DNA of 64,000 nucleotides from a virus. Taxonomy: Duplodnaviria; Caudoviricetes. The notes under the pieces were generated by a model. It was not told the origin of the DNA. It ran no database searches and was given only the letters and a program-made list of their open reading frames with translations. The stretch is taken from the IMG/VR virus record IMGVR_UViG_3300031951_000074, positions 1 through 64,000 of that record; one strand, given 5' to 3'. Made by a program: the position numbers and the translations under genes. Below are positions 1-64,000 of this stretch, in pieces. How positions within the stretch are numbered: position 1 is the stretch's first letter; every line of letters begins with the position of its first letter.

Positions 1-18
1 GTGTGATTTTTTGCTAGT

Positions 19-138
19 TTTTCCACTGGCGCAGGCGGCTTTTGGGGAATAAATTTTTCAAGGTTTTCCACTGGCGCAGGTGGCCAACAACTTCAAAAAT
101 TTCAAGGTTTTCCACTGGCGCAGGTGGGTCACCTGCGC
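19..138. repeat. Three direct repeats of TTTTCCACTGGCGCAGG (copies 2 and 3 extend to a 28-bp identity), ending in hairpin GCGCAGGTG-N3-CACCTGCGC
   Basis: Copies at 19-35, 56-83 and 100-127; inverted repeat at 118-138. Confidence 0.9.
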
Positions 139-151
139 TAATTAAGTGGTT

Positions 152-210
152 GCTTATATTCGTGAACGCTTATATAAGCCGACTCTTATATAAGCGGCGG
201 CTTATATACA
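152..210. repeat. Cluster of (G)CTTATAT(AAG) repeats including palindrome GCTTATATAAGC
   Basis: Four CTTATAT copies between about 152 and 210. Confidence 0.75.
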
Positions 211-297
211 CCCAAACCCTCCATTGTATCATGTGCCCGGGGGTGGGGTCAAGTGGTTTTTCTACCACACACGACTCGTGGGGTCTTTCGAAAAACC

Positions 298-410
298 TTG
301 ACAACCTCACCAAAATTATGATATAATTTTGGCGCCATAATACCCCTATAACCTGGTCAACAATAGGGGTATTAGGTCAAATAATAAGGGGCTATAAGCC
401 CCTTTTATTA
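298..410 (+). promoter_or_regulatory. Repeat element 1: sigma70-like promoter, GGCGCC, hairpins
   Basis: TTGACA 298-303, 18-nt spacer, TATAAT 322-327, GGCGCC 331-336, then two inverted repeats. Confidence 0.8.
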
Positions 411-572
411 TTCCCTGATATGTTCTAGTATATCCGTGGCCAATTCTTCCATTTCCTTTGTAATATCCACATCAGACATCGGCTGTAGAGCCAGTTTAAT
501 AATAAGTGCCAACCGTATCATTTCCTCATGACTGAGTACAATAATATATTCAGTTTTGGTTTCAATTTGCAT
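408..572 (-). CDS. Hypothetical protein, 54 aa (not in ORF track)
   Basis: MQIETKTEYII...HIRE*, AGGAG RBS; stop abuts the element-1 hairpin. Confidence 0.7.
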   Translation of the reverse strand: MQIETKTEYIIVLSHEEMIRLALIIKLALQPMSDVDITKEMEELATDILEHIRE

Positions 573-601
573 TTTTGATTCTCCTTTTGAAAATGCGGAT
601 T

Positions 602-988
602 TTAGTCCAGATCAGTAACTGGTGAATATAATTCTCCCGTACTGAATCCTAGATCATTTAGTATCTTTTCTAGGTGTGTTGCAATTAATTGGAATCGGTC
701 ATCGTGATGATAGTTTTCATTAAAGCTGTTATCCTCGATCATTTTGGCATGGATTAATTCGTGTGCAATTACCCCATACACATCAAAATTGGATTCCAAT
801 GTCTGGCCTAAATTAATGACAATTTTGTGTTTTTGGAGACGGTTATTGCGAAACACAGTATCGCACCAACCTGCCAAACCACGATGAGTCTTATTATAAA
901 CTCGGGTTTTCAATACTACGTCAACGGGTTTGTGTATTTCCAATACAGAAACCACGGCTTGAATCAACAACAATACATCAGGTTTCAT
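602..988 (-). CDS. SprT-like zinc metalloprotease-domain protein
   Basis: AHELIH (HExxH) followed by HHDDRF; AGWC motif upstream. Confidence 0.65.
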   Translation of the reverse strand: MKPDVLLLIQAVVSVLEIHKPVDVVLKTRVYNKTHRGLAGWCDTVFRNNRLQKHKIVINLGQTLESNFDVYGVIAHELIHAKMIEDNSFNENYHHDDRFQLIATHLEKILNDLGFSTGELYSPVTDLD

Positions 989-1025
989 GGTGTTTTATAT
1001 GGGGGTTATTAGCCCCCATATATAT

Positions 1026-1724
1026 TTACTTTGCGACGAAGTGTTCTTTTACTTGGTGTTTTTTCCAATCATATGGAATTACCTTTTCTCGCCAATCACG
1101 CTTTTTCAAGATATTGACCAGAACGGGAACTTCAAAATCCCGCGCATCTTCCAGTGCAGTATGTGGCTCAACCTTAAACTCGCCACACACAAAACCACAA
1201 ACTGCTTCCGCCGTGGTTTTGTAGGTCATGTTTTGGTTGACGGTAGGGGAATTGAATAGATGGTTATCGATGCAAAACTGCCGATAGCGCTTAGTATGGG
1301 TAATATTACCGATACTAGCTTGCCAAAGACAGAATTTGTCATTGAAGATATTCAAATCAATTCCGGTTTTGTCGCATTTGTCGCGATCAAAAGCCAGATT
1401 GTATGCGGTAAGGGTAGGGTTATACTTACCCACAGCCTGATTCAGCCATTTATTAATGGCAGCTGTCGAAGCCAGCATACGAACACCAGAATTCAGCATG
1501 GATACATATGCTGCTTTACGCTTTTCCAGTCCCTCATAACCCCAAATATCATTTGCACGTTTATCGTGGAACAATTCATATGTGCAGTAATGGTCTTTTA
1601 CCAATACTGCACATTGGTTGTAAATCTTGCCATCACGGTCAACAATAACCGCAGCAAAATCAGCTACAGTATCTTGCATTGTGGTTTCAGTATCGACCAC
1701 GCACCAGAATTGCTTTTTAGCCAT
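1026..1724 (-). CDS. DEDDh 3'-5' exonuclease
   Basis: ExoI VVDTETT, ExoII AYNLAFD, ExoIII HTALEDA; ATG at 1724 preferred. Confidence 0.8.
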   Translation of the reverse strand: MAKKQFWCVVDTETTMQDTVADFAAVIVDRDGKIYNQCAVLVKDHYCTYELFHDKRANDIWGYEGLEKRKAAYVSMLNSGVRMLASTAAINKWLNQAVGKYNPTLTAYNLAFDRDKCDKTGIDLNIFNDKFCLWQASIGNITHTKRYRQFCIDNHLFNSPTVNQNMTYKTTAEAVCGFVCGEFKVEPHTALEDARDFEVPVLVNILKKRDWREKVIPYDWKKHQVKEHFVAK

Positions 1725-1787
1725 ATTAACCTTCACACATGAAACCGGAAAGGGCCGGAGTCTCGCCCATGCCAACTGGCACCCGGC

Positions 1788-1817
1788 GAGTGTAACGCTT
1801 TTTGTGACTCACTGCAA
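1788..1817 (-). promoter_or_regulatory. Pre-early-type promoter
   Basis: TTGCAG-N18-TACACT on the minus strand upstream of the exonuclease. Confidence 0.55.
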
Positions 1818-1852
1818 GCCCCTACAGTGTGGTCAACTATTGACCAGGCGGC

Positions 1853-1914
1853 TTGACGGGGGCCAATTATATAATATATAATTGGCGCCAATATAAGGGT
1901 TTACCCTTATATTG
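1853..1914 (+). promoter_or_regulatory. Repeat element 2
   Basis: TTGACG-N18-TATAAT(1877-82), GGCGCC 1884-89, palindrome CAATATAAGGGT-TT-ACCCTTATATTG. Confidence 0.8.
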
Positions 1915-1916
1915 AT

Positions 1917-2165
1917 TTATTTCCTTTCCCAGATTTTATATCTTATCATTATGACGACGAAAAACAGATTTAGTATGTAGTTGAATAACAGTGGCATATC
2001 TCCTTTTGGAAATATATAAACAATGGTGAATAACTCCCCAAAGAACCAACAACCCAAGAAAAAGGGGTTTAATCCTCGGGCGTGGCCGTCTTTTGCACAT
2101 TGCAAAACCTGGGGAATTGCACATATTGCAAATAATATGCTACCAATCCAACCTATAGTTTCCAT
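1917..2165 (-). CDS. PQ-loop / SemiSWEET-like 3-TM membrane protein
   Basis: IGWIGSILFAICAIPQV (PQ motif), three hydrophobic segments, 82 aa. Confidence 0.75.
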   Translation of the reverse strand: METIGWIGSILFAICAIPQVLQCAKDGHARGLNPFFLGCWFFGELFTIVYIFPKGDMPLLFNYILNLFFVVIMIRYKIWERK

Positions 2166-2166
2166 T

Positions 2167-2631
2167 TTAGTGACCCTGAACCGAGGGAATATAAACACCG
2201 CGGATATTGAAATGGTCGCAAACTGCTTTTAGGTAACTCACATTGTCTTCGTAAAATACACAGTCCGCAGTCTTGAATTGCTTCAAATTGAAAAACTTTT
2301 GCAAACCCTTGATTTTAAGAGTTTTGCCAGACTGGTTATCACCGTCACGACGCGAGATAAGGTAATCGGGGCTGCCGAGAATCTCACGGATAAACACATT
2401 ATCCAATTCGCGCACAATACGCGCAGTGGCGATAATTACATAAGTATTTGGATCTTGCAAGTCATTGCGATATTGAGACACAAGAGGAAGCAAACCATCT
2501 TGCATACACCGATTTTCATTATCGCGCCAGTATTGCAAATCGATTTTGACAATACCATTTTCTGTTATTGTGCGGTAACGGTGACTGCTATCAACGATCG
2601 TGCCATCCATGTCATATATCGCAACCTTCAT
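2167..2631 (-). CDS. dmp: Deoxynucleoside-5'-monophosphatase (T5 Dmp-like, HAD family)
   Basis: DMDGTIVDSSHR, MQDGLLPLV, IIATAR and EDN motifs resemble T5 Dmp. Confidence 0.8.
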   Translation of the reverse strand: MKVAIYDMDGTIVDSSHRYRTITENGIVKIDLQYWRDNENRCMQDGLLPLVSQYRNDLQDPNTYVIIATARIVRELDNVFIREILGSPDYLISRRDGDNQSGKTLKIKGLQKFFNLKQFKTADCVFYEDNVSYLKAVCDHFNIRGVYIPSVQGH

Positions 2632-2658
2632 TTTGAACCCCTTGTTTTGTAGAGCCCG

Positions 2659-2687
2659 AGTGTAGCACGTTCGGCCAGGCGACACAA
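2659..2687 (-). promoter_or_regulatory. Pre-early-type promoter
   Basis: TTGTGT-N17-TACACT with extended -10 TG. Confidence 0.6.
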
Positions 2688-2734
2688 GCCCCCAACAATG
2701 ACCCTACGTCGTGGTCAACCATTGACCAGGCCGC

Positions 2735-2832
2735 TTGACACGGTTGCCAATATTATGTTATAATATTGGCGCCCCTATTAGGGTTAACCCTAATAGGGGC
2801 TTTTAAATAATAAGGGGTATAACCCCTTATTA
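2735..2832 (+). promoter_or_regulatory. Repeat element 3
   Basis: TTGACA-N18-TATAAT(2759-64), GGCGCC 2768-73, 30-bp perfect palindrome 2771-2800 plus a second hairpin. Confidence 0.85.
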
Positions 2833-2834
2833 TG

Positions 2835-3167
2835 TCACGCAATGGCTTTTGCAATATCTCGAGCCTTTGCACCCAGTCGGTTAATAATGGTTTCTGACCA
2901 GTGGCCGCCAATATTGCACGGCAATACTTGCATACTCGCCCAACGGTCCAACACAAGATACTCGGCAACATCGTAGCGATACAGGGATTCTTCTACGCTG
3001 GCAAGACTCACAGCAAATTTGCCAGTATCGATGCCGGTTTGCTTGATACCAACACAAACCCCCAGCAAGGGAAAATGAAAGATAACCACGTCGGGATAAT
3101 CCGCCCGCATATCTTGCAGAATATCCAATTCCGTATCGTTCAAGACGGTCTGGTTCACGTTACGCAT
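2835..3167 (-). CDS. Hypothetical protein
   Basis: 110-aa ORF with AAAGG RBS; stop abuts element 3. Confidence 0.7.
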   Translation of the reverse strand: MRNVNQTVLNDTELDILQDMRADYPDVVIFHFPLLGVCVGIKQTGIDTGKFAVSLASVEESLYRYDVAEYLVLDRWASMQVLPCNIGGHWSETIINRLGAKARDIAKAIA

Positions 3168-3255
3168 GATAAGCCCTTTCTATGGCTTGGTTGGGAAAAT
3201 GGTTTGCTTAGGGCATATTATACCCTAAGCAAACCCCTTTCGGGGTTTGCTTCAA

Positions 3256-3588
3256 TCATTCGATTGGACGGGAATTGGCCAGTGCATCAAAGATCGCCTT
3301 CAATGCACGTTTGTTAGCCTTGGTGAGGCTATCAACGTCAGGCTCAGACAGCATAAGGATCTTGCCGATAGCCTCGGCGTGTGCATCCTTCTTCACGGGA
3401 GACTCACCAGTCTTGGTAACATAGGTCTTCTTCTGGTAAACACCCTCACGACTCAGTTTCGCAACAATCGAGCGAACCGATTTACCGAGACTCTCGGCAA
3501 GGGCTTCGACCGTAGTGCCGGCCTTGTACGCTTCGACCAGAGCAGCAGTCTGCTCAGGAGTATAATTCACAACCTTTTCAGTGGCCAT
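3256..3588 (-). CDS. A2: T5 A2-like DNA-binding pre-early protein (copy 1)
   Basis: N-terminal HTH-like segment (YTPEQ...LAESLGKSVRSIVAKLSREGVYQK) resembling T5 A2 SVRSKL...YQK. Confidence 0.7.
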   Translation of the reverse strand: MATEKVVNYTPEQTAALVEAYKAGTTVEALAESLGKSVRSIVAKLSREGVYQKKTYVTKTGESPVKKDAHAEAIGKILMLSEPDVDSLTKANKRALKAIFDALANSRPIE

Positions 3589-3661
3589 TTTCAGTTTCTC
3601 CGAGTTAACACGCATGGGGAAATTTTGGCAATGCCGGGCAATCCCCTCAACCTATGCTGAT

Positions 3662-3763
3662 ATTATACAGGGTCAACATTCCCCCGTCAAGTATTGTGTT
3701 TTCTTTCCTTTCTGTTCGTCGTCGTCAGGGACACAGTATAACGGTTTTTCAGCCTGGACACAA
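3662..3763 (-). promoter_or_regulatory. Tandem promoters upstream of A2 copy 1
   Basis: TTGACG-N17-TATAAT (3690-3662) and TTGTGT-N17-TATACT (3763-3735). Confidence 0.7.
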
Positions 3764-3791
3764 TACCCTAGTGCATCGTGGGGTCTTTGCG

Positions 3792-3840
3792 CCAGGCGGT
3801 GATCGGCGGTTAACCAGGCGGTGATCGGCAGTTAACCAGG
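3792..3840. repeat. Tandem 22-bp repeat CCAGGCGGTGATCGGCRGTTAA (2 copies plus CCAGG)
   Basis: Seen directly. Confidence 0.85.
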
Positions 3841-3852
3841 GGTAAGTCCCTA

Positions 3853-3986
3853 TTGACAGGTGTATTAGAACATGATATAATTTTGGCGCACCCCATAGGT
3901 AACACCTATGGGGTGCGGCGGCTCAATAGGTAACACCTATTGAGCCACAAACAAAAAAGCCGACAAAAACAGTCGGCTTTTTTGTG
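3853..3986 (+). promoter_or_regulatory. Repeat element 4 followed by three hairpins and no ORF
   Basis: TTGACA-N17-TATAAT(3876-81), GGCGCA; two hairpins share the core ATAGGTAACACCTAT. Confidence 0.8.
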
Positions 3987-3992
3987 TGGCCC

Positions 3993-4059
3993 TTGACAGG
4001 GCCCAAAATTATATGTTATAATTTTGGCGCAAATTAGCCGCCTGGCCAGGCGGCTAATT
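3993..4059 (+). promoter_or_regulatory. Repeat element 5
   Basis: TTGACA-N18-TATAAT(4017-22), GGCGCA, perfect palindrome AATTAGCCGCCTGGCCAGGCGGCTAATT. Confidence 0.85.
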
Positions 4060-4068
4060 ATACTGCGA

Positions 4069-4233
4069 TTATTCGTCGGTGTTGACGACGATGGTGGAAA
4101 CGTGGGGGTCAGAAGCGGGAACAGCTTCCTCCAGCATCTTGACCCTATACGACACCCAGTTGATGCTGGTGTAGTATTCCTGATGATGCTTGAAGTGCTC
4201 TTGGTCCCACCATTCGATCATGTAAACCTTCAT
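4069..4233 (-). CDS. Hypothetical protein, 54 aa (not in ORF track)
   Basis: MKVYMIEWWDQEHF...NTDE*, AAGGAA RBS, TATACT -10 at 4263-68. Confidence 0.75.
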   Translation of the reverse strand: MKVYMIEWWDQEHFKHHQEYYTSINWVSYRVKMLEEAVPASDPHVSTIVVNTDE

Positions 4234-4328
4234 TTGGGTTCCTTTCCTGTTGCAGAGAACACAGTATAACGCTTTTTAAGCCACACAGCACATACCCGAG
4301 CGCATCGTGGGGTCTTTTAGCCAGGCCC

Positions 4329-4399
4329 TTGACAGGGCCCAAAATTATATGTTATAATTTTGGCGCCATAATAACCCTATATATTATAGGGTTATTATG
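4329..4399 (+). promoter_or_regulatory. Repeat element 6
   Basis: TTGACA-N18-TATAAT(4353-58), GGCGCC 4362-67, hairpin 4367-4399; promoter identical to element 5. Confidence 0.85.
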
Positions 4400-4405
4400 T
4401 GGTCG

Positions 4406-4567
4406 TTAGAAAAACCCCATGTTGATGATTTTGTAGTCCAGTTTGGGGCACTTTTTGCCTAAATTCTTTTTCAATTCTACACAATCCCTTTCTAAATCCG
4501 ACAGGTTTTGATAGTGACACACCAAAACATTATCGAAAAACAAACCCCAGACTTTTACAACACCCAT
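4406..4567 (-). CDS. Hypothetical protein, 53 aa (not in ORF track)
   Basis: MGVVKVWGLFF...MGFF*; overlaps the end of the upstream ORF; stop lies next to element 6. Confidence 0.55.
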   Translation of the reverse strand: MGVVKVWGLFFDNVLVCHYQNLSDLERDCVELKKNLGKKCPKLDYKIINMGFF

Positions 4568-4767
4568 TTTGAAATCCCCACCAGGTTAGCGCACAAGAAA
4601 AACCCATTCAATACACTGAGGGATTTATCCCTTTTCGTGATCCCGATATATAGCCACGATATCGAACCAATAATAAACAAACTGTATCCCAAAATATATA
4701 TCTGAAACGCAACCAGAAAACTGCCGATAACCGAGCTTATAGTGCCTAGCCACGATATATACCCCAT
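4555..4767 (-). CDS. Small 3-TM membrane protein
   Basis: 70 aa, mostly hydrophobic. Confidence 0.7.
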   Translation of the reverse strand: MGYISWLGTISSVIGSFLVAFQIYILGYSLFIIGSISWLYIGITKRDKSLSVLNGFFLCANLVGISKWVL

Positions 4768-4768
4768 T

Positions 4769-5134
4769 TTAGACCCGTTTGTAGTTTACCATGTTATGGC
4801 ATCGTTCTGGAGGCAGACCTAATTCTTTCATAATCTTTTTCCAGCTTTTGCCATGCCCAAAATCATTATACACCAGAAAAGCCACACAGTGTGCCAATTC
4901 ATGGGGAATAATAACCCTACAAAATTCGTCGGGATATTGTTCGAACAATTCAACCGACAAATCTATACACTGCGGATTGCGCTCAATAAAAGCACGTCCT
5001 GCGGTAGTTTTCAGCCGTTTATTCAAAACTACCGCAGGAGCAGTTTTGGTTAAGCTGGGGTACAGAAAGCACAGTATATCCCAAGTGTCTTGGGCACTGC
5101 GGTCTGCCATTTCTTGCATTGTGGGGGCTTTCAT
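4769..5134 (-). CDS. SprT-like metalloprotease-domain protein
   Basis: NKRLKTTAGRA, IIPHELAH and GHGKSWK are SprT hallmarks. Confidence 0.85.
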   Translation of the reverse strand: MKAPTMQEMADRSAQDTWDILCFLYPSLTKTAPAVVLNKRLKTTAGRAFIERNPQCIDLSVELFEQYPDEFCRVIIPHELAHCVAFLVYNDFGHGKSWKKIMKELGLPPERCHNMVNYKRV

Positions 5135-5141
5135 GGGCTGG

Positions 5142-5170
5142 ATTCTACTACAAAAATTTGGCTATCACAA
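5142..5170 (-). promoter_or_regulatory. Pre-early-type promoter
   Basis: TTGTGA-N17-TAGAAT. Confidence 0.55.
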
Positions 5171-5205
5171 GACCCCTCGACCAGGTCAACTATTCCACAT
5201 GGGGC

Positions 5206-5271
5206 TTGACACGGTTGCCAATATTATATTATAATATTGGCGCCAGTATTAGGGTTTACCCTAATACTGGC
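5206..5271 (+). promoter_or_regulatory. Repeat element 7
   Basis: TTGACA-N18-TATAAT(5230-35), GGCGCC 5239-44, palindrome GCCAGTATTAGGGT-TT-ACCCTAATACTGGC. Confidence 0.85.
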
Positions 5272-5275
5272 CTTA

Positions 5276-5467
5276 TTAAATAGGTACGACTTTGTAGACA
5301 GTATGTTGGACGACCCTTACAGGAATACCGTCGAATACTTGAAGATGTTCCATATTCAGGGGTTTGTCGCCAGACAACAATTCCAATTCTTCCACAAATT
5401 CTTCCACCGTTGAACCTGCGCCAATATACTCGGCCCTATCGCTGGCAATATAGATTCCAAACAGCAT
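5276..5467 (-). CDS. Hypothetical protein
   Basis: MLFGIYIAS..., AAAGGAA RBS. Confidence 0.7.
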   Translation of the reverse strand: MLFGIYIASDRAEYIGAGSTVEEFVEELELLSGDKPLNMEHLQVFDGIPVRVVQHTVYKVVPI

Positions 5468-5510
5468 GATGTTTCCTTTCTTGAAAAAGGGGGATATTAT
5501 CCCCCGGATA

Positions 5511-5831
5511 TCACACGATGAGCGAGAGCTTTTGCAGTACCTTTTGCAATGCGGTTTTGTTCGCCTTGGTGAGACTGCTAATCTCGGGTTCACTCAATTC
5601 ACAAAGAGCCCCGATTTTGTCTGCAAGCTCTTCTTTCGAAACAACTGTTTCACCAGTTTTGGTGACATACTCCTTTTTCCTGTAAACACCTTCCCGGCTG
5701 AGTTTAGCTACCACGCTGCGGACACTCTTGCCCAGCGTGGCCGCAATACTTTCTACGGGAACACCCTTGCTATACCCGTCCAGCATTTGTTGGACCTGCT
5801 CGGGAGTATAGTTTGCGGTTTTCTCAGTCAT
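5511..5831 (-). CDS. A2: T5 A2-like DNA-binding pre-early protein (copy 2)
   Basis: Clear paralogue of 3256-3588 (LGKSVRSVVAKLSREGVY, YVTKTGE, SLTKANK). Confidence 0.7.
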   Translation of the reverse strand: MTEKTANYTPEQVQQMLDGYSKGVPVESIAATLGKSVRSVVAKLSREGVYRKKEYVTKTGETVVSKEELADKIGALCELSEPEISSLTKANKTALQKVLQKLSLIV

Positions 5832-5943
5832 CTTCTTTCCTTTCAATCAAAGACCATCGCCGACAACAATAGCAATTCCCATTGCAAGAATCGCCACCCA
5901 GAATGGGCTAGTAGCCCAGATAATCAGAAAAAGATCAGACATT

Positions 5944-6144
5944 TTAACCCCTCTTTGAATAAACAATCAGACCCGTGAGATACTCGCGCTTACCCGCCAT
6001 GTAGCTGCGACGCACCACATAGGACTTCAAGCCCTTACTGTTGGCGGCTTCGATAGCCCCCGTCAGCAAGCTGTGCGACTCCAGCACAGCGGGCTTGTGA
6101 GCGACTTCACTAACATACACAGTGTAAACAGGCTCGTAACCCAT
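5944..6144 (-). CDS. Hypothetical protein
   Basis: MGYEPVY..., GGAG RBS; promoter TTGTGT-N17-TATACT at 6210-6182. Confidence 0.7.
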   Translation of the reverse strand: MGYEPVYTVYVSEVAHKPAVLESHSLLTGAIEAANSKGLKSYVVRRSYMAGKREYLTGLIVYSKRG

Positions 6145-6261
6145 CGAAGGTCTCCGGTTGTTCGTCGTTTCCATGGGACACAGTATAACGCTTTTTCGGC
6201 CTGGACACAATACCCTAGTGTGTTGTGGGGTCTTTGAGCCAGGCCTAGGGGTAAGTCCCTA

Positions 6262-6409
6262 TTGACAGCAAGAATTTGGTGTGGTATAATTTTGGCGCCA
6301 CAAAAACCCTACAGATTGTAGGGTTTTTGTGGCCAGGCCGTTGACACGGCCCAAAATTATGTGCTATAATTTTGGCGCCCCAAAGCCCCTGCACATTGCA
6401 GGGGCTTTG
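6262..6409 (+). promoter_or_regulatory. Repeat elements 8 and 9 in tandem
   Basis: TTGACA 6262/TATAAT 6285/GGCGCC 6294/hairpin 6297-6333; TTGACA 6341/TATAAT 6365/GGCGCC 6374/hairpin 6381-6409. Confidence 0.85.
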
Positions 6410-6411
6410 TG

Positions 6412-6579
6412 TTACTTTGACCGGCTGGCCCGAGCCGCCTTGACCTGGCGGTTACGCTCCGCCTTTTCGCGACGGTTACGCTCCAGCCGAGCCTTGCGCT
6501 CTCGTTCATCGGCACGCTTGTGAGCAACAGGAGCCAGACCCAGACCAGCACGCAGTTCGTTGATTTGATTCAGGTTCAT
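6412..6579 (-). CDS. Small Arg-rich basic protein
   Basis: MNLNQINELRAGLGLAP..., AGGAG RBS. Confidence 0.7.
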   Translation of the reverse strand: MNLNQINELRAGLGLAPVAHKRADERERKARLERNRREKAERNRQVKAARASRSK

Positions 6580-6616
6580 TTCAGTCACTCCTAGAAAAGC
6601 CCTTTCGGGCAGGTAA

Positions 6617-6817
6617 TCACTTGATCCTGGCCACAGCCATTTCAGTGTGGCCGACCACGGCATCGACGACCTTTTCGGAATCGTCCATAGCATCCGCCAG
6701 CATTCCGGACAGGTATCCGACAATAAAGGTTTCGGTAGCATCGCCAGACCAACCCTCAGAAGTCTTAGCATCACGAAGGGCTTGAATCAGGGCACGGGCT
6801 TTGTCGATGTTGGTCAT
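6617..6817 (-). CDS. Hypothetical protein (paralogue of 7003-7194)
   Basis: ETFIVGYLSGMLA...VGHT; GAGGA RBS. Confidence 0.75.
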   Translation of the reverse strand: MTNIDKARALIQALRDAKTSEGWSGDATETFIVGYLSGMLADAMDDSEKVVDAVVGHTEMAVARIK

Positions 6818-6921
6818 TTCGGGTTCCTCTTGTGTTGCAGTAGACACAGTATAGCACAACACCAAGCCCGTGCAACACCTAAATTTTAGCCCTTTGACCA
6901 GGTCAACCATTGTGGAAGCGC

Positions 6922-6989
6922 TTGACCCGGCCCAAAATTATGTGCTATAATTTTGGCGCCATAAAGCCCCCACAATCTGTGGGGGCTTT
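6922..6989 (+). promoter_or_regulatory. Repeat element 10
   Basis: TTGACC-N18-TATAAT(6946-51), GGCGCC 6955-60, hairpin 6963-6989. Confidence 0.85.
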
Positions 6990-7002
6990 GATTGATTGGT
7001 GA

Positions 7003-7194
7003 TTACTTTGACTTCAAGTCATTCGTGTGCCATTCCACGCTACGCGCCACGTCCTCGTTTTCGCGCACAGCACTGGCCAGCATACCCGTCAGGTAACCGA
7101 CAACAAAGGACTCGGAATAGCCCTTCTTGGCAGCGTGCTCGCGGGCGGCCTGGAGCAGGGCCTGGACTTGGTTGTAGGCTTCGGTAGCAGTCAT
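7003..7194 (-). CDS. Hypothetical protein (paralogue of 6617-6817)
   Basis: ESFVVGYLTGMLA...EWHT; AAGGAA RBS. Confidence 0.75.
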   Translation of the reverse strand: MTATEAYNQVQALLQAAREHAAKKGYSESFVVGYLTGMLASAVRENEDVARSVEWHTNDLKSK

Positions 7195-7299
7195 CTCGTG
7201 TTCCTTTCCTGTTGCAGTGAACGCAGTATAGCACAACACCATGCTCATGCAACATCTAAAATTTAACCCCTCAGTGTGGTCAACTATCCAGGCACCCGC

Positions 7300-7360
7300 T
7301 TGACAGGACCCAATTATATAATATATAATTGGCGCCCGAATAGGGGTTTACCCCTATTCG
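7300..7360 (+). promoter_or_regulatory. Repeat element 11
   Basis: TTGACA-N18-TATAAT(7324-29), GGCGCC 7331-36, palindrome CGAATAGGGGT-TT-ACCCCTATTCG. Confidence 0.85.
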
Positions 7361-7492
7361 TTATTCTTCATATACTATGAAGTATGGAGTTTCCCCATAA
7401 TCTCCAGAGTATTCAATGGGATGGTCTGGATTGAACAGAGTCATATCAATACCAGTATCCCAGAAAACATCAAAAACCCAGTCTTGATACAT
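7361..7492 (-). CDS. Small acidic hypothetical protein
   Basis: MYQDWVFDV..., AAGGAA RBS. Confidence 0.6.
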   Translation of the reverse strand: MYQDWVFDVFWDTGIDMTLFNPDHPIEYSGDYGETPYFIVYEE

Positions 7493-7502
7493 ATACTTCC
7501 TT

Positions 7503-7727
7503 TCAATAGTCCAACCAATCGCCCATACTCTCGATTTTGGCGGCTGCTTCTTCCACACTAATAACGTGTGGAATGTGCGATACCCAAGTCGGGCTATCGG
7601 GGCCAATATACATAACACAGCACCAGCGGCCCGTAGCACCACGGGCCAGACAATGGATGCCCTGTATGGGCCGGGGATACTTCGTACCCGTGATATCACA
7701 CTCGGTGATAGTGCCAAAAACCATCAT
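7503..7727 (-). CDS. Hypothetical protein
   Basis: 74 aa, AGGAG RBS. Confidence 0.65.
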   Translation of the reverse strand: MMVFGTITECDITGTKYPRPIQGIHCLARGATGRWCCVMYIGPDSPTWVSHIPHVISVEEAAAKIESMGDWLDY

Positions 7728-7747
7728 GGTATATACTCCTGATTTGA

Positions 7748-7942
7748 TTACGCCATTACCCGAGCGATATACGCCTGGGCCTGTTCCACAGTCTTAAAAG
7801 ACTTGACCTGCTTGGTGACCCAGTAGGCATCCTGCCGGATGGTGTCAAACTTGAACACCTGCACTTGGACAGTGCGAGTAGCCCACGGTACAACAAACGC
7901 CCTGACAGTGCCAAGGGCCGGGGGAGTGTAGGTGTTGGTCAT
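7748..7942 (-). CDS. Hypothetical protein
   Basis: MTNTYTPP..., GAGGA RBS, TATACT -10 at 7973-78. Confidence 0.7.
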   Translation of the reverse strand: MTNTYTPPALGTVRAFVVPWATRTVQVQVFKFDTIRQDAYWVTKQVKSFKTVEQAQAYIARVMA

Positions 7943-8046
7943 CTCGTGTTCCTCTTGTCTTGCTGTGAACACAGTATAGCACAACACCACACCAGCACAA
8001 CATCAAAATTTTAACCCCTCGACCAGGTCAACTATTGTGCGGGGGC

Positions 8047-8109
8047 TTGACCGGGCCACCAAAATTATGATATAATTTTGGCGCCACAATAGGGGTAAAC
8101 CCCTATTGT
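8047..8109 (+). promoter_or_regulatory. Repeat element 12
   Basis: TTGACC-N18-TATAAT(8071-76), GGCGCC 8080-85, palindrome ACAATAGGGGT-AA-ACCCCTATTGT. Confidence 0.85.
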
Positions 8110-8244
8110 TTATTCTGTTAGTTCTCTGTATACCTGATCATAACTAACACAGTATTCCCAGGCTGCATTTCTGCAAGCATCAAAGAAACTCATGTGATAT
8201 ACAGACATCAATTGCTTTGCGTAACACACGGCAGCTTCAAGCAT
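8110..8244 (-). CDS. Small hypothetical protein
   Basis: MLEAAVCYAK..., AAGGAA RBS. Confidence 0.6.
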   Translation of the reverse strand: MLEAAVCYAKQLMSVYHMSFFDACRNAAWEYCVSYDQVYRELTE

Positions 8245-8254
8245 TTTGTTCCTT

Positions 8255-8458
8255 TCAAACCCGAAACGTGGGGTTGACACCCACCTTGTCAGCCACCATC
8301 CACACGTACTCCACGTACACTTCTTCTTCGCGGGCAGCCTGGGCCGCCACGTCCAGCTCCCAGTTGGCTTGGTCGTATTCTTCACGAATGGTCATCTCAG
8401 CCATGTCCAGCTCAAAGGACTCAATGTCTTCACGGGTCATGTCGGTGGGGTAGTACAT
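8255..8458 (-). CDS. Small, very acidic protein (possible DNA mimic)
   Basis: 67 aa rich in D/E; AGGAG RBS; promoter TTGACA-N18-TATACT at 8520-8491. Confidence 0.7.
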   Translation of the reverse strand: MYYPTDMTREDIESFELDMAEMTIREEYDQANWELDVAAQAAREEEVYVEYVWMVADKVGVNPTFRV

Positions 8459-8554
8459 CTTGGGGGCTCCTTGTCTGTGTCAGTAGAGTTAGTATAACGC
8501 AAAACAGCGTGTTGTGTCAAACCCGATCTTTGTGTGGGGTCTTTGACCAGGCCC

Positions 8555-8623
8555 TTGACCGGGCCACCAAAATTATGATATAATTCTGGCGCCACAAAGC
8601 CCCTACAGATTGTAGGGGCTTTG
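8555..8623 (+). promoter_or_regulatory. Repeat element 13
   Basis: TTGACC-N18-TATAAT(8579-84), GGCGCC 8588-93, hairpin 8595-8623. Confidence 0.85.
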
Positions 8624-8628
8624 GTCAA

Positions 8629-8871
8629 TCACACCAAGGTGTACCGACCCGCATCGTACTCACGAAGCACAGCACGACCGATGTTGGCGTTAGTATCCAT
8701 ATCGAGCCCCCACAACACAACCACGCCGGAAATGTGGCGTGAGGCATCGTGAAAGAAAACCTCTACATCGTCCAGGTTCAGCTCTACCCCATCCTGTTCC
8801 TCGAACACAATGTCCAAGAATTGTTGATTGTTGTAGACCCGGCCGGTGTTGTAAACAATGTGCTTCTTCAT
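8629..8871 (-). CDS. Hypothetical protein
   Basis: MKKHIVYNTGRVY..., AGGAG RBS. Confidence 0.7.
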   Translation of the reverse strand: MKKHIVYNTGRVYNNQQFLDIVFEEQDGVELNLDDVEVFFHDASRHISGVVVLWGLDMDTNANIGRAVLREYDAGRYTLV

Positions 8872-8882
8872 CTTTGTTCTCC

Positions 8883-8969
8883 TTACATGAAGCGCTGAAC
8901 AAACCAAACCTTCAGCCAGAAAACTATCACAATCGTTTCGACGGCTGCAATGATTTCTGCTGTGGTCAT
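8883..8969 (-). CDS. 28-aa single-TM peptide (not in ORF track)
   Basis: MTTAEIIAAVETIVIVFWLKVWFVQRFM*, GAGGA RBS, promoter TTGACT-N18-TATACT at 9030-9001. Confidence 0.6.
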   Translation of the reverse strand: MTTAEIIAAVETIVIVFWLKVWFVQRFM

Positions 8970-9237
8970 CTTGGTGTTCCTCTCGTGTTGCAGTGATGAC
9001 AGTATAGCGCAAAACACCACAGTCAGTCAAACCCGAGTTTTATGTGGGGTTTTTGAGTGGCCCCTTGACGTGGCCCAGGAACACGTGGTACAATAGGGGC
9101 GGTTAACAGACTAGTTACTTTACTGAGTGTGCTGCGCCCTCCAACACGGCCTCTTTTAAAAAAATATCACACAACACTTTCGGTGCCAAAACCCAGCAAA
9201 TCCTTTTTAAAAATAATACCCAAGTCAAAAATAGTGG

Positions 9238-9266
9238 TTGAATTTTTTTAACACATGTTTTATAAT
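9238..9266 (+). promoter_or_regulatory. Promoter for terminase genes
   Basis: TTGAAT-N17-TATAAT. Confidence 0.7.
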
Positions 9267-9295
9267 TCAGTTTTACACTACCCACAACACCAACC

Positions 9296-9781
9296 ATGAA
9301 CACACTGCCCGTTCCACACTCACCTGCAGAGGTAGTGCAGCTCACCCCAGAAGACGTGTTAATCTGCAATACGTACTTGACAACAGGAAGCATTGAAGTC
9401 ACGAGCTCTCAACTAGACATTAGTCAAGAACTGGTGGTCAAAACTCTGGAGTCGCCACTGTCCAAAAGTTATGTAGACCGTGTGTTTTTAGACTGGGGAT
9501 TTAACAATCGCTTCAAAATCCGCAAAGCAATGGATTTGGTGTTGGAAAAGAAATTTCAGGAGTTGGACGAGTCGGGGACGGGGTCTTCAAAAGATATCGC
9601 AGAATTGTTGGAATTGTCACACAAAATGACAATGAATGAATTGGACCGCCAGATTGCATTAGAAAAGATACGCTCCCGTCACACACCCACCATCAAAAAA
9701 CAAACAAACATTCAAGTAAACGACAACTCTGTCACATCCAACTACCACAACCTATTAAGTACACTATTAAAAAATGCTTGA
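9296..9781 (+). CDS. terS: Terminase small subunit (T5-like)
   Basis: Position before TerL; LTPED, YVDRVFLDWGF and SKDIAELL resemble T5 TerS. Confidence 0.8.
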   Translation: MNTLPVPHSPAEVVQLTPEDVLICNTYLTTGSIEVTSSQLDISQELVVKTLESPLSKSYVDRVFLDWGFNNRFKIRKAMDLVLEKKFQELDESGTGSSKDIAELLELSHKMTMNELDRQIALEKIRSRHTPTIKKQTNIQVNDNSVTSNYHNLLSTLLKNA

Positions 9782-11054
9782 AATCTCACGAGGCGATATC
9801 GTCTCCAGTCACATTCAAACTTGGAATACTCCCACTATTCAACTTCCAATCGAACCGTATTTAAAGCTGTTACCGGTGGGTACTACAACAGCCTACGACG
9901 GTTTAAACCGACCCCAAATTGCATTAATCAACGCAGTTAACTCACCTCACTACCGCTTTATTACTTGTGCGTACAGCCGTCGTCTGGGCAAGACGTTTAT
10001 TTCAAATGTGTTAGGACAGTTAATCTTTTTGATTCCAAACAAACACGTTTTAATCATGAGTCCTAACTATAGCTTGTCCAACATCAGCTTTGACTTACAA
10101 CGCAGTTTTATAAAGAACTTTGATTTAGAGGTGACTCGAGACAACACAAAAGACAGAATTATTGAATTAAGTAACAATAGTACGATCCGAATGGGATCGG
10201 TCTCAACGGTAGACTCCAGCGTAGGACGCAGTTACGACTTAATTATTTTTGATGAGGCTGCACTGCATGTGGACGGAGAAGACGCTTTTAACATTGCACT
10301 TCGCCCTACCTTAGACAAACCTACTTCAAAAGCAATCTTTATCTCAACCCCTCGTGGTAAGTCAAACTGGTTCTCTTCCTTCTACAACCGTGGGTTTGAT
10401 GACAGCTACCCGTACTGGTGTTCATTACGAGCAACCTACGACGAAAATCCTCGCATGAGTGAAACCGACGTTTTAGAGGCCAAGAACAGCATGAGTGTTG
10501 CCCAGTTCGAACAAGAGTATTTAGCGTCTTTTAATAGTTACGAGGGTCAGATTTACAAGTTTAGTGAACACAATGTAATAGACGAAACACATGTGGGCGA
10601 GTGTTTTAGTGGATTGGATCCGGGCTATCGAGACGAAACTGCATATGTAGTGGTTCAGTATTGTTATGAGTCAGATTGGTTCTATGTGTTAGACGAGTAT
10701 GTTGAAAAGAACCTTCCCACGTCCATCCATGCAGAGCGTATTAACAACCTCAATAATACGTATGGTGTAGAAACGGTGTTTATCGATTCAGCCGCAGCAC
10801 AAATGAGTGCGGACCTGGCCTACAACTACAACATCAGTTGTACAAAATCAAAAAAGGACGTTTTAGCAGGCATTAGCTTTGTGCAAAACTTGGTAGAAAC
10901 CAATCGTTTAAAAGTGCATCCTCGTTGTAAAGAAGTGTTAAAGATGTTAGACCAATATCGCTGGGATAGTTCCACGTCCGGAAAACCAGTTCATGACCGT
11001 TACTCACACATGGCAGATGCTCTTCGTTATGCACTATACAGTTTTGTTACCTAA
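9774..11054 (+). CDS. terL: Terminase large subunit
   Basis: SRRLGKT Walker A, IIFDEAA Walker B, ISTPRG, GLDPGYRD, SHMADALRY. Confidence 0.95.
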   Translation: MLEISRGDIVSSHIQTWNTPTIQLPIEPYLKLLPVGTTTAYDGLNRPQIALINAVNSPHYRFITCAYSRRLGKTFISNVLGQLIFLIPNKHVLIMSPNYSLSNISFDLQRSFIKNFDLEVTRDNTKDRIIELSNNSTIRMGSVSTVDSSVGRSYDLIIFDEAALHVDGEDAFNIALRPTLDKPTSKAIFISTPRGKSNWFSSFYNRGFDDSYPYWCSLRATYDENPRMSETDVLEAKNSMSVAQFEQEYLASFNSYEGQIYKFSEHNVIDETHVGECFSGLDPGYRDETAYVVVQYCYESDWFYVLDEYVEKNLPTSIHAERINNLNNTYGVETVFIDSAAAQMSADLAYNYNISCTKSKKDVLAGISFVQNLVETNRLKVHPRCKEVLKMLDQYRWDSSTSGKPVHDRYSHMADALRYALYSFVT

Positions 11055-11066
11055 CAAAAAATTTGC

Positions 11067-11095
11067 TTGAGAAATTTTTGCCTTTAGTATATAAT
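11067..11095 (+). promoter_or_regulatory. Late-region promoter
   Basis: TTGAGA-N17-TATAAT. Confidence 0.65.
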
Positions 11096-11105
11096 AAGGA
11101 CTGCT

Positions 11106-11600
11106 ATGGGAACAAACACAAACAAGCGAATTCCTGTAAAATGGATTCGTGACAAAGCAAAAAGTGCATACCAAAAACAAGACCATTGTTTTGTGTGTGG
11201 TGTGGAGTTGGACTTAGAACTACACCACTTAGGGTCAGTTACCCTATTATTGGAGCGCTGGTGCAAGGGTAGGGGGTTAGTCTTAAAAACGGATGACGAC
11301 GTTTTAAACATTCGTGATGAGTTTATTGAAAATCACCAAACAGAATTGTACAAAGACGTTTATACTCTTTGTAATCATCACCATGTTTTATTACACTCCG
11401 TTTTTGGAAAAGCGCCACCTCTGTCAAGCGTAGCCAAACAGCGTAACTGGATTGAGATTCAAAAGAACAAAAAAACCGATAAGATTGTTTTAAACAGTAA
11501 CATTCTTACTTTTAGCAGTTTTTACGGAAATTTTGAGTCCTTTAAACCATTGTACGAGAAAACAAATGAAAATAAGCACCGTATTCAAGAACTGGATTGA
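11106..11600 (+). CDS. T5-type site-specific nicking HNH endonuclease
   Basis: KWIRD..KSAY, CxxC, LELHH, TLCNHHH..LH; syntenic between terL and portal as in T5. Confidence 0.85.
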   Translation: MGTNTNKRIPVKWIRDKAKSAYQKQDHCFVCGVELDLELHHLGSVTLLLERWCKGRGLVLKTDDDVLNIRDEFIENHQTELYKDVYTLCNHHHVLLHSVFGKAPPLSSVAKQRNWIEIQKNKKTDKIVLNSNILTFSSFYGNFESFKPLYEKTNENKHRIQELD

Positions 11601-12744
11601 AAAACTCAATCCAGCTCAAGTTGTTATATCACGAGAAGAAGGTAGTTTAGTTGACACAACCAGTATCATCACTTACAAACAAGCGTTTGATAGGTTGGAA
11701 AGTGTTAACAGAGGCGTAAACATGATTGTTAGCGCCTGCAGCGGACTAGACTACGACATAAAAGATAAAAAATTAGATGGTGTATTTCAAGGAATGCGCC
11801 AAAAAACGTTAAACACAATATTAAATTATCAGCCAAATCCTTATCAAAGTGTTCAAGAGTTCCGACGTAACATATTCACAGACTTTTTATTAGACGGAAA
11901 TGTGTTTTTGTACTGGGACGGAGCGTCACTTTACCATTTACCAGCTGAAAATGTAACAATAGAAACAAGTGCAAAAACATTTGTTAGTCGTTACAACTAC
12001 AACTCAGAAATATTCTTCAAACCAGAAGAAGTGTTACACTTCAAAGACTTGAGTAGTAAGAGCATTTATCGTGGTGATAGTCGGTTACAGAGCTGTGATC
12101 GCAACATAAAAACTCTTTACAAAATGCAAAATTTTCAGGATGGATTCTTTGAAAATGGAGCTGTAATGGGAATGGTGTTGACCTCAGAAAACACACTGTC
12201 CCAGATTGCAAAAGACAGAACAATTCAAAACTGGACTTCAAAGTACAACCCTAAACTGGGTCCGCGGAAGCCAGTTATATTGGACAGCGGATTGAAGCCT
12301 GTTAAGCTGGGTGATGAAAGCTTTAAAGATTTAGATTTTGACAATTCTATCAAAACTCACGACAGCAAGATTTTAAAAGCACTTGGAGTTCCGCCTATCT
12401 TGTTGGAGGGTGGAAACAACGCAAACATTAGTCCTAACTTGAGATTGTTTTACCTAGAAACAGTAATTCCCATCTTAAATAACTACGTTTCAAGTTTAGA
12501 AAGATTCTTCGGATACGATATTGCTCCAGTGACAAGCAACGTATCCGCGATGCAGCCTGAGTTGAAAGACTTGGCTGCCTACTACACAACACTAGTAAAC
12601 GGAGGGATTTTGAGTCCAAACGAAGCTAGAGTTGAACTTCGCTACCAATCAAAGCCAGACTCGGATACTTTAAGAATTCCAGCAAATATTGCTGGGTCAG
12701 CAAGCAATCCAAGTACGGGCGGACGACCAAGCGAATCAAATTAA
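11566..12744 (+). CDS. Portal protein (HK97 family, T5 pb7-like)
   Basis: EKLNPAQ, PNPYQS, LLDGN, ALGVPPILL, NEAR; ATG at 11566. Confidence 0.95.
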   Translation: MKISTVFKNWIEKLNPAQVVISREEGSLVDTTSIITYKQAFDRLESVNRGVNMIVSACSGLDYDIKDKKLDGVFQGMRQKTLNTILNYQPNPYQSVQEFRRNIFTDFLLDGNVFLYWDGASLYHLPAENVTIETSAKTFVSRYNYNSEIFFKPEEVLHFKDLSSKSIYRGDSRLQSCDRNIKTLYKMQNFQDGFFENGAVMGMVLTSENTLSQIAKDRTIQNWTSKYNPKLGPRKPVILDSGLKPVKLGDESFKDLDFDNSIKTHDSKILKALGVPPILLEGGNNANISPNLRLFYLETVIPILNNYVSSLERFFGYDIAPVTSNVSAMQPELKDLAAYYTTLVNGGILSPNEARVELRYQSKPDSDTLRIPANIAGSASNPSTGGRPSESN

Positions 12745-12754
12745 AAGGAAGCAC

Positions 12755-14686
12755 ATGGATAAAAACAAAGTACTACGAATAAATAGTGCTTTTTCCATTA
12801 AAAGTGATGCCTCTAGCGATAGTTCTGTTTATATCGAGGGCTATGCAAGCACAAACGATGTGGACAGGCACGGAGACGTTGTCCCTAGTAGTGTGTGGGA
12901 AAAAGGCATCCAAAACTACTTGAAGAATCCAGTTGTGTTAGCATACCACGATCATGGTCAGCCCATTGGTCGTATGGTAGAACACAAAGCGGACTCTAAA
13001 GGGTTATGGATAAAAGCCAGGGTTAGCTCTGCTGCAAAGCAGTTTGGTTTAATCAAAGACGGCATACTATCCGCTTTTAGCATTGGATTCCGCGTTTTAG
13101 ACGCTGAGTACAATTCTGCAGCAGAAGTATTTTTAATCAAAGAACTAGAGCTGGTAGAGATTTCGGTCGTAAGTGTTCCAGCAAATCAAAATAGTCTTTT
13201 TGAACTATCTAAGGCGTTTAACACGCCTGAGGAATTTAAACTTTTTAAGGAGCAGTTTGCACTTCGTAGCGAATCAGCTAAAGGGCTTGAGTCCAAAGAA
13301 GCAAACAGCAATAAATCAAAGGAAATCATTATGAATCCAGAAGAAATCAAGCAAATGGTTGCTGAAGCAGCCAAGTCAGCCGCAGAGGCTCTAGTAAAAG
13401 AGCAAAAGATTGCTCAAGAAAAAGCAGAAAAAGAAGCCCAAGAAAAGGCTGCTTTCGAAGCAAAGGTAAAAGAAGCAGTACAAGTACATATCAAGACTGT
13501 TGATACCGGTGCTGAAAAGCTATTAAAAGAAGTTCAAGACCGTCTAGAAGCAGAGCGGGTTGCTAACAAGTCAGCTCTTGAAGGCCTACACGCCTCCATT
13601 AAAGAAAAGGCTGCTGAACTAGAAGCCATGCAAAAGTCAAAGATGACCTTTGCCGACAAGCAGACCCAAGACGCCGTAAGTTACAGCGAAAAAGAGAATG
13701 CAGTTCTTTTGGCCAAGGTCATGGGCAAGAGCATTGACAACACTCGCTACGGCAAGACAATCATTGAAAAGGCCGGTGCTCACCAGCCAACAAACGCCAA
13801 TGTTAACTACTGGGAAACAGAAGTTAGCATGAACATGGAAAACGAAGTACGTCGTCGGCTAGTAATGGCTCCTCTAATGAGAGGCATTGCAATGCAGACA
13901 AACGTAATGAAGATTCCTGTAAACCCAGAAGCAGGTGTTGCAACTTGGGTTCAGAACAGTGAGTTCGGTACTGCTAACTCAGCAGGTGCAGCTCAGACTC
14001 ATCAACTAAAAGAAATCACATTGAGCGCCTACAAGGTTGCAACACGTGAGTACTTGGCCTACGAAGAAGAAGAAGATTCAATGCTTGTTCTACTTCCAGT
14101 AGTTCGTGACGGTATGATCCGCAGAGTTGCTCGTGCAGTTGACAAGGCCATGATTAACGGTGCTGGTACTGCCAGCGATCCAGTACAAGGCGTTGCAATG
14201 TACGATGCCACATCAGCTGTAACAGTTGATTCAAGTGCTGCCGTAACAGTTGCAAACATGCGCTCTCTACGCAAGGACTTGGGTGCTTGGGGTCTAGATC
14301 CAGCCGAATTGGTTTATGTTGTAAACACCGAAGTTTACTACAACCTATTGGACGACACCAACTTCCTAACAGTTGACAAGGTCGGCGATCGTGCCACATT
14401 GCTAACTGGTCAGATCGGTGCTATCGGTAACACACCAGTTGTAGTAAGCGGAGAATTCCCTGCTATCGCTGAAGGTGCTGCTACTGCATCAACAAACATC
14501 GCAGCATTCTGCTTTGCTCCCTCTAACTTCTTGGTTGGTAACCAGCGCGGTCTACGTGTTGACACCGACAGCCTAGTAGAGACACAACGCAGAGTATTAG
14601 TTGCTTCACTACGTACTGGTCTAGTACAGCTTACAACCAACCTTGGTCCAGCTGTTTCTACACTACGCTACGTTAACGCAGCCTAA
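12755..14686 (+). CDS. Prohead protease fused in frame to the major capsid protein (HK97 fold)
   Basis: Protease motifs EGYAST, DRHGD, AYHDH, FSIGF, EISVVSVPAN; capsid portion from internal ATG 13331 with its own AAGGAA RBS. Confidence 0.9.
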   Translation: MDKNKVLRINSAFSIKSDASSDSSVYIEGYASTNDVDRHGDVVPSSVWEKGIQNYLKNPVVLAYHDHGQPIGRMVEHKADSKGLWIKARVSSAAKQFGLIKDGILSAFSIGFRVLDAEYNSAAEVFLIKELELVEISVVSVPANQNSLFELSKAFNTPEEFKLFKEQFALRSESAKGLESKEANSNKSKEIIMNPEEIKQMVAEAAKSAAEALVKEQKIAQEKAEKEAQEKAAFEAKVKEAVQVHIKTVDTGAEKLLKEVQDRLEAERVANKSALEGLHASIKEKAAELEAMQKSKMTFADKQTQDAVSYSEKENAVLLAKVMGKSIDNTRYGKTIIEKAGAHQPTNANVNYWETEVSMNMENEVRRRLVMAPLMRGIAMQTNVMKIPVNPEAGVATWVQNSEFGTANSAGAAQTHQLKEITLSAYKVATREYLAYEEEEDSMLVLLPVVRDGMIRRVARAVDKAMINGAGTASDPVQGVAMYDATSAVTVDSSAAVTVANMRSLRKDLGAWGLDPAELVYVVNTEVYYNLLDDTNFLTVDKVGDRATLLTGQIGAIGNTPVVVSGEFPAIAEGAATASTNIAAFCFAPSNFLVGNQRGLRVDTDSLVETQRRVLVASLRTGLVQLTTNLGPAVSTLRYVNAA

Positions 14687-14692
14687 TAAAAT

Positions 14693-14718
14693 CGGGGAGG
14701 AATTCCTCCCCGTTTTTT
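14693..14718 (+). terminator. Rho-independent terminator
   Basis: CGGGGAGG-AATT-CCTCCCCG followed by a T-tract. Confidence 0.85.
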
Positions 14719-14765
14719 CTAAGCAGATAGTGGTCTGTTTAGAAAAAACAAACCAGGAGTAATAC

Positions 14766-15335
14766 ATGGGACTAAATTTGATTACATTACAAGAATACAA
14801 AACATACAGTGGAATCAACAGTCCAAATGAAGACGCAACTATTAATTCTTTGATTCCAAAAGTATCAGATTTCGTAAAAACATACTGCAACCGCACTTTT
14901 ATCGACTGGGTGAGTGAGCCTAAAACTGAAGTCTTTAGCGGTGGTGTGGCATACTTGCCACAAGAGTTTCCAATCAAGAGCGTCTTGAGTTTGGAATACT
15001 CACAAGACTACGGCAACAATTATACTGAATTGGTGGAGTATGTCGACTGGGTGTTAAACAGCACCGGCGATATCGTCTTGATTAACGGGACGGGAATATT
15101 TGACACCAGACCAAACAGTTATAGGTTAACGTACTTTGCTGGATTGGATGCAGTCCCTGGCGATTTGAAATTGGCTGTTATGGACTTGTTGACGTACTAC
15201 AGACGCAATGATAGCGCAATTCATAGCACAAAAGCAGCCGGGTCGAACTCAGTACAGATTGAATACATTTCAACCACAAGTCTTCCAGCACACATCAAAC
15301 GGGTGTTGGACTTGTATGTAAATAACTACAATTAA
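14766..15335 (+). CDS. Head completion / head-tail adaptor (T5 p144-like)
   Basis: LITLQEYKTY, PGDLKLA, LPAHIKRVLDLY; synteny. Confidence 0.85.
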   Translation: MGLNLITLQEYKTYSGINSPNEDATINSLIPKVSDFVKTYCNRTFIDWVSEPKTEVFSGGVAYLPQEFPIKSVLSLEYSQDYGNNYTELVEYVDWVLNSTGDIVLINGTGIFDTRPNSYRLTYFAGLDAVPGDLKLAVMDLLTYYRRNDSAIHSTKAAGSNSVQIEYISTTSLPAHIKRVLDLYVNNYN

Positions 15336-15337
15336 TC

Positions 15338-16987
15338 ATGAGTATTCCTTTTTCTACCTCCGCTAATATAAATAACTTTTTGTTAGGTATAGCAGCAGAA
15401 GAGGCACTTAATAATAAAGAAAAAGAAAAAGCCTTTAAAAGATTAGATCTTGAAGTATCTCGTATAAACAACAATCTAAGAGAATCATACGACGCACTGA
15501 TTCCAAATGTTTTTGTAGCAGATTGTGTTAGTTTTACAAATTTAATAGTAAACAGATTAAAACAAAATCCGGAAAAGTTTTACGACGATCCTAATGTCGG
15601 AAAAGACATTATAAAAGCCTTTGCAGATACAAATAGTCCTGAGTATAAGGCACTACTAAAAAGAATAGTTCGTTTGGTAGGTTTATATCATGCAAAGCTG
15701 CTTAAAGAACAGAATACTACAAATCCAATACTAGAATTAAACAATTTAGCCAGAAAATTATTTAGTAGAACTCGCAATATAGAAAACGTTGTTAGTGCAA
15801 GAGTTTTAGGTGTAGATTTTGGTAAAAATATAAGAAAAGTTTTCGGTAATAGAAGTGTATTGGCAGCAATAGATCCTGGATTAGGTAGCTCTAATACTGT
15901 TTTTGTATTCTTTTCGAGTAGTTTTAATTCTATTGGTAATAGTTTCAGAAATGCAGTATACGATCCACTACTACAATACATAAGAACAAGACTTGGATAT
16001 GTTGATACCAGTAGTAAACTAACTATTGGTTCCATTGTTAACTTAGGTCACGCAGCGCTTGTAAATGATCTAGGTGGTTGGGTAAATAGCCCAGCTTTTG
16101 CAAAAACATTATTTACAGTTGCTAGTGGTGGAAGCAAGAAATTTGCTCCAAAAGAACTAGAGCAAGCAGCATCTTTCTTCAAGAAAGAAAGTCGCATTAT
16201 AGAGAATAAAATCGAAGTAAGCAAAGAACTTACTTCAGTAGAAGAAGGGTACGGCATACTTCTTTCCTTGGGAGTAACTTTTACTAACTTTGAAGATGCA
16301 GTTATAAACAGCGATAGAGGTAGAAGGTATGAAGGCCCAACAGTACGTTTAATAGGTGATTCAAAGGTACAACCTCTGTCTACAAAACAAAAAGACATAT
16401 TAACAAACAAACTGTTTAGGCTAGTACTAAGAGCCAATCCTATTCTCGCCAGAAGCGGTAAAAATATAAAAGAATTTATAGAAGAGTCTTTTGTAAATAT
16501 AATTCAAGGCAAAAAAACAAAATCTGTAAAGTATAAATATCAAAAAACTCAGAAAAGTTTAAAAACAGTTTTTGTGCCTGTAAATAAGAAAATTACAGAA
16601 AAACAGAAAACAAAAGTTTCTACTAAACTGCAGCCTTTAGATATTTCTAAAGTACAGGAAAAATCTCCAGCTGATCTACTTACCCTAATCAACAGCAGGC
16701 TTCACGACACCATAAAAGCCAACATGGGCACCGGCGATAATCGAGATGTTTTGAACTATAGAAGTGGGCGTTTTGCCACCAGTGTAAAGGTTGAAAGACT
16801 GTCTACCAGCCGCATGGGCATGATAACGGCATTTTATACTTATATGAAAAATCCGTATGCAACGTTTTCAGGCGGCGGACTTCAGCAATTTCCACGGTCA
16901 CGAGACCCTAAGCTGTTAATAAGTCGTAGTATAAGACAAATCGCATCAGATCTAGTAACCAATCAATTGAGGGCTGTAAATGTCTAA
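15338..16987 (+). CDS. Tail completion protein (T5 p143-like) with long N-terminal extension
   Basis: C-terminal LNYRSGRFA...YMKNPY...RDPKLLI; synteny. Confidence 0.7.
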   Translation: MSIPFSTSANINNFLLGIAAEEALNNKEKEKAFKRLDLEVSRINNNLRESYDALIPNVFVADCVSFTNLIVNRLKQNPEKFYDDPNVGKDIIKAFADTNSPEYKALLKRIVRLVGLYHAKLLKEQNTTNPILELNNLARKLFSRTRNIENVVSARVLGVDFGKNIRKVFGNRSVLAAIDPGLGSSNTVFVFFSSSFNSIGNSFRNAVYDPLLQYIRTRLGYVDTSSKLTIGSIVNLGHAALVNDLGGWVNSPAFAKTLFTVASGGSKKFAPKELEQAASFFKKESRIIENKIEVSKELTSVEEGYGILLSLGVTFTNFEDAVINSDRGRRYEGPTVRLIGDSKVQPLSTKQKDILTNKLFRLVLRANPILARSGKNIKEFIEESFVNIIQGKKTKSVKYKYQKTQKSLKTVFVPVNKKITEKQKTKVSTKLQPLDISKVQEKSPADLLTLINSRLHDTIKANMGTGDNRDVLNYRSGRFATSVKVERLSTSRMGMITAFYTYMKNPYATFSGGGLQQFPRSRDPKLLISRSIRQIASDLVTNQLRAVNV

Positions 16988-17423
16988 AAGAAGTTCAATA
17001 ACAAAAGCCCTGAGTACAAAGATCAATGAATTATTGGTGGGTGATAATAATTACACTACCAATTTGTACAACAACTGTTATCCCTACTTAAAGTTCTGGG
17101 ATGAAGTAGACAACTTTCCCAGCATCTATATAACACCAGGCAGTGAGACCCGTGAATACTTGCCCAGTAACTTTACTTGGGGGTTCTTGAACTTGAGTGT
17201 TAAACTGTACTGCAAGGGTGAGAATAGTAGTCAAGATTTAGAAACCCTATTAGAAGACTTTGAAAACGCAATAGATGCAAACAGAGTGTTGACTTATGAC
17301 GACGTCAACAGTCTAGAAACAACAGAAATCCTTGTTGTCAGTATAACAACAGACGAGGGGTTGTTGGCTCCGTATGCAGTAGGAGAAATAAATCTGCAAG
17401 TACGGTATGAATTACCGCAATAA
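16980..17423 (+). CDS. Tail terminator (T5 p142-like)
   Basis: KFWDEV, ETREYLPS, SITTDEGLLAPY. Confidence 0.9.
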   Translation: MSKRSSITKALSTKINELLVGDNNYTTNLYNNCYPYLKFWDEVDNFPSIYITPGSETREYLPSNFTWGFLNLSVKLYCKGENSSQDLETLLEDFENAIDANRVLTYDDVNSLETTEILVVSITTDEGLLAPYAVGEINLQVRYELPQ

Positions 17424-17492
17424 AGCTGCTATATAAAACAGATAAATATCTAGTAAATAATAGCGCTTTTTTAATCCAAAAAAGGAAAAATT

Positions 17493-18629
17493 ATGGCATT
17501 AAATCTAGTACGTAATAGTAGAGTTTTCTTTACCACAAACGTAAACAGCGACGGAGTAGTAAATACAACTGGTATTACTACATCTAATACTTGGGAAATA
17601 CAGGTTCTGGATGGGTTAAGTTTTAGTCAGGCCACAACATCAGAAACTGTAACGGTTAATGAGGCTGGTGCAACTCCAACTCGTGGACAGAGATCGTTCA
17701 ATACGGCTCTAAATCCAGTTGAGTTTTCTATGAGCACCTATATTCGTCCAAAACTACTAACAGCACCAGATCCAGACGAAATTCTTGCAGAAGAGCGCTT
17801 CTTGTGGAATGCTTTTGCAGGAGTAGACGCTATCGGTACAGCAGCAGGAGCTGTAGGCTGGACAACAGGAGCATCTAGTTCCACAGTAGCATTTACAAAC
17901 AGTAACAAACACCAATTCCAAAAGTTTGGATTAATCATAGTTATTGATGGTGCTGCTTATCTCATCGATAACTGCTCACTAAACCAAGCATCGATTGACT
18001 TTGGTCTAGACGCAATTGCTACAATTGCTTGGAGCGGTCAAGGCACAGCACTACGTCAGCTAGAGACCGTAACACTAGCAACCAATACTTTTAGTGGTGG
18101 CTTAACCGGTACAGCAACAGGTAAGGTAACGGATGCAAAGTATTTAGCAAACAAACTAAGTACCGTTACAATACAAGCAGGTATTACAGGTACTGGCACC
18201 ACATACACACTACCTGTAACCGGTGGAAACATTACTTTTGCTAACAATATTACCTACTTAACTCCAGCTAACTTAGGTATTGTTAACCAACCAATTACTT
18301 ACTTCTCTGGTACTCGTGCTATTAGCGGTTCTTTAAACTGCTATCTACGTACTAATGAAGAAAATAGTAGCGCGGATCTGCTGAGCGAATTACTAACAGG
18401 TGCAGCAACGGATATTGCCCCAGGATACGAAATTATTATTTCTATCGGCGGCAGCAGTGGAACACGAGTTGTTATCACAATGCCTGCAGCAGTATTACAA
18501 ATCCCATCAGTAAATACAGAACAGGTTGTTTCAACAACAATCAACTTTACTGCTCAGGGAAGCGCAAGTACAGCGTACGATATTACTGCAGCAAACGAAG
18601 CAGAAATCAAGTATTACGCAGTTGCTTAA
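17493..18629 (+). CDS. Major tail tube protein (T5 pb6-like, no C-terminal Ig domain)
   Basis: LVRNSRVFF, VNEAGATPTRG, FSMSTYIRP, LTPANLG. Confidence 0.9.
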   Translation: MALNLVRNSRVFFTTNVNSDGVVNTTGITTSNTWEIQVLDGLSFSQATTSETVTVNEAGATPTRGQRSFNTALNPVEFSMSTYIRPKLLTAPDPDEILAEERFLWNAFAGVDAIGTAAGAVGWTTGASSSTVAFTNSNKHQFQKFGLIIVIDGAAYLIDNCSLNQASIDFGLDAIATIAWSGQGTALRQLETVTLATNTFSGGLTGTATGKVTDAKYLANKLSTVTIQAGITGTGTTYTLPVTGGNITFANNITYLTPANLGIVNQPITYFSGTRAISGSLNCYLRTNEENSSADLLSELLTGAATDIAPGYEIIISIGGSSGTRVVITMPAAVLQIPSVNTEQVVSTTINFTAQGSASTAYDITAANEAEIKYYAVA

Positions 18630-18681
18630 TTTACAAATCAGCGGGAGCAATCCCGCTGATTAATAACCAAAAAGGAAAAAA

Positions 18682-19095
18682 ATGTCAACAAAAGTTTCTC
18701 TTAAGTCTTTGTTAGTTCCCTCAAAGAACATTGAGGTAGAATATCCTGGGATGCCTGGCTTTGAGATTTCTCTCAGCTTTTTAAGCCGTGAAACCCTGCA
18801 GGCCATTCGTAAAAAGAGTACAAAGACTAGCTTTAAAAACCGCCAACCAGTTGAAGAACTCAACGACGACTTATTCTTAGAGCTTTATGTAAAAGCCTCT
18901 GTTGTTGGTTGGAAAGGTTTAAAGATTCGTTATCTAGAACAGCTTGCACCAATCGATGTAAGTGGTTTAAATCCAGATGATGAACTGGAGTTCTCAGAAG
19001 AAAATGCATTGTACTTGATGAAGAGCTCTTCAAACTTTGATGCGTTTGTCTCAGAACAGGTAACAGACTTGGGAAACTTTTCGAAGACCAAATAA
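18682..19095 (+). CDS. Tail assembly chaperone (gpG-like)
   Basis: Lies between the tail tube and TMP genes; ends at slippery site G GGA AAC (19071-77). Confidence 0.85.
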   Translation: MSTKVSLKSLLVPSKNIEVEYPGMPGFEISLSFLSRETLQAIRKKSTKTSFKNRQPVEELNDDLFLELYVKASVVGWKGLKIRYLEQLAPIDVSGLNPDDELEFSEENALYLMKSSSNFDAFVSEQVTDLGNFSKTK

Positions 19096-19463
19096 GTCTT
19101 TTATTTGATAAACTAGATAACTGGTTGCAGAATGCAGATGTTAATGTTTCAAAAGAAACATACATCGAAATGTGTGAGATGATGGGCACAGAGCCCAATG
19201 AGGACGACATGCCGTTAGACATGTCTGACTTTCCAACGGAAGCACAGCAAGCAGTTCAAGTATTTGGTTTGTTAAAAGACATTTGGGATCCTTTCGGCGG
19301 GAACTATTTGGGCAAAGATTTGTCAATAATATTTCAAGTCTTTGACTTACTAGAAATAGATCACAATTCTCGCAAATTGATTTTCAAGATTGTGCAGCAC
19401 TTGGATAGTTGCAGAGCAGCAATAATAAAGCGCAAACAAGATAGTAAAAAGCCCTCTAAATAG
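19077..19463 (+). CDS. Tail assembly chaperone -1 frameshift extension (gpT-like)
   Basis: The -1 frame is open from the slippery site; YIEMCEMMG.EP motif. Confidence 0.8.
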   Translation, partial: LFEDQISLLFDKLDNWLQNADVNVSKETYIEMCEMMGTEPNEDDMPLDMSDFPTEAQQAVQVFGLLKDIWDPFGGNYLGKDLSIIFQVFDLLEIDHNSRKLIFKIVQHLDSCRAAIIKRKQDSKKPSK

Positions 19464-19522
19464 AGGGCTTTTTTATGCTTAAAATTTATAGGTTTGACAC
19501 TTTTTAGCCTCTATGATATAAT
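19446..19522 (+). promoter_or_regulatory. Terminator followed by a consensus promoter for the TMP gene
   Basis: AGCCCTCTA-AA-TAGAGGGCT-TTTTT; TTGACA(19494)-N17-TATAAT(19517). Confidence 0.8.
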
Positions 19523-19576
19523 CTGGAGTAAATAAAGAATACCTGTAAATTTTTACAGAAAAACACAGGAGAACCT

Positions 19577-22500
19577 ATGGCTACAATTAAAGTAGGTATT
19601 GACGTATCAGACAATGGTACTACCAAAAAAGCAACAGACGCTGCAGAACGATTAAAAAGTGCATACGACAGTGCAGCTAAAAGTGCAAAAAGTATTGGTG
19701 TTGGGCAGCAGTCTTCTTCAATGCCAAAAACTGGAATGGCAGCGCAGAGTCAGGCTATTACAACCCAAGAGTTGGTGGCGTACAACCGACAAAGAGCGGT
19801 TGCGCAACGCACAGGTGCGTCTGCTCGAGACTTTGCAAAGGAAGCCGAGGGCTTAGGTGGATTAGTTCGTTTGTACGCTACTTTTGCAGCCAACGTATTC
19901 GCAGTAAGTGCAGCTTTTAATGCATTGAGTAATGCAATGGACACTACCAACATGATCAAAGGATTGGATCAGTTGGGTGCTGCTAGTGGTCAAGCACTTG
20001 GTGGTTTGAGCAAGCGATTTGTAGAAGTAACTGATGGAGCCATTAGTCTTCGCGAATCTGTGGAATCTGTTGCAAAAGCAAGTGCAGCTGGTTTGAGTAG
20101 CAAGCAAATTTTACAGATTGGTGAAAATGCCAAAAAAGCTTCACAGGCACTAGGCGTTAACATGAGCGACGCTGTAAGTCGTCTTACTCGTGGTATTACT
20201 AAGTTAGAACCAGAACTATTGGACGAATTGGGTATTTATACCAAATTAGAAGAGTCTGTAAACAAGTATGCTTTGAGTGTAGGTAAAACTGCCAGTTCAC
20301 TAACAGATTTTGAACGTCGTCAGGCTTTTGCAGTTGCAGTATTAGACGAGGCAAATAAAAAGTTTGGTGCCATTGAATTAGATACAAATCCTTACAATAA
20401 ACTGTTGGCTACGTTTAGAGATGTAACATTTGCTGGATTGGAATTGGTTAATAAAGGACTGACTCCAATTGTAAGTTTATTGAGTCAAAGCCCTGTTGCA
20501 TTAGCTGGTATTCTGGGATTAATTGCAAAACAATTAGTAAGCAGCGCACTACCAGCTCTCGCTCAATATCGCCAAGGATTAGATGATCAAGTAGTAGCCA
20601 CTAAGCAAGCCTTAGAGGCTGCTCAAGCTCGTCGTGCACAAAACCGTAATTTTATTACTGAGCTTGAAGCAGAAACAGCGGCAAATAAAGATCGTGCTGC
20701 AGCCGCCAAAGCTGACCTAGAAGTAGAAAAAGCAAGAGCACAGTTTGCTTCCGGTAGAAAGCGCCCAGCAGTTTTAGCAGCGCTTCCAACTTCTGCTGAA
20801 TTATTGGCAACAGAGCCAGATTTAGACAAGCTAACAAAAGCATCTAAAGAAGTAGAAAGAAGAATAAGCCTAATAAAACAAGAAAAAACAGGCACAGAAG
20901 ATGTAAACAAAAAGCGTGAAAGAGAGATAAATCTTTTAATTGCTGCAAATAAGGCAATTAATGATAGAATCCAAGCCGGAAAACAGTTTAACGATTTTTT
21001 AAATGAAAATGTCGTAGGAACTCCAGGGGCACTTAGTAAAGTTCAAAAAGATCAAAGAGATCTAGAAAAAGCCACAAGAGCAGCTCGTGGAATTGAAATA
21101 GTACAAGACGTAGCGCAGACTTACGATACCAGCGGGTTTAATGAAGGGTTTAAAAAACTTGGCACCAGTATAGCAAACAGCAGAAAAGAACTAGGATTTT
21201 TCCGTACAGCATTGGTTGGTGTGCAAGGAGCCACACTGCTACTAGCCGGCGGAATAAGTCAAGTAATGAGTGCATTAAATCCGTTACTGTTTATAGTTAC
21301 TGCAGCAGTTACTGCCTTTGGATTTTTAGACGGTGTAATGTCGAGCAATAAAAAACAGGCAGAAGATGCCAACATGTCTTTTGGACTGTTAGATGAAGCA
21401 TTAAAAAATATAGACAAAACAGCTACAGCACTTTCAAAGAAAGATCCGCTAGAGCGTTTGTCAGCAAGTTCTATTGCAGCGAAAGCAAAATCTGTTAGCG
21501 AGTTGAGCAGTGCGCTTGGTGACTTGGTAGAAAAAGTAGAAGCTCAAGATGCCGCAGCCGGTAAATGGGATAAATTTGTAGACGGATTCAAAGTAATTTG
21601 GGGAGGAGACTTATTAAGCAAGTCTTCTGATAAATTAACAGAAAGTATCACAAAACTACTAAATAGTGCCGGCGGACCCGAAGCTGAACAGGCTTCAAAA
21701 AAGTTAAAGGAACTGGTTGGTGTTGATCCTCGCGACCAAGAAGCTTTTCGCAAGGCCCTACAAGAATCTCCACAAAAGTTTTTGGAATTAGCGCCAAAAG
21801 TAGCACAAGAAGCCCAAAACTTAACCAACAAGTTAACCGCGTTAGCGGGTTCAGCGCAGCAGGCTTCAGATGATATCAATACTGCCAGTAAATCACAGAG
21901 TGAGTTTGTTACTTCTGCGCTTCCTTCTGATAAATTGAGTAAGTTTGGAAGCGACTTAGTAAAAGCAGGAGTTTCTATTAAAAATGCTTTAAAGGATGCC
22001 AACTCAGAACTTTCAGTATTACAAAACCTATTAAAAAATCCAAACAACATAAAGCTGTTCAGCAAAGATTTTCAAGACTACTTTATAAAAAATCGCGATA
22101 GTATTGCAGCAAACTTATCTGTGCTGTCCGCTTACAGAGCAGAGCTGTCAAAACTAGAAAGACAGCAAAGTTCTTCAATGTTAAGAAGTACTGGAAGCGC
22201 ACTTTTAAGTAGTATGGGGTTCGGCGGAGCAGGTTCAACAATACAAACACTAAGAAGTGAAATTAAAAGAATAGAAGCAGAAACAGCTGGTAGACTAAAA
22301 GCAGAATCTGAAAGAATGATACAAAACGGCTTGAATTTTTTAAGCAGAGCCGCAGAAGAGTTATTGAAAAAAGCAGCAGGTATAATAAACTCAGCAAAAG
22401 TAGAATTATTGGGCAACACAGAAGAAGCCATAAGAGAGCGTACTAAAATAGATAATATGGCTCTAGACGCGCAGATTGCAGTATTGGAAACCGAAAAGAG

Positions 22501-25500
22501 TCTAATTGGCTCTCAAGACAGGCTTCAGCAAGCCATTGAACTACAAACTCTTGCTGTTCAAGAACAAACAGCAGAACAAAGAGCAGCTACACAACTTCAA
22601 GCCCCTGGAGCAGACAGAACAGCAATAGAATCAGGCTTACGAGAAACACTTCTTAACATTGCAAAAGCAAGACGAGAAATACAACTACCATCTGCTGATA
22701 ACAGGTTATCCGTACAGGCACAAAAACAGATAAGTGCACAGGTTGGAATTCTTCAATCCCAGAAACAGGCCAACTTATTCAGAGAAGCAAGTCAGCTAAT
22801 AGACTTAAATACGCGCAAACAAGAAGAAAATAATAATGTTTTAATTCGTAGAAATGAATCAATTCGTGATAGTTTAGAATTTGAAAAACAAACTTTTGGA
22901 GTATTAAGCGAACAAAAACAATTACAATTAGAGACTGCTAATAGAGAGATACTACGTCTACAACAAGTAAAAGAGCGGTTACCGCTTGAAGCACAGATTG
23001 AAAAAATAAATTTAGTTGCAAACCGCCCAAGTACTGCAATAAGAGAAGAAACAGAAATAACTAGACTATTAGAAAGAAGAGTTAATCTTGAACGTGAGAG
23101 AGAGGATTTAATAGATAGCACAGACAGTAGAGATTTACGTAGAGATACAGCTAAATCTGACAAAATTAAACAACAAATCGCAGATATTAAAAGTGGAAGG
23201 TTTTTTCAGGATAGTTCCAAAGCAGCAGTAACTAAATTAGAGGAGTTAGATAATCTAGCAACATTGTTAGAACAACGCTTAAGGAACACAATTCCGGTAG
23301 ATATAGATAAAATTATCACAGACGCAACTAGTGCTCGCGATCAGGCAGTAAGAGAGGCTGAAGAAGCAGCCAATAGTTTAATTGATAGATTAAATACTGA
23401 ATACGAAAATGCTCGTACTGAAAGGTTTAACAAAGCGACGCAAGATAGAGAAGCATTAAGAAAATTATTCGAAGACTATGGAAATAAAAGATCAACCTCT
23501 CGACAAGATACACCTGCTATTGTTGAATCACGCAATAAATATTTAGCTGCTCGTGCAGAGTTTGTTAATGCAGAAGAAATTAGAAAAAGAGTAAATAAAA
23601 AAGAAGAAGAAGCAAAAGATAAAAAAATCTCGGATGCTAGAAAAACTGCCGACGCTGTAAAGACACAGGCTGAGCGCACAGCGTCTGAACAAATAGCCCA
23701 ACAACAAAGAGTCTTTAATACAACGCAAACTATAGCAGAAAATCTAAATGTTAGATTGGCAGAGATATACGACGAAAGAGATAGAATTAGAACAGAACAA
23801 TGGATGCTGGCCGAAAGAAATACTGCAGGTCAATTAACTACTTTAGAAGGTGAATTAGATCTAGCACTTAAACAAGAATTTCTGGATTTGGAAGCAGCAA
23901 GCCAAGATCTGGATAAACGTACCAGAAATACTTTACAAGATCTACAAAATGAAATAAAAAAAGTAGAAGGGCAAATTAAATCTGCACAAACAGCCGTCGA
24001 TAAGGCTAGAGCACCTACTGGATTAGGAGCAAGCTCGCGACAAGAACAAGAAATACGACTAGAACAATTAAATGAATCGCAGGCACGTGACAGAGAAAGA
24101 TCTGAAAGAGAGAGCAATAAAAGAACTCTTGAAAACAGACAACAACAGTATGAAAAAGCAAGAGAGTTTATTAATAAATTAGCAGAGTTAGATAAAAGAA
24201 GTGCAGATTTGATTTTTGAAGAGCAAGTGGAAAGAATTAATACTCTTGAAAAATTAGGTATGATTTCCACGGAAACTCAGATCAAGCGCAAGGCAGATCT
24301 AGAAAAAGCTCAAGAGAAAAAGAACCTAGAAAATAGATTGGATACGTTAGGTAAAGAACTTACTAAAGAAGTAGATGTTTTAAGAGATCGTCAAAGAATA
24401 GCCTTTGGTTCCGGCCAACAACAGCAAGCTGTAGATTTACAAACAGAAATAGATGCTATTACAAATCGTTACAAAATTCTAGTTGGTGGCGAAGAAGCAT
24501 TAAGCAAAGCCCGCCAAGATGGAATAACTCAAATAAAAGAACAAAACTTATTATTAGAGTCGCAAAACAAGCTGGTGTCTGCACTAGAAAACGTTGCCAA
24601 AGCACTTGGTGATGCATTTGGTCAAAGCACTGGTGTTTTCTTTAATACTTTTGCTGTACTTGCAAAAACAGAAGCTGACTTTATAAACAGGAGCACAACC
24701 CTTGCAAAGACACGTGCTGCAGAAGAAGCAGCAGTCAAGTTAAAGTACAAAGAAGATGAGGTAGTTCAAACAAAGGCTCTTATTGAGATTGAGAAAAAGT
24801 ACGAAAACGAATTTAACAAACTTGGATTACAAAATATCCAGCAACAGGCAGCTGCAACAAAAGGATTCTTCAAAGAAAAGACTTTTGCCTACAAAGCACT
24901 GAGTATTGTAGAAAAAGTAGCAGCAGCACAAACACTTGCACTAAACCTACAAACAATGGCAAGCAACTTGGCGGCTCTTCCAGGCAAGATTGCCGGCGGT
25001 GTTGGACAGCTTGTTAGTCAGGGCGGTTTTGCAGGACTAGCAGCAGCTGCAGGCTTTCTGGCTCTTATGGCAAGTTTAGGCTTTAAGAAGGGCGGAGCAA
25101 AAGTAACACCAAGTGTGTCTTTGGAAGAAGTTCGTAAGACTCAAACAACTGGTCAGTTTTATAGTGGTAATACACTGATGACTCGTGCCGGAGCATTACA
25201 GGCTGATCCTACTGAAACCTTAAATTCTATTGACGAGTCTTTGGAAATAATCAAGTCTTCTGGATTTGATGATTTGGCAGTTTTCAACAAAATGTCCAAG
25301 TCTCTTGATAGAATAGATTTAAACACAAGAGCATTGTCAGAAAGATTGGCAATTTCTATTGGATCTGTTTTTTCTGAACTACAGGGCGGAGTCACAAACG
25401 AAAACCCATTAGCAAATCTTGCAAGCAATCCAGTAGTAAAAACAGGAACAACTCTTGGCGGAGCCGCATTGGGGTATGTTGGCGGATCAGTTTTAGCAGG

Positions 25501-27694
25501 AAGTATCGCAGGTCCTCTTGGAGGATTATTAGCAGGAGCTGGTGCTGGGGGTGCTTTAACTGGCAGTATTCTAGGTGGTTTAGGGGCTGTTGGCGGTCCG
25601 ATCGGATTGTTGGTAGGAGCATTGCTTGGAAGTAATTTGGACAAAATCATTACAGGCATTTTTGGCGGCAAAAAGACAACAACAGTAAGAGACTTTGGTA
25701 TTACTGTTGAAGGTACAATAAATAAACTAACAAAAGCAAATGCCGAATTGGTAAAAGGTTTTGCTGAGTTAGACGTCAAAATAAGCGGTGGTTGGTTCAG
25801 TCGCAACAGGTACTTTTTAGAAACAGCTACAGCAGAATTAGATCCCGAAAAAAATAAACCTATTTTTGAATATATTGGTGTATTGTTCAGTGACATAAGA
25901 AACAGCCTTTTAACAAGTGCTGAAGTATTAGGCAAAGACATAGACTCAGTTCTTGAGACTGCTGTTATTGAACCACTACAAATCAGAACAAAAGACCTAA
26001 AACCGGAAGAAATCGCTAATGCTATAAAGAACCAGACTAGTGCAGCATTTAACGAAATAGCTAAACAAGCTTTTGGACCCTTAATTGAAGCACTTCGTCA
26101 ACCTCTAGAAGAAGCCGGAACAACACTAACTCGACTTACTGCTCAAACACAAGCATTCTCTGATGGCATGCTGTTGTTGGGCAAAAATGTTGAAGACATT
26201 ACTGGTACATTGAAGACCATAATAGCAGACGATTTAGTAAAGGCTTTTGGTAATCTAGAAAACTACCAAAACAAAGTTCAGTTTTTCAGAGAAAACTTTT
26301 TAACAGAAGCAGAACAGATTGCTCCAGTCTCACAAAAGCTAACAGAAGAACTAAACAAGCTTGGTATTTCCACGAGTCTTACTCGTGACCAATACAAGAG
26401 TCTTGTGCTACAACAAGATTTGACTACAACATCTGGGCGTGAAACATTTACTGCACTACTAAACTTGGGCGAAGCGTTTGATAAAGTAACTGATTTTGCT
26501 GAAAAAGCAAAAGAAAAGCTAGATGGTTTTTCCACTACTATCAGAAACTTTATTAAAGAACAAACTCTTCAAATTGCTGGTTCTACAAACGGATTGAATT
26601 TCTTGTTAAAAGAATTCCAGTCTACTGTTGAAAAGAGCCTACAAGGCGATGAAAAGAGTTTAAGTTACTTAACTGAAATTGCAGGTAAAACAATTGAAAG
26701 TGCTCGTAGCAGCAGTCGTACTACTCGAGAGTTTAATTTACTACGTGCAGGAGTGGTGAGTAGTTTGGCTCAGGTCGCAACAGAAATCGAAACTGGAAAC
26801 ATAAAACTATTAACTCCACAAGAACAAACCAATGTTATTTTGGAGCAGATTGAACAAAATACCAGTTCGCTTCCAGAAGACATTGCTCAAAAGTTAGCAA
26901 ATAAGATTGACGGCATTTTGAATCCTGTTGTGGCTGATACCACTACTACTGCAACAACACTACCAGACACTGGTGTGGTCAATGACTCCAGTCTTGGTGA
27001 AGGTCAGGGCGGTCCAACCTCATCAGGACCTGTAGGTGCAGGAACTCTTGCACTGGCGAATGCAGTTGCTAATGCAACTAACACACTAGCCGATACTATC
27101 AAGGGCAATCCGTTGCTTGGACTAGTACCTGGTGCAGGATTGATTGTTCTATCAAATGCTGCGGCTAATGATGTTATTTCTCAAGCCGGGAGAGAGGCCG
27201 AGGCATTAGGGGCGGTGGGTGCCGCTGTCGCTGCTGGTGTTGATGCTGTGAGCTCGAGCGTAGATGGCCCAGCCGGACTTTTTGGATATGCAAAAGGCGG
27301 AGCTTTCCACAAGGGTATCAACATGTTTGAGTCTGGAGCAGCTTTCTCTAATAGTGTTGTAAGCAATCCAACACTATTCCCAATGGGAGTAATGGGAGAA
27401 GCCGGACCAGAAGCAATCATGCCACTGACTCGTATGAACGACGGAAGTTTAGGCGTAACAGCAGACATTCCGTTCAACAATAATAGTCAGTCCAACCAAC
27501 AGCTCATTCAAGAAGTACGAGAATTGAAGAAAGAAATGGAAAAAGTACGAATCGGTGTTGAAGTTACCGCAACGGGAACAAACAAGACCTTTAGACTACT
27601 TGACAGAGTAACCGAAAACGGCGATGCGTTGAACGTGTTGGCTGTGGAAGGAAGCGTAACAACTCTGAGCTCTATACAAGGTGGTCAGTTCTGA
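19577..27694 (+). CDS. Tape measure protein, 2705 aa
   Basis: T5 pb2-like N-terminus (YATFAANVFA, KLEPELLDELGI), long coiled coil, lambda-type C-terminus (AKGGAF...MGEAGPEAIMPL). Confidence 0.9.
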   Translation: MATIKVGIDVSDNGTTKKATDAAERLKSAYDSAAKSAKSIGVGQQSSSMPKTGMAAQSQAITTQELVAYNRQRAVAQRTGASARDFAKEAEGLGGLVRLYATFAANVFAVSAAFNALSNAMDTTNMIKGLDQLGAASGQALGGLSKRFVEVTDGAISLRESVESVAKASAAGLSSKQILQIGENAKKASQALGVNMSDAVSRLTRGITKLEPELLDELGIYTKLEESVNKYALSVGKTASSLTDFERRQAFAVAVLDEANKKFGAIELDTNPYNKLLATFRDVTFAGLELVNKGLTPIVSLLSQSPVALAGILGLIAKQLVSSALPALAQYRQGLDDQVVATKQALEAAQARRAQNRNFITELEAETAANKDRAAAAKADLEVEKARAQFASGRKRPAVLAALPTSAELLATEPDLDKLTKASKEVERRISLIKQEKTGTEDVNKKREREINLLIAANKAINDRIQAGKQFNDFLNENVVGTPGALSKVQKDQRDLEKATRAARGIEIVQDVAQTYDTSGFNEGFKKLGTSIANSRKELGFFRTALVGVQGATLLLAGGISQVMSALNPLLFIVTAAVTAFGFLDGVMSSNKKQAEDANMSFGLLDEALKNIDKTATALSKKDPLERLSASSIAAKAKSVSELSSALGDLVEKVEAQDAAAGKWDKFVDGFKVIWGGDLLSKSSDKLTESITKLLNSAGGPEAEQASKKLKELVGVDPRDQEAFRKALQESPQKFLELAPKVAQEAQNLTNKLTALAGSAQQASDDINTASKSQSEFVTSALPSDKLSKFGSDLVKAGVSIKNALKDANSELSVLQNLLKNPNNIKLFSKDFQDYFIKNRDSIAANLSVLSAYRAELSKLERQQSSSMLRSTGSALLSSMGFGGAGSTIQTLRSEIKRIEAETAGRLKAESERMIQNGLNFLSRAAEELLKKAAGIINSAKVELLGNTEEAIRERTKIDNMALDAQIAVLETEKSLIGSQDRLQQAIELQTLAVQEQTAEQRAATQLQAPGADRTAIESGLRETLLNIAKARREIQLPSADNRLSVQAQKQISAQVGILQSQKQANLFREASQLIDLNTRKQEENNNVLIRRNESIRDSLEFEKQTFGVLSEQKQLQLETANREILRLQQVKERLPLEAQIEKINLVANRPSTAIREETEITRLLERRVNLEREREDLIDSTDSRDLRRDTAKSDKIKQQIADIKSGRFFQDSSKAAVTKLEELDNLATLLEQRLRNTIPVDIDKIITDATSARDQAVREAEEAANSLIDRLNTEYENARTERFNKATQDREALRKLFEDYGNKRSTSRQDTPAIVESRNKYLAARAEFVNAEEIRKRVNKKEEEAKDKKISDARKTADAVKTQAERTASEQIAQQQRVFNTTQTIAENLNVRLAEIYDERDRIRTEQWMLAERNTAGQLTTLEGELDLALKQEFLDLEAASQDLDKRTRNTLQDLQNEIKKVEGQIKSAQTAVDKARAPTGLGASSRQEQEIRLEQLNESQARDRERSERESNKRTLENRQQQYEKAREFINKLAELDKRSADLIFEEQVERINTLEKLGMISTETQIKRKADLEKAQEKKNLENRLDTLGKELTKEVDVLRDRQRIAFGSGQQQQAVDLQTEIDAITNRYKILVGGEEALSKARQDGITQIKEQNLLLESQNKLVSALENVAKALGDAFGQSTGVFFNTFAVLAKTEADFINRSTTLAKTRAAEEAAVKLKYKEDEVVQTKALIEIEKKYENEFNKLGLQNIQQQAAATKGFFKEKTFAYKALSIVEKVAAAQTLALNLQTMASNLAALPGKIAGGVGQLVSQGGFAGLAAAAGFLALMASLGFKKGGAKVTPSVSLEEVRKTQTTGQFYSGNTLMTRAGALQADPTETLNSIDESLEIIKSSGFDDLAVFNKMSKSLDRIDLNTRALSERLAISIGSVFSELQGGVTNENPLANLASNPVVKTGTTLGGAALGYVGGSVLAGSIAGPLGGLLAGAGAGGALTGSILGGLGAVGGPIGLLVGALLGSNLDKIITGIFGGKKTTTVRDFGITVEGTINKLTKANAELVKGFAELDVKISGGWFSRNRYFLETATAELDPEKNKPIFEYIGVLFSDIRNSLLTSAEVLGKDIDSVLETAVIEPLQIRTKDLKPEEIANAIKNQTSAAFNEIAKQAFGPLIEALRQPLEEAGTTLTRLTAQTQAFSDGMLLLGKNVEDITGTLKTIIADDLVKAFGNLENYQNKVQFFRENFLTEAEQIAPVSQKLTEELNKLGISTSLTRDQYKSLVLQQDLTTTSGRETFTALLNLGEAFDKVTDFAEKAKEKLDGFSTTIRNFIKEQTLQIAGSTNGLNFLLKEFQSTVEKSLQGDEKSLSYLTEIAGKTIESARSSSRTTREFNLLRAGVVSSLAQVATEIETGNIKLLTPQEQTNVILEQIEQNTSSLPEDIAQKLANKIDGILNPVVADTTTTATTLPDTGVVNDSSLGEGQGGPTSSGPVGAGTLALANAVANATNTLADTIKGNPLLGLVPGAGLIVLSNAAANDVISQAGREAEALGAVGAAVAAGVDAVSSSVDGPAGLFGYAKGGAFHKGINMFESGAAFSNSVVSNPTLFPMGVMGEAGPEAIMPLTRMNDGSLGVTADIPFNNNSQSNQQLIQEVRELKKEMEKVRIGVEVTATGTNKTFRLLDRVTENGDALNVLAVEGSVTTLSSIQGGQF

Positions 27695-27751
27695 CCACCT
27701 TTTTACCTAGTTTTATTTGACTAGTAGAAACCCACCTTTTTAGGAAAAACA

Positions 27752-30700
27752 ATGATACCTATTATTCTAAAAAAATCTAATGTACCATCAAAAGCCCCAA
27801 CCACAGCAGATTTGGACTGGGGCGAACTTGCTGTAAACTATACAGATGGTAAGTTGTATTATAAAAAACAAAGCGACAACGATCCAACTGGAACAATAGA
27901 TTATTTTACCTCTTCTACGGCTGCAACCGGAGTAAATAATGGAGCTTTAACTCTTGCATCTGCCTCTGGAACTACAAACACAGCCGTAACAATAAATAAC
28001 GGTACGGGTTTCACAGCAAATTCTAGTCAGAACATACAGTACACAATAGCAGTAGGTCCAGCACTTACTGCTTTGTCTACTGTTATGTCGCCAAACAATA
28101 CAGGCTTACTTAAAAAAACCGGCACAGATACTTACACTCTTGATACTACCAACTACTTAACATCTGCTGTTACCAGTGTTAGTGGTACAGGAACAGTCGC
28201 CGGCTTGTCACTGAGTGGAACTGTGACTTCTACAGGAAACCTAACACTGTCCGGTACGTTGAGTGCTCCAGTGACTAGTATCAATGACAGTACTGTGGTA
28301 GGTAGAAACTTAGTAAAGCTAGCAGATCCAAATAATATTACATTTTTAAGAGTTAACGCAGACAATACAGTCAGTGCTTTAAATGCAGCTGACTTTAGAA
28401 CTGCAATTGGTGCTGGTACGGGCGGAGGCGGTACCGGCACTGTTACCAGTGTTAGTGGCACAGGAACAGTAGCCGGCTTGTCATTGAGCGGAACAGTCAC
28501 TACTACAGGAAACTTGAGTTTGAGTGGTACTTTGAGTGCTCCAGTGAGCAGCATCAACGACAGTACGACAGTTGGTAGAAACTTAGTAAAACTAACAGAT
28601 CCAGGCAGCATCACCTTTTTAAGAGTTAATGCAGACAACACAGTCAGTGCTCTTAACGCAACTGACTTTAGAACTGCAATTGGGGCCGGTACGGGCGGAG
28701 GTACTGGCACTGTTACCAGTGTTAGTGGTACAGGAACGGTGGCTGGTTTGTCTCTCACTGGAACAGTCACTACTACAGGAAACTTGAGTTTGAGTGGTAC
28801 TTTGAGTGCTCCAGTGAGCAGCATCAACGACAGTACGACAGTTGGTAGAAACTTAGTAAAGCTAGCAGATCCAGGTGCTGTTACATTTTTAAGAGTTAAT
28901 GCAGACAACACAGTCAGTGCGTTGAATGCAACTGACTTTAGAACTGCAATTGGGGCAGGTACTGGAGGCGGTGGAGTTATTCAAGTAACTGCTTCTGCCC
29001 CAATATCCAGCACAGGTGGTAGTACTCCAACAATATCTATAGATCCAGCTACAACTTCTGCTGCAGGCAGCATGAGTGCAGCAGATAAAGCTAAACTAAA
29101 TGGCATTGAAGCAGGTGCTCAGGTTAATTTACCAACAAATTTAGGTATAGGTGAACGTACCGGTTTAACTGCAGCTATTACAAGTTCTACTGGTACAAGT
29201 GCAATTTTATTTAATGCTACAGATACTTTAGCAGGCTTAATGAGTGCAGGAGACAAAATTAAACTAAATGGTATTCCAGCAGGAGGTAATGCAGCTACAA
29301 ATTTAGGTATAGGTGAACGTACCGGTTTAACTGTAGCTATTACAAGTTCTACTGGTACAAGTGCAATTTTATTTAATGCTACAGATACTTTAGCAGGCTT
29401 AATGAGTGCAGCAGATAAAGCTAAACTAAATGGTATTCAAGCAGGAGCAACAGCCAATACAGGAACTGTTGACAGCGTAGCCGGTAAGACAGGCGTAGTT
29501 ACATTGACCAAAACCGATGTTGGGTTAGGTAACGTAGATAATACGTCTGATGCAGACAAGCCAGTAAGTACAGCACAACAAGCTGCTTTAAATCTAAAAG
29601 CTAACATTGATTCTCCAAACTTTACAGGATCTGTAAAAGAAAATAATAATCAAGTATTGCATGCTGGTAACTACAGTGGATACTCGCCAACACTAACCGG
29701 AGGTGGAGCAAGTGGCTCTTGGAGTATTTCTGTTACTGGAAACGCAAGCACTGCTACAACATTGCAAACATCTCGTACAATCAATGGTGTTGCTTTTAAC
29801 GGTTCTCAAAACATTGTTGTTCAAGACAGTACAAAACTTCCACTAACTGGTGGTACATTAACAGGATCTGTAACTTTAAATGGTGGAAGTATTGGGATCG
29901 ATGTTGCCCCAACAGATCCGGCCGTTTCAGGCAGATCAATACAAATAGTTAATGGCGGTGGTTTGTTGTGGGCAACAACTGGGAGTTTTGTAGTTGCAAA
30001 CAATATTACAATAGATTCTTCTGGTAATGGTGTTTATCAATTAGCTACTGCTGCTTCTTCGTACTCACAAACTGCTGGCACTCATAGATGGTATACTGCA
30101 GCTGGTGGTACAGCGGGATCTGTGGCTAATATGGTAGAAGGTCTGAGTTTGAATTCAACAGCTCTAGACTCTAAGGTTGCCATCAAAGAAAATAACAACC
30201 AAGTATTACATGCTGGCAACTATAGCAATTATGCAATACCAGCTGTAGCACCTGGCACAAGCGGCAATGTGTTAACTTCCAACGGGTCTAGTTGGACTAG
30301 TCAAGCACCATCAGGAGGTGCTGGAAACTCAGTTAACATACAAGAGTTCTCCACAGTAGGTACTTCTACTTGGACCAAACCAGCAGGTGCCAAGTTAATA
30401 CATATTATTTTACAAGCCGGAGGTGGTGGGGGTGGATCGGGACGTGTTCGAGCTTCAGCAAGTTTTAGTACAGAAACTGCTGGAGGAGGCGGCGGAGGTG
30501 GTGGAGGCGGTAGAACAGAGTTCTTTTTTCCAGCCAGTCTTTTTGCAAATACAGAAAATGTGGAAGTGGGTGCTGGTGGAAGTGGTGCAGCATCACAAAC
30601 ATCAATAACAAGTGGTAATGCTGGAAGTACGGGTGGCAATTCAACATTTGGAACCACAGTTCGCGCCAGAGCTCGCGGAGGCGTGGGCGGAAACGGAGGC

Positions 30701-31180
30701 TCGGCAGGTGCTGCTACTACTGGAGCACTTGCCGGCGGTGTAACCAGTACAGGAACACCTTCAGGTACTTTTGTCTATTCTGCTTCTGGTGGTACCGGAT
30801 ACAATATTGGTGGTTCTGGAGGCCGTGGAGGATACAATGGTGGTGGTGGTGGTGGTGGTGGCGGGTATAATTCTAATAGCAGTATCGGCGGTGCTGGAGG
30901 TGCTGGAGGCTTGGGGGGTGCAATTATAGACTCTAGTACTAATAGTAGTGGTGGTGGTGGTGCTGGAGGTGCTTCTGGAAATCCTGGAACTGCCGGCTCT
31001 AATGCCACCGATCCATTTTTGGGTGGCAGTGGTGGTGGCGGTGGTTCTGGTGGGCAGCCCGGCGCCGCAGGTGGAATACCTGGCGGGGGTGGCGGAGGAG
31101 GTGGAGCCGGTTCAAATGCCGTTTCTGGAGCAGGTGGTAATGGTGGGCATGGTTTTGTTCGCATAACTACATATTTCTGA
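27752..31180 (+). CDS. Tail fibre protein with internal repeats and a Gly-rich C-terminal domain
   Basis: N-terminal GELAVNYTDGKLY fibre motif, DVGLGNVDNTSD, SRTINGVAFNGS, WTKPAGAK Gly-rich domain. Confidence 0.8.
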   Translation: MIPIILKKSNVPSKAPTTADLDWGELAVNYTDGKLYYKKQSDNDPTGTIDYFTSSTAATGVNNGALTLASASGTTNTAVTINNGTGFTANSSQNIQYTIAVGPALTALSTVMSPNNTGLLKKTGTDTYTLDTTNYLTSAVTSVSGTGTVAGLSLSGTVTSTGNLTLSGTLSAPVTSINDSTVVGRNLVKLADPNNITFLRVNADNTVSALNAADFRTAIGAGTGGGGTGTVTSVSGTGTVAGLSLSGTVTTTGNLSLSGTLSAPVSSINDSTTVGRNLVKLTDPGSITFLRVNADNTVSALNATDFRTAIGAGTGGGTGTVTSVSGTGTVAGLSLTGTVTTTGNLSLSGTLSAPVSSINDSTTVGRNLVKLADPGAVTFLRVNADNTVSALNATDFRTAIGAGTGGGGVIQVTASAPISSTGGSTPTISIDPATTSAAGSMSAADKAKLNGIEAGAQVNLPTNLGIGERTGLTAAITSSTGTSAILFNATDTLAGLMSAGDKIKLNGIPAGGNAATNLGIGERTGLTVAITSSTGTSAILFNATDTLAGLMSAADKAKLNGIQAGATANTGTVDSVAGKTGVVTLTKTDVGLGNVDNTSDADKPVSTAQQAALNLKANIDSPNFTGSVKENNNQVLHAGNYSGYSPTLTGGGASGSWSISVTGNASTATTLQTSRTINGVAFNGSQNIVVQDSTKLPLTGGTLTGSVTLNGGSIGIDVAPTDPAVSGRSIQIVNGGGLLWATTGSFVVANNITIDSSGNGVYQLATAASSYSQTAGTHRWYTAAGGTAGSVANMVEGLSLNSTALDSKVAIKENNNQVLHAGNYSNYAIPAVAPGTSGNVLTSNGSSWTSQAPSGGAGNSVNIQEFSTVGTSTWTKPAGAKLIHIILQAGGGGGGSGRVRASASFSTETAGGGGGGGGGGRTEFFFPASLFANTENVEVGAGGSGAASQTSITSGNAGSTGGNSTFGTTVRARARGGVGGNGGSAGAATTGALAGGVTSTGTPSGTFVYSASGGTGYNIGGSGGRGGYNGGGGGGGGGYNSNSSIGGAGGAGGLGGAIIDSSTNSSGGGGAGGASGNPGTAGSNATDPFLGGSGGGGGSGGQPGAAGGIPGGGGGGGGAGSNAVSGAGGNGGHGFVRITTYF
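28168..28975 (+). repeat. Three about 270-bp intragenic repeats
   Basis: Units start at 28168, 28441 and 28711 (VTSVSGTGTVAGL...FRTAIGAGTGG). Confidence 0.9.
29135..29445 (+). repeat. Two 162-bp intragenic repeats
   Basis: TNLGIGERTGLT...DKxKLNGI at 29135 and 29297. Confidence 0.9.
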
Positions 31181-31188
31181 GGTTATTT

Positions 31189-31419
31189 ATGAGAAAACAA
31201 TTTTTATTAAACACAGATGGATCTGTTCCAGCAGGTGTAGATATAAACCTGTTAAGATCTGAAAATATACCATTAGTAATTCCTACCCCAGTACCAGTAC
31301 AGTCAGGTATGGTTGCAGTAGAACAAGACCCTAAACCTGACGAGTATGGCGTACTGCGGCAAGTTTGGAAACTGGAACCTTTTGTTGCAGAAAATCAACC
31401 AACCCCTGAAGAACTATAA
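31189..31419 (+). CDS. Small fibre-associated / chaperone-like protein
   Basis: Follows the fibre gene; GAGG RBS. Confidence 0.6.
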   Translation: MRKQFLLNTDGSVPAGVDINLLRSENIPLVIPTPVPVQSGMVAVEQDPKPDEYGVLRQVWKLEPFVAENQPTPEEL

Positions 31420-31450
31420 AACCCAAACCAAGCGTTCCATATTTTTTAGC

Positions 31451-31479
31451 TTGTACACTTGAGTACGATATGTTATAAT
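31451..31479 (+). promoter_or_regulatory. Promoter
   Basis: TTGTAC-N17-TATAAT with extended -10 TG. Confidence 0.7.
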
Positions 31480-31526
31480 ACAAACAAATACCAGCATAAT
31501 TTTTAACCTTTTTAAAGGGCTATTAA

Positions 31527-31883
31527 ATGACAACAGAATTCAAAATTGTTATCGATAACATTCGTACTCATGATGTTCAAAACTTTGAAAAGGTAGTAAA
31601 ACAAATTGATTTTACTATTAGTGGTACAAAACAATCAGAAACATTCTCTTTACCACAAAGCTTGGTTTTGACGGATAAACAAATAGAAAACTTTATTCCT
31701 TTTGAAGATCTTACAGAAGCCTGGGCCGTAGACTTGATTGAAAAGAACTTTGATAACATAGAACAAGTAAAGTCACACATTGAATACGTACTAGATACTA
31801 TGGTTTTAAAAAAGAATCTAGTTCAACAAAGTCTACCTTGGGCTTCGGCAAGCAATGCTGTACGCCCTTTTGTTCTTTTTTAA
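31527..31883 (+). CDS. Conserved tail-region hypothetical protein
   Basis: NFIPFEDLTE...LPW motif typical of aquatic phage tail loci. Confidence 0.65.
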   Translation: MTTEFKIVIDNIRTHDVQNFEKVVKQIDFTISGTKQSETFSLPQSLVLTDKQIENFIPFEDLTEAWAVDLIEKNFDNIEQVKSHIEYVLDTMVLKKNLVQQSLPWASASNAVRPFVLF

Positions 31884-31895
31884 AGGGTATGATTT

Positions 31896-33935
31896 ATGAA
31901 AGTTATTAAACCAATTGAGGTGTTACGTGATACGTACACAGATGTAAACACAAGAGATGTTGTACCAGCTTGGAACAGCGGTACTACATACGGAAGCAGT
32001 AGTACTTTTGATAAAGTATGGGTACAGTATCTTGGAGTGGTGTACGAGAGCATCAAGCCCGTCAATTTAAACAACACACCGTCTAGTGGCAGTACTTGGT
32101 GGAGAACTGTAACCACAACGTCCTCAGACGATTTTGCCGGTTCTGTTTATAACAGTGGTACTACCTACAGTACCGGAGACATAGTATACTACCAAACAAG
32201 TAGTACCGACTGGCCAAAGTATTATCAGAGTTTGCAAAATACCAACTTAAACAAAACACCACCAGATAATTTGACTGGAACAACACCCTACTGGCTAGAT
32301 CTGGGATACACAAACACAAGTAAATTATACGATATTGAAACCAGTACACAGACCATTACAACCGACGAACTAATAACCACTTTTACTGCCCGCAAAGTTA
32401 CTAGTGGTGGAATATTTGGTGCTTATGGTTCGAGAGTTTTATTAACAGCAAAATCAGAACGCAACCTGTACTCCAAAATAGACTGGAATACTACTGCGTC
32501 AGTTCATACTACAACTCCAACACTGAACTCAATGGTTTTTGCAGCAGACAAAAACATATTGTTGTTGTGCGGTAACAGCGGGTTTTTGAAGTACAGCAAA
32601 GACAATGGAGTTACTTGGATTAATTGTGTTACTCCTGCCACAGCGCCAAATTTAAAAACACTGAGTTACAGCAAGGATAACTCTGTTTTTATAGCTGCAG
32701 GTACGAGTAGTGATTCAAGCACTGCCATAATTTGGAAGAGTTTGGATGGTATTAACTGGACTAATATAACAGGATTGCCAACAGGTAGTGTTTCCTTAAA
32801 CAAGGCTATCTGGATAAAGCAATTAAACAAGTTTGTAATTGCTGCCAGTAATGGAAATATTTATACTTCAGATGGTACAGCCACAACATGGTTAGCTTCA
32901 AGCGTCGGGGCTGGTACGACCGACTTGGTAGGAATTGTTTATAATCCAGCAAATGGACTAGTTCACGTAATAGGAAATAATACACTAAGATATAGCAGCG
33001 ATTTGAATACTTGGACAGCTATAATGTGGCTAAACAATATAAGAGATATTGCAGTTGTAAATAACAGTGATTATTCAACAACCGGTTCTACAACACAATA
33101 TTGTATAGTAGCTGGAACTAGTGGGTCGCTGAGTACTACTCATAAGAGCTCTGATGGTATCACTTGGTCAACAGCTGCAATACTGACTGGAATTCCAACA
33201 AATTATGTATCTTCTGGGGTAACATACTGCTATACAGAATCTAAGTGGGTATTAAACATAGGTGGGTATATACTAACCTGGGATGGCAGCGCGTCTACTA
33301 GTTATACAGATATTACACCCAGCAACAATCCAAATACCAATCGTACAAGAGTGTACTACAATAACTCAACAGACAGTCTTTTCTTTTTTGGTAATAATAG
33401 CACTCTAGTAACAAGCCCAAACATTTACTTTAAAGAGTACAACTTGAATAGTTCCCTAGTAGATAATTGGTATGATTATTTTTACAAAGATTACACTCTT
33501 TTGAGCGAGTCAATTTTTGAAGATATTCCTGTTTATACGCGTACAAGAATTACTATTTGTGTTATTGGAGATGTAGTGCGGTGTGGTATTGCTTTTGCTG
33601 GTATAAGTAACAAAATAGGAACAACACAATATGGAGCGTCAGCCGGTATTATTGACTACAGCAAAAAAGAAACAGACGAGTTTGGTACCACTACGTTTAT
33701 TAAGCGAGCTTTTAGCAAGCGAATGAATGTAAACTTAATTTTACTGAGCGCTGATTTGTACAGAGTACAAAAAGTTTTAAGCGATGTTCGTGCTACTCCG
33801 TGTATTTGGATAGGAAGTGACACAGATATTTACAAGAGTCTTACCATGTATGGGTATTACAGAGATTTTAGCTTGGAAATTCCATATCCAGAATATTCCT
33901 ATTGCAGCCTACAAGTAGAAGGATTAACAGAATGA
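31896..33935 (+). CDS. Distal-tail/baseplate-like protein with carbohydrate-binding and beta-propeller insertions
   Basis: MKVIKPI N-terminus, WNSGTTY repeats, SxDGxxW Asp-boxes, C-terminal GIIDYSKKETDEFG...YGYYRDF...CSLQVEGL. Confidence 0.65.
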   Translation: MKVIKPIEVLRDTYTDVNTRDVVPAWNSGTTYGSSSTFDKVWVQYLGVVYESIKPVNLNNTPSSGSTWWRTVTTTSSDDFAGSVYNSGTTYSTGDIVYYQTSSTDWPKYYQSLQNTNLNKTPPDNLTGTTPYWLDLGYTNTSKLYDIETSTQTITTDELITTFTARKVTSGGIFGAYGSRVLLTAKSERNLYSKIDWNTTASVHTTTPTLNSMVFAADKNILLLCGNSGFLKYSKDNGVTWINCVTPATAPNLKTLSYSKDNSVFIAAGTSSDSSTAIIWKSLDGINWTNITGLPTGSVSLNKAIWIKQLNKFVIAASNGNIYTSDGTATTWLASSVGAGTTDLVGIVYNPANGLVHVIGNNTLRYSSDLNTWTAIMWLNNIRDIAVVNNSDYSTTGSTTQYCIVAGTSGSLSTTHKSSDGITWSTAAILTGIPTNYVSSGVTYCYTESKWVLNIGGYILTWDGSASTSYTDITPSNNPNTNRTRVYYNNSTDSLFFFGNNSTLVTSPNIYFKEYNLNSSLVDNWYDYFYKDYTLLSESIFEDIPVYTRTRITICVIGDVVRCGIAFAGISNKIGTTQYGASAGIIDYSKKETDEFGTTTFIKRAFSKRMNVNLILLSADLYRVQKVLSDVRATPCIWIGSDTDIYKSLTMYGYYRDFSLEIPYPEYSYCSLQVEGLTE

Positions 33936-35179
33936 TTACAACAATTTCAACCCTACCACAATCACCAAATCGTAACGATCCTGCAACTTTTAGTGACAAA
34001 GCAGACGCTCTTTTGGGGGCAATGCCTACTCTTGTAACAGAACTAAATAGTTTTGTTAACGAAGTTAATACACTCAGTTTTAAAACTGCTTGTAAAGCCG
34101 CTACACTCGCTGCAATTACATTAAGTGGTACCCAAACAATTGATGGGCAAAACATAGTTGCAGGCGACAGAGTATTGGTAAAAAATCAAGCCAGTCTGGC
34201 AGAAAACGGTATTTATACAGCAAGTATTAATGCTTGGACAAGAGCACCAGACATGGATACAGTTGCTGAAGTTGCTGGCAGCTTTGTACCTGTTACTTTT
34301 GGGGCACAGCAGGGTGGAAAGATCTACTATACCACTTTTAATGCCACTGGAGCTACTTTGGGAACAACAGCTATTCCTTGGAATAGTTTAACAGAAGCCA
34401 GTATTACTGGAATAGGTACTGTTGCAGTTGCAAATGGCGGCACTGGTATTGCAAGTTATGCAATTGGTGATTTGATTTACGCCAGCGGTACAACTACTCT
34501 TGTAAAGCTAGCAGCAGCAGCGAGTGGTAATGTTTTAAAAAGTGGCACTGCGCCTAGCTGGGGCAAAGTAGCTTTAACATCTGATGTGTCTGGTACGCTT
34601 CCTGTGGCGTCTGGCGGTACTGGCGCAGCCACTCTGACCGCGAACAACGTCTTGCTGGGCAACGGCACCTCTGCTGTTCAGACGGTAGCGCCTGGTACGG
34701 CGGGCAATCTTTTGACCTCTGTTGGTGGCACTTGGGCAAGCGCTCCTCCACCGGCGGGTGGAGTGACAAGTCTCAACAGCCAGACAGGTGCTGTTGTAAC
34801 GACCGGATTTGGTGATATCGGTAGTGTTGCGGTACTGATGATTGCAACTAATACCAATGTGGCGGTTGGTTCGACTGTTGCGGGTAGCGATCTTCGATAC
34901 GGTTGGAATCCCAATTTTGGTGCAATGACCTACGGAGGTCTTACCGATTTTGCGACCAATCGTGGAAACAGTTCGGCAACATATAACGGCGGTGGCACTG
35001 CCCCGGCCGGGGGTGTCGGAACTTGGCGAAAGATAAGCTCTGGGAATACGTATTTTTCATCTGGTGGGTCTTACGCGGGAGTCAATTTAGTTTCTGCCTG
35101 CTGCGGCTCTTTTTTACAAGTTCAAGTATTTTCGGCTTCTTACGTTTGGGCCGCAGCCCTCTACGTCCGTGTTTCTTGA
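33932..35179 (+). CDS. Tail fibre protein
   Basis: PQSPNRNDPATFSDKADALL attachment domain, GDRVLVKNQ, VANGGTG repeats; ATGA overlap with the upstream gene. Confidence 0.8.
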   Translation: MITTISTLPQSPNRNDPATFSDKADALLGAMPTLVTELNSFVNEVNTLSFKTACKAATLAAITLSGTQTIDGQNIVAGDRVLVKNQASLAENGIYTASINAWTRAPDMDTVAEVAGSFVPVTFGAQQGGKIYYTTFNATGATLGTTAIPWNSLTEASITGIGTVAVANGGTGIASYAIGDLIYASGTTTLVKLAAAASGNVLKSGTAPSWGKVALTSDVSGTLPVASGGTGAATLTANNVLLGNGTSAVQTVAPGTAGNLLTSVGGTWASAPPPAGGVTSLNSQTGAVVTTGFGDIGSVAVLMIATNTNVAVGSTVAGSDLRYGWNPNFGAMTYGGLTDFATNRGNSSATYNGGGTAPAGGVGTWRKISSGNTYFSSGGSYAGVNLVSACCGSFLQVQVFSASYVWAAALYVRVS

Positions 35180-35187
35180 GGTGCATC

Positions 35188-35460
35188 ATGTTCAATGTTC
35201 AATATGCAACTGATCTGGTCTGGGCAGATGCGGATCAAACCAACTTCAAATGCAACGTCAAGCTGGCCGAGTTTGATGAAGTCATGCCGTGCGGTGTAAA
35301 CGCAACGGATCGGTACGCACACATCAAAGAGCTTTGGACCAGGGGACTCGCGGGAGAGTACGGCCCCATCGCGCCCTATGTCGCGCCGCCTGAGCCGGAG
35401 CCCGAGTCCGTTGCACCTGTACAGGGACAGCCTACGCAGACGGGTGCGGAGCAGTTCTGA
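35188..35460 (+). CDS. Tail fibre assembly chaperone-like protein
   Basis: GEYGPIAPY motif; GAGG RBS before ATG 35188. Confidence 0.65.
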   Translation: MFNVQYATDLVWADADQTNFKCNVKLAEFDEVMPCGVNATDRYAHIKELWTRGLAGEYGPIAPYVAPPEPEPESVAPVQGQPTQTGAEQF

Positions 35461-35738
35461 TGAAATCTGTTTCCTCCAAATACAGCGTGACCTACGACGG
35501 TGCGGTGATGAACATCTACCACGCCAACAAGGGCGAAGGTCTTCCGGCTCACGAACATCGGTACTCGCACCTGACCATGTGCCACTCCGGTCGCTGTGTT
35601 GTGCGGAAAGAAAAGGGCGAGCGCATCATCGACAAGAACTCTACGCCGCTGAACTTGGTTGCCGGGGAGTGGCATGAGATCGAGGCGCTGGAGGATGATA
35701 CGGTGTTTGTAAACGTCTTTGCAGAGGGAAAGCAGTGA
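35460..35738 (+). CDS. Cupin-domain protein
   Basis: HEHRYSH...AGEWHEIEALEDDT cupin motifs. Confidence 0.8.
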   Translation: MKSVSSKYSVTYDGAVMNIYHANKGEGLPAHEHRYSHLTMCHSGRCVVRKEKGERIIDKNSTPLNLVAGEWHEIEALEDDTVFVNVFAEGKQ

Positions 35739-35767
35739 ACTTCGATGCAGCTTTCAACACCCTTCTC
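35735..35767 (+). pseudogene. Truncated 5' end of a GH108-like lysozyme gene
   Basis: GTGA-coupled MNFDAAFNTLL resembles the GH108 N-terminus (MNFDxAF..L..HEGG) but breaks off before EGG. Confidence 0.45.
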
Positions 35768-35829
35768 AATCCAGCACCCAACAGCCACCAACTTCGATAT
35801 AGTATCACTATCGATTATATAAGAATAAA

Positions 35830-35894
35830 TAAAATACACCCACTAACCCTGGGTGTATTTTTTACTTGACAATTTTTACCCTGTATAGTATAAT
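35830..35894 (+). promoter_or_regulatory. Terminator followed by a consensus promoter
   Basis: AAAATACACCCA...TGGGTGTATTTT; TTGACA(35866)-N17-TATAAT(35889). Confidence 0.8.
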
Positions 35895-35938
35895 TATACC
35901 TATAAAAAAATCTATACTTGTTTTAAGCAGGAGTTATT

Positions 35939-36523
35939 ATGACAGCACCTACCCGACTAAATTTAAAGATTTATCAGGGCAGTACCTTTAGGCAAATCTT
36001 ACGTTGGGAAAGTGCTACAAAGGTATATGTTCCTGTAACCTCTATTACAAACGCAGCACCAATGGTAATTACAGCCAATGCTCATGGAGCCCCTCAAGGC
36101 TGGAGAGTAAAACTCAGCAATGTGAATGGAATGAAAGAAGCCAATAATCTAGACTATGTAATAGCCACCGGAACCACTACAAACACCGTTACTATAAACA
36201 GTGTAAACAGTATTGGTTTCGCTACTTATACTAGCGGAGGCGTACTGGAGTACAATCAGCCCGTTGATTTAAGTGGTGTAACAGCAAGAATGCAGATCAG
36301 ACCAAAAGTAGACAGTGATCAAATATTAGACACTTTAACAACAGAAAATAATAAGATTGTTTTAGATAACGTTTTAAAAACTATTACAATAGAAATAGAC
36401 GAATCTGTAACTGCATCGTACTCTTTTAAGAGTGCAGTCTATGATCTAGAAGTCGTCAAAAACAACGATGTTATCCCATTTTTAACAGGAACAATCCTGC
36501 TTACTAAAGAGGTAACACGATGA
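35939..36523 (+). CDS. Tail collar / fibre adaptor (T5 p132/BppU-like)
   Basis: IYQGSTF...PVDLSGVTARMQIR...YDLEV with an inserted beta domain. Confidence 0.6.
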   Translation: MTAPTRLNLKIYQGSTFRQILRWESATKVYVPVTSITNAAPMVITANAHGAPQGWRVKLSNVNGMKEANNLDYVIATGTTTNTVTINSVNSIGFATYTSGGVLEYNQPVDLSGVTARMQIRPKVDSDQILDTLTTENNKIVLDNVLKTITIEIDESVTASYSFKSAVYDLEVVKNNDVIPFLTGTILLTKEVTR

Positions 36524-36765
36524 GCTTTTACACTACTATAGAAAACGATTCAACCTCTAGTCTAGTAGTTATTGATGATACCAGAGAAATCATTATTGTT
36601 AGTGGAGCTATTGGCCCAAAGGGGGATAGTGGCGGAACCAACATAGGAAGTTATCCGGTTGTAGTATCAAATATTCAGGGCAATGATCTATTGTTGTTTA
36701 GCCAACCACAAAATGCTTGGGTAAACGTACCTCAGACTTCAATAACAGACGGCGGAACTTTTTAA
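36520..36765 (+). CDS. Small fibre-associated protein
   Basis: GPKGD, ends with DGGTF. Confidence 0.6.
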   Translation: MSFYTTIENDSTSSLVVIDDTREIIIVSGAIGPKGDSGGTNIGSYPVVVSNIQGNDLLLFSQPQNAWVNVPQTSITDGGTF

Positions 36766-36774
36766 GGAGGTTAG

Positions 36775-38058
36775 ATGGCGAATGTAATCAAATTAAAAAA
36801 TTCCGGAAATCCAGGGGTTATTCCAACACCAGTACAGTTAGTACATGGCGAATTGGCTATTAACTATGCTGATGGTAAGTTATATTACAAAAAATCAGAT
36901 AATACCATAGGCACAATAACCGCACAAGGCGGAAGCGGTTATGCACTAGCAGGTAACAACACAGATATTACCAGTCTTACAGGTATTACTGGTAATATCT
37001 CAACAATAAGTTATGTAGACTTTAATTTAAATAGTAATGTTACTGACCAAGAAGGCCGGTTGTATTGGAATAACCAAGACAATACCTTGGATATTTCTCA
37101 TTCTAGTACATTTAAATCTGCTGTCAATCAAACTTCAGTAGTTCCTCCATGTTTAAACAACAGTGGAACAGCGATTGCAAAAGGCAATCTTGTAATGGCC
37201 ACAGGCAGTCAGGGCGATAAAATAACTATCGCAAAGGCTGTTACCAATGGAACTATAGCAGCACAGTACATGCTGGGTGTTGCAGGCGAAAATATAACAT
37301 CAGGACAAGAATTTTCGCATATCATAACAACTGGTGTTGTTAGAGACATAAACACTGAAATTTGGCCTGTTGGAACTGTGTTATACCCAGATCCTGCAGT
37401 GCCTGGCGGCTTGACGAGTGTTGTTCCAACAGCCCCAAGTCTAAAAACTCCAATTGCAATAGTACTTCGTTCGCATCAAAATACTGGGCGAATTTATGTA
37501 CGAATGACTTGGGCCAGTGGTTTAGGAATCACAGACTCAAATGTTCAAGTCTCCAATGTACAAAATCAAAACGTTCTTCAGTATAACTCACTGTTGGGCG
37601 TTTGGCAGAATGTTCAAGATTTGTACTTAAATGGAGAGTTAAGCCACAAAGGATTGGTGTTAACAGAAGGTAATAAAATAGATCAGGTACTGACTATTAC
37701 CAAAACTCTTACACTTACAACAGACTGGCAAGACACAGGAATAGATTCCACAGACTTAGAAACTGGCACTTATATAGTCCAACTTTACGCAAACGACACT
37801 GGCTCAGGCGGAACAAATAGTAATGAGTATTACAGTGGCACAATGAGTTGGTACAGTGGACAAACAAATAGTTCATTAGAACTACCAACAGACGAAATTG
37901 TGTTACACAGAGCAGGGGGCAGTGGCGACGGAGCCATGTACCTTAGAACCTATAGAACACCACTAGCGGATCCTAGTGATTTAAAACTTCAAATCTACTC
38001 AAACACGGCCAGTGCATCTAGCAGCAACTACGTGTTTAAATTTAGAAAAATGATATAA
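36775..38058 (+). CDS. Tail fibre-like protein
   Basis: GELAINYADGKLY N-terminus shared with 27752; GNNTDITSL. Confidence 0.7.
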   Translation: MANVIKLKNSGNPGVIPTPVQLVHGELAINYADGKLYYKKSDNTIGTITAQGGSGYALAGNNTDITSLTGITGNISTISYVDFNLNSNVTDQEGRLYWNNQDNTLDISHSSTFKSAVNQTSVVPPCLNNSGTAIAKGNLVMATGSQGDKITIAKAVTNGTIAAQYMLGVAGENITSGQEFSHIITTGVVRDINTEIWPVGTVLYPDPAVPGGLTSVVPTAPSLKTPIAIVLRSHQNTGRIYVRMTWASGLGITDSNVQVSNVQNQNVLQYNSLLGVWQNVQDLYLNGELSHKGLVLTEGNKIDQVLTITKTLTLTTDWQDTGIDSTDLETGTYIVQLYANDTGSGGTNSNEYYSGTMSWYSGQTNSSLELPTDEIVLHRAGGSGDGAMYLRTYRTPLADPSDLKLQIYSNTASASSSNYVFKFRKMI

Positions 38059-38072
38059 CTTAGGAGCACGAC

Positions 38073-39971
38073 ATGGCTTTTAAAATTAAAGACGGTGTTA
38101 GAATAGGCACCACGGACATATTTGATAATGCTGGAACGTTACTAGTTAACGCACCAACTGCAACCAAGTGGCTCAACGCAAGAACCATCACTCTTGGTGG
38201 TGATCTGAGCGGTAGCGTGTCCGTAGACGGGTCACAAAACGTTACACTAACTGCAACTATTGCTGCAGACTCTGTTGCTTTAGGCACAGATACAACAGGT
38301 AATTACGTAAGTCTGGTACAAAGCAGTGGAACTGGTATTGTTGTTAGTGGAACCGCTGGAGAAAATGCAACATTTTCAGTTGCCCACGCAGACACCTCAA
38401 CACAAGCTACTGTAACCAACAGTGGCAGAACATACCTTCAAAGCATTACACTAGATGATTTTGGACACATTACTGCAGTAACTAGTGCAACAGAGCCAAC
38501 AGAAGGCAGTGGTACTCTTACCCTAAACATAGGCAGTGCTGGAGCAACTGGTAGTTCTGTAACAATTGCTACAGGTACTGGATTTAATGCTAACAGCAGC
38601 TCAAACGTTACATACAGTGTAAGCGTTGGTCCAGCCCTGAGCGGATTAGCCACAACAATGACAGGTGCTGGGTCAGGCTTCTTGAAAAAGACCGCGGCCG
38701 ATACTTATACAATCGACACAAACACGTACTTAACGGCCGAATCAGACACGTTGGCCACAGTAACAGGACGTGGGGCAACAACAAGTACTGCATTGAGCTT
38801 AACCAACTCAACAGCAAGCTCTAATACAACCACTGGTGCTCTAGTAGTAACTGGCGGTGTTGGTATTGGCGGTGCTTTAAACGTTGGCGGAAACACAGGA
38901 GTTACCGGCAACTTAACCATCACCGGCAACTTGATTGTAAATGGCACAACCACAACAGTCAATTCAACCACAACAACCTTAGACGATCCCATTATTACTC
39001 TGGGTGGCGATAGTGCTCCTGGTACTGACGACAACAAAGATCGTGGTGTTGAGTTCCGTTGGCACAATGGTACCTCCGCTAAAATCGGTTTCTTTGGGTA
39101 CGACGACAGCACAGGCAAGTTTACCTTTATTCCAGATGCTACAAACTCTTCAGAAGTGTTCTCTGGCACTACTGGAGAAATTGATGCAAAGATTGATTGG
39201 AGTAACATTCTTAATACTCCAGCCGCAGCAACAGTAAATAACGGTACATTAACATTAACAGCATCAGCTGGTGCAACAAACACTTCAGTTACTATTGGTA
39301 CAGGTACTGGCTTTAGTGCAAACGATTCAAACAACGAAACTTATGACATTGATGTAGGCCCTGCATTAAGCAACTTGGCTACAACAATGACTGGTGCTGG
39401 TAGTGGTTTTTTAAAGAAAACAGCACAAGACACTTATACTGTTGATACAAACACATACTTAACGACCGAGTCCGACACATTATCTAGTGTAACAGCCCGG
39501 GGAAATACTACTACTGATATCATCATCGCTGCAAATACTACACAAAGTACCAGCTCTCTTACAGGTGCTATTGTAGTAGGCGGTGGTTTGGGTGTTGCAA
39601 AGAACATTACAACAAAAGCATCGGTTGTATATAACAATTCAAGTGACGCAAAAATCAGTGAAGATTCTGGTCTATCAGCAACAGTAGCAACCACAACTAC
39701 TACAGATTTGGATACTTGGGCAGTTGCAACTTATCGCAGTGCACGTTACTTGGTACAGATCACACAAGGATCAAACTATCAAGTTAGCGAAGTATTGGTA
39801 TTACACAACGGTACTACTACAACAATGACTGAATATGCTGTATTGGAAAGCAACGGTGCCTTGGGTACATTGACCAGCGACATAAATGCAGGTAATGCCC
39901 GCCTACGAGTTACGATGGGCACCTCAACTTCTGCTACTGTCAAGATTCATCGCACTCTGGTAACAGTATAA
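38073..39971 (+). CDS. Tail fibre-like protein
   Basis: ARTITLGGDLSGS, GALVVTGGVGIGG, two copies of a module also present in 27752. Confidence 0.75.
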   Translation: MAFKIKDGVRIGTTDIFDNAGTLLVNAPTATKWLNARTITLGGDLSGSVSVDGSQNVTLTATIAADSVALGTDTTGNYVSLVQSSGTGIVVSGTAGENATFSVAHADTSTQATVTNSGRTYLQSITLDDFGHITAVTSATEPTEGSGTLTLNIGSAGATGSSVTIATGTGFNANSSSNVTYSVSVGPALSGLATTMTGAGSGFLKKTAADTYTIDTNTYLTAESDTLATVTGRGATTSTALSLTNSTASSNTTTGALVVTGGVGIGGALNVGGNTGVTGNLTITGNLIVNGTTTTVNSTTTTLDDPIITLGGDSAPGTDDNKDRGVEFRWHNGTSAKIGFFGYDDSTGKFTFIPDATNSSEVFSGTTGEIDAKIDWSNILNTPAAATVNNGTLTLTASAGATNTSVTIGTGTGFSANDSNNETYDIDVGPALSNLATTMTGAGSGFLKKTAQDTYTVDTNTYLTTESDTLSSVTARGNTTTDIIIAANTTQSTSSLTGAIVVGGGLGVAKNITTKASVVYNNSSDAKISEDSGLSATVATTTTTDLDTWAVATYRSARYLVQITQGSNYQVSEVLVLHNGTTTTMTEYAVLESNGALGTLTSDINAGNARLRVTMGTSTSATVKIHRTLVTV

Positions 39972-40001
39972 TTTTAACAACCTCGTGGATAGGGAAACGG
40001 G

Positions 40002-41426
40002 ATGGCTAACGAATTCAAAGTAAAAAACGGGATTAAATTTCCAGACAACACAATCCAAACTACCGCTGCTGCCGGCAGCGGTACTAGTTCATTAGTAAGC
40101 GGCACAGCAGTAAATAGTACTAGTGGCACAACAATTGATTTTACCAGTATTCCATCTTGGGTAAAACGCGTTACTGTTATGTTTAGTGCTGTAAGTACAA
40201 GTGGTACTTCGTCTTTATTGGTTCAAATCGGCGATAGTGGCGGAATCGAAACCACAGGGTACGATAGTTATGCATTGTACGCCCCTTCTAGTGGTGGATT
40301 TATTTCGTCCACTTCTGGATACGTTCTAGAACCAACAGGATATTTGAGCGGCACAATCGCCAGGTATGGTATGATTGTACTAGCCAATTTAACAGGTAAC
40401 AACTGGGTAGCATCTTCGAATTTGTACGAAGGATCTGGCGGTGTTGTAGCAATGGCCGCCGGAGGAAAAACCCTTTCTGCAGTATTGGATCGTGTTCGTG
40501 TTACCACAGTTAATGGTACCGATACTTTTGACGGCGGCACTATCAACATATTATATGAAGGTGGTGGCGTTGGAGGCACGCTGGATTCAATAACAGACGT
40601 TAGCGCCCCGGCTCCTTCTAATGGCCAAGCACTGGTTTGGAACAGTACTACTAGTCAATGGGAAGCTCAAACTGTAAGTGGTGGTGGTGGAACAGGTATT
40701 TCTTGGAGTAAAAAGACTAGTAACTATACTGCGTCAAGCGGAGACTTTTTATTAACCGATACAGGATCTGGCAGTTTTACCGTAACATTGCCGTCTTCAC
40801 CAACTACTGGAAATTTTGTTGTAGTAGCAGATGCCAATGATTGGAAAACAAACAATCTAATAATTGCAAGAAACGGTAGTACAATAGAAGGATTATCTGA
40901 AGACTTGTATTTAAATATAAAAGGAATCCAGGTAAGTATTATATTTGATGGCACTACTTGGGAAGTGTTTGCTTTTGCAGCACCTTCTATAGATATTACA
41001 AACGATACTTCTACCAATACTACACAGTATCTTACAATGTCGCGAGCCACAAGTGGGGCTCTGAACGGTGCCTATGTTAGCAATAGTGGTTTAACATTTA
41101 ATCCAAGTACTGGTACTCTGTCTTCTACCAATTACAACTCTTTATCAGATAAAAACCTTAAAAAGAATATACAGCCACTAGAAGATTATGGCTTTATATT
41201 AGATCAATTAAACCCTGTAAAATTTCAATGGAAGTCGAACGACAAAACAGGATTTGGTTTAATAGCTCAAGAGGTTGAAAAAGTATTACCAGAAATAGTA
41301 GAAGATAATGATACTTATAAAACAGTAAGCTATCAACAGCTTATACCATTTTTATTAGCGTGTGTTAAACAACAGCAAAAAGAACTAGAAGAATTAAAGG
41401 AGATAGTAAATGGCAACATTAACTGA
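40002..41426 (+). CDS. Tail fibre with C-terminal intramolecular chaperone (peptidase S74)
   Basis: SDKNLKKNI...GLIAQEVEKVLPE. Confidence 0.85.
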   Translation: MANEFKVKNGIKFPDNTIQTTAAAGSGTSSLVSGTAVNSTSGTTIDFTSIPSWVKRVTVMFSAVSTSGTSSLLVQIGDSGGIETTGYDSYALYAPSSGGFISSTSGYVLEPTGYLSGTIARYGMIVLANLTGNNWVASSNLYEGSGGVVAMAAGGKTLSAVLDRVRVTTVNGTDTFDGGTINILYEGGGVGGTLDSITDVSAPAPSNGQALVWNSTTSQWEAQTVSGGGGTGISWSKKTSNYTASSGDFLLTDTGSGSFTVTLPSSPTTGNFVVVADANDWKTNNLIIARNGSTIEGLSEDLYLNIKGIQVSIIFDGTTWEVFAFAAPSIDITNDTSTNTTQYLTMSRATSGALNGAYVSNSGLTFNPSTGTLSSTNYNSLSDKNLKKNIQPLEDYGFILDQLNPVKFQWKSNDKTGFGLIAQEVEKVLPEIVEDNDTYKTVSYQQLIPFLLACVKQQQKELEELKEIVNGNIN

Positions 41427-41685
41427 TTTATTGGGCTCTACTTTTAGTGGGTTGGGCTTTACCTTTTATCCTTCTTTTAATTTAGCAACTGTTTACAATA
41501 AAAATGACGTAGTTCATTACAGTACAAATGGAAATACTTATGTGGCTATAGCTAACGGTATATCCACGGGAACTACTCCAGACCTGGATACTTCTAACTG
41601 GGCACTGTTTGTTCCAAAGGGTGATACGGGCGGTGGTGGAATTACAACAGGAAAAGCCATTGCAATGGCCATAGTTTTTGGATAA
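41410..41685 (+). CDS. Small fibre-associated protein
   Basis: YNKNDVVHY; ends with TGKAIAMAIVFG. Confidence 0.65.
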   Translation: MATLTDLLGSTFSGLGFTFYPSFNLATVYNKNDVVHYSTNGNTYVAIANGISTGTTPDLDTSNWALFVPKGDTGGGGITTGKAIAMAIVFG

Positions 41686-41697
41686 GGATAATAAAAA

Positions 41698-42063
41698 ATG
41701 GCAAATCCTAATATTGTAAACGTAGCAACCATACTTGGAAGAACTGTTGGTGCTGCTTTAACTACAACTAGTGCCGACATTGTAACCAACAGTGCGGGTA
41801 GTAACAAGATTTTTAAAATCAACTCCGTCTATGTGTCTAATGTAGACGGAACCAATAATGCGACTGTTGATGTTACTTTTTACGATGCCAGCGCAACAAC
41901 AAGTTATTATTTAGCGGATGCGATTGTTGTGCCTGTTACATCAACCTTAAAAGTAGTAACAAAAGATGCTTCTATTTACTTAGAAGAGGGCGATAAAATT
42001 GCAGCACTAGCCAGTGCTAATAATGATTTACAGATCGTTGTTAGTTACGAGGAGATCAGCTAA
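41698..42063 (+). CDS. Conserved virion-associated beta protein
   Basis: MANPNIVNV...IYLEEGD...SYEEIS. Confidence 0.65.
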   Translation: MANPNIVNVATILGRTVGAALTTTSADIVTNSAGSNKIFKINSVYVSNVDGTNNATVDVTFYDASATTSYYLADAIVVPVTSTLKVVTKDASIYLEEGDKIAALASANNDLQIVVSYEEIS

Positions 42064-42980
42064 TGAACGGTAATTTAATAGGTGCTGTAAATTTACCAAC
42101 TATTAGTTCTGCTTCAGGTGTATGGACTATTGAAGAAGTAAAACTAGCACGGCAGCAGAGTATTTGGCCAGGACTCATAGTTATAGACTACTTGATAGTT
42201 GCAGGCGGTGGCGGTGGTTCTGATTATGGTGCTGGTGGCGCCGGCGGATATAGAACAGGTACTATTAATACTGGTGTGTTTAATAACAGTTTTACTATTA
42301 CTGTTGGTGCAGGTGGTTCCGGTGCAGCCACAGGCTCTAACGGATCAGACTCTGTACTAGGTACATTTGTATCATCAGGCGGCGGTAGAGGGGGAAAAGC
42401 AAACACAAGCCCGGGGCAAAATGGCGGATCTGGTGGCGGTGGTGGTTATGCAAGTACAGGCAATCCCGGAGGTTTGGGTAACACCCCAGCAACTACTCCA
42501 TCACAAGGTAATAACGGTGGAGCAGGTTATAATCTAAACGGTGCACCATTTGCAGCAGGTGGCGGAGGTGGTGCAGGTGCAGTGGGTCAGGCAGGTCAAT
42601 CCACCATTGGTGGTGCGGGTGGTGCGGGGTCTTCTTCAACAATAACAGGTTCGTCAGTCACTTACGCAGGAGGTGGTGGGGGAGGACATTTCAGCGGAAC
42701 CGGAGGAAATGCAAGTGGTGGTACCGGTGGGGGTGGTACAGGTGGTAAAAATAGCTCTGGTACAACTGCAGGCACTGCAAATACTGGCGGCGGCGGCGGC
42801 GGTTCTGGTGTAACTAGCGGTTCTGGAGGATCTGGTGGTTCGGGGGTAGTAATTATAGCATATCTTGATTCTTTTCCGGCATTAAGTAGTATAGATGTTG
42901 GGTTAACATACGACCAACCTTCAAGATCAGGTTACAGAGTATATAGATTTACTGCAGGTACCGGAACCGTTACGGTTTAA
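42063..42980 (+). CDS. Glycine-rich adhesin-like protein
   Basis: DYLIVAGGGGG...GGSGVVII...YRVYRFT. Confidence 0.7.
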   Translation: MNGNLIGAVNLPTISSASGVWTIEEVKLARQQSIWPGLIVIDYLIVAGGGGGSDYGAGGAGGYRTGTINTGVFNNSFTITVGAGGSGAATGSNGSDSVLGTFVSSGGGRGGKANTSPGQNGGSGGGGGYASTGNPGGLGNTPATTPSQGNNGGAGYNLNGAPFAAGGGGGAGAVGQAGQSTIGGAGGAGSSSTITGSSVTYAGGGGGGHFSGTGGNASGGTGGGGTGGKNSSGTTAGTANTGGGGGGSGVTSGSGGSGGSGVVIIAYLDSFPALSSIDVGLTYDQPSRSGYRVYRFTAGTGTVTV

Positions 42981-42995
42981 ATAAAGAGAATAAAA

Positions 42996-43370
42996 ATGGC
43001 ACACTATGCTTTTATAGATGACAATAATATAGTCACAGAGGTTATTGTAGGAAAAGATGAGAATGAAGGTTTAATTAATTGGGAGGAATACTACGGTAAT
43101 TTTAGAAAAAAACGCTGCCTTCGCACTTCTTTTAATACATACGGTAATAAGCACTTAAATAATGGCACACCGTTTAGGAAAAATTATGCAGGTGTAGGAT
43201 ATACCTATGACACTCGACTAGATGCATTCATTCCACCTAAACCATATAGCAGTTGGGTATTAGATGAAGAAACATGTATTTGGCAAGCACCTGTTCCCAT
43301 GCCGAATGACGGATCGTCGTATATTTGGGATGAAGAATCAACGTCTTGGAAAAATAATAATATCAATTAA
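42996..43370 (+). CDS. Conserved partner of Gly-rich tail proteins
   Basis: MAHYA...FRKNYAG...FIPPKPY.SW. Confidence 0.7.
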   Translation: MAHYAFIDDNNIVTEVIVGKDENEGLINWEEYYGNFRKKRCLRTSFNTYGNKHLNNGTPFRKNYAGVGYTYDTRLDAFIPPKPYSSWVLDEETCIWQAPVPMPNDGSSYIWDEESTSWKNNNIN

Positions 43371-43396
43371 ATAAGCCGAGTTCAAAAGGAGCGAAG

Positions 43397-43927
43397 ATGG
43401 CTATTAAAGTACAAAATACTACTGTAATAAATGACAGTAGACAGTTAGAAAATATAAGTAATTTAAAGACTGTTAACAGTCAAAGTATATTGGGGGCTGG
43501 CGATATTTCTATTACTGGTATTCCAACAGCCGGTACAACGGGACAAGTACTTACAAAAAATAGTTCTACAAACTACGATGTTTCTTGGATAAATCCAGGA
43601 AATGAAGTAACCTCAACTGTTACCAGTAGTGCAGGTGCTGCTACCATAAATACCAGTCTAGCAACTGTATTTTTGCATTCTTTAACAGAGAATACCACAT
43701 ATACATTTTCTAATCCTCCTGCAAGCGGAACTGGATATACTATTACTTTAAAAATAGTACAAAACAGCACTCCTCGTACAATTACTTGGCCAGCCAGTGT
43801 AAAATGGGTAGCTGCATCACCGCCAACACTATCAACAGGAAGCGGCGACGTTGACGTATTTGCGTTTTTTACGCATGATGCAGGAACTAACTGGTATGGT
43901 TTTGTTGCTGGACAGGATCTGTCATGA
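43397..43927 (+). CDS. Fibre-like protein
   Basis: LKTVNSQSILGAG, ITWPASVKW. Confidence 0.65.
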   Translation: MAIKVQNTTVINDSRQLENISNLKTVNSQSILGAGDISITGIPTAGTTGQVLTKNSSTNYDVSWINPGNEVTSTVTSSAGAATINTSLATVFLHSLTENTTYTFSNPPASGTGYTITLKIVQNSTPRTITWPASVKWVAASPPTLSTGSGDVDVFAFFTHDAGTNWYGFVAGQDLS

Positions 43928-45474
43928 GTTCCAATAGAAAGATATTAATGGCAGCTGCTGGTAACACTAAGCCTGGGTGGGAATTGGACAAAGCAGTTTT
44001 ACCAAATTTTTTGAATGTTAATAGTCAGACCGCCAATGCATTTGGAATGTTCTTTAGCCCTGATGGCTTAAACTTGTATATTGGAGGTGATTCTTCAGTA
44101 TTTCAGTATGTGTTGAGTACTGCTTGGTTGGTATCCACAGCTACATACACAAGATCTTTTACTTTTACAAATTCAATAGTGGGTGTACATTTTAGTACAG
44201 ACGGTACTAAAATGTTTATAATAAATCCGAATCACTTAATAACAAGGTACACAGTGAGCACTCCTTGGAATATAAGTACTCTTACCTATGGTGGAGAAAT
44301 TCAACTCTACTCGTACGATACCTCACCCCAAGATCTATTTTTTAGCTCTGATGGTACTATCATGTATACTTTAGGATCTACAACTGACTCCGTGTATCAA
44401 TTTACTTTAGGATCTGCCTGGAGTTTGTCTAGTGTAACGTATGTTCAAAGCTTTTCAGTCACAGCACAAGACACAACGCCAACTGGTTTATTTTTTAAAG
44501 CAGACGGCACTAAGATGTACGTCATGGGACTTGCAGGAGACGATATAAATGAATACGCTCTTAGTACTGCATGGAATATAAGTACAGCAAGTTTTGTGCG
44601 AGTCAGCGGAGGTACTCCAGAAGGAAGTCCAGGTGGTTTATTTTTTAAACCTGATGGTTCTGTGGTATATTTTGTCGGAAGTGGTCTAGACACAGTTTAT
44701 ACCTATATTGCTACAACTCCTTGGAATGTATCCACGCTTAAAACAGACAGATTTTTTAGAGTTGCAACCCAAGAGACGAGTCCGCAAGCAATATTCTTTA
44801 AACCAGATGGTACAAAAATGTACGTCATGGGATCTACAGGAGACGATGTCAATGAATACAGTCTTAGTACTGCCTGGGATATATCCAGTGCTACTTATGT
44901 AAGAATATTTGTTGTTTCAACACAAGAAACAACGCCAACTGGTTTATTTTTTAAAGCAGACGGTACTAGAATGTACGTAGTAGGTAGTACTGGCGACGAT
45001 ATAAACGAATACAGTCTTAGTACTCCATGGGATATAAGTACTGCTACTTATGTAAGAGTTTCTTTAGCGCTAACGGAAACTAATCCACAAGCACTATTCT
45101 TTAAACCAGATGGTACTAAGATGTATTTAATAGGTAGTACATACGATCAGGTGGCGGAATACGACTTGTTAACTGCATGGAATGTAAACACTCTAGCCTC
45201 TGTAGGAACATTCTCTCCTGGATTCGACACTGGGCCTACAGGAATATTTTTTAAACCAGATGGTTCTAGAATGTTTCTTTATGGATTTGGTAATGACAAA
45301 GTTTATTCTTATAATCTAAGTACTGCATGGAATATTTCAACGGCATCATACTACCAACAATTGAGTTTAAAAAATCTGGATGAAATAATAAATGATATTT
45401 ATATAAGACCAGACGGTAAAAAGTTGTATGCTGTAGGCAGTACAATTGATGCAGTTTTTGAAATAAATTTATAA
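43924..45474 (+). CDS. Beta-propeller repeat protein (putative receptor binding)
   Basis: About 10 repeats of FFKPDGTKMYV...EYSLSTAWDIS. Confidence 0.75.
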   Translation: MSSNRKILMAAAGNTKPGWELDKAVLPNFLNVNSQTANAFGMFFSPDGLNLYIGGDSSVFQYVLSTAWLVSTATYTRSFTFTNSIVGVHFSTDGTKMFIINPNHLITRYTVSTPWNISTLTYGGEIQLYSYDTSPQDLFFSSDGTIMYTLGSTTDSVYQFTLGSAWSLSSVTYVQSFSVTAQDTTPTGLFFKADGTKMYVMGLAGDDINEYALSTAWNISTASFVRVSGGTPEGSPGGLFFKPDGSVVYFVGSGLDTVYTYIATTPWNVSTLKTDRFFRVATQETSPQAIFFKPDGTKMYVMGSTGDDVNEYSLSTAWDISSATYVRIFVVSTQETTPTGLFFKADGTRMYVVGSTGDDINEYSLSTPWDISTATYVRVSLALTETNPQALFFKPDGTKMYLIGSTYDQVAEYDLLTAWNVNTLASVGTFSPGFDTGPTGIFFKPDGSRMFLYGFGNDKVYSYNLSTAWNISTASYYQQLSLKNLDEIINDIYIRPDGKKLYAVGSTIDAVFEINL

Positions 45475-45485
45475 AAGGAATAATA

Positions 45486-45917
45486 ATGCATTTAAAAATC
45501 CTACCAGACAATTCTGTATTATTTCCATACAGTTTATCTGATCTATACAACTCAAATCCAAATACAAGTTTTCCCTCAACATTATCAGAAGAACTATTAA
45601 ATAGTTATAAAATATATTCTGTAAAAGCAACTCCACCAATACAAATCGACCCTAAAACGCATAAACTGGTACAAAGTGCAGAAAAAGTAGGTGAAATCTG
45701 GACTCAGGTTTGGAATACTGAACCACTGAATGTTGAAACCGCCAGCCTAAACGTACGAGCACACAGAAATAAATTGTTAACAAAATCAGACTGGACACAA
45801 ACAGAAGACAGTCCTGTTAACAAGGCCTCTTGGAAGACATATCGTCAAGCACTACGAGATATTAGTCTTCAAACCAACTTTCCCCATGAAGTAACGTGGC
45901 CGACACCACCAAATTGA
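45486..45917 (+). CDS. Tail fibre assembly chaperone
   Basis: RNKLL..SDWTQ...YRQALRDI...WPTPP. Confidence 0.8.
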   Translation: MHLKILPDNSVLFPYSLSDLYNSNPNTSFPSTLSEELLNSYKIYSVKATPPIQIDPKTHKLVQSAEKVGEIWTQVWNTEPLNVETASLNVRAHRNKLLTKSDWTQTEDSPVNKASWKTYRQALRDISLQTNFPHEVTWPTPPN

Positions 45918-45939
45918 GATTTAAATAAAGGAGTCCACT

Positions 45940-46404
45940 ATGGACCCTATTACTGCAATAGCTATGGCGAGTACTGCATTGGGTACAATTAAAAGCGCTA
46001 TAAACACTGGAAAGGAAATTCACGAAGTAACCAGTGAAATAGGCAAATTTTTTGGAGCGGTAACAACCGCAAGGAGTATTCCAAAAAAGAAAAAGTCTAT
46101 TTTTAAAAAGTTATTGGATAAAGGGTCCGTAGAGCAAGAAGCTCTGGAAACAATTGTCAATCAGAAAAAACTGGAGCAAATGGAGTCTGAACTACGTGAG
46201 TTAATCGTGTATACTTATGGTGTAGAAACCTACAGAGACATGATTATCTTGCGTAGAAAGATAAAACTGGACAGAGAATTAGAGGAAAAGAAAGAGCTTT
46301 TGAAAAGAAAAGAACTGTTTGAAAACTATATTTATGCAGCCGTTATAATGGGATGTGTTGGTGTAATAGCTTGGATAACAATCGTAATACTACAAAATAT
46401 ATAA
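45940..46404 (+). CDS. Coiled-coil protein with C-terminal TM (lysis-region hypothetical)
   Basis: MDPITAIAMA N-terminus, C-terminal hydrophobic segment. Confidence 0.7.
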   Translation: MDPITAIAMASTALGTIKSAINTGKEIHEVTSEIGKFFGAVTTARSIPKKKKSIFKKLLDKGSVEQEALETIVNQKKLEQMESELRELIVYTYGVETYRDMIILRRKIKLDRELEEKKELLKRKELFENYIYAAVIMGCVGVIAWITIVILQNI

Positions 46405-46408
46405 AATC

Positions 46409-46876
46409 ATGGAACAAGTATTGTGGATTTTAGGGTTCTTGCCCAAAGCTTTCTGGTTTCTTTTGTTGATAATCTCTTTTTTAGTGTTGTTATTGAATAG
46501 GCTTTTAAATAAAATTCCAGGATTTTATTTGTACAGTGGTTACATAAAAACCGCCTCCGTAATAGCACTGATTGTTTCTTCTTGGTTTATTGGATACAAC
46601 TACAATGAAACCAAGTGGCAAACAGAAATAAAAGAAACAAAACAAAAGATAGAAGTACTGGAACAAAAGAATAAAGACTTGAGTAACACACTAGAAACCC
46701 GTTCTCAAGAAAAGATTGTTGAAATACAAGAAAAAACAAGAAACGTAATAAAGTTTGTAGAAAAGCAAGTGCTCCAAGACAAAGAAGTAATTAAGTATGT
46801 AGAAAGTTGTCCAAAACTGCCAGATGCTGTATTAGAAGCACATAATAGAGCAGCTCACTTGGAGAAGCAAAAATGA
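46409..46876 (+). CDS. Inner-membrane spanin (Rz-like)
   Basis: N-terminal TM, coiled coil, C-terminal C.LP...HN; precedes a lipoprotein. Confidence 0.7.
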   Translation: MEQVLWILGFLPKAFWFLLLIISFLVLLLNRLLNKIPGFYLYSGYIKTASVIALIVSSWFIGYNYNETKWQTEIKETKQKIEVLEQKNKDLSNTLETRSQEKIVEIQEKTRNVIKFVEKQVLQDKEVIKYVESCPKLPDAVLEAHNRAAHLEKQK

Positions 46877-47130
46877 AAATTTTTGTAGGTTTAGTACTGA
46901 GTTTGTTATTAACCGGCTGTTGGAAAACTATTCCCACTTTTCCAACACCTCCGCCTTCAGCCATGGAAAGTTGCCCCGTTTTAGAAAAAGCAAATGACGC
47001 AGATTTAGAGTCTTTTATTAAAACAGTAATAAAAAACTATGAGTCTTATTATTTGTGTAAAAATAAAACAGATACTTGGATAAAGTGGTATAGTGATACT
47101 TCAAAAAACTATAAGGAATCTATTAAATGA
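46873..47130 (+). CDS. Outer-membrane spanin lipoprotein (Rz1-like)
   Basis: Lipobox LLTGC, Pro-rich, CPVL. Confidence 0.75.
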   Translation: MKIFVGLVLSLLLTGCWKTIPTFPTPPPSAMESCPVLEKANDADLESFIKTVIKNYESYYLCKNKTDTWIKWYSDTSKNYKESIK

Positions 47131-47738
47131 TTTCAGAAGATAAATTAAAGGAATTGATTCCTAAAAACAAATATGTCCCTCAGTGGTCAAAAGCTTTGAA
47201 TTTAATACTTCCAGACTACGAGATTAATAGTACACTGAGAATTGCTGCATTTTTAGCACAGTGTATTCATGAAAGTGGTGGTTTTATTTTCTTAACAGAA
47301 AACTTAAACTACAAGGCTGAAAGTTTAATGAGAGTATGGCCACGTCATTTCCCTACTTTAGAAATTGCAAAAAGCTATGAGCGTAATCCACAAAAGATTG
47401 CAAATAAGGCGTACGCAAACAGAATGGGTAATGGGGATGAAAACAGTGGCGACGGTTGGCGATACTGCGGACGCGGGTTAATTCAATTGACTGGTAAATC
47501 AAACTATCAAGCATTTGCAGACTCAATTGAAACACCACTACAAGATATTCCAGAGTATCTTCAGACATTTGAAGGAGCAGTTCAAAGTGCTTGCTGGTTC
47601 TGGGAAACAAATAACTTGAATGTGTTAGCTGACAAAAAAGATATTTTGGGATTAACTAAAAAGATCAATGGCGGAACTATTGGATTAGATGATAGAATAA
47701 AACACTACGAACATGCACTCCATGTTTTAGGAGGCTAA
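47127..47738 (+). CDS. Endolysin, glycoside hydrolase family 19
   Basis: FLAQCIHES, ENLNY, GRGLIQLTG, KKINGG. Confidence 0.92.
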   Translation: MISEDKLKELIPKNKYVPQWSKALNLILPDYEINSTLRIAAFLAQCIHESGGFIFLTENLNYKAESLMRVWPRHFPTLEIAKSYERNPQKIANKAYANRMGNGDENSGDGWRYCGRGLIQLTGKSNYQAFADSIETPLQDIPEYLQTFEGAVQSACWFWETNNLNVLADKKDILGLTKKINGGTIGLDDRIKHYEHALHVLGG

Positions 47739-47740
47739 TA

Positions 47741-48040
47741 ATGTTAAACGACAAAAAATTGTTTTTGGGATTATTGGCACTATTAATAATTCCTATCACG
47801 GCATCCTTTATAATGTTTGGAAAAGATCATTTTAGATATCAATGTCAGGATCCAAAAAATTGGAGCTCAGAACAGTGTAAGCCGCCTATATGTGATGTTA
47901 CGCGCTCTTGCCCAGAACACGTATTTAAAGGTCAAAGAGATCCGCGATTAGGGCCACCACCACCAGTCGTATTTACCGCACAGCCTCCAAGCTGTCCTAG
48001 TAGTTGTGTTGCAGGAGCACAAGATGGAAAACAAAAATAA
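47741..48040 (+). CDS. Membrane-anchored Cys-rich protein
   Basis: TM followed by RYQCQDP.NW...C.PP.C. Confidence 0.65.
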   Translation: MLNDKKLFLGLLALLIIPITASFIMFGKDHFRYQCQDPKNWSSEQCKPPICDVTRSCPEHVFKGQRDPRLGPPPPVVFTAQPPSCPSSCVAGAQDGKQK

Positions 48041-48440
48041 TTTTATGTACACAGAAGAACAGCTCATGGCAAGATTAAAGTTTTTTATAGGTGTATGTCT
48101 TGCACTAACACTGTTCGGAATTGTGTTTGTGGTACTGTACAGCATTATATTTGTTGCTCAACCATTGAATGCAATAAGTCCAATAGATCAAAAGTTCTTT
48201 GAATTGATTGTTCCTATCGCAACTTTTTTGACTGGTACATTGAGCGGTATTATGTTGGCTGGCAATAAAAAAGAAGATCAAGAAGCAATGTTGAGTGCTC
48301 AAAAACTGGCAAACGACAACTTTGCAGAAACAAAAAAGACTATTGCACGAGTTCATGAAGAAAAAAAGGAACCGGCTTTAGGTCTTCCACAACCACAAGT
48401 GTTAAAAGCCCCCATCCAACCACCACATCCGGAGATTTAA
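48024..48440 (+). CDS. 2-TM membrane protein, holin candidate
   Basis: Two hydrophobic helices within the lysis cassette. Confidence 0.5.
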   Translation: MENKNNFMYTEEQLMARLKFFIGVCLALTLFGIVFVVLYSIIFVAQPLNAISPIDQKFFELIVPIATFLTGTLSGIMLAGNKKEDQEAMLSAQKLANDNFAETKKTIARVHEEKKEPALGLPQPQVLKAPIQPPHPEI

Positions 48441-48441
48441 A

Positions 48442-48639
48442 ATGAAAAAAGTTTTTGCACTGTTAGTTTCTTTTAGTTTGTTGATGCCGGTATATGCGGC
48501 AGAAACAAAAGAAGTATGTAAGCCCAAGATGACAAAAGATAACAAAGAGGTTTTGGATAAAAATAAGAAACCTGTTATGGACTGCAAAAAAATAAAAGTT
48601 CATAAAAAGCATGAAGGAACTCCTGTACCTTCAAAATAA
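48442..48639 (+). CDS. Small secreted basic protein
   Basis: Signal peptide ending VYA; two Cys. Confidence 0.6.
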   Translation: MKKVFALLVSFSLLMPVYAAETKEVCKPKMTKDNKEVLDKNKKPVMDCKKIKVHKKHEGTPVPSK

Positions 48640-48662
48640 TCTTTAACTAACCAAGGAATAGC

Positions 48663-49349
48663 ATGGCAGTATCAAGTGGTAAAAAAGCTAGAAAAGCTCA
48701 TAACTCGGAAGACTCTTTTTTTGCAACAGAATTTAAAGAAGTCAAACCACTTAATTATATCCAAGAAACATATTTAGATGCTATAAAACATAACGATATA
48801 GTGTTTGGTGTAGGAAGTGCGGGTACTGGTAAAACCTACATTGCTGCAAATTATGCGGCACATGAACTGTATCACAGAAACATAGAAAAAGTAATATTAA
48901 CACGCCCAAACATTGAAACAGGTAAAAGTTTGGGCTTCTTACCGGGTACATTGGAAGAAAAATATCAACCATACTTAGAACCATTTGACTCAATATTTTC
49001 TAGATCTCTTGGCAAAGGATTTTACGAATACTGCTTGAAGAACAAAAGAATTGAGCCACGCCCATTGGGCTTTATGAGAGGAACTACGTTTGAAAATTGT
49101 GTTGTTTTAGTCGACGAAGCTCAAAATTGCACAAAGACCGAACTAAAAATGTTATTGACAAGAGCAGGTAGAAATTGTAAAATAATAGTTTCAGGAGACA
49201 CCGACCAGTGTGATATTGAAAACAGTGGCCTGCAGGATGCAGTGAACAGACTGAGTCACATAGAAGGAGTAGAAGTAGTTCGCTTCTTAGACTCTGACAT
49301 TGTTCGCAGTAGACTTTGTAAGAATATAATTATGGCTTATAGGAATTAA
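48663..49349 (+). CDS. phoH: PhoH-family ATPase
   Basis: GSAGTGKT, LGFLPG, MRGTTF, DEAQN, GD..Q. Confidence 0.95.
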   Translation: MAVSSGKKARKAHNSEDSFFATEFKEVKPLNYIQETYLDAIKHNDIVFGVGSAGTGKTYIAANYAAHELYHRNIEKVILTRPNIETGKSLGFLPGTLEEKYQPYLEPFDSIFSRSLGKGFYEYCLKNKRIEPRPLGFMRGTTFENCVVLVDEAQNCTKTELKMLLTRAGRNCKIIVSGDTDQCDIENSGLQDAVNRLSHIEGVEVVRFLDSDIVRSRLCKNIIMAYRN

Positions 49350-49350
49350 A

Positions 49351-50121
49351 ATGGAAGAACTAAAAAGTTGCCCTGTTGGTACACTGTACTCAGAGGTAAA
49401 TCTACAAAATCATATTTTTGCCTTAGAACTTGGTGAGTACGGACCAGCAGACCCTCGTCAGCCCAACACAGAGTTTTGGCAAAACAAAATGAAGATCTGG
49501 GATGTAAATGAGGGCACCGCAATAATGAGAGTTTGCACCAGCTGTCATTTTGCAGATAAAACTGCAGAAATGCAAGACTGCATTATTGAGGGACCAGGCG
49601 GCGAGTTCAAAGAAAGCGATCTTCCATTGAACCCTGTTTGGGCAGAGATTGATGGATTACCATACTACTACTGTACCAGATGGAACATGACAATCAATCC
49701 ATTACGTACATGCAATGGTTGGCAACCAGAAGACTGGGAACCAGACGAAGACGAAGACGAGGAACACTCTAAAAACTACGTCGAAAAAGCACTTACTTAC
49801 AAACCTACAACCGGAATGGCAAGTGCAGCAAGACGAGCATTAAAGTGGAAAGACGAAGGTCGTCGTGGTGGTACACGAGTAGGATTGGCACGAGCCAATC
49901 AGCTTGTACGCCGTGAAAACCTGAGTGAGAGTACTGTGTTACGCATGTATTCTTTCTTTAGTCGACACGCTGTTGACAAACAAGCAACAGGATTTAGTAG
50001 TGGCGAAGAAGGTTTTCCTAGCCCTGGCCGAGTTGCGTGGGACTTGTGGGGTGGTGACGCTGGCGAGAGTTGGAGCAAAGCCAAGCGTGATCAAATCATG
50101 AGAAGACGAGAAAGCAAGTAA
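49351..50121 (+). CDS. Two-domain hypothetical protein (Cys-rich acidic plus basic domain)
   Basis: CTSC...C...C...C; C-terminal RMYSFFSRH...AWDLWGGDAG. Confidence 0.75.
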   Translation: MEELKSCPVGTLYSEVNLQNHIFALELGEYGPADPRQPNTEFWQNKMKIWDVNEGTAIMRVCTSCHFADKTAEMQDCIIEGPGGEFKESDLPLNPVWAEIDGLPYYYCTRWNMTINPLRTCNGWQPEDWEPDEDEDEEHSKNYVEKALTYKPTTGMASAARRALKWKDEGRRGGTRVGLARANQLVRRENLSESTVLRMYSFFSRHAVDKQATGFSSGEEGFPSPGRVAWDLWGGDAGESWSKAKRDQIMRRRESK

Positions 50122-50164
50122 ATAAAAAAGCCCGCTTAGATAATACTAAGCGGGCTTTTTGTTT
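50122..50164. terminator. Bidirectional terminator between convergent late and early blocks
   Basis: AAAAAAGCCCGCTTAG...CTAAGCGGGCTTTTT. Confidence 0.9.
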
Positions 50165-50373
50165 TAGTCGTCGTGTTCATGAACAAGGTGTTTGTAGTGT
50201 TTCATTGTTAACACAGCACCCTTCTTTTCTTCTGTTAAACGCACAATCTTTTCCATTAATTCGTGCAAGTCTTCGTCTGTTGCATCTGTTGCGTATTCCA
50301 TAAGCCGTAGCAGCAGTGGAATATTTAGTTTAACAACATCTTCTGTATCCTGACGTACAATAAATAGCATCAT
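50164..50373 (-). CDS. Hypothetical protein
   Basis: LNIPLLLRLMEYA...DLH motif; 69 aa. Confidence 0.65.
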   Translation of the reverse strand: MMLFIVRQDTEDVVKLNIPLLLRLMEYATDATDEDLHELMEKIVRLTEEKKGAVLTMKHYKHLVHEHDD

Positions 50374-50389
50374 GATCTTGTGCTTTCAA

Positions 50390-50794
50390 TTAAACTGCGT
50401 TCCAGTTTGTTCCATTAAAAACTAATGTAACACTTCCGTCTGTTGCTGCTAAAATTGTATAGCTTGCTGCATTTTCAATCGTTTCTGCTCCGTTTGGAAC
50501 AATGGTAATGTCACTTGTTTGACCGGCTTCTGATTTGATTACAACTGTTCTGCCATTAGTGCCTGCAGTTAGGTTGATCGTAACACCACCCCCAGCCCCT
50601 TGCACGCCCAAATAATAATTTGGAGTAGTACCAGCACTGTCCAGTGTATACGGACTGGCTGCATCAGTAACTGTGTAAACATTAACAGTGTCGTTTCCTA
50701 CAACAGAAATGATACCGTTGGTTACACTGATATTTGTTCCAACTTTAACTACACCGTAGCCTGTAGTTGAGGCTAATGGACTATTGAATGCCAT
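50390..50794 (-). CDS. Small fibre-domain protein
   Basis: YGVVKVG..ISVTNGIIS segment plus beta domain ending LVFNGTNW. Confidence 0.75.
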   Translation of the reverse strand: MAFNSPLASTTGYGVVKVGTNISVTNGIISVVGNDTVNVYTVTDAASPYTLDSAGTTPNYYLGVQGAGGGVTINLTAGTNGRTVVIKSEAGQTSDITIVPNGAETIENAASYTILAATDGSVTLVFNGTNWNAV

Positions 50795-50811
50795 GATTTT
50801 TTCCTTTAGAG

Positions 50812-51117
50812 TTATCCTGCTATTGTTTTCCAGTTAATACCGTCATATAATAACAACAGTCGGCCGAACTGGGTGTTTATAATAGCAAATGCTGCACCAT
50901 CAACGGTCTTGCCACCAGGTGCTGTGATTGTAATTGGGTTGACTTTGGAATTGCCCGAAAAATCTTTGACGTAATAACTTCTGCCTTTTTTGTCGCCAGA
51001 AACTGCTGGTAGTATTATGGACGAACTTGTGGCCACATTACTCAGTATTACTTCGTCATCGGTAGTAATGATATAAGGAGTAGTGGTAATTATTTTGGTA
51101 TCATAATTTATGGCCAT
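50812..51117 (-). CDS. Small fibre-domain protein
   Basis: IILP...YYVKD..G...NPITI...YDGINW, paralogous to its neighbours. Confidence 0.75.
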   Translation of the reverse strand: MAINYDTKIITTTPYIITTDDEVILSNVATSSSIILPAVSGDKKGRSYYVKDFSGNSKVNPITITAPGGKTVDGAAFAIINTQFGRLLLLYDGINWKTIAG

Positions 51118-51118
51118 T

Positions 51119-51676
51119 TTAGTCTATCCTTGTTACCGTGACTTTGGCAGCATACCCAGTTGGTCGTGTTGGATTAACCTGTGCAGCAATAGGAGAAAAA
51201 CCGGTTGTTATATCGGGACTACTCCAGCACATTTGAATATTATCACCAGCTGATAGTGCTAGTGTAAAATTACCACTTAAAAATACAATAGATAACACGT
51301 TGGTTAGTTGCAGCTCTTGAGTACTACCAACCACATCTACACCGTTTTTTCTTAACCAAATACTAAGCGTTGCAGTTCCACCACTGGTTTTTGTAGTAAT
51401 TAAATCAAATATTTGAGTGTATGTTCCAGCATTGCTGACAACAATACTATCACCGCCGCCAATGCTAACACCATTTGAAGGACCCAAAGTATCAAAGGTT
51501 ACTATGTTGACTGCATTAGCAACTGGATTGGACTGAGGTGTACTGCTACTAATAAAACCGTAATTGTTAGATCCCGCAGCTCCAGCACTGATTATTCCAT
51601 TTGTTACACTAATACCACTTCCTACTTTTACGACTCCATAGTCTGTGGCACTAGCTATATTCTGATTGTAGCTCAT
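51119..51676 (-). CDS. BclA C-terminal / C1q-TNF-like domain protein
   Basis: VTFD...AGTY...WLRKNG...LSAGDNIQ pattern; ATGA-coupled start at 51676. Confidence 0.65.
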   Translation of the reverse strand: MSYNQNIASATDYGVVKVGSGISVTNGIISAGAAGSNNYGFISSSTPQSNPVANAVNIVTFDTLGPSNGVSIGGGDSIVVSNAGTYTQIFDLITTKTSGGTATLSIWLRKNGVDVVGSTQELQLTNVLSIVFLSGNFTLALSAGDNIQMCWSSPDITTGFSPIAAQVNPTRPTGYAAKVTVTRID

Positions 51677-52167
51677 ACCACGTTCCATTCTATTCCGTTG
51701 TAGATCAAACTAATAGATCCCCAGTCTGTATTTAGAGTATAACTTGGTTGAATATCTATTGTTGAGGACGTTGCAGTTATTGTAATAGGATTTGTATTTG
51801 CAGCTCCAACACTATCTTTTACAATAAACACTTTGCCTAGAGTACCAGCTGGTAAGTTTATTGTAACTGTGCCATCATAAATAACGCCTAAAAAGTATTC
51901 GTCAACAGTGGCGTTGTATGTGGGGTCGTCTATTAAAGTAACAGGAACGTTTGCAAGTGTGCCGGGGGGTCCTTGTGGACCTTCTGGTCCCTGCGGCCCT
52001 GGCGGACCCGGTGGTCCAGGAGGACCAAGCATACCGCCGTTATAATTAATAAAAAGGTCATTATCTTCGAGTAGGGGTGGCGGAGAACATGGAGCTACTG
52101 GCGGTACTGGAGGTATTACAGGACACCAACCAATAATGGGCAATAAGTGCTGTCTTTGGTTTATCAT
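51673..52167 (-). CDS. Collagen-like protein with C-terminal fibre domain
   Basis: (GXY)7 [22 protein letters not shown]; Cys/Pro-rich N-terminus; AGGAG RBS. Confidence 0.8.
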
Positions 52168-52231
52168 AGATAACTCCTAGTAAAAGCGCCCCCAGGTCTT
52201 TTGAACATGGGGGCCAACCGTTAATTAGAGA

Positions 52232-53131
52232 TTATCTAATATTTGTATTTGTGTTTGCTGGATTAGCGGTTTGTGTTCCACTACCAACATTGATTGCTGA
52301 GTTAGTGCTCTGAATTTGTTGGGCAATACCCCAGAGAGCATTGTAAAGCTGACCGTATTGTTGTTGCTGTTGAGCTTGCTGTTGCATCTGATTGATGTTG
52401 TTGGTTGTGTTGACCTCAACACCACGAGTACGTTCGGCTGTATCGAAACGTGCCTGTAGAGCAATAACTGCTGCATTAGCATCGCTTAGCTGACGATTTA
52501 GTGTGGCCTCATACTGTTGAGTAATAAGAGCACGTGTTTTTTCGCCGTCGTTAGAAATGTCTTTGGACAGTTCGTAACGATTTTGCATTACTTGCTGCTG
52601 AACACCATTTAACTGCTGAGAAAGCATCATTGTGCCTTGACTAACATTGTCTTTGACACCTTGAATAGCAATTAGATTTGCGCTAGTAGCTGAGTTAATT
52701 GCATTTGTTAGCTGGCCTGTTTGTGTGGCATTGCTAGTTTCTGTGGTTGCAGTGCCTAGAGCAACAGAACGATTAACATCGCCAATTGCTTGCATGAGGC
52801 TCATGTTAGCGTCAACTTGCTCAGGCGGACTACGTAGAGTTGCTCCAGCACCACTGCCGTCGTTTCCGAAAAAGTTTCCGTTGTTGCGTAGAAGGCTTCC
52901 GAGGATAAGACCTCCAATTAGTCCGCCTCCGCCACCGCCCCCGAAAAGACCGTCGCCGCCGCCGCCGCCGCCCATAATCATGCTTGGAGTTAATACTTCT
53001 GCCATTTCATTTTCCTTTTCAGTAATTTTATCAGCCAGTTTCTTGTAATAACGCTTAGCTGATTCTTCTAATTTTCTTACATCTGCTGCTATGCTGTCCA
53101 TAGTAGCAGGTACAACTGCTTCTTCTGCCAT
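52232..53131 (-). CDS. Gly-zipper plus long helical/coiled-coil protein, two possible in-frame starts (53131, 53005)
   Basis: GLFGGGGGGGLIGGLILGSLL, DGEKTRALI, Q/N-rich tail; both starts have an AAGGAAAAT RBS. Confidence 0.8.
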   Translation of the reverse strand: MAEEAVVPATMDSIAADVRKLEESAKRYYKKLADKITEKENEMAEVLTPSMIMGGGGGGDGLFGGGGGGGLIGGLILGSLLRNNGNFFGNDGSGAGATLRSPPEQVDANMSLMQAIGDVNRSVALGTATTETSNATQTGQLTNAINSATSANLIAIQGVKDNVSQGTMMLSQQLNGVQQQVMQNRYELSKDISNDGEKTRALITQQYEATLNRQLSDANAAVIALQARFDTAERTRGVEVNTTNNINQMQQQAQQQQQYGQLYNALWGIAQQIQSTNSAINVGSGTQTANPANTNTNIR

Positions 53132-53210
53132 ATTTTCCTTCCTTTGTAAGTTTTGCAGGAAGTTCGTTTCGTTGATTTTTATATTTGTTATTTTACCACC
53201 AACTTTTACT

Positions 53211-53239
53211 ATTATACTATTTTTGCTGGTAAAAAACAA
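53211..53239 (-). promoter_or_regulatory. Promoter of the 50164-53131 operon
   Basis: TTGTTT-N17-TATAAT. Confidence 0.65.
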
Positions 53240-53260
53240 TATGTAATTTTTTATGACAAT

Positions 53261-53301
53261 AAAAAAAAAAAAGCCTGCTAAAAATTTAGCAGGCTTTTTT
53301 G
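53261..53301 (-). terminator. Terminator after nrdJ
   Basis: AGCCTGCTAAA/TTTAGCAGGCT with a long T-tract on the minus strand. Confidence 0.85.
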
Positions 53302-55326
53302 TTAACGTATTGGACAAGCGCCAGTACTGCAGTCTTGATCTAGCAATTCATCGAAACTATTGCTGGTTTCAATATCTACTGGTAACAACTTACGAACATA
53401 TTCTTCGTATGACTCTTTGGTAGTTACTTCTTGAGGCAGGTAAGGATATCCCAAATCTTTAGCAGTCTTGCTTGGATCGTTACGGAACAAGAAACTTACG
53501 GCAACATAACTATCCCAGTTTTGGTATAGCCAGTTTACAATTTCTTCTGTTTCATCCACGCTGTAAGAAATTGTACAGCTTACATTTTGTTGACAGTAGT
53601 TGTCCATCAACATCTTGTAAACTTCTAGCTGCTGAACAGCGGAATCCAAGTTTACTTCTTTGTTATCGACTACATCAAACTCTACTCCGTCATTTTTGAC
53701 CGGAAATGTAATCAGTGTAGCACTGTCGTCGTAGGGATGGTTAAAAACATTATAGTTTGCACTACGTAGCTTTTCCACTAGTGGATCGTACTTTGAAAAA
53801 GCAACATTGTTGAAAATGTACTTTCCAAGCGGCTTGTGCATTCCCTCCAGTGAATCATAACACTTTGATTGTGTGCCTTCAGGCTTCAAAGCAGTAATAT
53901 TCTTTGGATAGGACAAGTCCAGTTCTTTAGCCATTTCGTAGGCAGCGGCTGTAACAACACGCTCTAAACGTCGATAGTCATAGGCCTTCATGTCGTTGCG
54001 ACCGGCTACACCCATCAGACTAACACCACACAATCGTAGGTGTTCGTTGTTTAAGTGCCAGCTTTCTTGTAATATACCGTCTCTGAAATCTACAACAGTC
54101 TGACGGTAGTTGGCGCGAGCAATAATTTTTGCTGCACGCAATAGCCCCAAATTGTCGTTTTTGAACTTCAACACATCAATACTGACCAGATTGCAGAAGC
54201 CCTTGTTTGGCAACAAGATCTCTGCACAAGGATTCATTCCCACTGCCCAAGGTGCACGAGCACGAAGTTGTTGGCCGTTGATTAGTCCAGGCTCACCATT
54301 TCCGCCTTTATTGATCTTTTCAAACCAAGCAGTCAGCTCTTCGTAGCTGGGCTTTTTCCAGAAAATAATAGAATTATTACTCTGTGCACGGTGGTTATTG
54401 CCATTTTCCCAAATGTTGTACTTTGCTTCTGCAAAGTCGTAGATCACAGGACTGTGGTCGTCCAACACAGCAATCTGTGCGCTCCGACGAGTGCTCAACA
54501 CAGTACCCAATAGATTTACAATATCTAAGATGTCGATTTCTGATAGTAATGAATCGGCCTTTGCATTTAAGATTTCATAGACCTTTGTATAGGCTTTTGT
54601 CAAACCAACATCACCCTGACTCAACCAGCCGTAGTTCTTTAAACGAACGCCAGGCTTGCGAATCTGTGAAAAGTCCAACACCAGCTTTTGGGCTGCAAAC
54701 TTGCCAGCCAACAACTTGCCGATACTCTTGGCCCATGCCTCAGCTGAGTCTCCGATTCTAATGGTCCAGGTCTTGGTAGTATTGTCCCAAGTCTCTGTAT
54801 TAGTTTCGATTCCTTTATCGGTAGAATTATTACTGCGTACAATCTCCAGTTCTGGAATGTACTTTCGGAATCCTGTTAGTGAACCGCTAACAGGACGGAA
54901 GCCTACTCCACAGCCCTGCAGTAGTAACCAGAATACATCTACTACGTCGTATACAGTTTCCACATTTGTAAAACTGCAATTAAACATGCTGGCTTCACGA
55001 CGACGAGCAATGTCTGTTCCACCCAACCACAGAGTACGACCCGCAACCGCTACTTTGCGATCGTGTAGTAGTGCCTTCAACTCTTGCAGTTCCGACTCTT
55101 CTTTTTCAGTTAAAGCTACCCAGTCTTTTGACTCGCGTACAATGTTGTGAAGTGCAACATCTGGGATTAGGTTGTGTGTTTTTGCTCGTTCCCACAAAAA
55201 CCGTTGATGATTTACAACTCGTTCAACAGTTTGAGCCCAAGTCTCAAAAACTGTGCCTTCATCGTTTAATGGACGGTTGTAGGTTCGTCGTGTGATTACT
55301 TGTGCTCTTGTACTAGGATTATTCAT
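53302..55326 (-). CDS. nrdJ: Ribonucleotide reductase class II (AdoCbl-dependent, monomeric type)
   Basis: RRTYNR, AGRTLW, NCSF, NPCAEI, CNL, KPEGT, C-terminal CSTGACPIR; no NrdB partner gene in the window. Confidence 0.88.
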   Translation of the reverse strand: MNNPSTRAQVITRRTYNRPLNDEGTVFETWAQTVERVVNHQRFLWERAKTHNLIPDVALHNIVRESKDWVALTEKEESELQELKALLHDRKVAVAGRTLWLGGTDIARRREASMFNCSFTNVETVYDVVDVFWLLLQGCGVGFRPVSGSLTGFRKYIPELEIVRSNNSTDKGIETNTETWDNTTKTWTIRIGDSAEAWAKSIGKLLAGKFAAQKLVLDFSQIRKPGVRLKNYGWLSQGDVGLTKAYTKVYEILNAKADSLLSEIDILDIVNLLGTVLSTRRSAQIAVLDDHSPVIYDFAEAKYNIWENGNNHRAQSNNSIIFWKKPSYEELTAWFEKINKGGNGEPGLINGQQLRARAPWAVGMNPCAEILLPNKGFCNLVSIDVLKFKNDNLGLLRAAKIIARANYRQTVVDFRDGILQESWHLNNEHLRLCGVSLMGVAGRNDMKAYDYRRLERVVTAAAYEMAKELDLSYPKNITALKPEGTQSKCYDSLEGMHKPLGKYIFNNVAFSKYDPLVEKLRSANYNVFNHPYDDSATLITFPVKNDGVEFDVVDNKEVNLDSAVQQLEVYKMLMDNYCQQNVSCTISYSVDETEEIVNWLYQNWDSYVAVSFLFRNDPSKTAKDLGYPYLPQEVTTKESYEEYVRKLLPVDIETSNSFDELLDQDCSTGACPIR

Positions 55327-55636
55327 TTCTTGGTTTCCACAATTTGCTAAATTTTAATACATTTGGTACGTCTTGTCTTGGACACACCACAATACAGCTT
55401 TTGACACCATCCAGTGTTTTGCTTTCATGTGCTAAATACACCAGTTCTAAAGCTGCGATCTTCTCAAATTCTTTTTTGTTTACTCTTACAACACACTTTT
55501 TAAAGGAATTGTTTAGCCACAGATTATAGTCTAGTATGTCCTTAAAAAGTAAATGCGCACCCAATACTGAGTGCGCAACAAGAGTCGGTGTTATAAAGTC
55601 CGGTACGTCTTCTAACACCGCTATATACAGCTTCAT
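55319..55636 (-). CDS. Peptidyl-tRNA hydrolase (Pth2-like fold)
   Basis: KLYIAV...LVAH...W...FKKCVV...P pattern. Confidence 0.55.
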   Translation of the reverse strand: MKLYIAVLEDVPDFITPTLVAHSVLGAHLLFKDILDYNLWLNNSFKKCVVRVNKKEFEKIAALELVYLAHESKTLDGVKSCIVVCPRQDVPNVLKFSKLWKPRNE

Positions 55637-56202
55637 TGCTTTCCAGTACTGCCAAATCCGCCAGCACCACGAGCTGTGTTATTCCATTGTTCTTCTGTGG
55701 AATAATTGTCTACTTTTATCATTGCGTAAGGAACAGGCATTACAACCAACTGTACTACGCGCTCATTTTTGGGAATTATTACTCCATTTTCAAATTCGCC
55801 CACGTACATCAAGCTGGCCAAGATCTCTCCTCGATAATCAGAGTCGATTACGCCAACAGAATTGGTCATAACAATGTTATTTTTGCTCAGTGAACTGCGA
55901 GGAAATAACAGTCCTACATGATTTTCTGGAATAATTGCTCTGACCCCAGTACCTACCAGTGTGCGCTTGTTTGGCTTTAAAACAACTTCCTCTTTAGACC
56001 TTAAATCAAACCCAGCACTTCCGTTTGTGCCTTTTTGAGGAATCAAGTCTCCGTGTTCTACCTTTACCACTAGTGGCATATACGGCTTTGTAACTCTCAC
56101 ACTAGTACCACCATCTGCACAACCACTGTAGTAGTAGGTGTCTTCGTTTGTGTATTTAAACACTCCTCCAGTTACATCACCAAATTTAAAATGTTCAACC
56201 AT
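55633..56202 (-). CDS. dut: dUTPase (trimeric)
   Basis: AGFDL, PRSS, GVIDSDYRGE, Q, RGAGGFGSTG. Confidence 0.95.
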   Translation of the reverse strand: MVEHFKFGDVTGGVFKYTNEDTYYYSGCADGGTSVRVTKPYMPLVVKVEHGDLIPQKGTNGSAGFDLRSKEEVVLKPNKRTLVGTGVRAIIPENHVGLLFPRSSLSKNNIVMTNSVGVIDSDYRGEILASLMYVGEFENGVIIPKNERVVQLVVMPVPYAMIKVDNYSTEEQWNNTARGAGGFGSTGKQ

Positions 56203-57043
56203 TGCTTTTTAATACCTCTTTAATAGTGTTGCAGTTTGTTTCGCCTAATGCTTCGTCGCAAAATTCCAACAAATCCATTAGTTTATAGTTGTTTAGTAGT
56301 TGCGCGGCCCCAAAATCGTTAAGATTACTGATATACTTATAACGACTGCTAATGGGCATATTAGCAATAATATCGTAACAAGTTCCGTACTCTTTAACAA
56401 GAGCCTGTGCTTTCTTAGGACCAATGCCAACAACACCAGGAATGTTGTCACCAGCATCACCCATAAGACACTTGATAGAGATATGGTCATCTGGATCGTA
56501 GTCATAGTGAGTACTCCAGTTATCCCAAGTGACCTCTTTACGTGTTACGTAAGAGAACCTCATTACATCAGGTCTAATCAACAAATCCCAGTCTTTATCG
56601 CTAGAGATCAAAACAATATTTTTGAATCCAAACTGCTTTTTGTGTTTTACAACATAAGCAGCAATATCGTCGGCTTCACACTTGTCAAACCTAAAAACAG
56701 GATATTTGTTTTTGTTTTGATAGTCTTCTATTGTTCTGTTGAACTCGTTAAAGAACATTTCAAACGCTTTGCGTTCTTCTTCGGTTTGAGTTTCAAACTT
56801 GTCTTTGCGATTTTGCTTGTAGGTTGGTAGTAGATTCTTTCTGTAGCTGCTGCTACCACTATCACAAGCCAAGATTACTTTGGATGCTTTGTAAGACCTT
56901 TTTAGACTTTCTACTGTTTTTTGATATTCGTCTAGAAACTCAGCTGCTCCGCTGTGCTTCCAACGAAATCCCAAATTTAAGCAGTCTACAATCATTACCG
57001 TAGATTCTGCTTCTTGTGTTAGATTGTTAAATGTTTTGCTCAT
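56195..57043 (-). CDS. D15: Flap endonuclease / 5'-3' exonuclease (T5 D15)
   Basis: IVDCLNL, YKQNR, EADD, SSDKDW, GDAGDNIPGV.GIGPK. Confidence 0.95.
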   Translation of the reverse strand: MSKTFNNLTQEAESTVMIVDCLNLGFRWKHSGAAEFLDEYQKTVESLKRSYKASKVILACDSGSSSYRKNLLPTYKQNRKDKFETQTEEERKAFEMFFNEFNRTIEDYQNKNKYPVFRFDKCEADDIAAYVVKHKKQFGFKNIVLISSDKDWDLLIRPDVMRFSYVTRKEVTWDNWSTHYDYDPDDHISIKCLMGDAGDNIPGVVGIGPKKAQALVKEYGTCYDIIANMPISSRYKYISNLNDFGAAQLLNNYKLMDLLEFCDEALGETNCNTIKEVLKSNG

Positions 57044-57049
57044 TTATAA

Positions 57050-57078
57050 ATTATATACTATTGTGATGTTTTTATCAA
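57050..57078 (-). promoter_or_regulatory. Promoter giving a probably leaderless D15 mRNA
   Basis: TTGATA-N17-TATAAT ending about 6 nt before the ATG. Confidence 0.6.
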
Positions 57079-57527
57079 GTCACAAATTTGGGATTTGTGT
57101 GGGTTATCCAGTCTTCTAGTATCGACACAAAAAACTGATGCGGATCTCTGGAAATATAAACAAAGTTATAGTCCACATCAGGAAAGTCCTCAAATCCAAC
57201 AAAGATTTTGCTGCGATCGTGTTTGAATAACAGCAGTGGCTTTTTATTTACTTGAACGGCCTGTCTAACAGCTTGAGACCACCAATCAATTATAGTAGGA
57301 TTTTTACTTGTTAGTATTTCCGACGTCAAATGATCTTCTTTGTAGTGTTTGCATTCTACACAGAATACGTTGGTAACTCCAGGCACGTACAGATCTCCCT
57401 TTAATAGGTGTTTAGGATCTAGTGCCCCGCTGCCTGGAGTTCTTTGCCAGCCCAAGCCCGTTAGGGCTTTGAGCTTGTCTTTTATTAGTGTTTCTGCTCT
57501 TGAACCTTTGTCTCTGCTGTCAACCAT
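57075..57527 (-). CDS. D14: T5 D14-like PD-(D/E)xK nuclease / resolvase
   Basis: VDSRDKG.RAE, PGSGA, KGDL, VECK, WW.Q. Confidence 0.9.
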   Translation of the reverse strand: MVDSRDKGSRAETLIKDKLKALTGLGWQRTPGSGALDPKHLLKGDLYVPGVTNVFCVECKHYKEDHLTSEILTSKNPTIIDWWSQAVRQAVQVNKKPLLLFKHDRSKIFVGFEDFPDVDYNFVYISRDPHQFFVSILEDWITHTNPKFVT

Positions 57528-59319
57528 TCTCTATCCTTGATATATTCTTTGTTTTTACAACATGAATCTTTTCTAACAAAGGATGAGAAAATCCGTGAGA
57601 GATAATAAAAGTGTTCAAGTAAGGTTCTTGTAACAACACTTCTATTAGCTTTTCTTTGCCTTCTAGGTCTAGATTCTCAATTGTTTCATCTAAAATCAAC
57701 ACATTGATTCGTGTATTGCTAATACCCTGCATTAATTTGCGAATTCCCAACAGTGCAGCTGCATTTACTCGTGCACGCTCACCACTGCTCAGTGCAGTCA
57801 TTTCTATGTCTTTGCCGTTGTCTGTTACTACAACGTTCAATTTGTCACTGTCATTGATTTTAAAACTGAGCTGAAACCTTCCATCACTCAATGTACTCAA
57901 GTAACGGTTGATTAAATCTTCTAAGTCTTTTACCAAACACTCTATCTTGTACGCAATCAATCCAGTACTGCTAAAAGTTTTTGTCAAAACGCCGATTTTG
58001 GAGATTTTATCTTCTAACAGCTTTTTGGACTCAAACAGTTCTAACAACTCTTTGTTGTGGTCTACCAATTGTTCTTTTATCAACACCACTCTTGCATTGT
58101 GAGCCAATACTTCGTTGTTTGTTTTTGTGGCTGCTGCAATAGAGGCTTCAATATCTTTTATTTTGATACTATTGACAGCTATTTCTTTTTCTAGTTCTTT
58201 TTGATCTGTTGTTGTCTTTTCCATTGTTGGATCGTACAGATTGTAGTATTCTTCATACTGCTTTTTAGAACGCTCTTTACGTTCCCATTCTGAAACGTCC
58301 TTGTAAAAACTAGAAATAACTTCTTCAAGCATCTTGGACTTGCTTAGTCCGGCCTCACAGATTTCATTGTGTTCTTGTACCAGTTCGTTGATCTTGGTCT
58401 GATCAATCTTCTGCAAACAGGTAGGACAAGAAGACCCTAACCTGTTCATTTTTAGTATAAAAGCAGAACTGTCTTTTACTGCTTTGTCGTGTTCTGCTTT
58501 TTCAGTAATCAGTGTGTTGACTAGTAGCTTCGGCTTTTCACCCGGTAGTTCAACAATTATGGAATCTAATAACTCTTTGTATTTGTTGTTTTGAATTACA
58601 CGCTTGTTGAGCTTTTCTAAGTTTCTCAGCCTGTCCAACAATACAGCATTCTTTTCTTCCAAGTCTTTTGGGTAATTCAACACCTCTACTAACGCTTTTT
58701 GTTCTTGTGGCTCTTTGGAGTACTTTTTGATCAAACTATCTGTTGTGTTTATTTTGGTGTTTATAACAGCCAGGTTCTTGTCTAGAGTTTTTAATTCTTC
58801 CTTAAAGTACTCACCAATCTCAACGTACTTGTTCAAATTCAACAAATCAATCAAAAACTTTTTGCGGTTTGTGTCAGTTGCTGTTAGAAACTCTAAACTT
58901 GCAGCACTGCTTTGGTATACAATCTGACAAAACGTTTTGTGATCGTACCCTATCAAACCCTCTATTGCTTTAAATGTGGCCGTTGCAGTGTGGCTGGAAA
59001 TGTCTGTGTTGTCTTTTAGTAGCACAACTGTTTGAGTAGCACCTCTAACAGTTTTTATGTTGTAAACACTGTTGTCTTTTTCAAACTCCAATTCAATAGA
59101 GTACGTCTTTGCTTTGGAGTTGCGGTTTAAGATATCGGCTTTTTTAATGTTTTTGCTGTTTTTGTTGTACAACACTTCTTCCAATATAAGTGCTATACTA
59201 CTCTTGCCGTGGCCGTTAAATCCTACAATCTGCGTTAAGGGACTGCTATCAAAATTAATATAGTTGTTTTCTCCATAAGAAAAAACATTGCTCCAACTCA
59301 TCTTTTTTAGTTTAATCAT
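57520..59319 (-). CDS. D13: SbcC/Rad50-like ATPase (T5 D13)
   Basis: GFNGHGKSS, CPTC hook, LSSGE, ILDE. Confidence 0.93.
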   Translation of the reverse strand: MIKLKKMSWSNVFSYGENNYINFDSSPLTQIVGFNGHGKSSIALILEEVLYNKNSKNIKKADILNRNSKAKTYSIELEFEKDNSVYNIKTVRGATQTVVLLKDNTDISSHTATATFKAIEGLIGYDHKTFCQIVYQSSAASLEFLTATDTNRKKFLIDLLNLNKYVEIGEYFKEELKTLDKNLAVINTKINTTDSLIKKYSKEPQEQKALVEVLNYPKDLEEKNAVLLDRLRNLEKLNKRVIQNNKYKELLDSIIVELPGEKPKLLVNTLITEKAEHDKAVKDSSAFILKMNRLGSSCPTCLQKIDQTKINELVQEHNEICEAGLSKSKMLEEVISSFYKDVSEWERKERSKKQYEEYYNLYDPTMEKTTTDQKELEKEIAVNSIKIKDIEASIAAATKTNNEVLAHNARVVLIKEQLVDHNKELLELFESKKLLEDKISKIGVLTKTFSSTGLIAYKIECLVKDLEDLINRYLSTLSDGRFQLSFKINDSDKLNVVVTDNGKDIEMTALSSGERARVNAAALLGIRKLMQGISNTRINVLILDETIENLDLEGKEKLIEVLLQEPYLNTFIISHGFSHPLLEKIHVVKTKNISRIENG

Positions 59320-59564
59320 TTTTTATTCATAAAGTAAAGTTCTAGCCCTCCAAGACCACCAACGTGTTCGCCTTCAACAAAAATCTGTGGCACACTTCGT
59401 GCATTGGGTAATACCTCAAACAGATCTTTTTTAGTCCAGGTGCCTTCGCCTATCAGTCTGTAGTCTACCACATAGTCCATGCTTTCTAGTATTGCTTTTG
59501 CTTTTTTGCACGCAACACAGTTTGTTTGACCCCAAACTACAGCAGTTTTACCACTTTGATTCAT
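59316..59564 (-). CDS. Glutaredoxin
   Basis: CVAC, SVPQIF, HVGG. Confidence 0.9.
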   Translation of the reverse strand: MNQSGKTAVVWGQTNCVACKKAKAILESMDYVVDYRLIGEGTWTKKDLFEVLPNARSVPQIFVEGEHVGGLGGLELYFMNKK

Positions 59565-60513
59565 GATTTTTAAACTCCTCTATTACAGAACCCACAACTT
59601 CTTCGTTTAATCCAAGTGCGTATGTTAAGTACTCCTCTACTTCTTGTTGCAGTGTCATATTGGAGTCTAAAATAAGTGTTAGGTCATTTACTGTTTTTAC
59701 TAATTTTTTGTCTACGAGTTCGCTGTCTTCTATGTTTATCAACTCAGAAAGATTGCCTTCTACCTCATAAACAACATGATCAAAAGTACCTGGCGTCATT
59801 TCTTCACCAGCCTTGACCGTTTTACGAATTAATTGAGGTAGGTTTAATTTGTGCCAAGTATGGGTCAAGTCATCAGTGTCTAACACTACTACACCAGTTT
59901 CTATGGTATTACGGTGAAAGCTTGTAGAAAGTGGACTACCGGGATAGACAATATTACGCTGACTATTGCTATAACTGTGTAGATCGCCGGCAAGAACCAC
60001 CTGCCATCTGGAGAAAATATCGAGATCAACTTCTGCTTTAACATGGGGCGGAATATCTCCTCTGACATGGGTACATAAAATCTTGTTGTGTAGGCTGTGA
60101 AAAGCGTTGTCTTGCTCTTTTTCGTATTCCTTTAACTTGTTGTAAGGAATAATATCGATTGGTAGAACTGGATGTGACCAGTAGTCGTCTACGACTGTCA
60201 CTAATTTATTGACTTTGTTTGTGACCGCTTTTAGGCTGGTCAAAAATGTTGTGTTCTTTTTAACAGCTTCGTGATTTCCGCTGTAGATAAAAGTAGGAAT
60301 CTTGCAACTGGCGACAAAATTAAAGTAGATTTCTAACTCGTCCATGTTGGGTAGTTTGTCGAACACATCACCACCGACAACGAACAAGTCACAACCTTCT
60401 TGCAAGTCCCATAGCTGATCCAACAACATTTCGTAGCGGTTTAGGGTCCAGGTTGTGGGAACATTCTTTTGACCGATCTTTATGTGTATGTCTGCTGTGA
60501 ATAGTAATTTCAT
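59548..60513 (-). CDS. D12: SbcD/Mre11-like nuclease (T5 D12)
   Basis: ADIH, GDVFD, GNHE, GDLH, YPGSP. Confidence 0.93.
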   Translation of the reverse strand: MKLLFTADIHIKIGQKNVPTTWTLNRYEMLLDQLWDLQEGCDLFVVGGDVFDKLPNMDELEIYFNFVASCKIPTFIYSGNHEAVKKNTTFLTSLKAVTNKVNKLVTVVDDYWSHPVLPIDIIPYNKLKEYEKEQDNAFHSLHNKILCTHVRGDIPPHVKAEVDLDIFSRWQVVLAGDLHSYSNSQRNIVYPGSPLSTSFHRNTIETGVVVLDTDDLTHTWHKLNLPQLIRKTVKAGEEMTPGTFDHVVYEVEGNLSELINIEDSELVDKKLVKTVNDLTLILDSNMTLQQEVEEYLTYALGLNEEVVGSVIEEFKNHESKW

Positions 60514-60525
60514 GGTTTTTATAGT

Positions 60526-60565
60526 AAAAGAAGCCCCTAGGCTTTAGGCTTAGGGGCTTCTTTGT
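60526..60565 (-). terminator. Terminator after D11
   Basis: AAGAAGCCCCTA...TAGGGGCTTCTT. Confidence 0.75.
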
Positions 60566-61201
60566 TTATAGATCTTTGACTGATTCTTTGTCTACTGTTG
60601 CAGGAACTTCTTCGTCTACACCACTAGCAAACTTTTCTAGAAGTGCTAGTACGTCGTCGGGTGTTGGACGGGGGTACTTTGTGTCAATGCTTTCCGCTGC
60701 GTCCGCAACAGCCTGTTCGTCCTTTGATAGAGCCCTGCGCTTGCACTTCAAAACTGCAAGAGTGTATTCTACATTGAAAGGTAGAGGGCCAGTCTTTTGA
60801 CGCTTGAACACTACGTCCCAACCAGTATCGTAATCAGTAGGATCGCCCAGGTCTTCTGCAGCAGTTAGGATCTGCTCAAACAGCTTCTTTTTAAGGTTCA
60901 ATACCTTGACCTTGCCGTCCTTTGGATCAATACAGTTGATGCTGTAAGACCAAGAGCACTTGGCTTCTGGATAAAACGTTGGTACGTGATCTGTTTCTTT
61001 GTTTGTAAACTTTTCTTTGTCACGATCAAAAGCCAGGCATTCTACGGGAATATCTTTGTTGTTGCTTCCCTTTAGCCAGTAAACATACCGTGGCAGTACT
61101 CCGCCAACTAGTCGTACTACATTCTCGCCATCTTTGTACTCGTATGCTTCTACTGACTTCTTTACTGCCTTGCCCTTTGTTTCGTTAAACTTTAGTGCCA
61201 T
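60566..61201 (-). CDS. D11: T5 D11-like single-stranded DNA-binding protein
   Basis: VLPRYVYW, ECLAFDR, KKLFEQI, TGPLPFNVEY. Confidence 0.88.
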   Translation of the reverse strand: MALKFNETKGKAVKKSVEAYEYKDGENVVRLVGGVLPRYVYWLKGSNNKDIPVECLAFDRDKEKFTNKETDHVPTFYPEAKCSWSYSINCIDPKDGKVKVLNLKKKLFEQILTAAEDLGDPTDYDTGWDVVFKRQKTGPLPFNVEYTLAVLKCKRRALSKDEQAVADAAESIDTKYPRPTPDDVLALLEKFASGVDEEVPATVDKESVKDL

Positions 61202-61583
61202 GATCTTCCTCGTGTTTAAACTTTATTTGTTTGTTGGTGATTGTTAGTAACGGATTGTTTTTTATGTTTTGTATATTTAAATCCGGAAAAAAACTTAAAT
61301 CTAAGTATTTTATCTTGTATGTTCTATACAGTAACAGATCGCGACGTCCTGCTAGTTTAATGTATTGTACTATGTCTGAGAGTTTGCGATCTGTACTATA
61401 TAAAACCGGATTCGGATTTAAAATAAAACTATTTCCTGCAAGTGACTTTGTTAGTGGCTTGTATTTTTCTTTCTTGGGTACTACTATTGTTTTTTCGTGA
61501 TGATACTTTAACAGTTTTAAAAACTTTTCATCATTATTTTCAGCTTCTTGCTCTAGAAGACTCAAATTAAAAAATAAAGCCAT
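61185..61583 (-). CDS. Conserved T5-like hypothetical protein
   Basis: FFN...GNSFILN...QYIKLAGRR...NPLL; promoter TTGCAA-N17-TATAAT at 61631-61603. Confidence 0.75.
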   Translation of the reverse strand: MALFFNLSLLEQEAENNDEKFLKLLKYHHEKTIVVPKKEKYKPLTKSLAGNSFILNPNPVLYSTDRKLSDIVQYIKLAGRRDLLLYRTYKIKYLDLSFFPDLNIQNIKNNPLLTITNKQIKFKHEEDHGTKV

Positions 61584-61640
61584 ATTCGCCTCAAGAACAA
61601 CTATTATAGCACTTTGGCTATGTCGTTGCAAGTGTAAATT

Positions 61641-61943
61641 TTAGTTAGGTTTGTTATTGTTGTTAATAACTGGTTTGTTGTAGTAATAGGTTAGTTTTTC
61701 CCATAGTTTTAATAAACCAGGAGTATAGAGATCTACTATTAATGCGAAAATATTTATTACAGGCATAAAAGAAGCAACAAGCCTTAACACTACGTCACCC
61801 CACGTGAGTTTGACAACGTAGTAGTCTAAGTTATCTCTGCTTTTATCTCGCTTATAATCTTGGTAGGTTTTGTAAGTATATCCAATCAAACACAGTATTG
61901 TTGGTAAAACATACACTAGTATTATTAAATTAAAGTTGGTCAA
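61641..61943 (-). CDS. Membrane protein
   Basis: Two hydrophobic segments, MPVIN. Confidence 0.6.
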   Translation of the reverse strand: MTNFNLIILVYVLPTILCLIGYTYKTYQDYKRDKSRDNLDYYVVKLTWGDVVLRLVASFMPVINIFALIVDLYTPGLLKLWEKLTYYYNKPVINNNNKPN

Positions 61944-62880
61944 TTTTCCATCCTTTGCTCAAGTAAAATCCCATCTTTATAGCCTGTTGTTTCTTTTCTG
62001 CAGGACTATTGAAATGTAAATCAATGACTACGGGATCCTGTTTGTCTTCATGCATTCTCATTACTCGTCCAATGATCTGCTCTAAGTTTACTAGGTTAGA
62101 GCTTGGTACTGGCAGAATAACGCAACTCAAACGGTTGATTGAAATCCCTTCTGAGAATATCTGACGCGATCCAGCAATACACAACACTTTGCCGTTGTTG
62201 ACTTTTTCTGCGATTTGCTGTCGTTCTTCAAAAGAGGTTTTGCCTGTAACAAGCGCGCAATCTTCACCAAGTTTTTCCTTTAAATTTTCTAGAAATTCTA
62301 CTCTATCAGCAATAACTAAAACACTGTGCTTTTGAAGGATTTGTGCTCTAGCTACGCCAGCTACAAAGTTTTGATAGTCTTCGTCGTACAATAATTCGTT
62401 TATTTTTTCAACCCAAGTCTTTGAACTACTCAATCGTAGTCCTGTGTTCAGTATTTTAACTGTGGGGTTCAACGTATTGCTTTGTGGTGGACGAATTACT
62501 TTTGTTCCAAAAAAGTCTTTGAACAAAACGTGCTTTTTGTCTTTTCGTTCCATTGTCCCACTCAGTGCAATTCTATAACGAGAATACATAGAGTCTAAAA
62601 ACTCGTGAAACGTTTCAGCTGGAACGTGGTGTGCTTCGTCTAGGATAATGGTTCCAAACTCTTTTTGAATTTGTGGAACCATTTTAATAGCAGTCTGAAT
62701 GTTTGCTATAACAATAAAATGATCTTCGATGTCAAACACACCGCTGCCAATGATGCCAGGCTTCATTCCAAATAGCTTTTCTACTTCTGTAGCCCACTGA
62801 TCTCGTAGGAAAGTATTGTGAGTTAAGACCAGTGTTTTTTGTTCTAGTTTTTTAGCAATGTGCAATGCAGTAAATGTTTT
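61930..62880 (-). CDS. D10: D10-like SF2 helicase, exon 2
   Basis: Starts KTFTAL (second half of Walker A), DEAHH, SGT, QIIGRVMR. Confidence 0.9.
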   Translation of the reverse strand, partial: KTFTALHIAKKLEQKTLVLTHNTFLRDQWATEVEKLFGMKPGIIGSGVFDIEDHFIVIANIQTAIKMVPQIQKEFGTIILDEAHHVPAETFHEFLDSMYSRYRIALSGTMERKDKKHVLFKDFFGTKVIRPPQSNTLNPTVKILNTGLRLSSSKTWVEKINELLYDEDYQNFVAGVARAQILQKHSVLVIADRVEFLENLKEKLGEDCALVTGKTSFEERQQIAEKVNNGKVLCIAGSRQIFSEGISINRLSCVILPVPSSNLVNLEQIIGRVMRMHEDKQDPVVIDLHFNSPAEKKQQAIKMGFYLSKGWKIDQL

Positions 62881-63949
62881 CGTTTGTGGACTATACCTTT
62901 ATCTTACTATTATAGAACTAAAGAAGCTGTATCGTATTTTCTATCTAATCTAGTTTTTTCTGTAGAGTTAGCGTATAAAAGACTTAGTATATCTTTACTA
63001 TCGTCCAAATTAAAACGTATAGTGTATACACTACCTTTTTTATTATTTTGCAACGTTATTTTTTGTGGAATAATTCTATTTATGAGAATACCACATAACT
63101 CTACATATTCTTCTAAGAAATTTCTATTTGCAGAACACAGATGGAGAGCTACTCTTTTAGAGGCACTTTTTTCTAAGTGCCCATCTCCGTCTATATAACC
63201 GCGCATAAATTCAAGAAATAGGTGTGGTTCTTCAAACTCAGGCATTTTATAAGTAAAAGTTTTTGCTTGAGTTATATTGAATTTACTCTCTAAATCTTTT
63301 ACCATTTGTTCACTATTAAATCTAATTCTAAATGCAGTATTATTCATAAAAGGACATATATCGTGCCCAGACTCTACCGCATTTTTAAATTTTTCTAGAT
63401 GTTTATAGTCTTGCGCCTGTAGGGCCAACCCCACTCTGTTTCTTTCTTTCTCTATCCAACCATCGGCCGCTAAAAATCCGGCCCAGTAATATACTGCTTT
63501 TTCTTTACCTGAAAAATAGTACTCATTCAATGGTTTTTTCTTAGAATAGTCTAGACCCCAAGATTTCGTCCTATAATTAACCTGTCTTTCTGTCAGGTCA
63601 AAAATAGTTCCTATTTCTGAGAAAGTCTTTCCTTGTTGTCTTAGATTTAAAAATTCTTCTTTAGTCATACTATGTACCCCATATGTGGTTTTGATACAAA
63701 GTAAGATATTCGCCGTGTTATACTACTATTAAATACCTTACCAAGGTATTTAATTTTACCCCATCCAACAAAAATCTTCAAGGATAATTTTTCGTATCCC
63801 AGTCCAGTTCCGTTCTGGAGCTGCTGTGAGTCTCTGAACCATTTGAAGGCATTCCTGCCAACTCTGGCTGCTGATTGTCCTGTTTAGGCTTTCCAGCAAT
63901 TGAGCGAATTTATTACTAATTAGTCGCCTAATTAGAGGGCAAAACATTT
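62881..63949 (-). mobile_element. Group I intron (1069 nt) in the D10 helicase gene
   Basis: Exon ends in U, intron ends in G; P1 and P10 pairings; P (TGCTGGAAA), Q (AATCAGCAG), R (TCAGAGAC) and S (AAGGTATAGTCC) elements; splicing restores GWGKT. Confidence 0.9.
62910..63668 (-). CDS. Intron-encoded LAGLIDADG homing endonuclease
   Basis: YWAGFLAADG and FMRGYIDGDG motifs, N-terminal HTH-like segment. Confidence 0.92.
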   Translation of the reverse strand: MTKEEFLNLRQQGKTFSEIGTIFDLTERQVNYRTKSWGLDYSKKKPLNEYYFSGKEKAVYYWAGFLAADGWIEKERNRVGLALQAQDYKHLEKFKNAVESGHDICPFMNNTAFRIRFNSEQMVKDLESKFNITQAKTFTYKMPEFEEPHLFLEFMRGYIDGDGHLEKSASKRVALHLCSANRNFLEEYVELCGILINRIIPQKITLQNNKKGSVYTIRFNLDDSKDILSLLYANSTEKTRLDRKYDTASLVL

Positions 63950-64000
63950 ACCCCAGCCTACTAGGGCATTAATAAAGCAAGTGTCGTTTACTTCTTCGTA
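63950..64000 (-). CDS. D10: D10-like helicase, exon 1 (runs off the window)
   Basis: YEEVNDTCFINALVGWG. Confidence 0.85.

Follow-up and report, generated by a model that had tools for sequence, protein, structure and literature searches.

Known promoter-hairpin arrangements in phages

The promoter-early stem-loops (PeSLs) of T4-like phages are composite promoter-terminator motifs lying between small early genes, and are associated with genome plasticity, that is, the gain, loss and swapping of genes (PMC4122927, PMC2839356). The promoters of PeSLs are co-oriented with the flanking genes. The words 'antisense', 'orientation', 'opposite' and 'bidirectional' each occur 0 times in the main text of PMC4122927. 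In phage lambda, constitutive sigma70 promoters produce short, hairpin-terminated RNAs from Po (oop RNA), which is convergent with an early gene, and from PR' (6S RNA), where the site of the antitermination regulator Q lies between the -35 and the -10. In phage T5, the injection-stop/nick region combines palindromes with an R^GCGC core in the first-entering block, on the same strand as the terminase gene (AY543070; bioRxiv 10.1101/866236, section 15; PMC3517423). In addition, E. coli RNA polymerase can stay on DNA after hairpin termination and reinitiate at the nearest promoter in either orientation (PMC11347151).

Here, we analyze an uncultured freshwater relative of T5 (Duplodnaviria; Caudoviricetes; IMG/VR record IMGVR_UViG_3300031951_000074, 91,614 bases), of which positions 1 to 64,000 constitute the window referred to below. 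A first-pass annotation of the window, made from sequence alone, had reported thirteen near-consensus promoters that point against the first-expressed genes and lead directly into palindromes. Our analysis confirms this observation. Literature searches found no description of the arrangement, and the annotation likewise knew of none.

Anatomy of the thirteen elements

All 13 sites match TTGACN-N16-19-TATAAT-N1-3-GGCGC on the + strand, with -35 hexamers at 298, 1853, 2735, 3853, 3993, 4329, 5206, 6262, 6341, 6922, 7300, 8047 and 8555, whereas no match was found in 100 dinucleotide shuffles. The whole record has 13 forward and 0 reverse matches, and thus none outside this region. The spacer is 18 nt in 11 of 13 sites and 17 nt in two (3853 and 6262). 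Nine sites score 12/12 and four score 11/12 against TTGACA/TATAAT, and ten of 13 have TG before the -10. Hairpins of 10-17 bp start 0-7 nt from the first G of GGCGC, and a GGGT(TT/TA/AA)ACCC core is present in 5 of 13 (1853, 2735, 5206, 7300 and 8047).

The genes of this region lie on the - strand. Pfam searches identified SprT-like domains twice and a PQ-loop, along with weak, sub-cut-off HAD and GcrA-like matches. A codon log-odds model scores the Pfam-supported - strand ORFs positive and the + strand shadow ORFs negative, though several small - strand ORF coordinates at 6400-8400 also scored negative. No + strand ORF of 35 aa or more with both an RBS-like motif and a positive coding score exists in positions 1-9400. 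In 11 of 13 elements the hairpin, or the second hairpin at 298 and 2735, ends 0-12 nt from the stop codon of a - strand gene, while sites 3853 and 6262 are 'empty'.

The first element (298-411) has its -10 at 322-327, GGCGCC at 331 and a hairpin at 336-376, followed by a second, bidirectional terminator-like hairpin at 386-404 that overlaps the stop of gene 408-572(-). In the second (1853-1916), GGCGCC at 1884 is followed by a hairpin at 1887-1916 that abuts the stop of gene 1917-2198(-), and in the third (2735-2831), GGCGCC at 2768 is followed by a hairpin at 2771-2800, a second hairpin at about 2803-2831 and the stop of gene 2835-3167(-). The fourth (3853-3985), the first of the empty sites, has no spacer palindrome and is followed by three hairpins ending in a canonical A6/T6 terminator, forming a unit of about 100 nt with no convergent gene. 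The fifth (3993-4059) has GGCGCA at 4026 and a hairpin at 4032-4059, 9 nt before the stop of gene 4069-4233(-), and the sixth (4329-4399) has GGCGCC at 4362 and a hairpin at 4367-4399, 6 nt before the stop at 4406. In the seventh (5206-5274), with GGCGCC at 5239, the hairpin extends to 5274, 1 nt before the stop of gene 5276-5467(-). The eighth (6262-6333), the other empty site, also lacks a spacer palindrome and has a hairpin at 6297-6333 with A5/T5 flanks, followed directly by the ninth (6341-6411), in which GGCGCC at 6374 precedes a hairpin at 6379-6411 that abuts the stop of gene 6412-6579(-). The tenth (6922-6990) has GGCGCC at 6955 and a hairpin at 6962-6990, 12 nt before the stop of gene 7003-7194(-). 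The hairpins of the eleventh (7300-7360; GGCGCC at 7331, hairpin 7337-7360) and twelfth (8047-8109; GGCGCC at 8080, hairpin 8086-8109) abut the stops of genes 7361-7492(-) and 8110-8244(-), respectively. The thirteenth (8555-8623) has GGCGCC at 8588 and a hairpin at 8595-8623, 5 nt before the stop of gene 8629-8871(-).

Eleven of the 13 elements sit back-to-back with a weaker sense promoter located upstream, 34-46 nt away or more with inserts; the exceptions are 3993 and 6341. For example, the sense promoter at 8491-8520(-), TTGACA-N18-TATACT, is separated by 34 nt between the two -35 hexamers. Those sense promoters listed in a scan for promoter-like sites score 10-11/12, and the other partners, read directly from the sequence, are not among its 35 sites (threshold 9/12). 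Terminator-like hairpins at 996-1022 and 5489-5505 have no such promoter, which suggests coupling of the elements to sense promoters rather than to terminators. A variant at 9065-9094 (TTGACG-N18-TACAAT, 10/12) has the same class I linker and sense partner (9030-9001) but no GGCGC and no hairpin, and it faces the + strand terminase block.

Conservation and orientation in related phages

The design is retained in many related phage contigs. In 116 IMG/VR stretches we found 309 unique elements. Of 325 unique TATAAT-GGCGC sites in these stretches, 256 have a perfect TTGACA, mostly at 18 nt, and 53 more match at 5/6, and in 85 of 94 multi-element loci all elements lie on one strand. Of 304 elements scored with a looser pattern, the downstream coding strand is opposite for 256, the same for 11 and unclear for 34, with 3 having too little flank; upstream, the corresponding numbers are 247, 11 and 16. 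GGCGC marks this antisense class, as consensus promoters followed by GGCGC face opposite coding in 247 cases, the same in 12 and unclear in 34, whereas those without GGCGC face the same in 94, opposite in 14 and unclear in 10. A divergent promoter site scoring 9/12 or better accompanies 162 of 309 elements, against 37 of 309 shuffled. The elements occur 4-13 times per genome. T5 itself, which has no TTGAC-N-TATAAT-GGCGC site, and a Vibrio relative lack the array.

A locus of a relative, L009, is collinear with the window except for gene-plus-cassette indels bounded by cassettes, and contigs of other samples join cassette to cassette, though these joints may include assembly chimeras. In marking the boundaries of gene insertion and deletion between close relatives, and in having a hairpin followed by a sense promoter in gene orientation, the elements resemble PeSLs. 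However, in this T5-like siphovirus, as opposed to the T4-like myoviruses, the best-conserved promoter points against the genes and into the hairpin, and carries a spacer/-10 palindrome and GGCGC. It is possible, though unlikely, that the backward promoters are mere passengers, copied from one natural divergent promoter region at the pre-early/terminase boundary, spread with gene cassettes by recombination and then neutralized by hairpins. The 9065 variant, which shares the linker and sense partner but drives + strand genes, and the cassette-bounded indels would fit this view. Nevertheless, the backward promoter is better conserved than the sense promoters and linkers, the linkers differ between subclades while the 38-nt core persists, most sites keep a perfect -35, and compensatory changes keep the palindrome.

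Palindromes, GGCGC and a possible DNA-structure signal

GGCGC reads as the shared G:C clamp, GGC|GCC, of two adjacent palindromes, of which one is built from the promoter spacer plus the -10, with arms that covary, and the other is the downstream hairpin. The first-pass annotation had offered a stringent-response-type discriminator as one candidate role. This is weakened by our analysis, as one to three T/A-rich bases (1-4 nt in relatives) intervene between the -10 and GGCGC and the distance varies with the palindrome class, unlike the G+C-rich block placed directly after the -10 at a fixed distance in rrnB P1-type promoters.

Alternatively, the conserved part could be a DNA-structure signal rather than a transcription unit, such as a T5-type nick site (R^GCGC), scattered copies of the injection-stop region, or a palindrome that extrudes as a cruciform and switches the promoter with supercoiling. 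The T5 nick consensus is R/GCGCRGG (PMC3517423), and it falls on the T5 minus strand at 8.0, 18.3, 32.6, 64.5 and 99.6 % of the genome, close to the positions of the major nicks (7.9, 18.5, 32.6, 64.8 and 99.6 %). One of these sites, 9748/9749, is annotated as a major single-chain interruption (AY543070). The window has three exact copies on the + strand at 28, 73 and 117, each after a DnaA-box-like TTTTCCACT (compare bioRxiv 10.1101/866236, section 15), and these lie on the same strand as the elements and the terminase gene, as in T5. The elements share with the T5 injection-stop/nick region the R^GCGC core, palindromes, a location in the first-entering block and the strand of the terminase gene, and the GGCGCC junction and covarying promoter palindrome also favor this reading. 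The elements themselves do not match the consensus, since RGG follows GCGC in 0 of 13. Further, the five T5 contexts share an upstream GTAAT/C-like motif and only 1 of the 5 has a palindrome after the nick, and a perfect -35 and -10 at fixed spacing is not needed for a nick site. We consider this reading doubtful.

Hairpins and the putative transcripts

The downstream hairpin is 10 bp or longer in 232 of 309 elements, against 24 of 309 shuffled. By a simple but strict criterion (a G+C-containing stem followed by a T-rich tract), it is terminator-like on the element strand in 8 of 13 elements here and on the gene strand in 4 of 13, and in relatives in 104 and 69 of 309, respectively. A separate terminator scan lists six of these hairpins on the + strand and two second hairpins on the - strand. 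Given that only 104 of 309 satisfy the criterion on the element strand, many units may read through. The first-pass annotation had also proposed antisense shut-off of the pre-early genes. This is weakened because the promoter is predicted to fire straight into a hairpin that ends before the stop codon and is more often terminator-like on the element strand than on the gene strand, such that long antisense RNA would need regulated read-through.

Such a switch is conceivable but doubtful. In this view, transcripts would initially stop at the hairpin, and later a phage factor reading the conserved spacer or start region would let polymerase run on, in the manner of lambda PR'/Q, silencing the pre-early genes by convergent transcription and feeding the co-oriented terminase block. 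In its favor, the elements in the relatives' loci L009, L010, L014 and L015 lie on the terminase strand and point towards the terminase gene, sequence between and after the hexamers is conserved, and many hairpins lack a good T-tract. It is also stated that how T5 shuts off its pre-early genes and switches between classes is unknown, and a T5 RNAP-binding protein acts through the discriminator (PMC7472727). On the other hand, no antiterminator family, including any Q-like protein, was found among the 20 window proteins scanned with Pfam or PHROGs and 9 later proteins. The coexistence of several covarying arm variants in one genome fits base pairing better than one protein's operator, and the + strand block has its own promoters at 9065, 9238, 19494 and 35866. 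Unlike the lambda oop and 6S units, the units here are much shorter and would stop before the coding sequence.

Another possibility, equally doubtful, is that the units are genes for short 5'-triphosphate hairpin RNAs acting in trans, for example as decoys or sponges for a host RNA-binding protein, nuclease or defence sensor, made in bulk from the first DNA to enter. A strong promoter followed by a hairpin and T-rich tail is the layout of a small-RNA gene, and the predicted start lies 0-7 nt from the hairpin base, a placement linked to RNA stability. The three-hairpin unit at 3853-3985 gives a sub-threshold match to RNAI (Rfam RF00106; 31 bits against a gathering cut-off of 47, E 0.013, at 3880-3985), and nothing reaches an Rfam gathering score. 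However, hairpin sequences differ between elements and between relatives, and only the promoter part of 3840-4000 finds matches in 123 relatives' loci. The RNA body is thus not conserved, which argues for a role in cis.

A hypothesis for the role of the elements

The interpretation in the first-pass annotation is partly supported. Its view of the sites as a non-coding set of antisense promoters agrees with our finding of conserved, gene-less, antisense sigma70-type promoters, and the composite promoter-terminator nature of PeSLs is as described (PMC4122927), whereas its first and third candidate functions, antisense shut-off and a stringent-type discriminator, are weakened. With respect to its second candidate, an RNA polymerase trap or anchor linked to two-step DNA transfer, analogy with the T5 map suggests that the promoters probably point towards the entering free end, in which case they could not pull DNA in.

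We tentatively hypothesize that the elements are self-terminating mini-units that act in cis on host RNA polymerase traffic on the first-entering DNA, and that the RNA itself does not matter. The transcript would begin in or next to GGCGCC and run at once into the 10-17-bp hairpin, yielding only about 30-45 nt of RNA (about 100 nt at 3853) without entering the convergent gene. The unit would capture host polymerase from the cell, release the RNA at the hairpin while leaving polymerase on or near the DNA for the neighboring sense promoters, as in bacterial 'recycling termination', and close each one-gene cassette against antisense and read-through transcription. The conserved 38-nt core would also provide the homology at which cassettes are gained, lost and swapped. 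The sequence anatomy, its conservation and orientation, the pairing with sense promoters and the indel boundaries are established by our analysis, whereas polymerase binding, the start site, termination, the hand-off and any benefit to the phage are inferred from sequence alone. A hairpin terminator next to promoters in either orientation is the geometry in which polymerase hand-off was observed (PMC11347151), but that work used in vitro single-molecule assays on E. coli templates, nothing links it to phage cassettes, and the host here is unknown. The hypothesis does not explain why the spacer is palindromic with the -10 and discriminator and covaries, nor why GGCGC is kept; two of the 13 elements have no sense partner, and a phage could simply strengthen its sense promoters instead.

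A more speculative and unlikely reading, though not excluded, is that the elements are polymerase-operated devices of two-step DNA entry. Super-consensus promoters embedded in an A+T-rich palindrome would stay linear, and hence active, only on the relaxed, linear first-step DNA, where they would load and hold host RNA polymerase on each newly entered cassette, acting as a ratchet and a hand-off to the inward-running sense promoters. They would switch themselves off by cruciform extrusion once the genome is supercoiled or circular. This would be a non-coding system that uses the host polymerase as a structural DNA-binding protein.

Implications for T5-like phages

How T5-like phages control the few kilobases that enter first, and how they later silence them, is still open (PMC7472727; Davison preprint). 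This clade has evolved a compact, strongly conserved non-coding device in exactly that region, a consensus promoter that is predicted to fire into its own stop. The element is short and amenable to study with E. coli polymerase without culturing the host. If it manages polymerase capture, hand-off or insulation, it would be a natural example of the promoter-terminator logic that synthetic biologists build by hand, and a test bed for post-termination recycling of polymerase in vivo. If instead the GGCGC and palindrome part turns out to be a nick or supercoil signal, it would tie T5's unexplained nicks and injection stop to transcription.

Genomic context of the promoter-hairpin elements

The window is the start of a 91,614-base IMG/VR virus record that is classed as linear with a CheckV completeness of 87 %. 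A contig from another sample (run X4, record 1) continues 1,909 bases beyond the first base of the window, so the record is cut there and the block goes on. The phage is a siphovirus distantly related to T5, as its large terminase (9774-11054) is 46 % identical to that of T5 and 48 % identical to those of 112-114-kb Vibrio phages, the latter being the best isolate terminase match. PHROGs searches identified a major tail protein and a fused protease/major head protein in the + strand block that follows, and ribonucleotide reductase and an SbcC-like protein on the - strand further on. Candidate hosts are freshwater Proteobacteria, given the promoter type. Two consensus promoters in the structural block (19494-19522 and 35866-35894) share a different spacer (TTGACA-nTTTTTAnCC-T-TAT...TATAAT, 17 nt), lack GGCGC, and appear to be a second promoter class.

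Bases 400-9030 hold about 25 small genes, all on the - strand. Pfam searches identified two SprT-like metallopeptidase paralogs (602-988 and 4769-5134) and a PQ-loop membrane protein (1917-2198) in this pre-early block, along with weak, sub-cut-off matches to HAD hydrolase (172 aa; 2167-2685), placed where T5 has dmp, and to GcrA in two helix-turn-helix proteins. The latter two are paralogous proteins of 106-110 aa (3256-3588 and 5511-5831, - strand) that match the PHROG 'transcriptional regulator, D5-like' and a 129-position DNA-binding family, and one of them has a weak BLAST match to T5 A2 (E 0.035); they are candidates for binding the palindromes of the cassettes. A codon log-odds model trained on long ORFs scored the Pfam-supported - strand ORFs positive and the long + strand shadow ORFs negative, although several small - strand ORF coordinates at 6400-8400 also scored negative. 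No + strand ORF with an RBS-like motif and a positive score exists in 1-9400.

Architecture of the elements

The first-pass annotation had described 13 near-consensus promoters on the + strand of this region, and we find all 13 exactly where it had placed them, with no match in 100 shuffled sequences and none elsewhere in the record. Nine of these match TTGACA/TATAAT at 12/12 positions and four at 11/12, eleven have an 18-nt spacer and two have a 17-nt spacer, and ten have TG before the -10. Each site is followed by a hairpin of 10-17 bp that starts 0-7 nt from the first G of GGCGC, and in 11 of 13 this hairpin, or a second one, ends 0-12 nt from the stop codon of a convergent gene, whereas the units at 3853 and 6262 enclose only hairpins. 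The variant at 9065 is the same cassette without GGCGC or a hairpin and faces the terminase block. That the backward promoters are merely passenger copies of this boundary promoter is a reading that we consider improbable.

In 11 of 13 sites, the exceptions being 3853 and 6262, the spacer is an inverted repeat of the -10 plus discriminator plus GG, for example CCAAAATTAT-GAT-ATAATTTTGG. In relatives, the left arm covaries with the discriminator class, such that TTT pairs with AAA, ATT with AAT, TTC with GAA, and T with the shorter arm, and the mean contiguous arm is 7.8, 7.0, 8.1 and 4.4 on the diagonal, against 2-4 off it. Among the 112 elements with discriminators other than TTT, which could not have been selected by the search pattern, 37 have 8 or more contiguous complementary bases. 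Also, a variant seen in another sample (8570 A>G) restores the one mismatched pair of the element at 8555, and the same paired form is carried by L009, a relative's locus whose terminase is 94 % identical. Visual inspection for a second promoter on the gene strand inside the palindrome revealed a -10 but no -35. GGCGCC is the place where this promoter palindrome (GCC...GGC) abuts the downstream hairpin, which often also runs GCC...GGC, and its distance from the -10 therefore varies (1-3 nt here, 1-4 nt in relatives), while the -35/-10 spacing stays at 18.

Eleven of the 13 sites sit back-to-back with a weaker sense promoter (TTGACA, TTGTGT or TTGCAC, followed by 16-18 nt and TATACT). As read by eye, 34-36 nt separate the two -35 hexamers in one linker class (CAAAGACCCCAC) and about 46 nt in the other (TTGACCTGGTCAA). 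Sites 3993 and 6341, which follow the units enclosing only hairpins, have no such partner. Terminator-like hairpins without a backward promoter are also present, at 996-1022 and 5489-5505; the backward promoter therefore goes with sense promoters and not with terminators as such. A 22-bp tandem repeat, CCAGGCGGTGATCGGCAGTTAA (3792-3840; 2.2 copies, 96 % matches), is inserted in the linker upstream of the element at 3853.

The gene-less unit after the promoter at 3853 (3880-3985) would give an RNA of about 100 nt with three hairpins, two of which share ATAGGTAACACCTAT, and a canonical terminator. It gives a match to the Rfam RNAI family of 31 bits, below the cut-off of 47, and no sequence reached a gathering score in the Rfam search. 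However, only the promoter portion of 3840-4000 finds matches in relatives, and we reject a conserved small RNA at 3853 because its body is not found in them. A broader role of the units as sources of trans-acting hairpin RNAs is possible but, in our view, unlikely.

Conservation and mobility of the elements in relatives

A scan of IMG/VR for a 22-base core returned at least 116 stretches. In those stretches, 256 of 325 unique TATAAT-N1-4-GGCGC sites have a perfect TTGACA (242 at 18 nt) and 53 more match at 5/6, and in 85 of 94 multi-element loci all elements lie on one strand. Of 304 unique elements, the downstream coding strand is opposite in 256, the same in 11 and could not be called in 34, with 3 having too little flank, while the corresponding upstream counts are 247, 11 and 16. 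A hairpin of 10 bp or more follows in 232 of 309 elements, against 24 of 309 shuffled, and a divergent promoter-like site scoring 9/12 or better lies upstream in 162 of 309, against 37 of 309 shuffled. GGCGC is specific to the backward class: consensus promoters with GGCGC face opposite coding in 247 cases, the same in 12 and an uncalled strand in 34, whereas those without it face the same strand in 94, the opposite in 14 and an uncalled strand in 10. This control also shows that the strand assignment is not biased towards 'opposite'.

Five near-complete relatives (100-128 kb) each hold 4-9 elements in one 5-8-kb cluster on one strand, counted after setting aside three off-cluster or opposite-strand matches. 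Relatives whose terminase is only 62-67 % identical keep the core, while their linkers and hairpins differ. T5 and Vibrio phage D386 have 5 and 4 TTGAC-N-TATAAT sites, respectively, but none of these is in an array or followed by GGCGC. A megablast search of window 1-12000 against isolate phages gave no match, and a blastn search of one element (6335-6410) against the same collection hit only the hairpin part, in T4-like phages; thus, no cultured carrier was found in these searches. All runs matching this DNA are metagenomes, comprising 17 freshwater or lake-water runs and 3 labelled 'fungus metagenome' that may be the source of this DNA; none is an RNA dataset, and one run examined as raw DNA reads gave no coverage.

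L009 is collinear with window 6814-11200, except for inserted or replaced gene-plus-cassette modules whose edges lie at cassettes. Logan contigs from other samples show breaks and joints at the cassettes and join cassette to cassette, for example 2624>6341 and 8458>8985, though some of these joints may be assembly chimeras at repeats.

Relationship to the nick and injection-stop regions of T5

The T5 nick consensus R/GCGCRGG (PMC3517423) occurs on the T5 minus strand, which is also its terminase strand, at 9749, 22337, 39747, 78574 and 121280, plus 107524 (AY543070). The first five fall at 8.0, 18.3, 32.6, 64.5 and 99.6 % of the genome, close to the map positions of the major nicks, and of these 9748/9749 alone is confirmed by the record, which annotates it as a major single-chain interruption; 107524 is a further match that is not known as a major nick. 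The five minus-strand contexts that we inspected share a GTAAT/GTAAC-like motif about 30-37 nt upstream of the cut, weakest at 107524, but only 1 of the 5 has a palindrome, and hence a nick accompanied by a palindrome is rejected as a general T5 feature.

The window begins with three 44-45-nt repeats (20-140) on the + strand, its terminase strand, each carrying TTTTCCACT followed by GGCGCAGG. TTTTCCACT is one base off the DnaA-box consensus that Davison describes in the T5 injection-stop region (section 15 of bioRxiv 10.1101/866236), and GGCGCAGG is an exact match to the T5 nick consensus. The third copy runs into the palindrome GCGCAGGTG-ggt-CACCTGCGC, as the T5 nick at 9749 also runs into a palindrome. 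The motif TTCCACTGGCGCAG recurs in five relatives' contigs (seven loci, some overlapping), and where the element strand is shown (relatives' loci L010, L014, L021, L030, L071 and L074) it is the same strand. This looks like a T5-type injection-stop/nick region. A 16-nt tandem repeat (166-208; 2.7 copies) containing the palindrome GCTTATATAAGC lies between these stop-like repeats and the first element. The order of terminase, pre-early block and stop-like repeats equals that at the T5 right terminal repeat, and by analogy we infer that the entering end lies near window 9.1-9.3 kb, in which case the sense genes would run inward and the backward promoters would point to the free end. Transcription-driven pulling of DNA by the backward promoters, comparable to the transcription-driven entry of T7, is rejected on this inferred geometry, since the predicted transcripts are about 40 nt and would point to the free end.

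The 13 elements share only the R^GCGC core with the T5 nick consensus, and RGG follows in 0 of 13, while the T5 sites share the upstream GTAAT/C-like motif instead of a promoter. Therefore, on the evidence of sequence alone, we do not classify the elements as nick sites. Other forms of a DNA-structure signal, such as a copy of the stop region or a cruciform switch, are, like a nick, possible but doubtful alternatives.

A hypothesis for the function of the elements

The closest described counterpart is the PeSL of T4-like phages, a composite promoter-terminator cassette at shuffling boundaries (PMC4122927). PeSL promoters are co-oriented with the genes. In the elements described here, the dominant and best-conserved promoter is instead inverted, predicted to be self-terminating, and built into a palindrome. 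Full-text searches of the literature found no paper describing backward self-terminating promoters in phage early regions, although supplementary files, such as the repeat lists of the Davison preprint and the motif tables of the PeSL papers, which might bear on the comparison, were not covered. Other background points of comparison are lambda oop/PR'/Q, the cruciform promoter reported by Horwitz and Loeb, the rrnB P1 discriminator, RNA stabilization by 5'-hairpins and the M13 minus-strand origin. The present analysis adds the relation of GGCGC to orientation, the covariation of arm and discriminator, the reading of GGCGCC as a two-palindrome junction, the link of the backward promoter to sense promoters rather than to terminators, the comparison of strand and order with the T5 nicks, terminase and stop region, and a polymerase-recycling model.

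The view in the first-pass annotation that these sites form a dedicated non-coding system is partly supported. The invariant parts of the unit are a promoter of predicted maximal affinity and an immediate hairpin, the variable part is the RNA, and the unit is tied to a divergent sense promoter. The simplest reading that uses all of this is a cis-acting unit that manages host polymerase on the first DNA to enter, which we consider the most likely of the readings weighed but put forward only tentatively, since it rests on no expression data and leaves the palindrome covariation and the GGCGC clamp unexplained. The anatomy of the elements, their conservation and orientation, their pairing with sense promoters and the cassette-bounded indels are read directly from sequence, whereas polymerase binding, the start site, termination, hand-off and any benefit to the phage are inferred. 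Regulated read-through, which would shut off the pre-early genes and later feed the terminase block, is an unlikely but possible alternative. In the cis-acting view, the backward promoter would capture polymerase by out-competing the host's own promoters, and a throw-away RNA would be released after a few dozen bases, so that the convergent gene is not transcribed backwards. Polymerase would then be left close to, or sliding on, the DNA next to the weaker sense promoters, as E. coli polymerase has been seen to reinitiate at the nearest promoter in either orientation after hairpin termination (PMC11347151). The same unit would also bound each cassette and supply the homology for shuffling, as PeSLs do in T4-like phages (PMC4122927).
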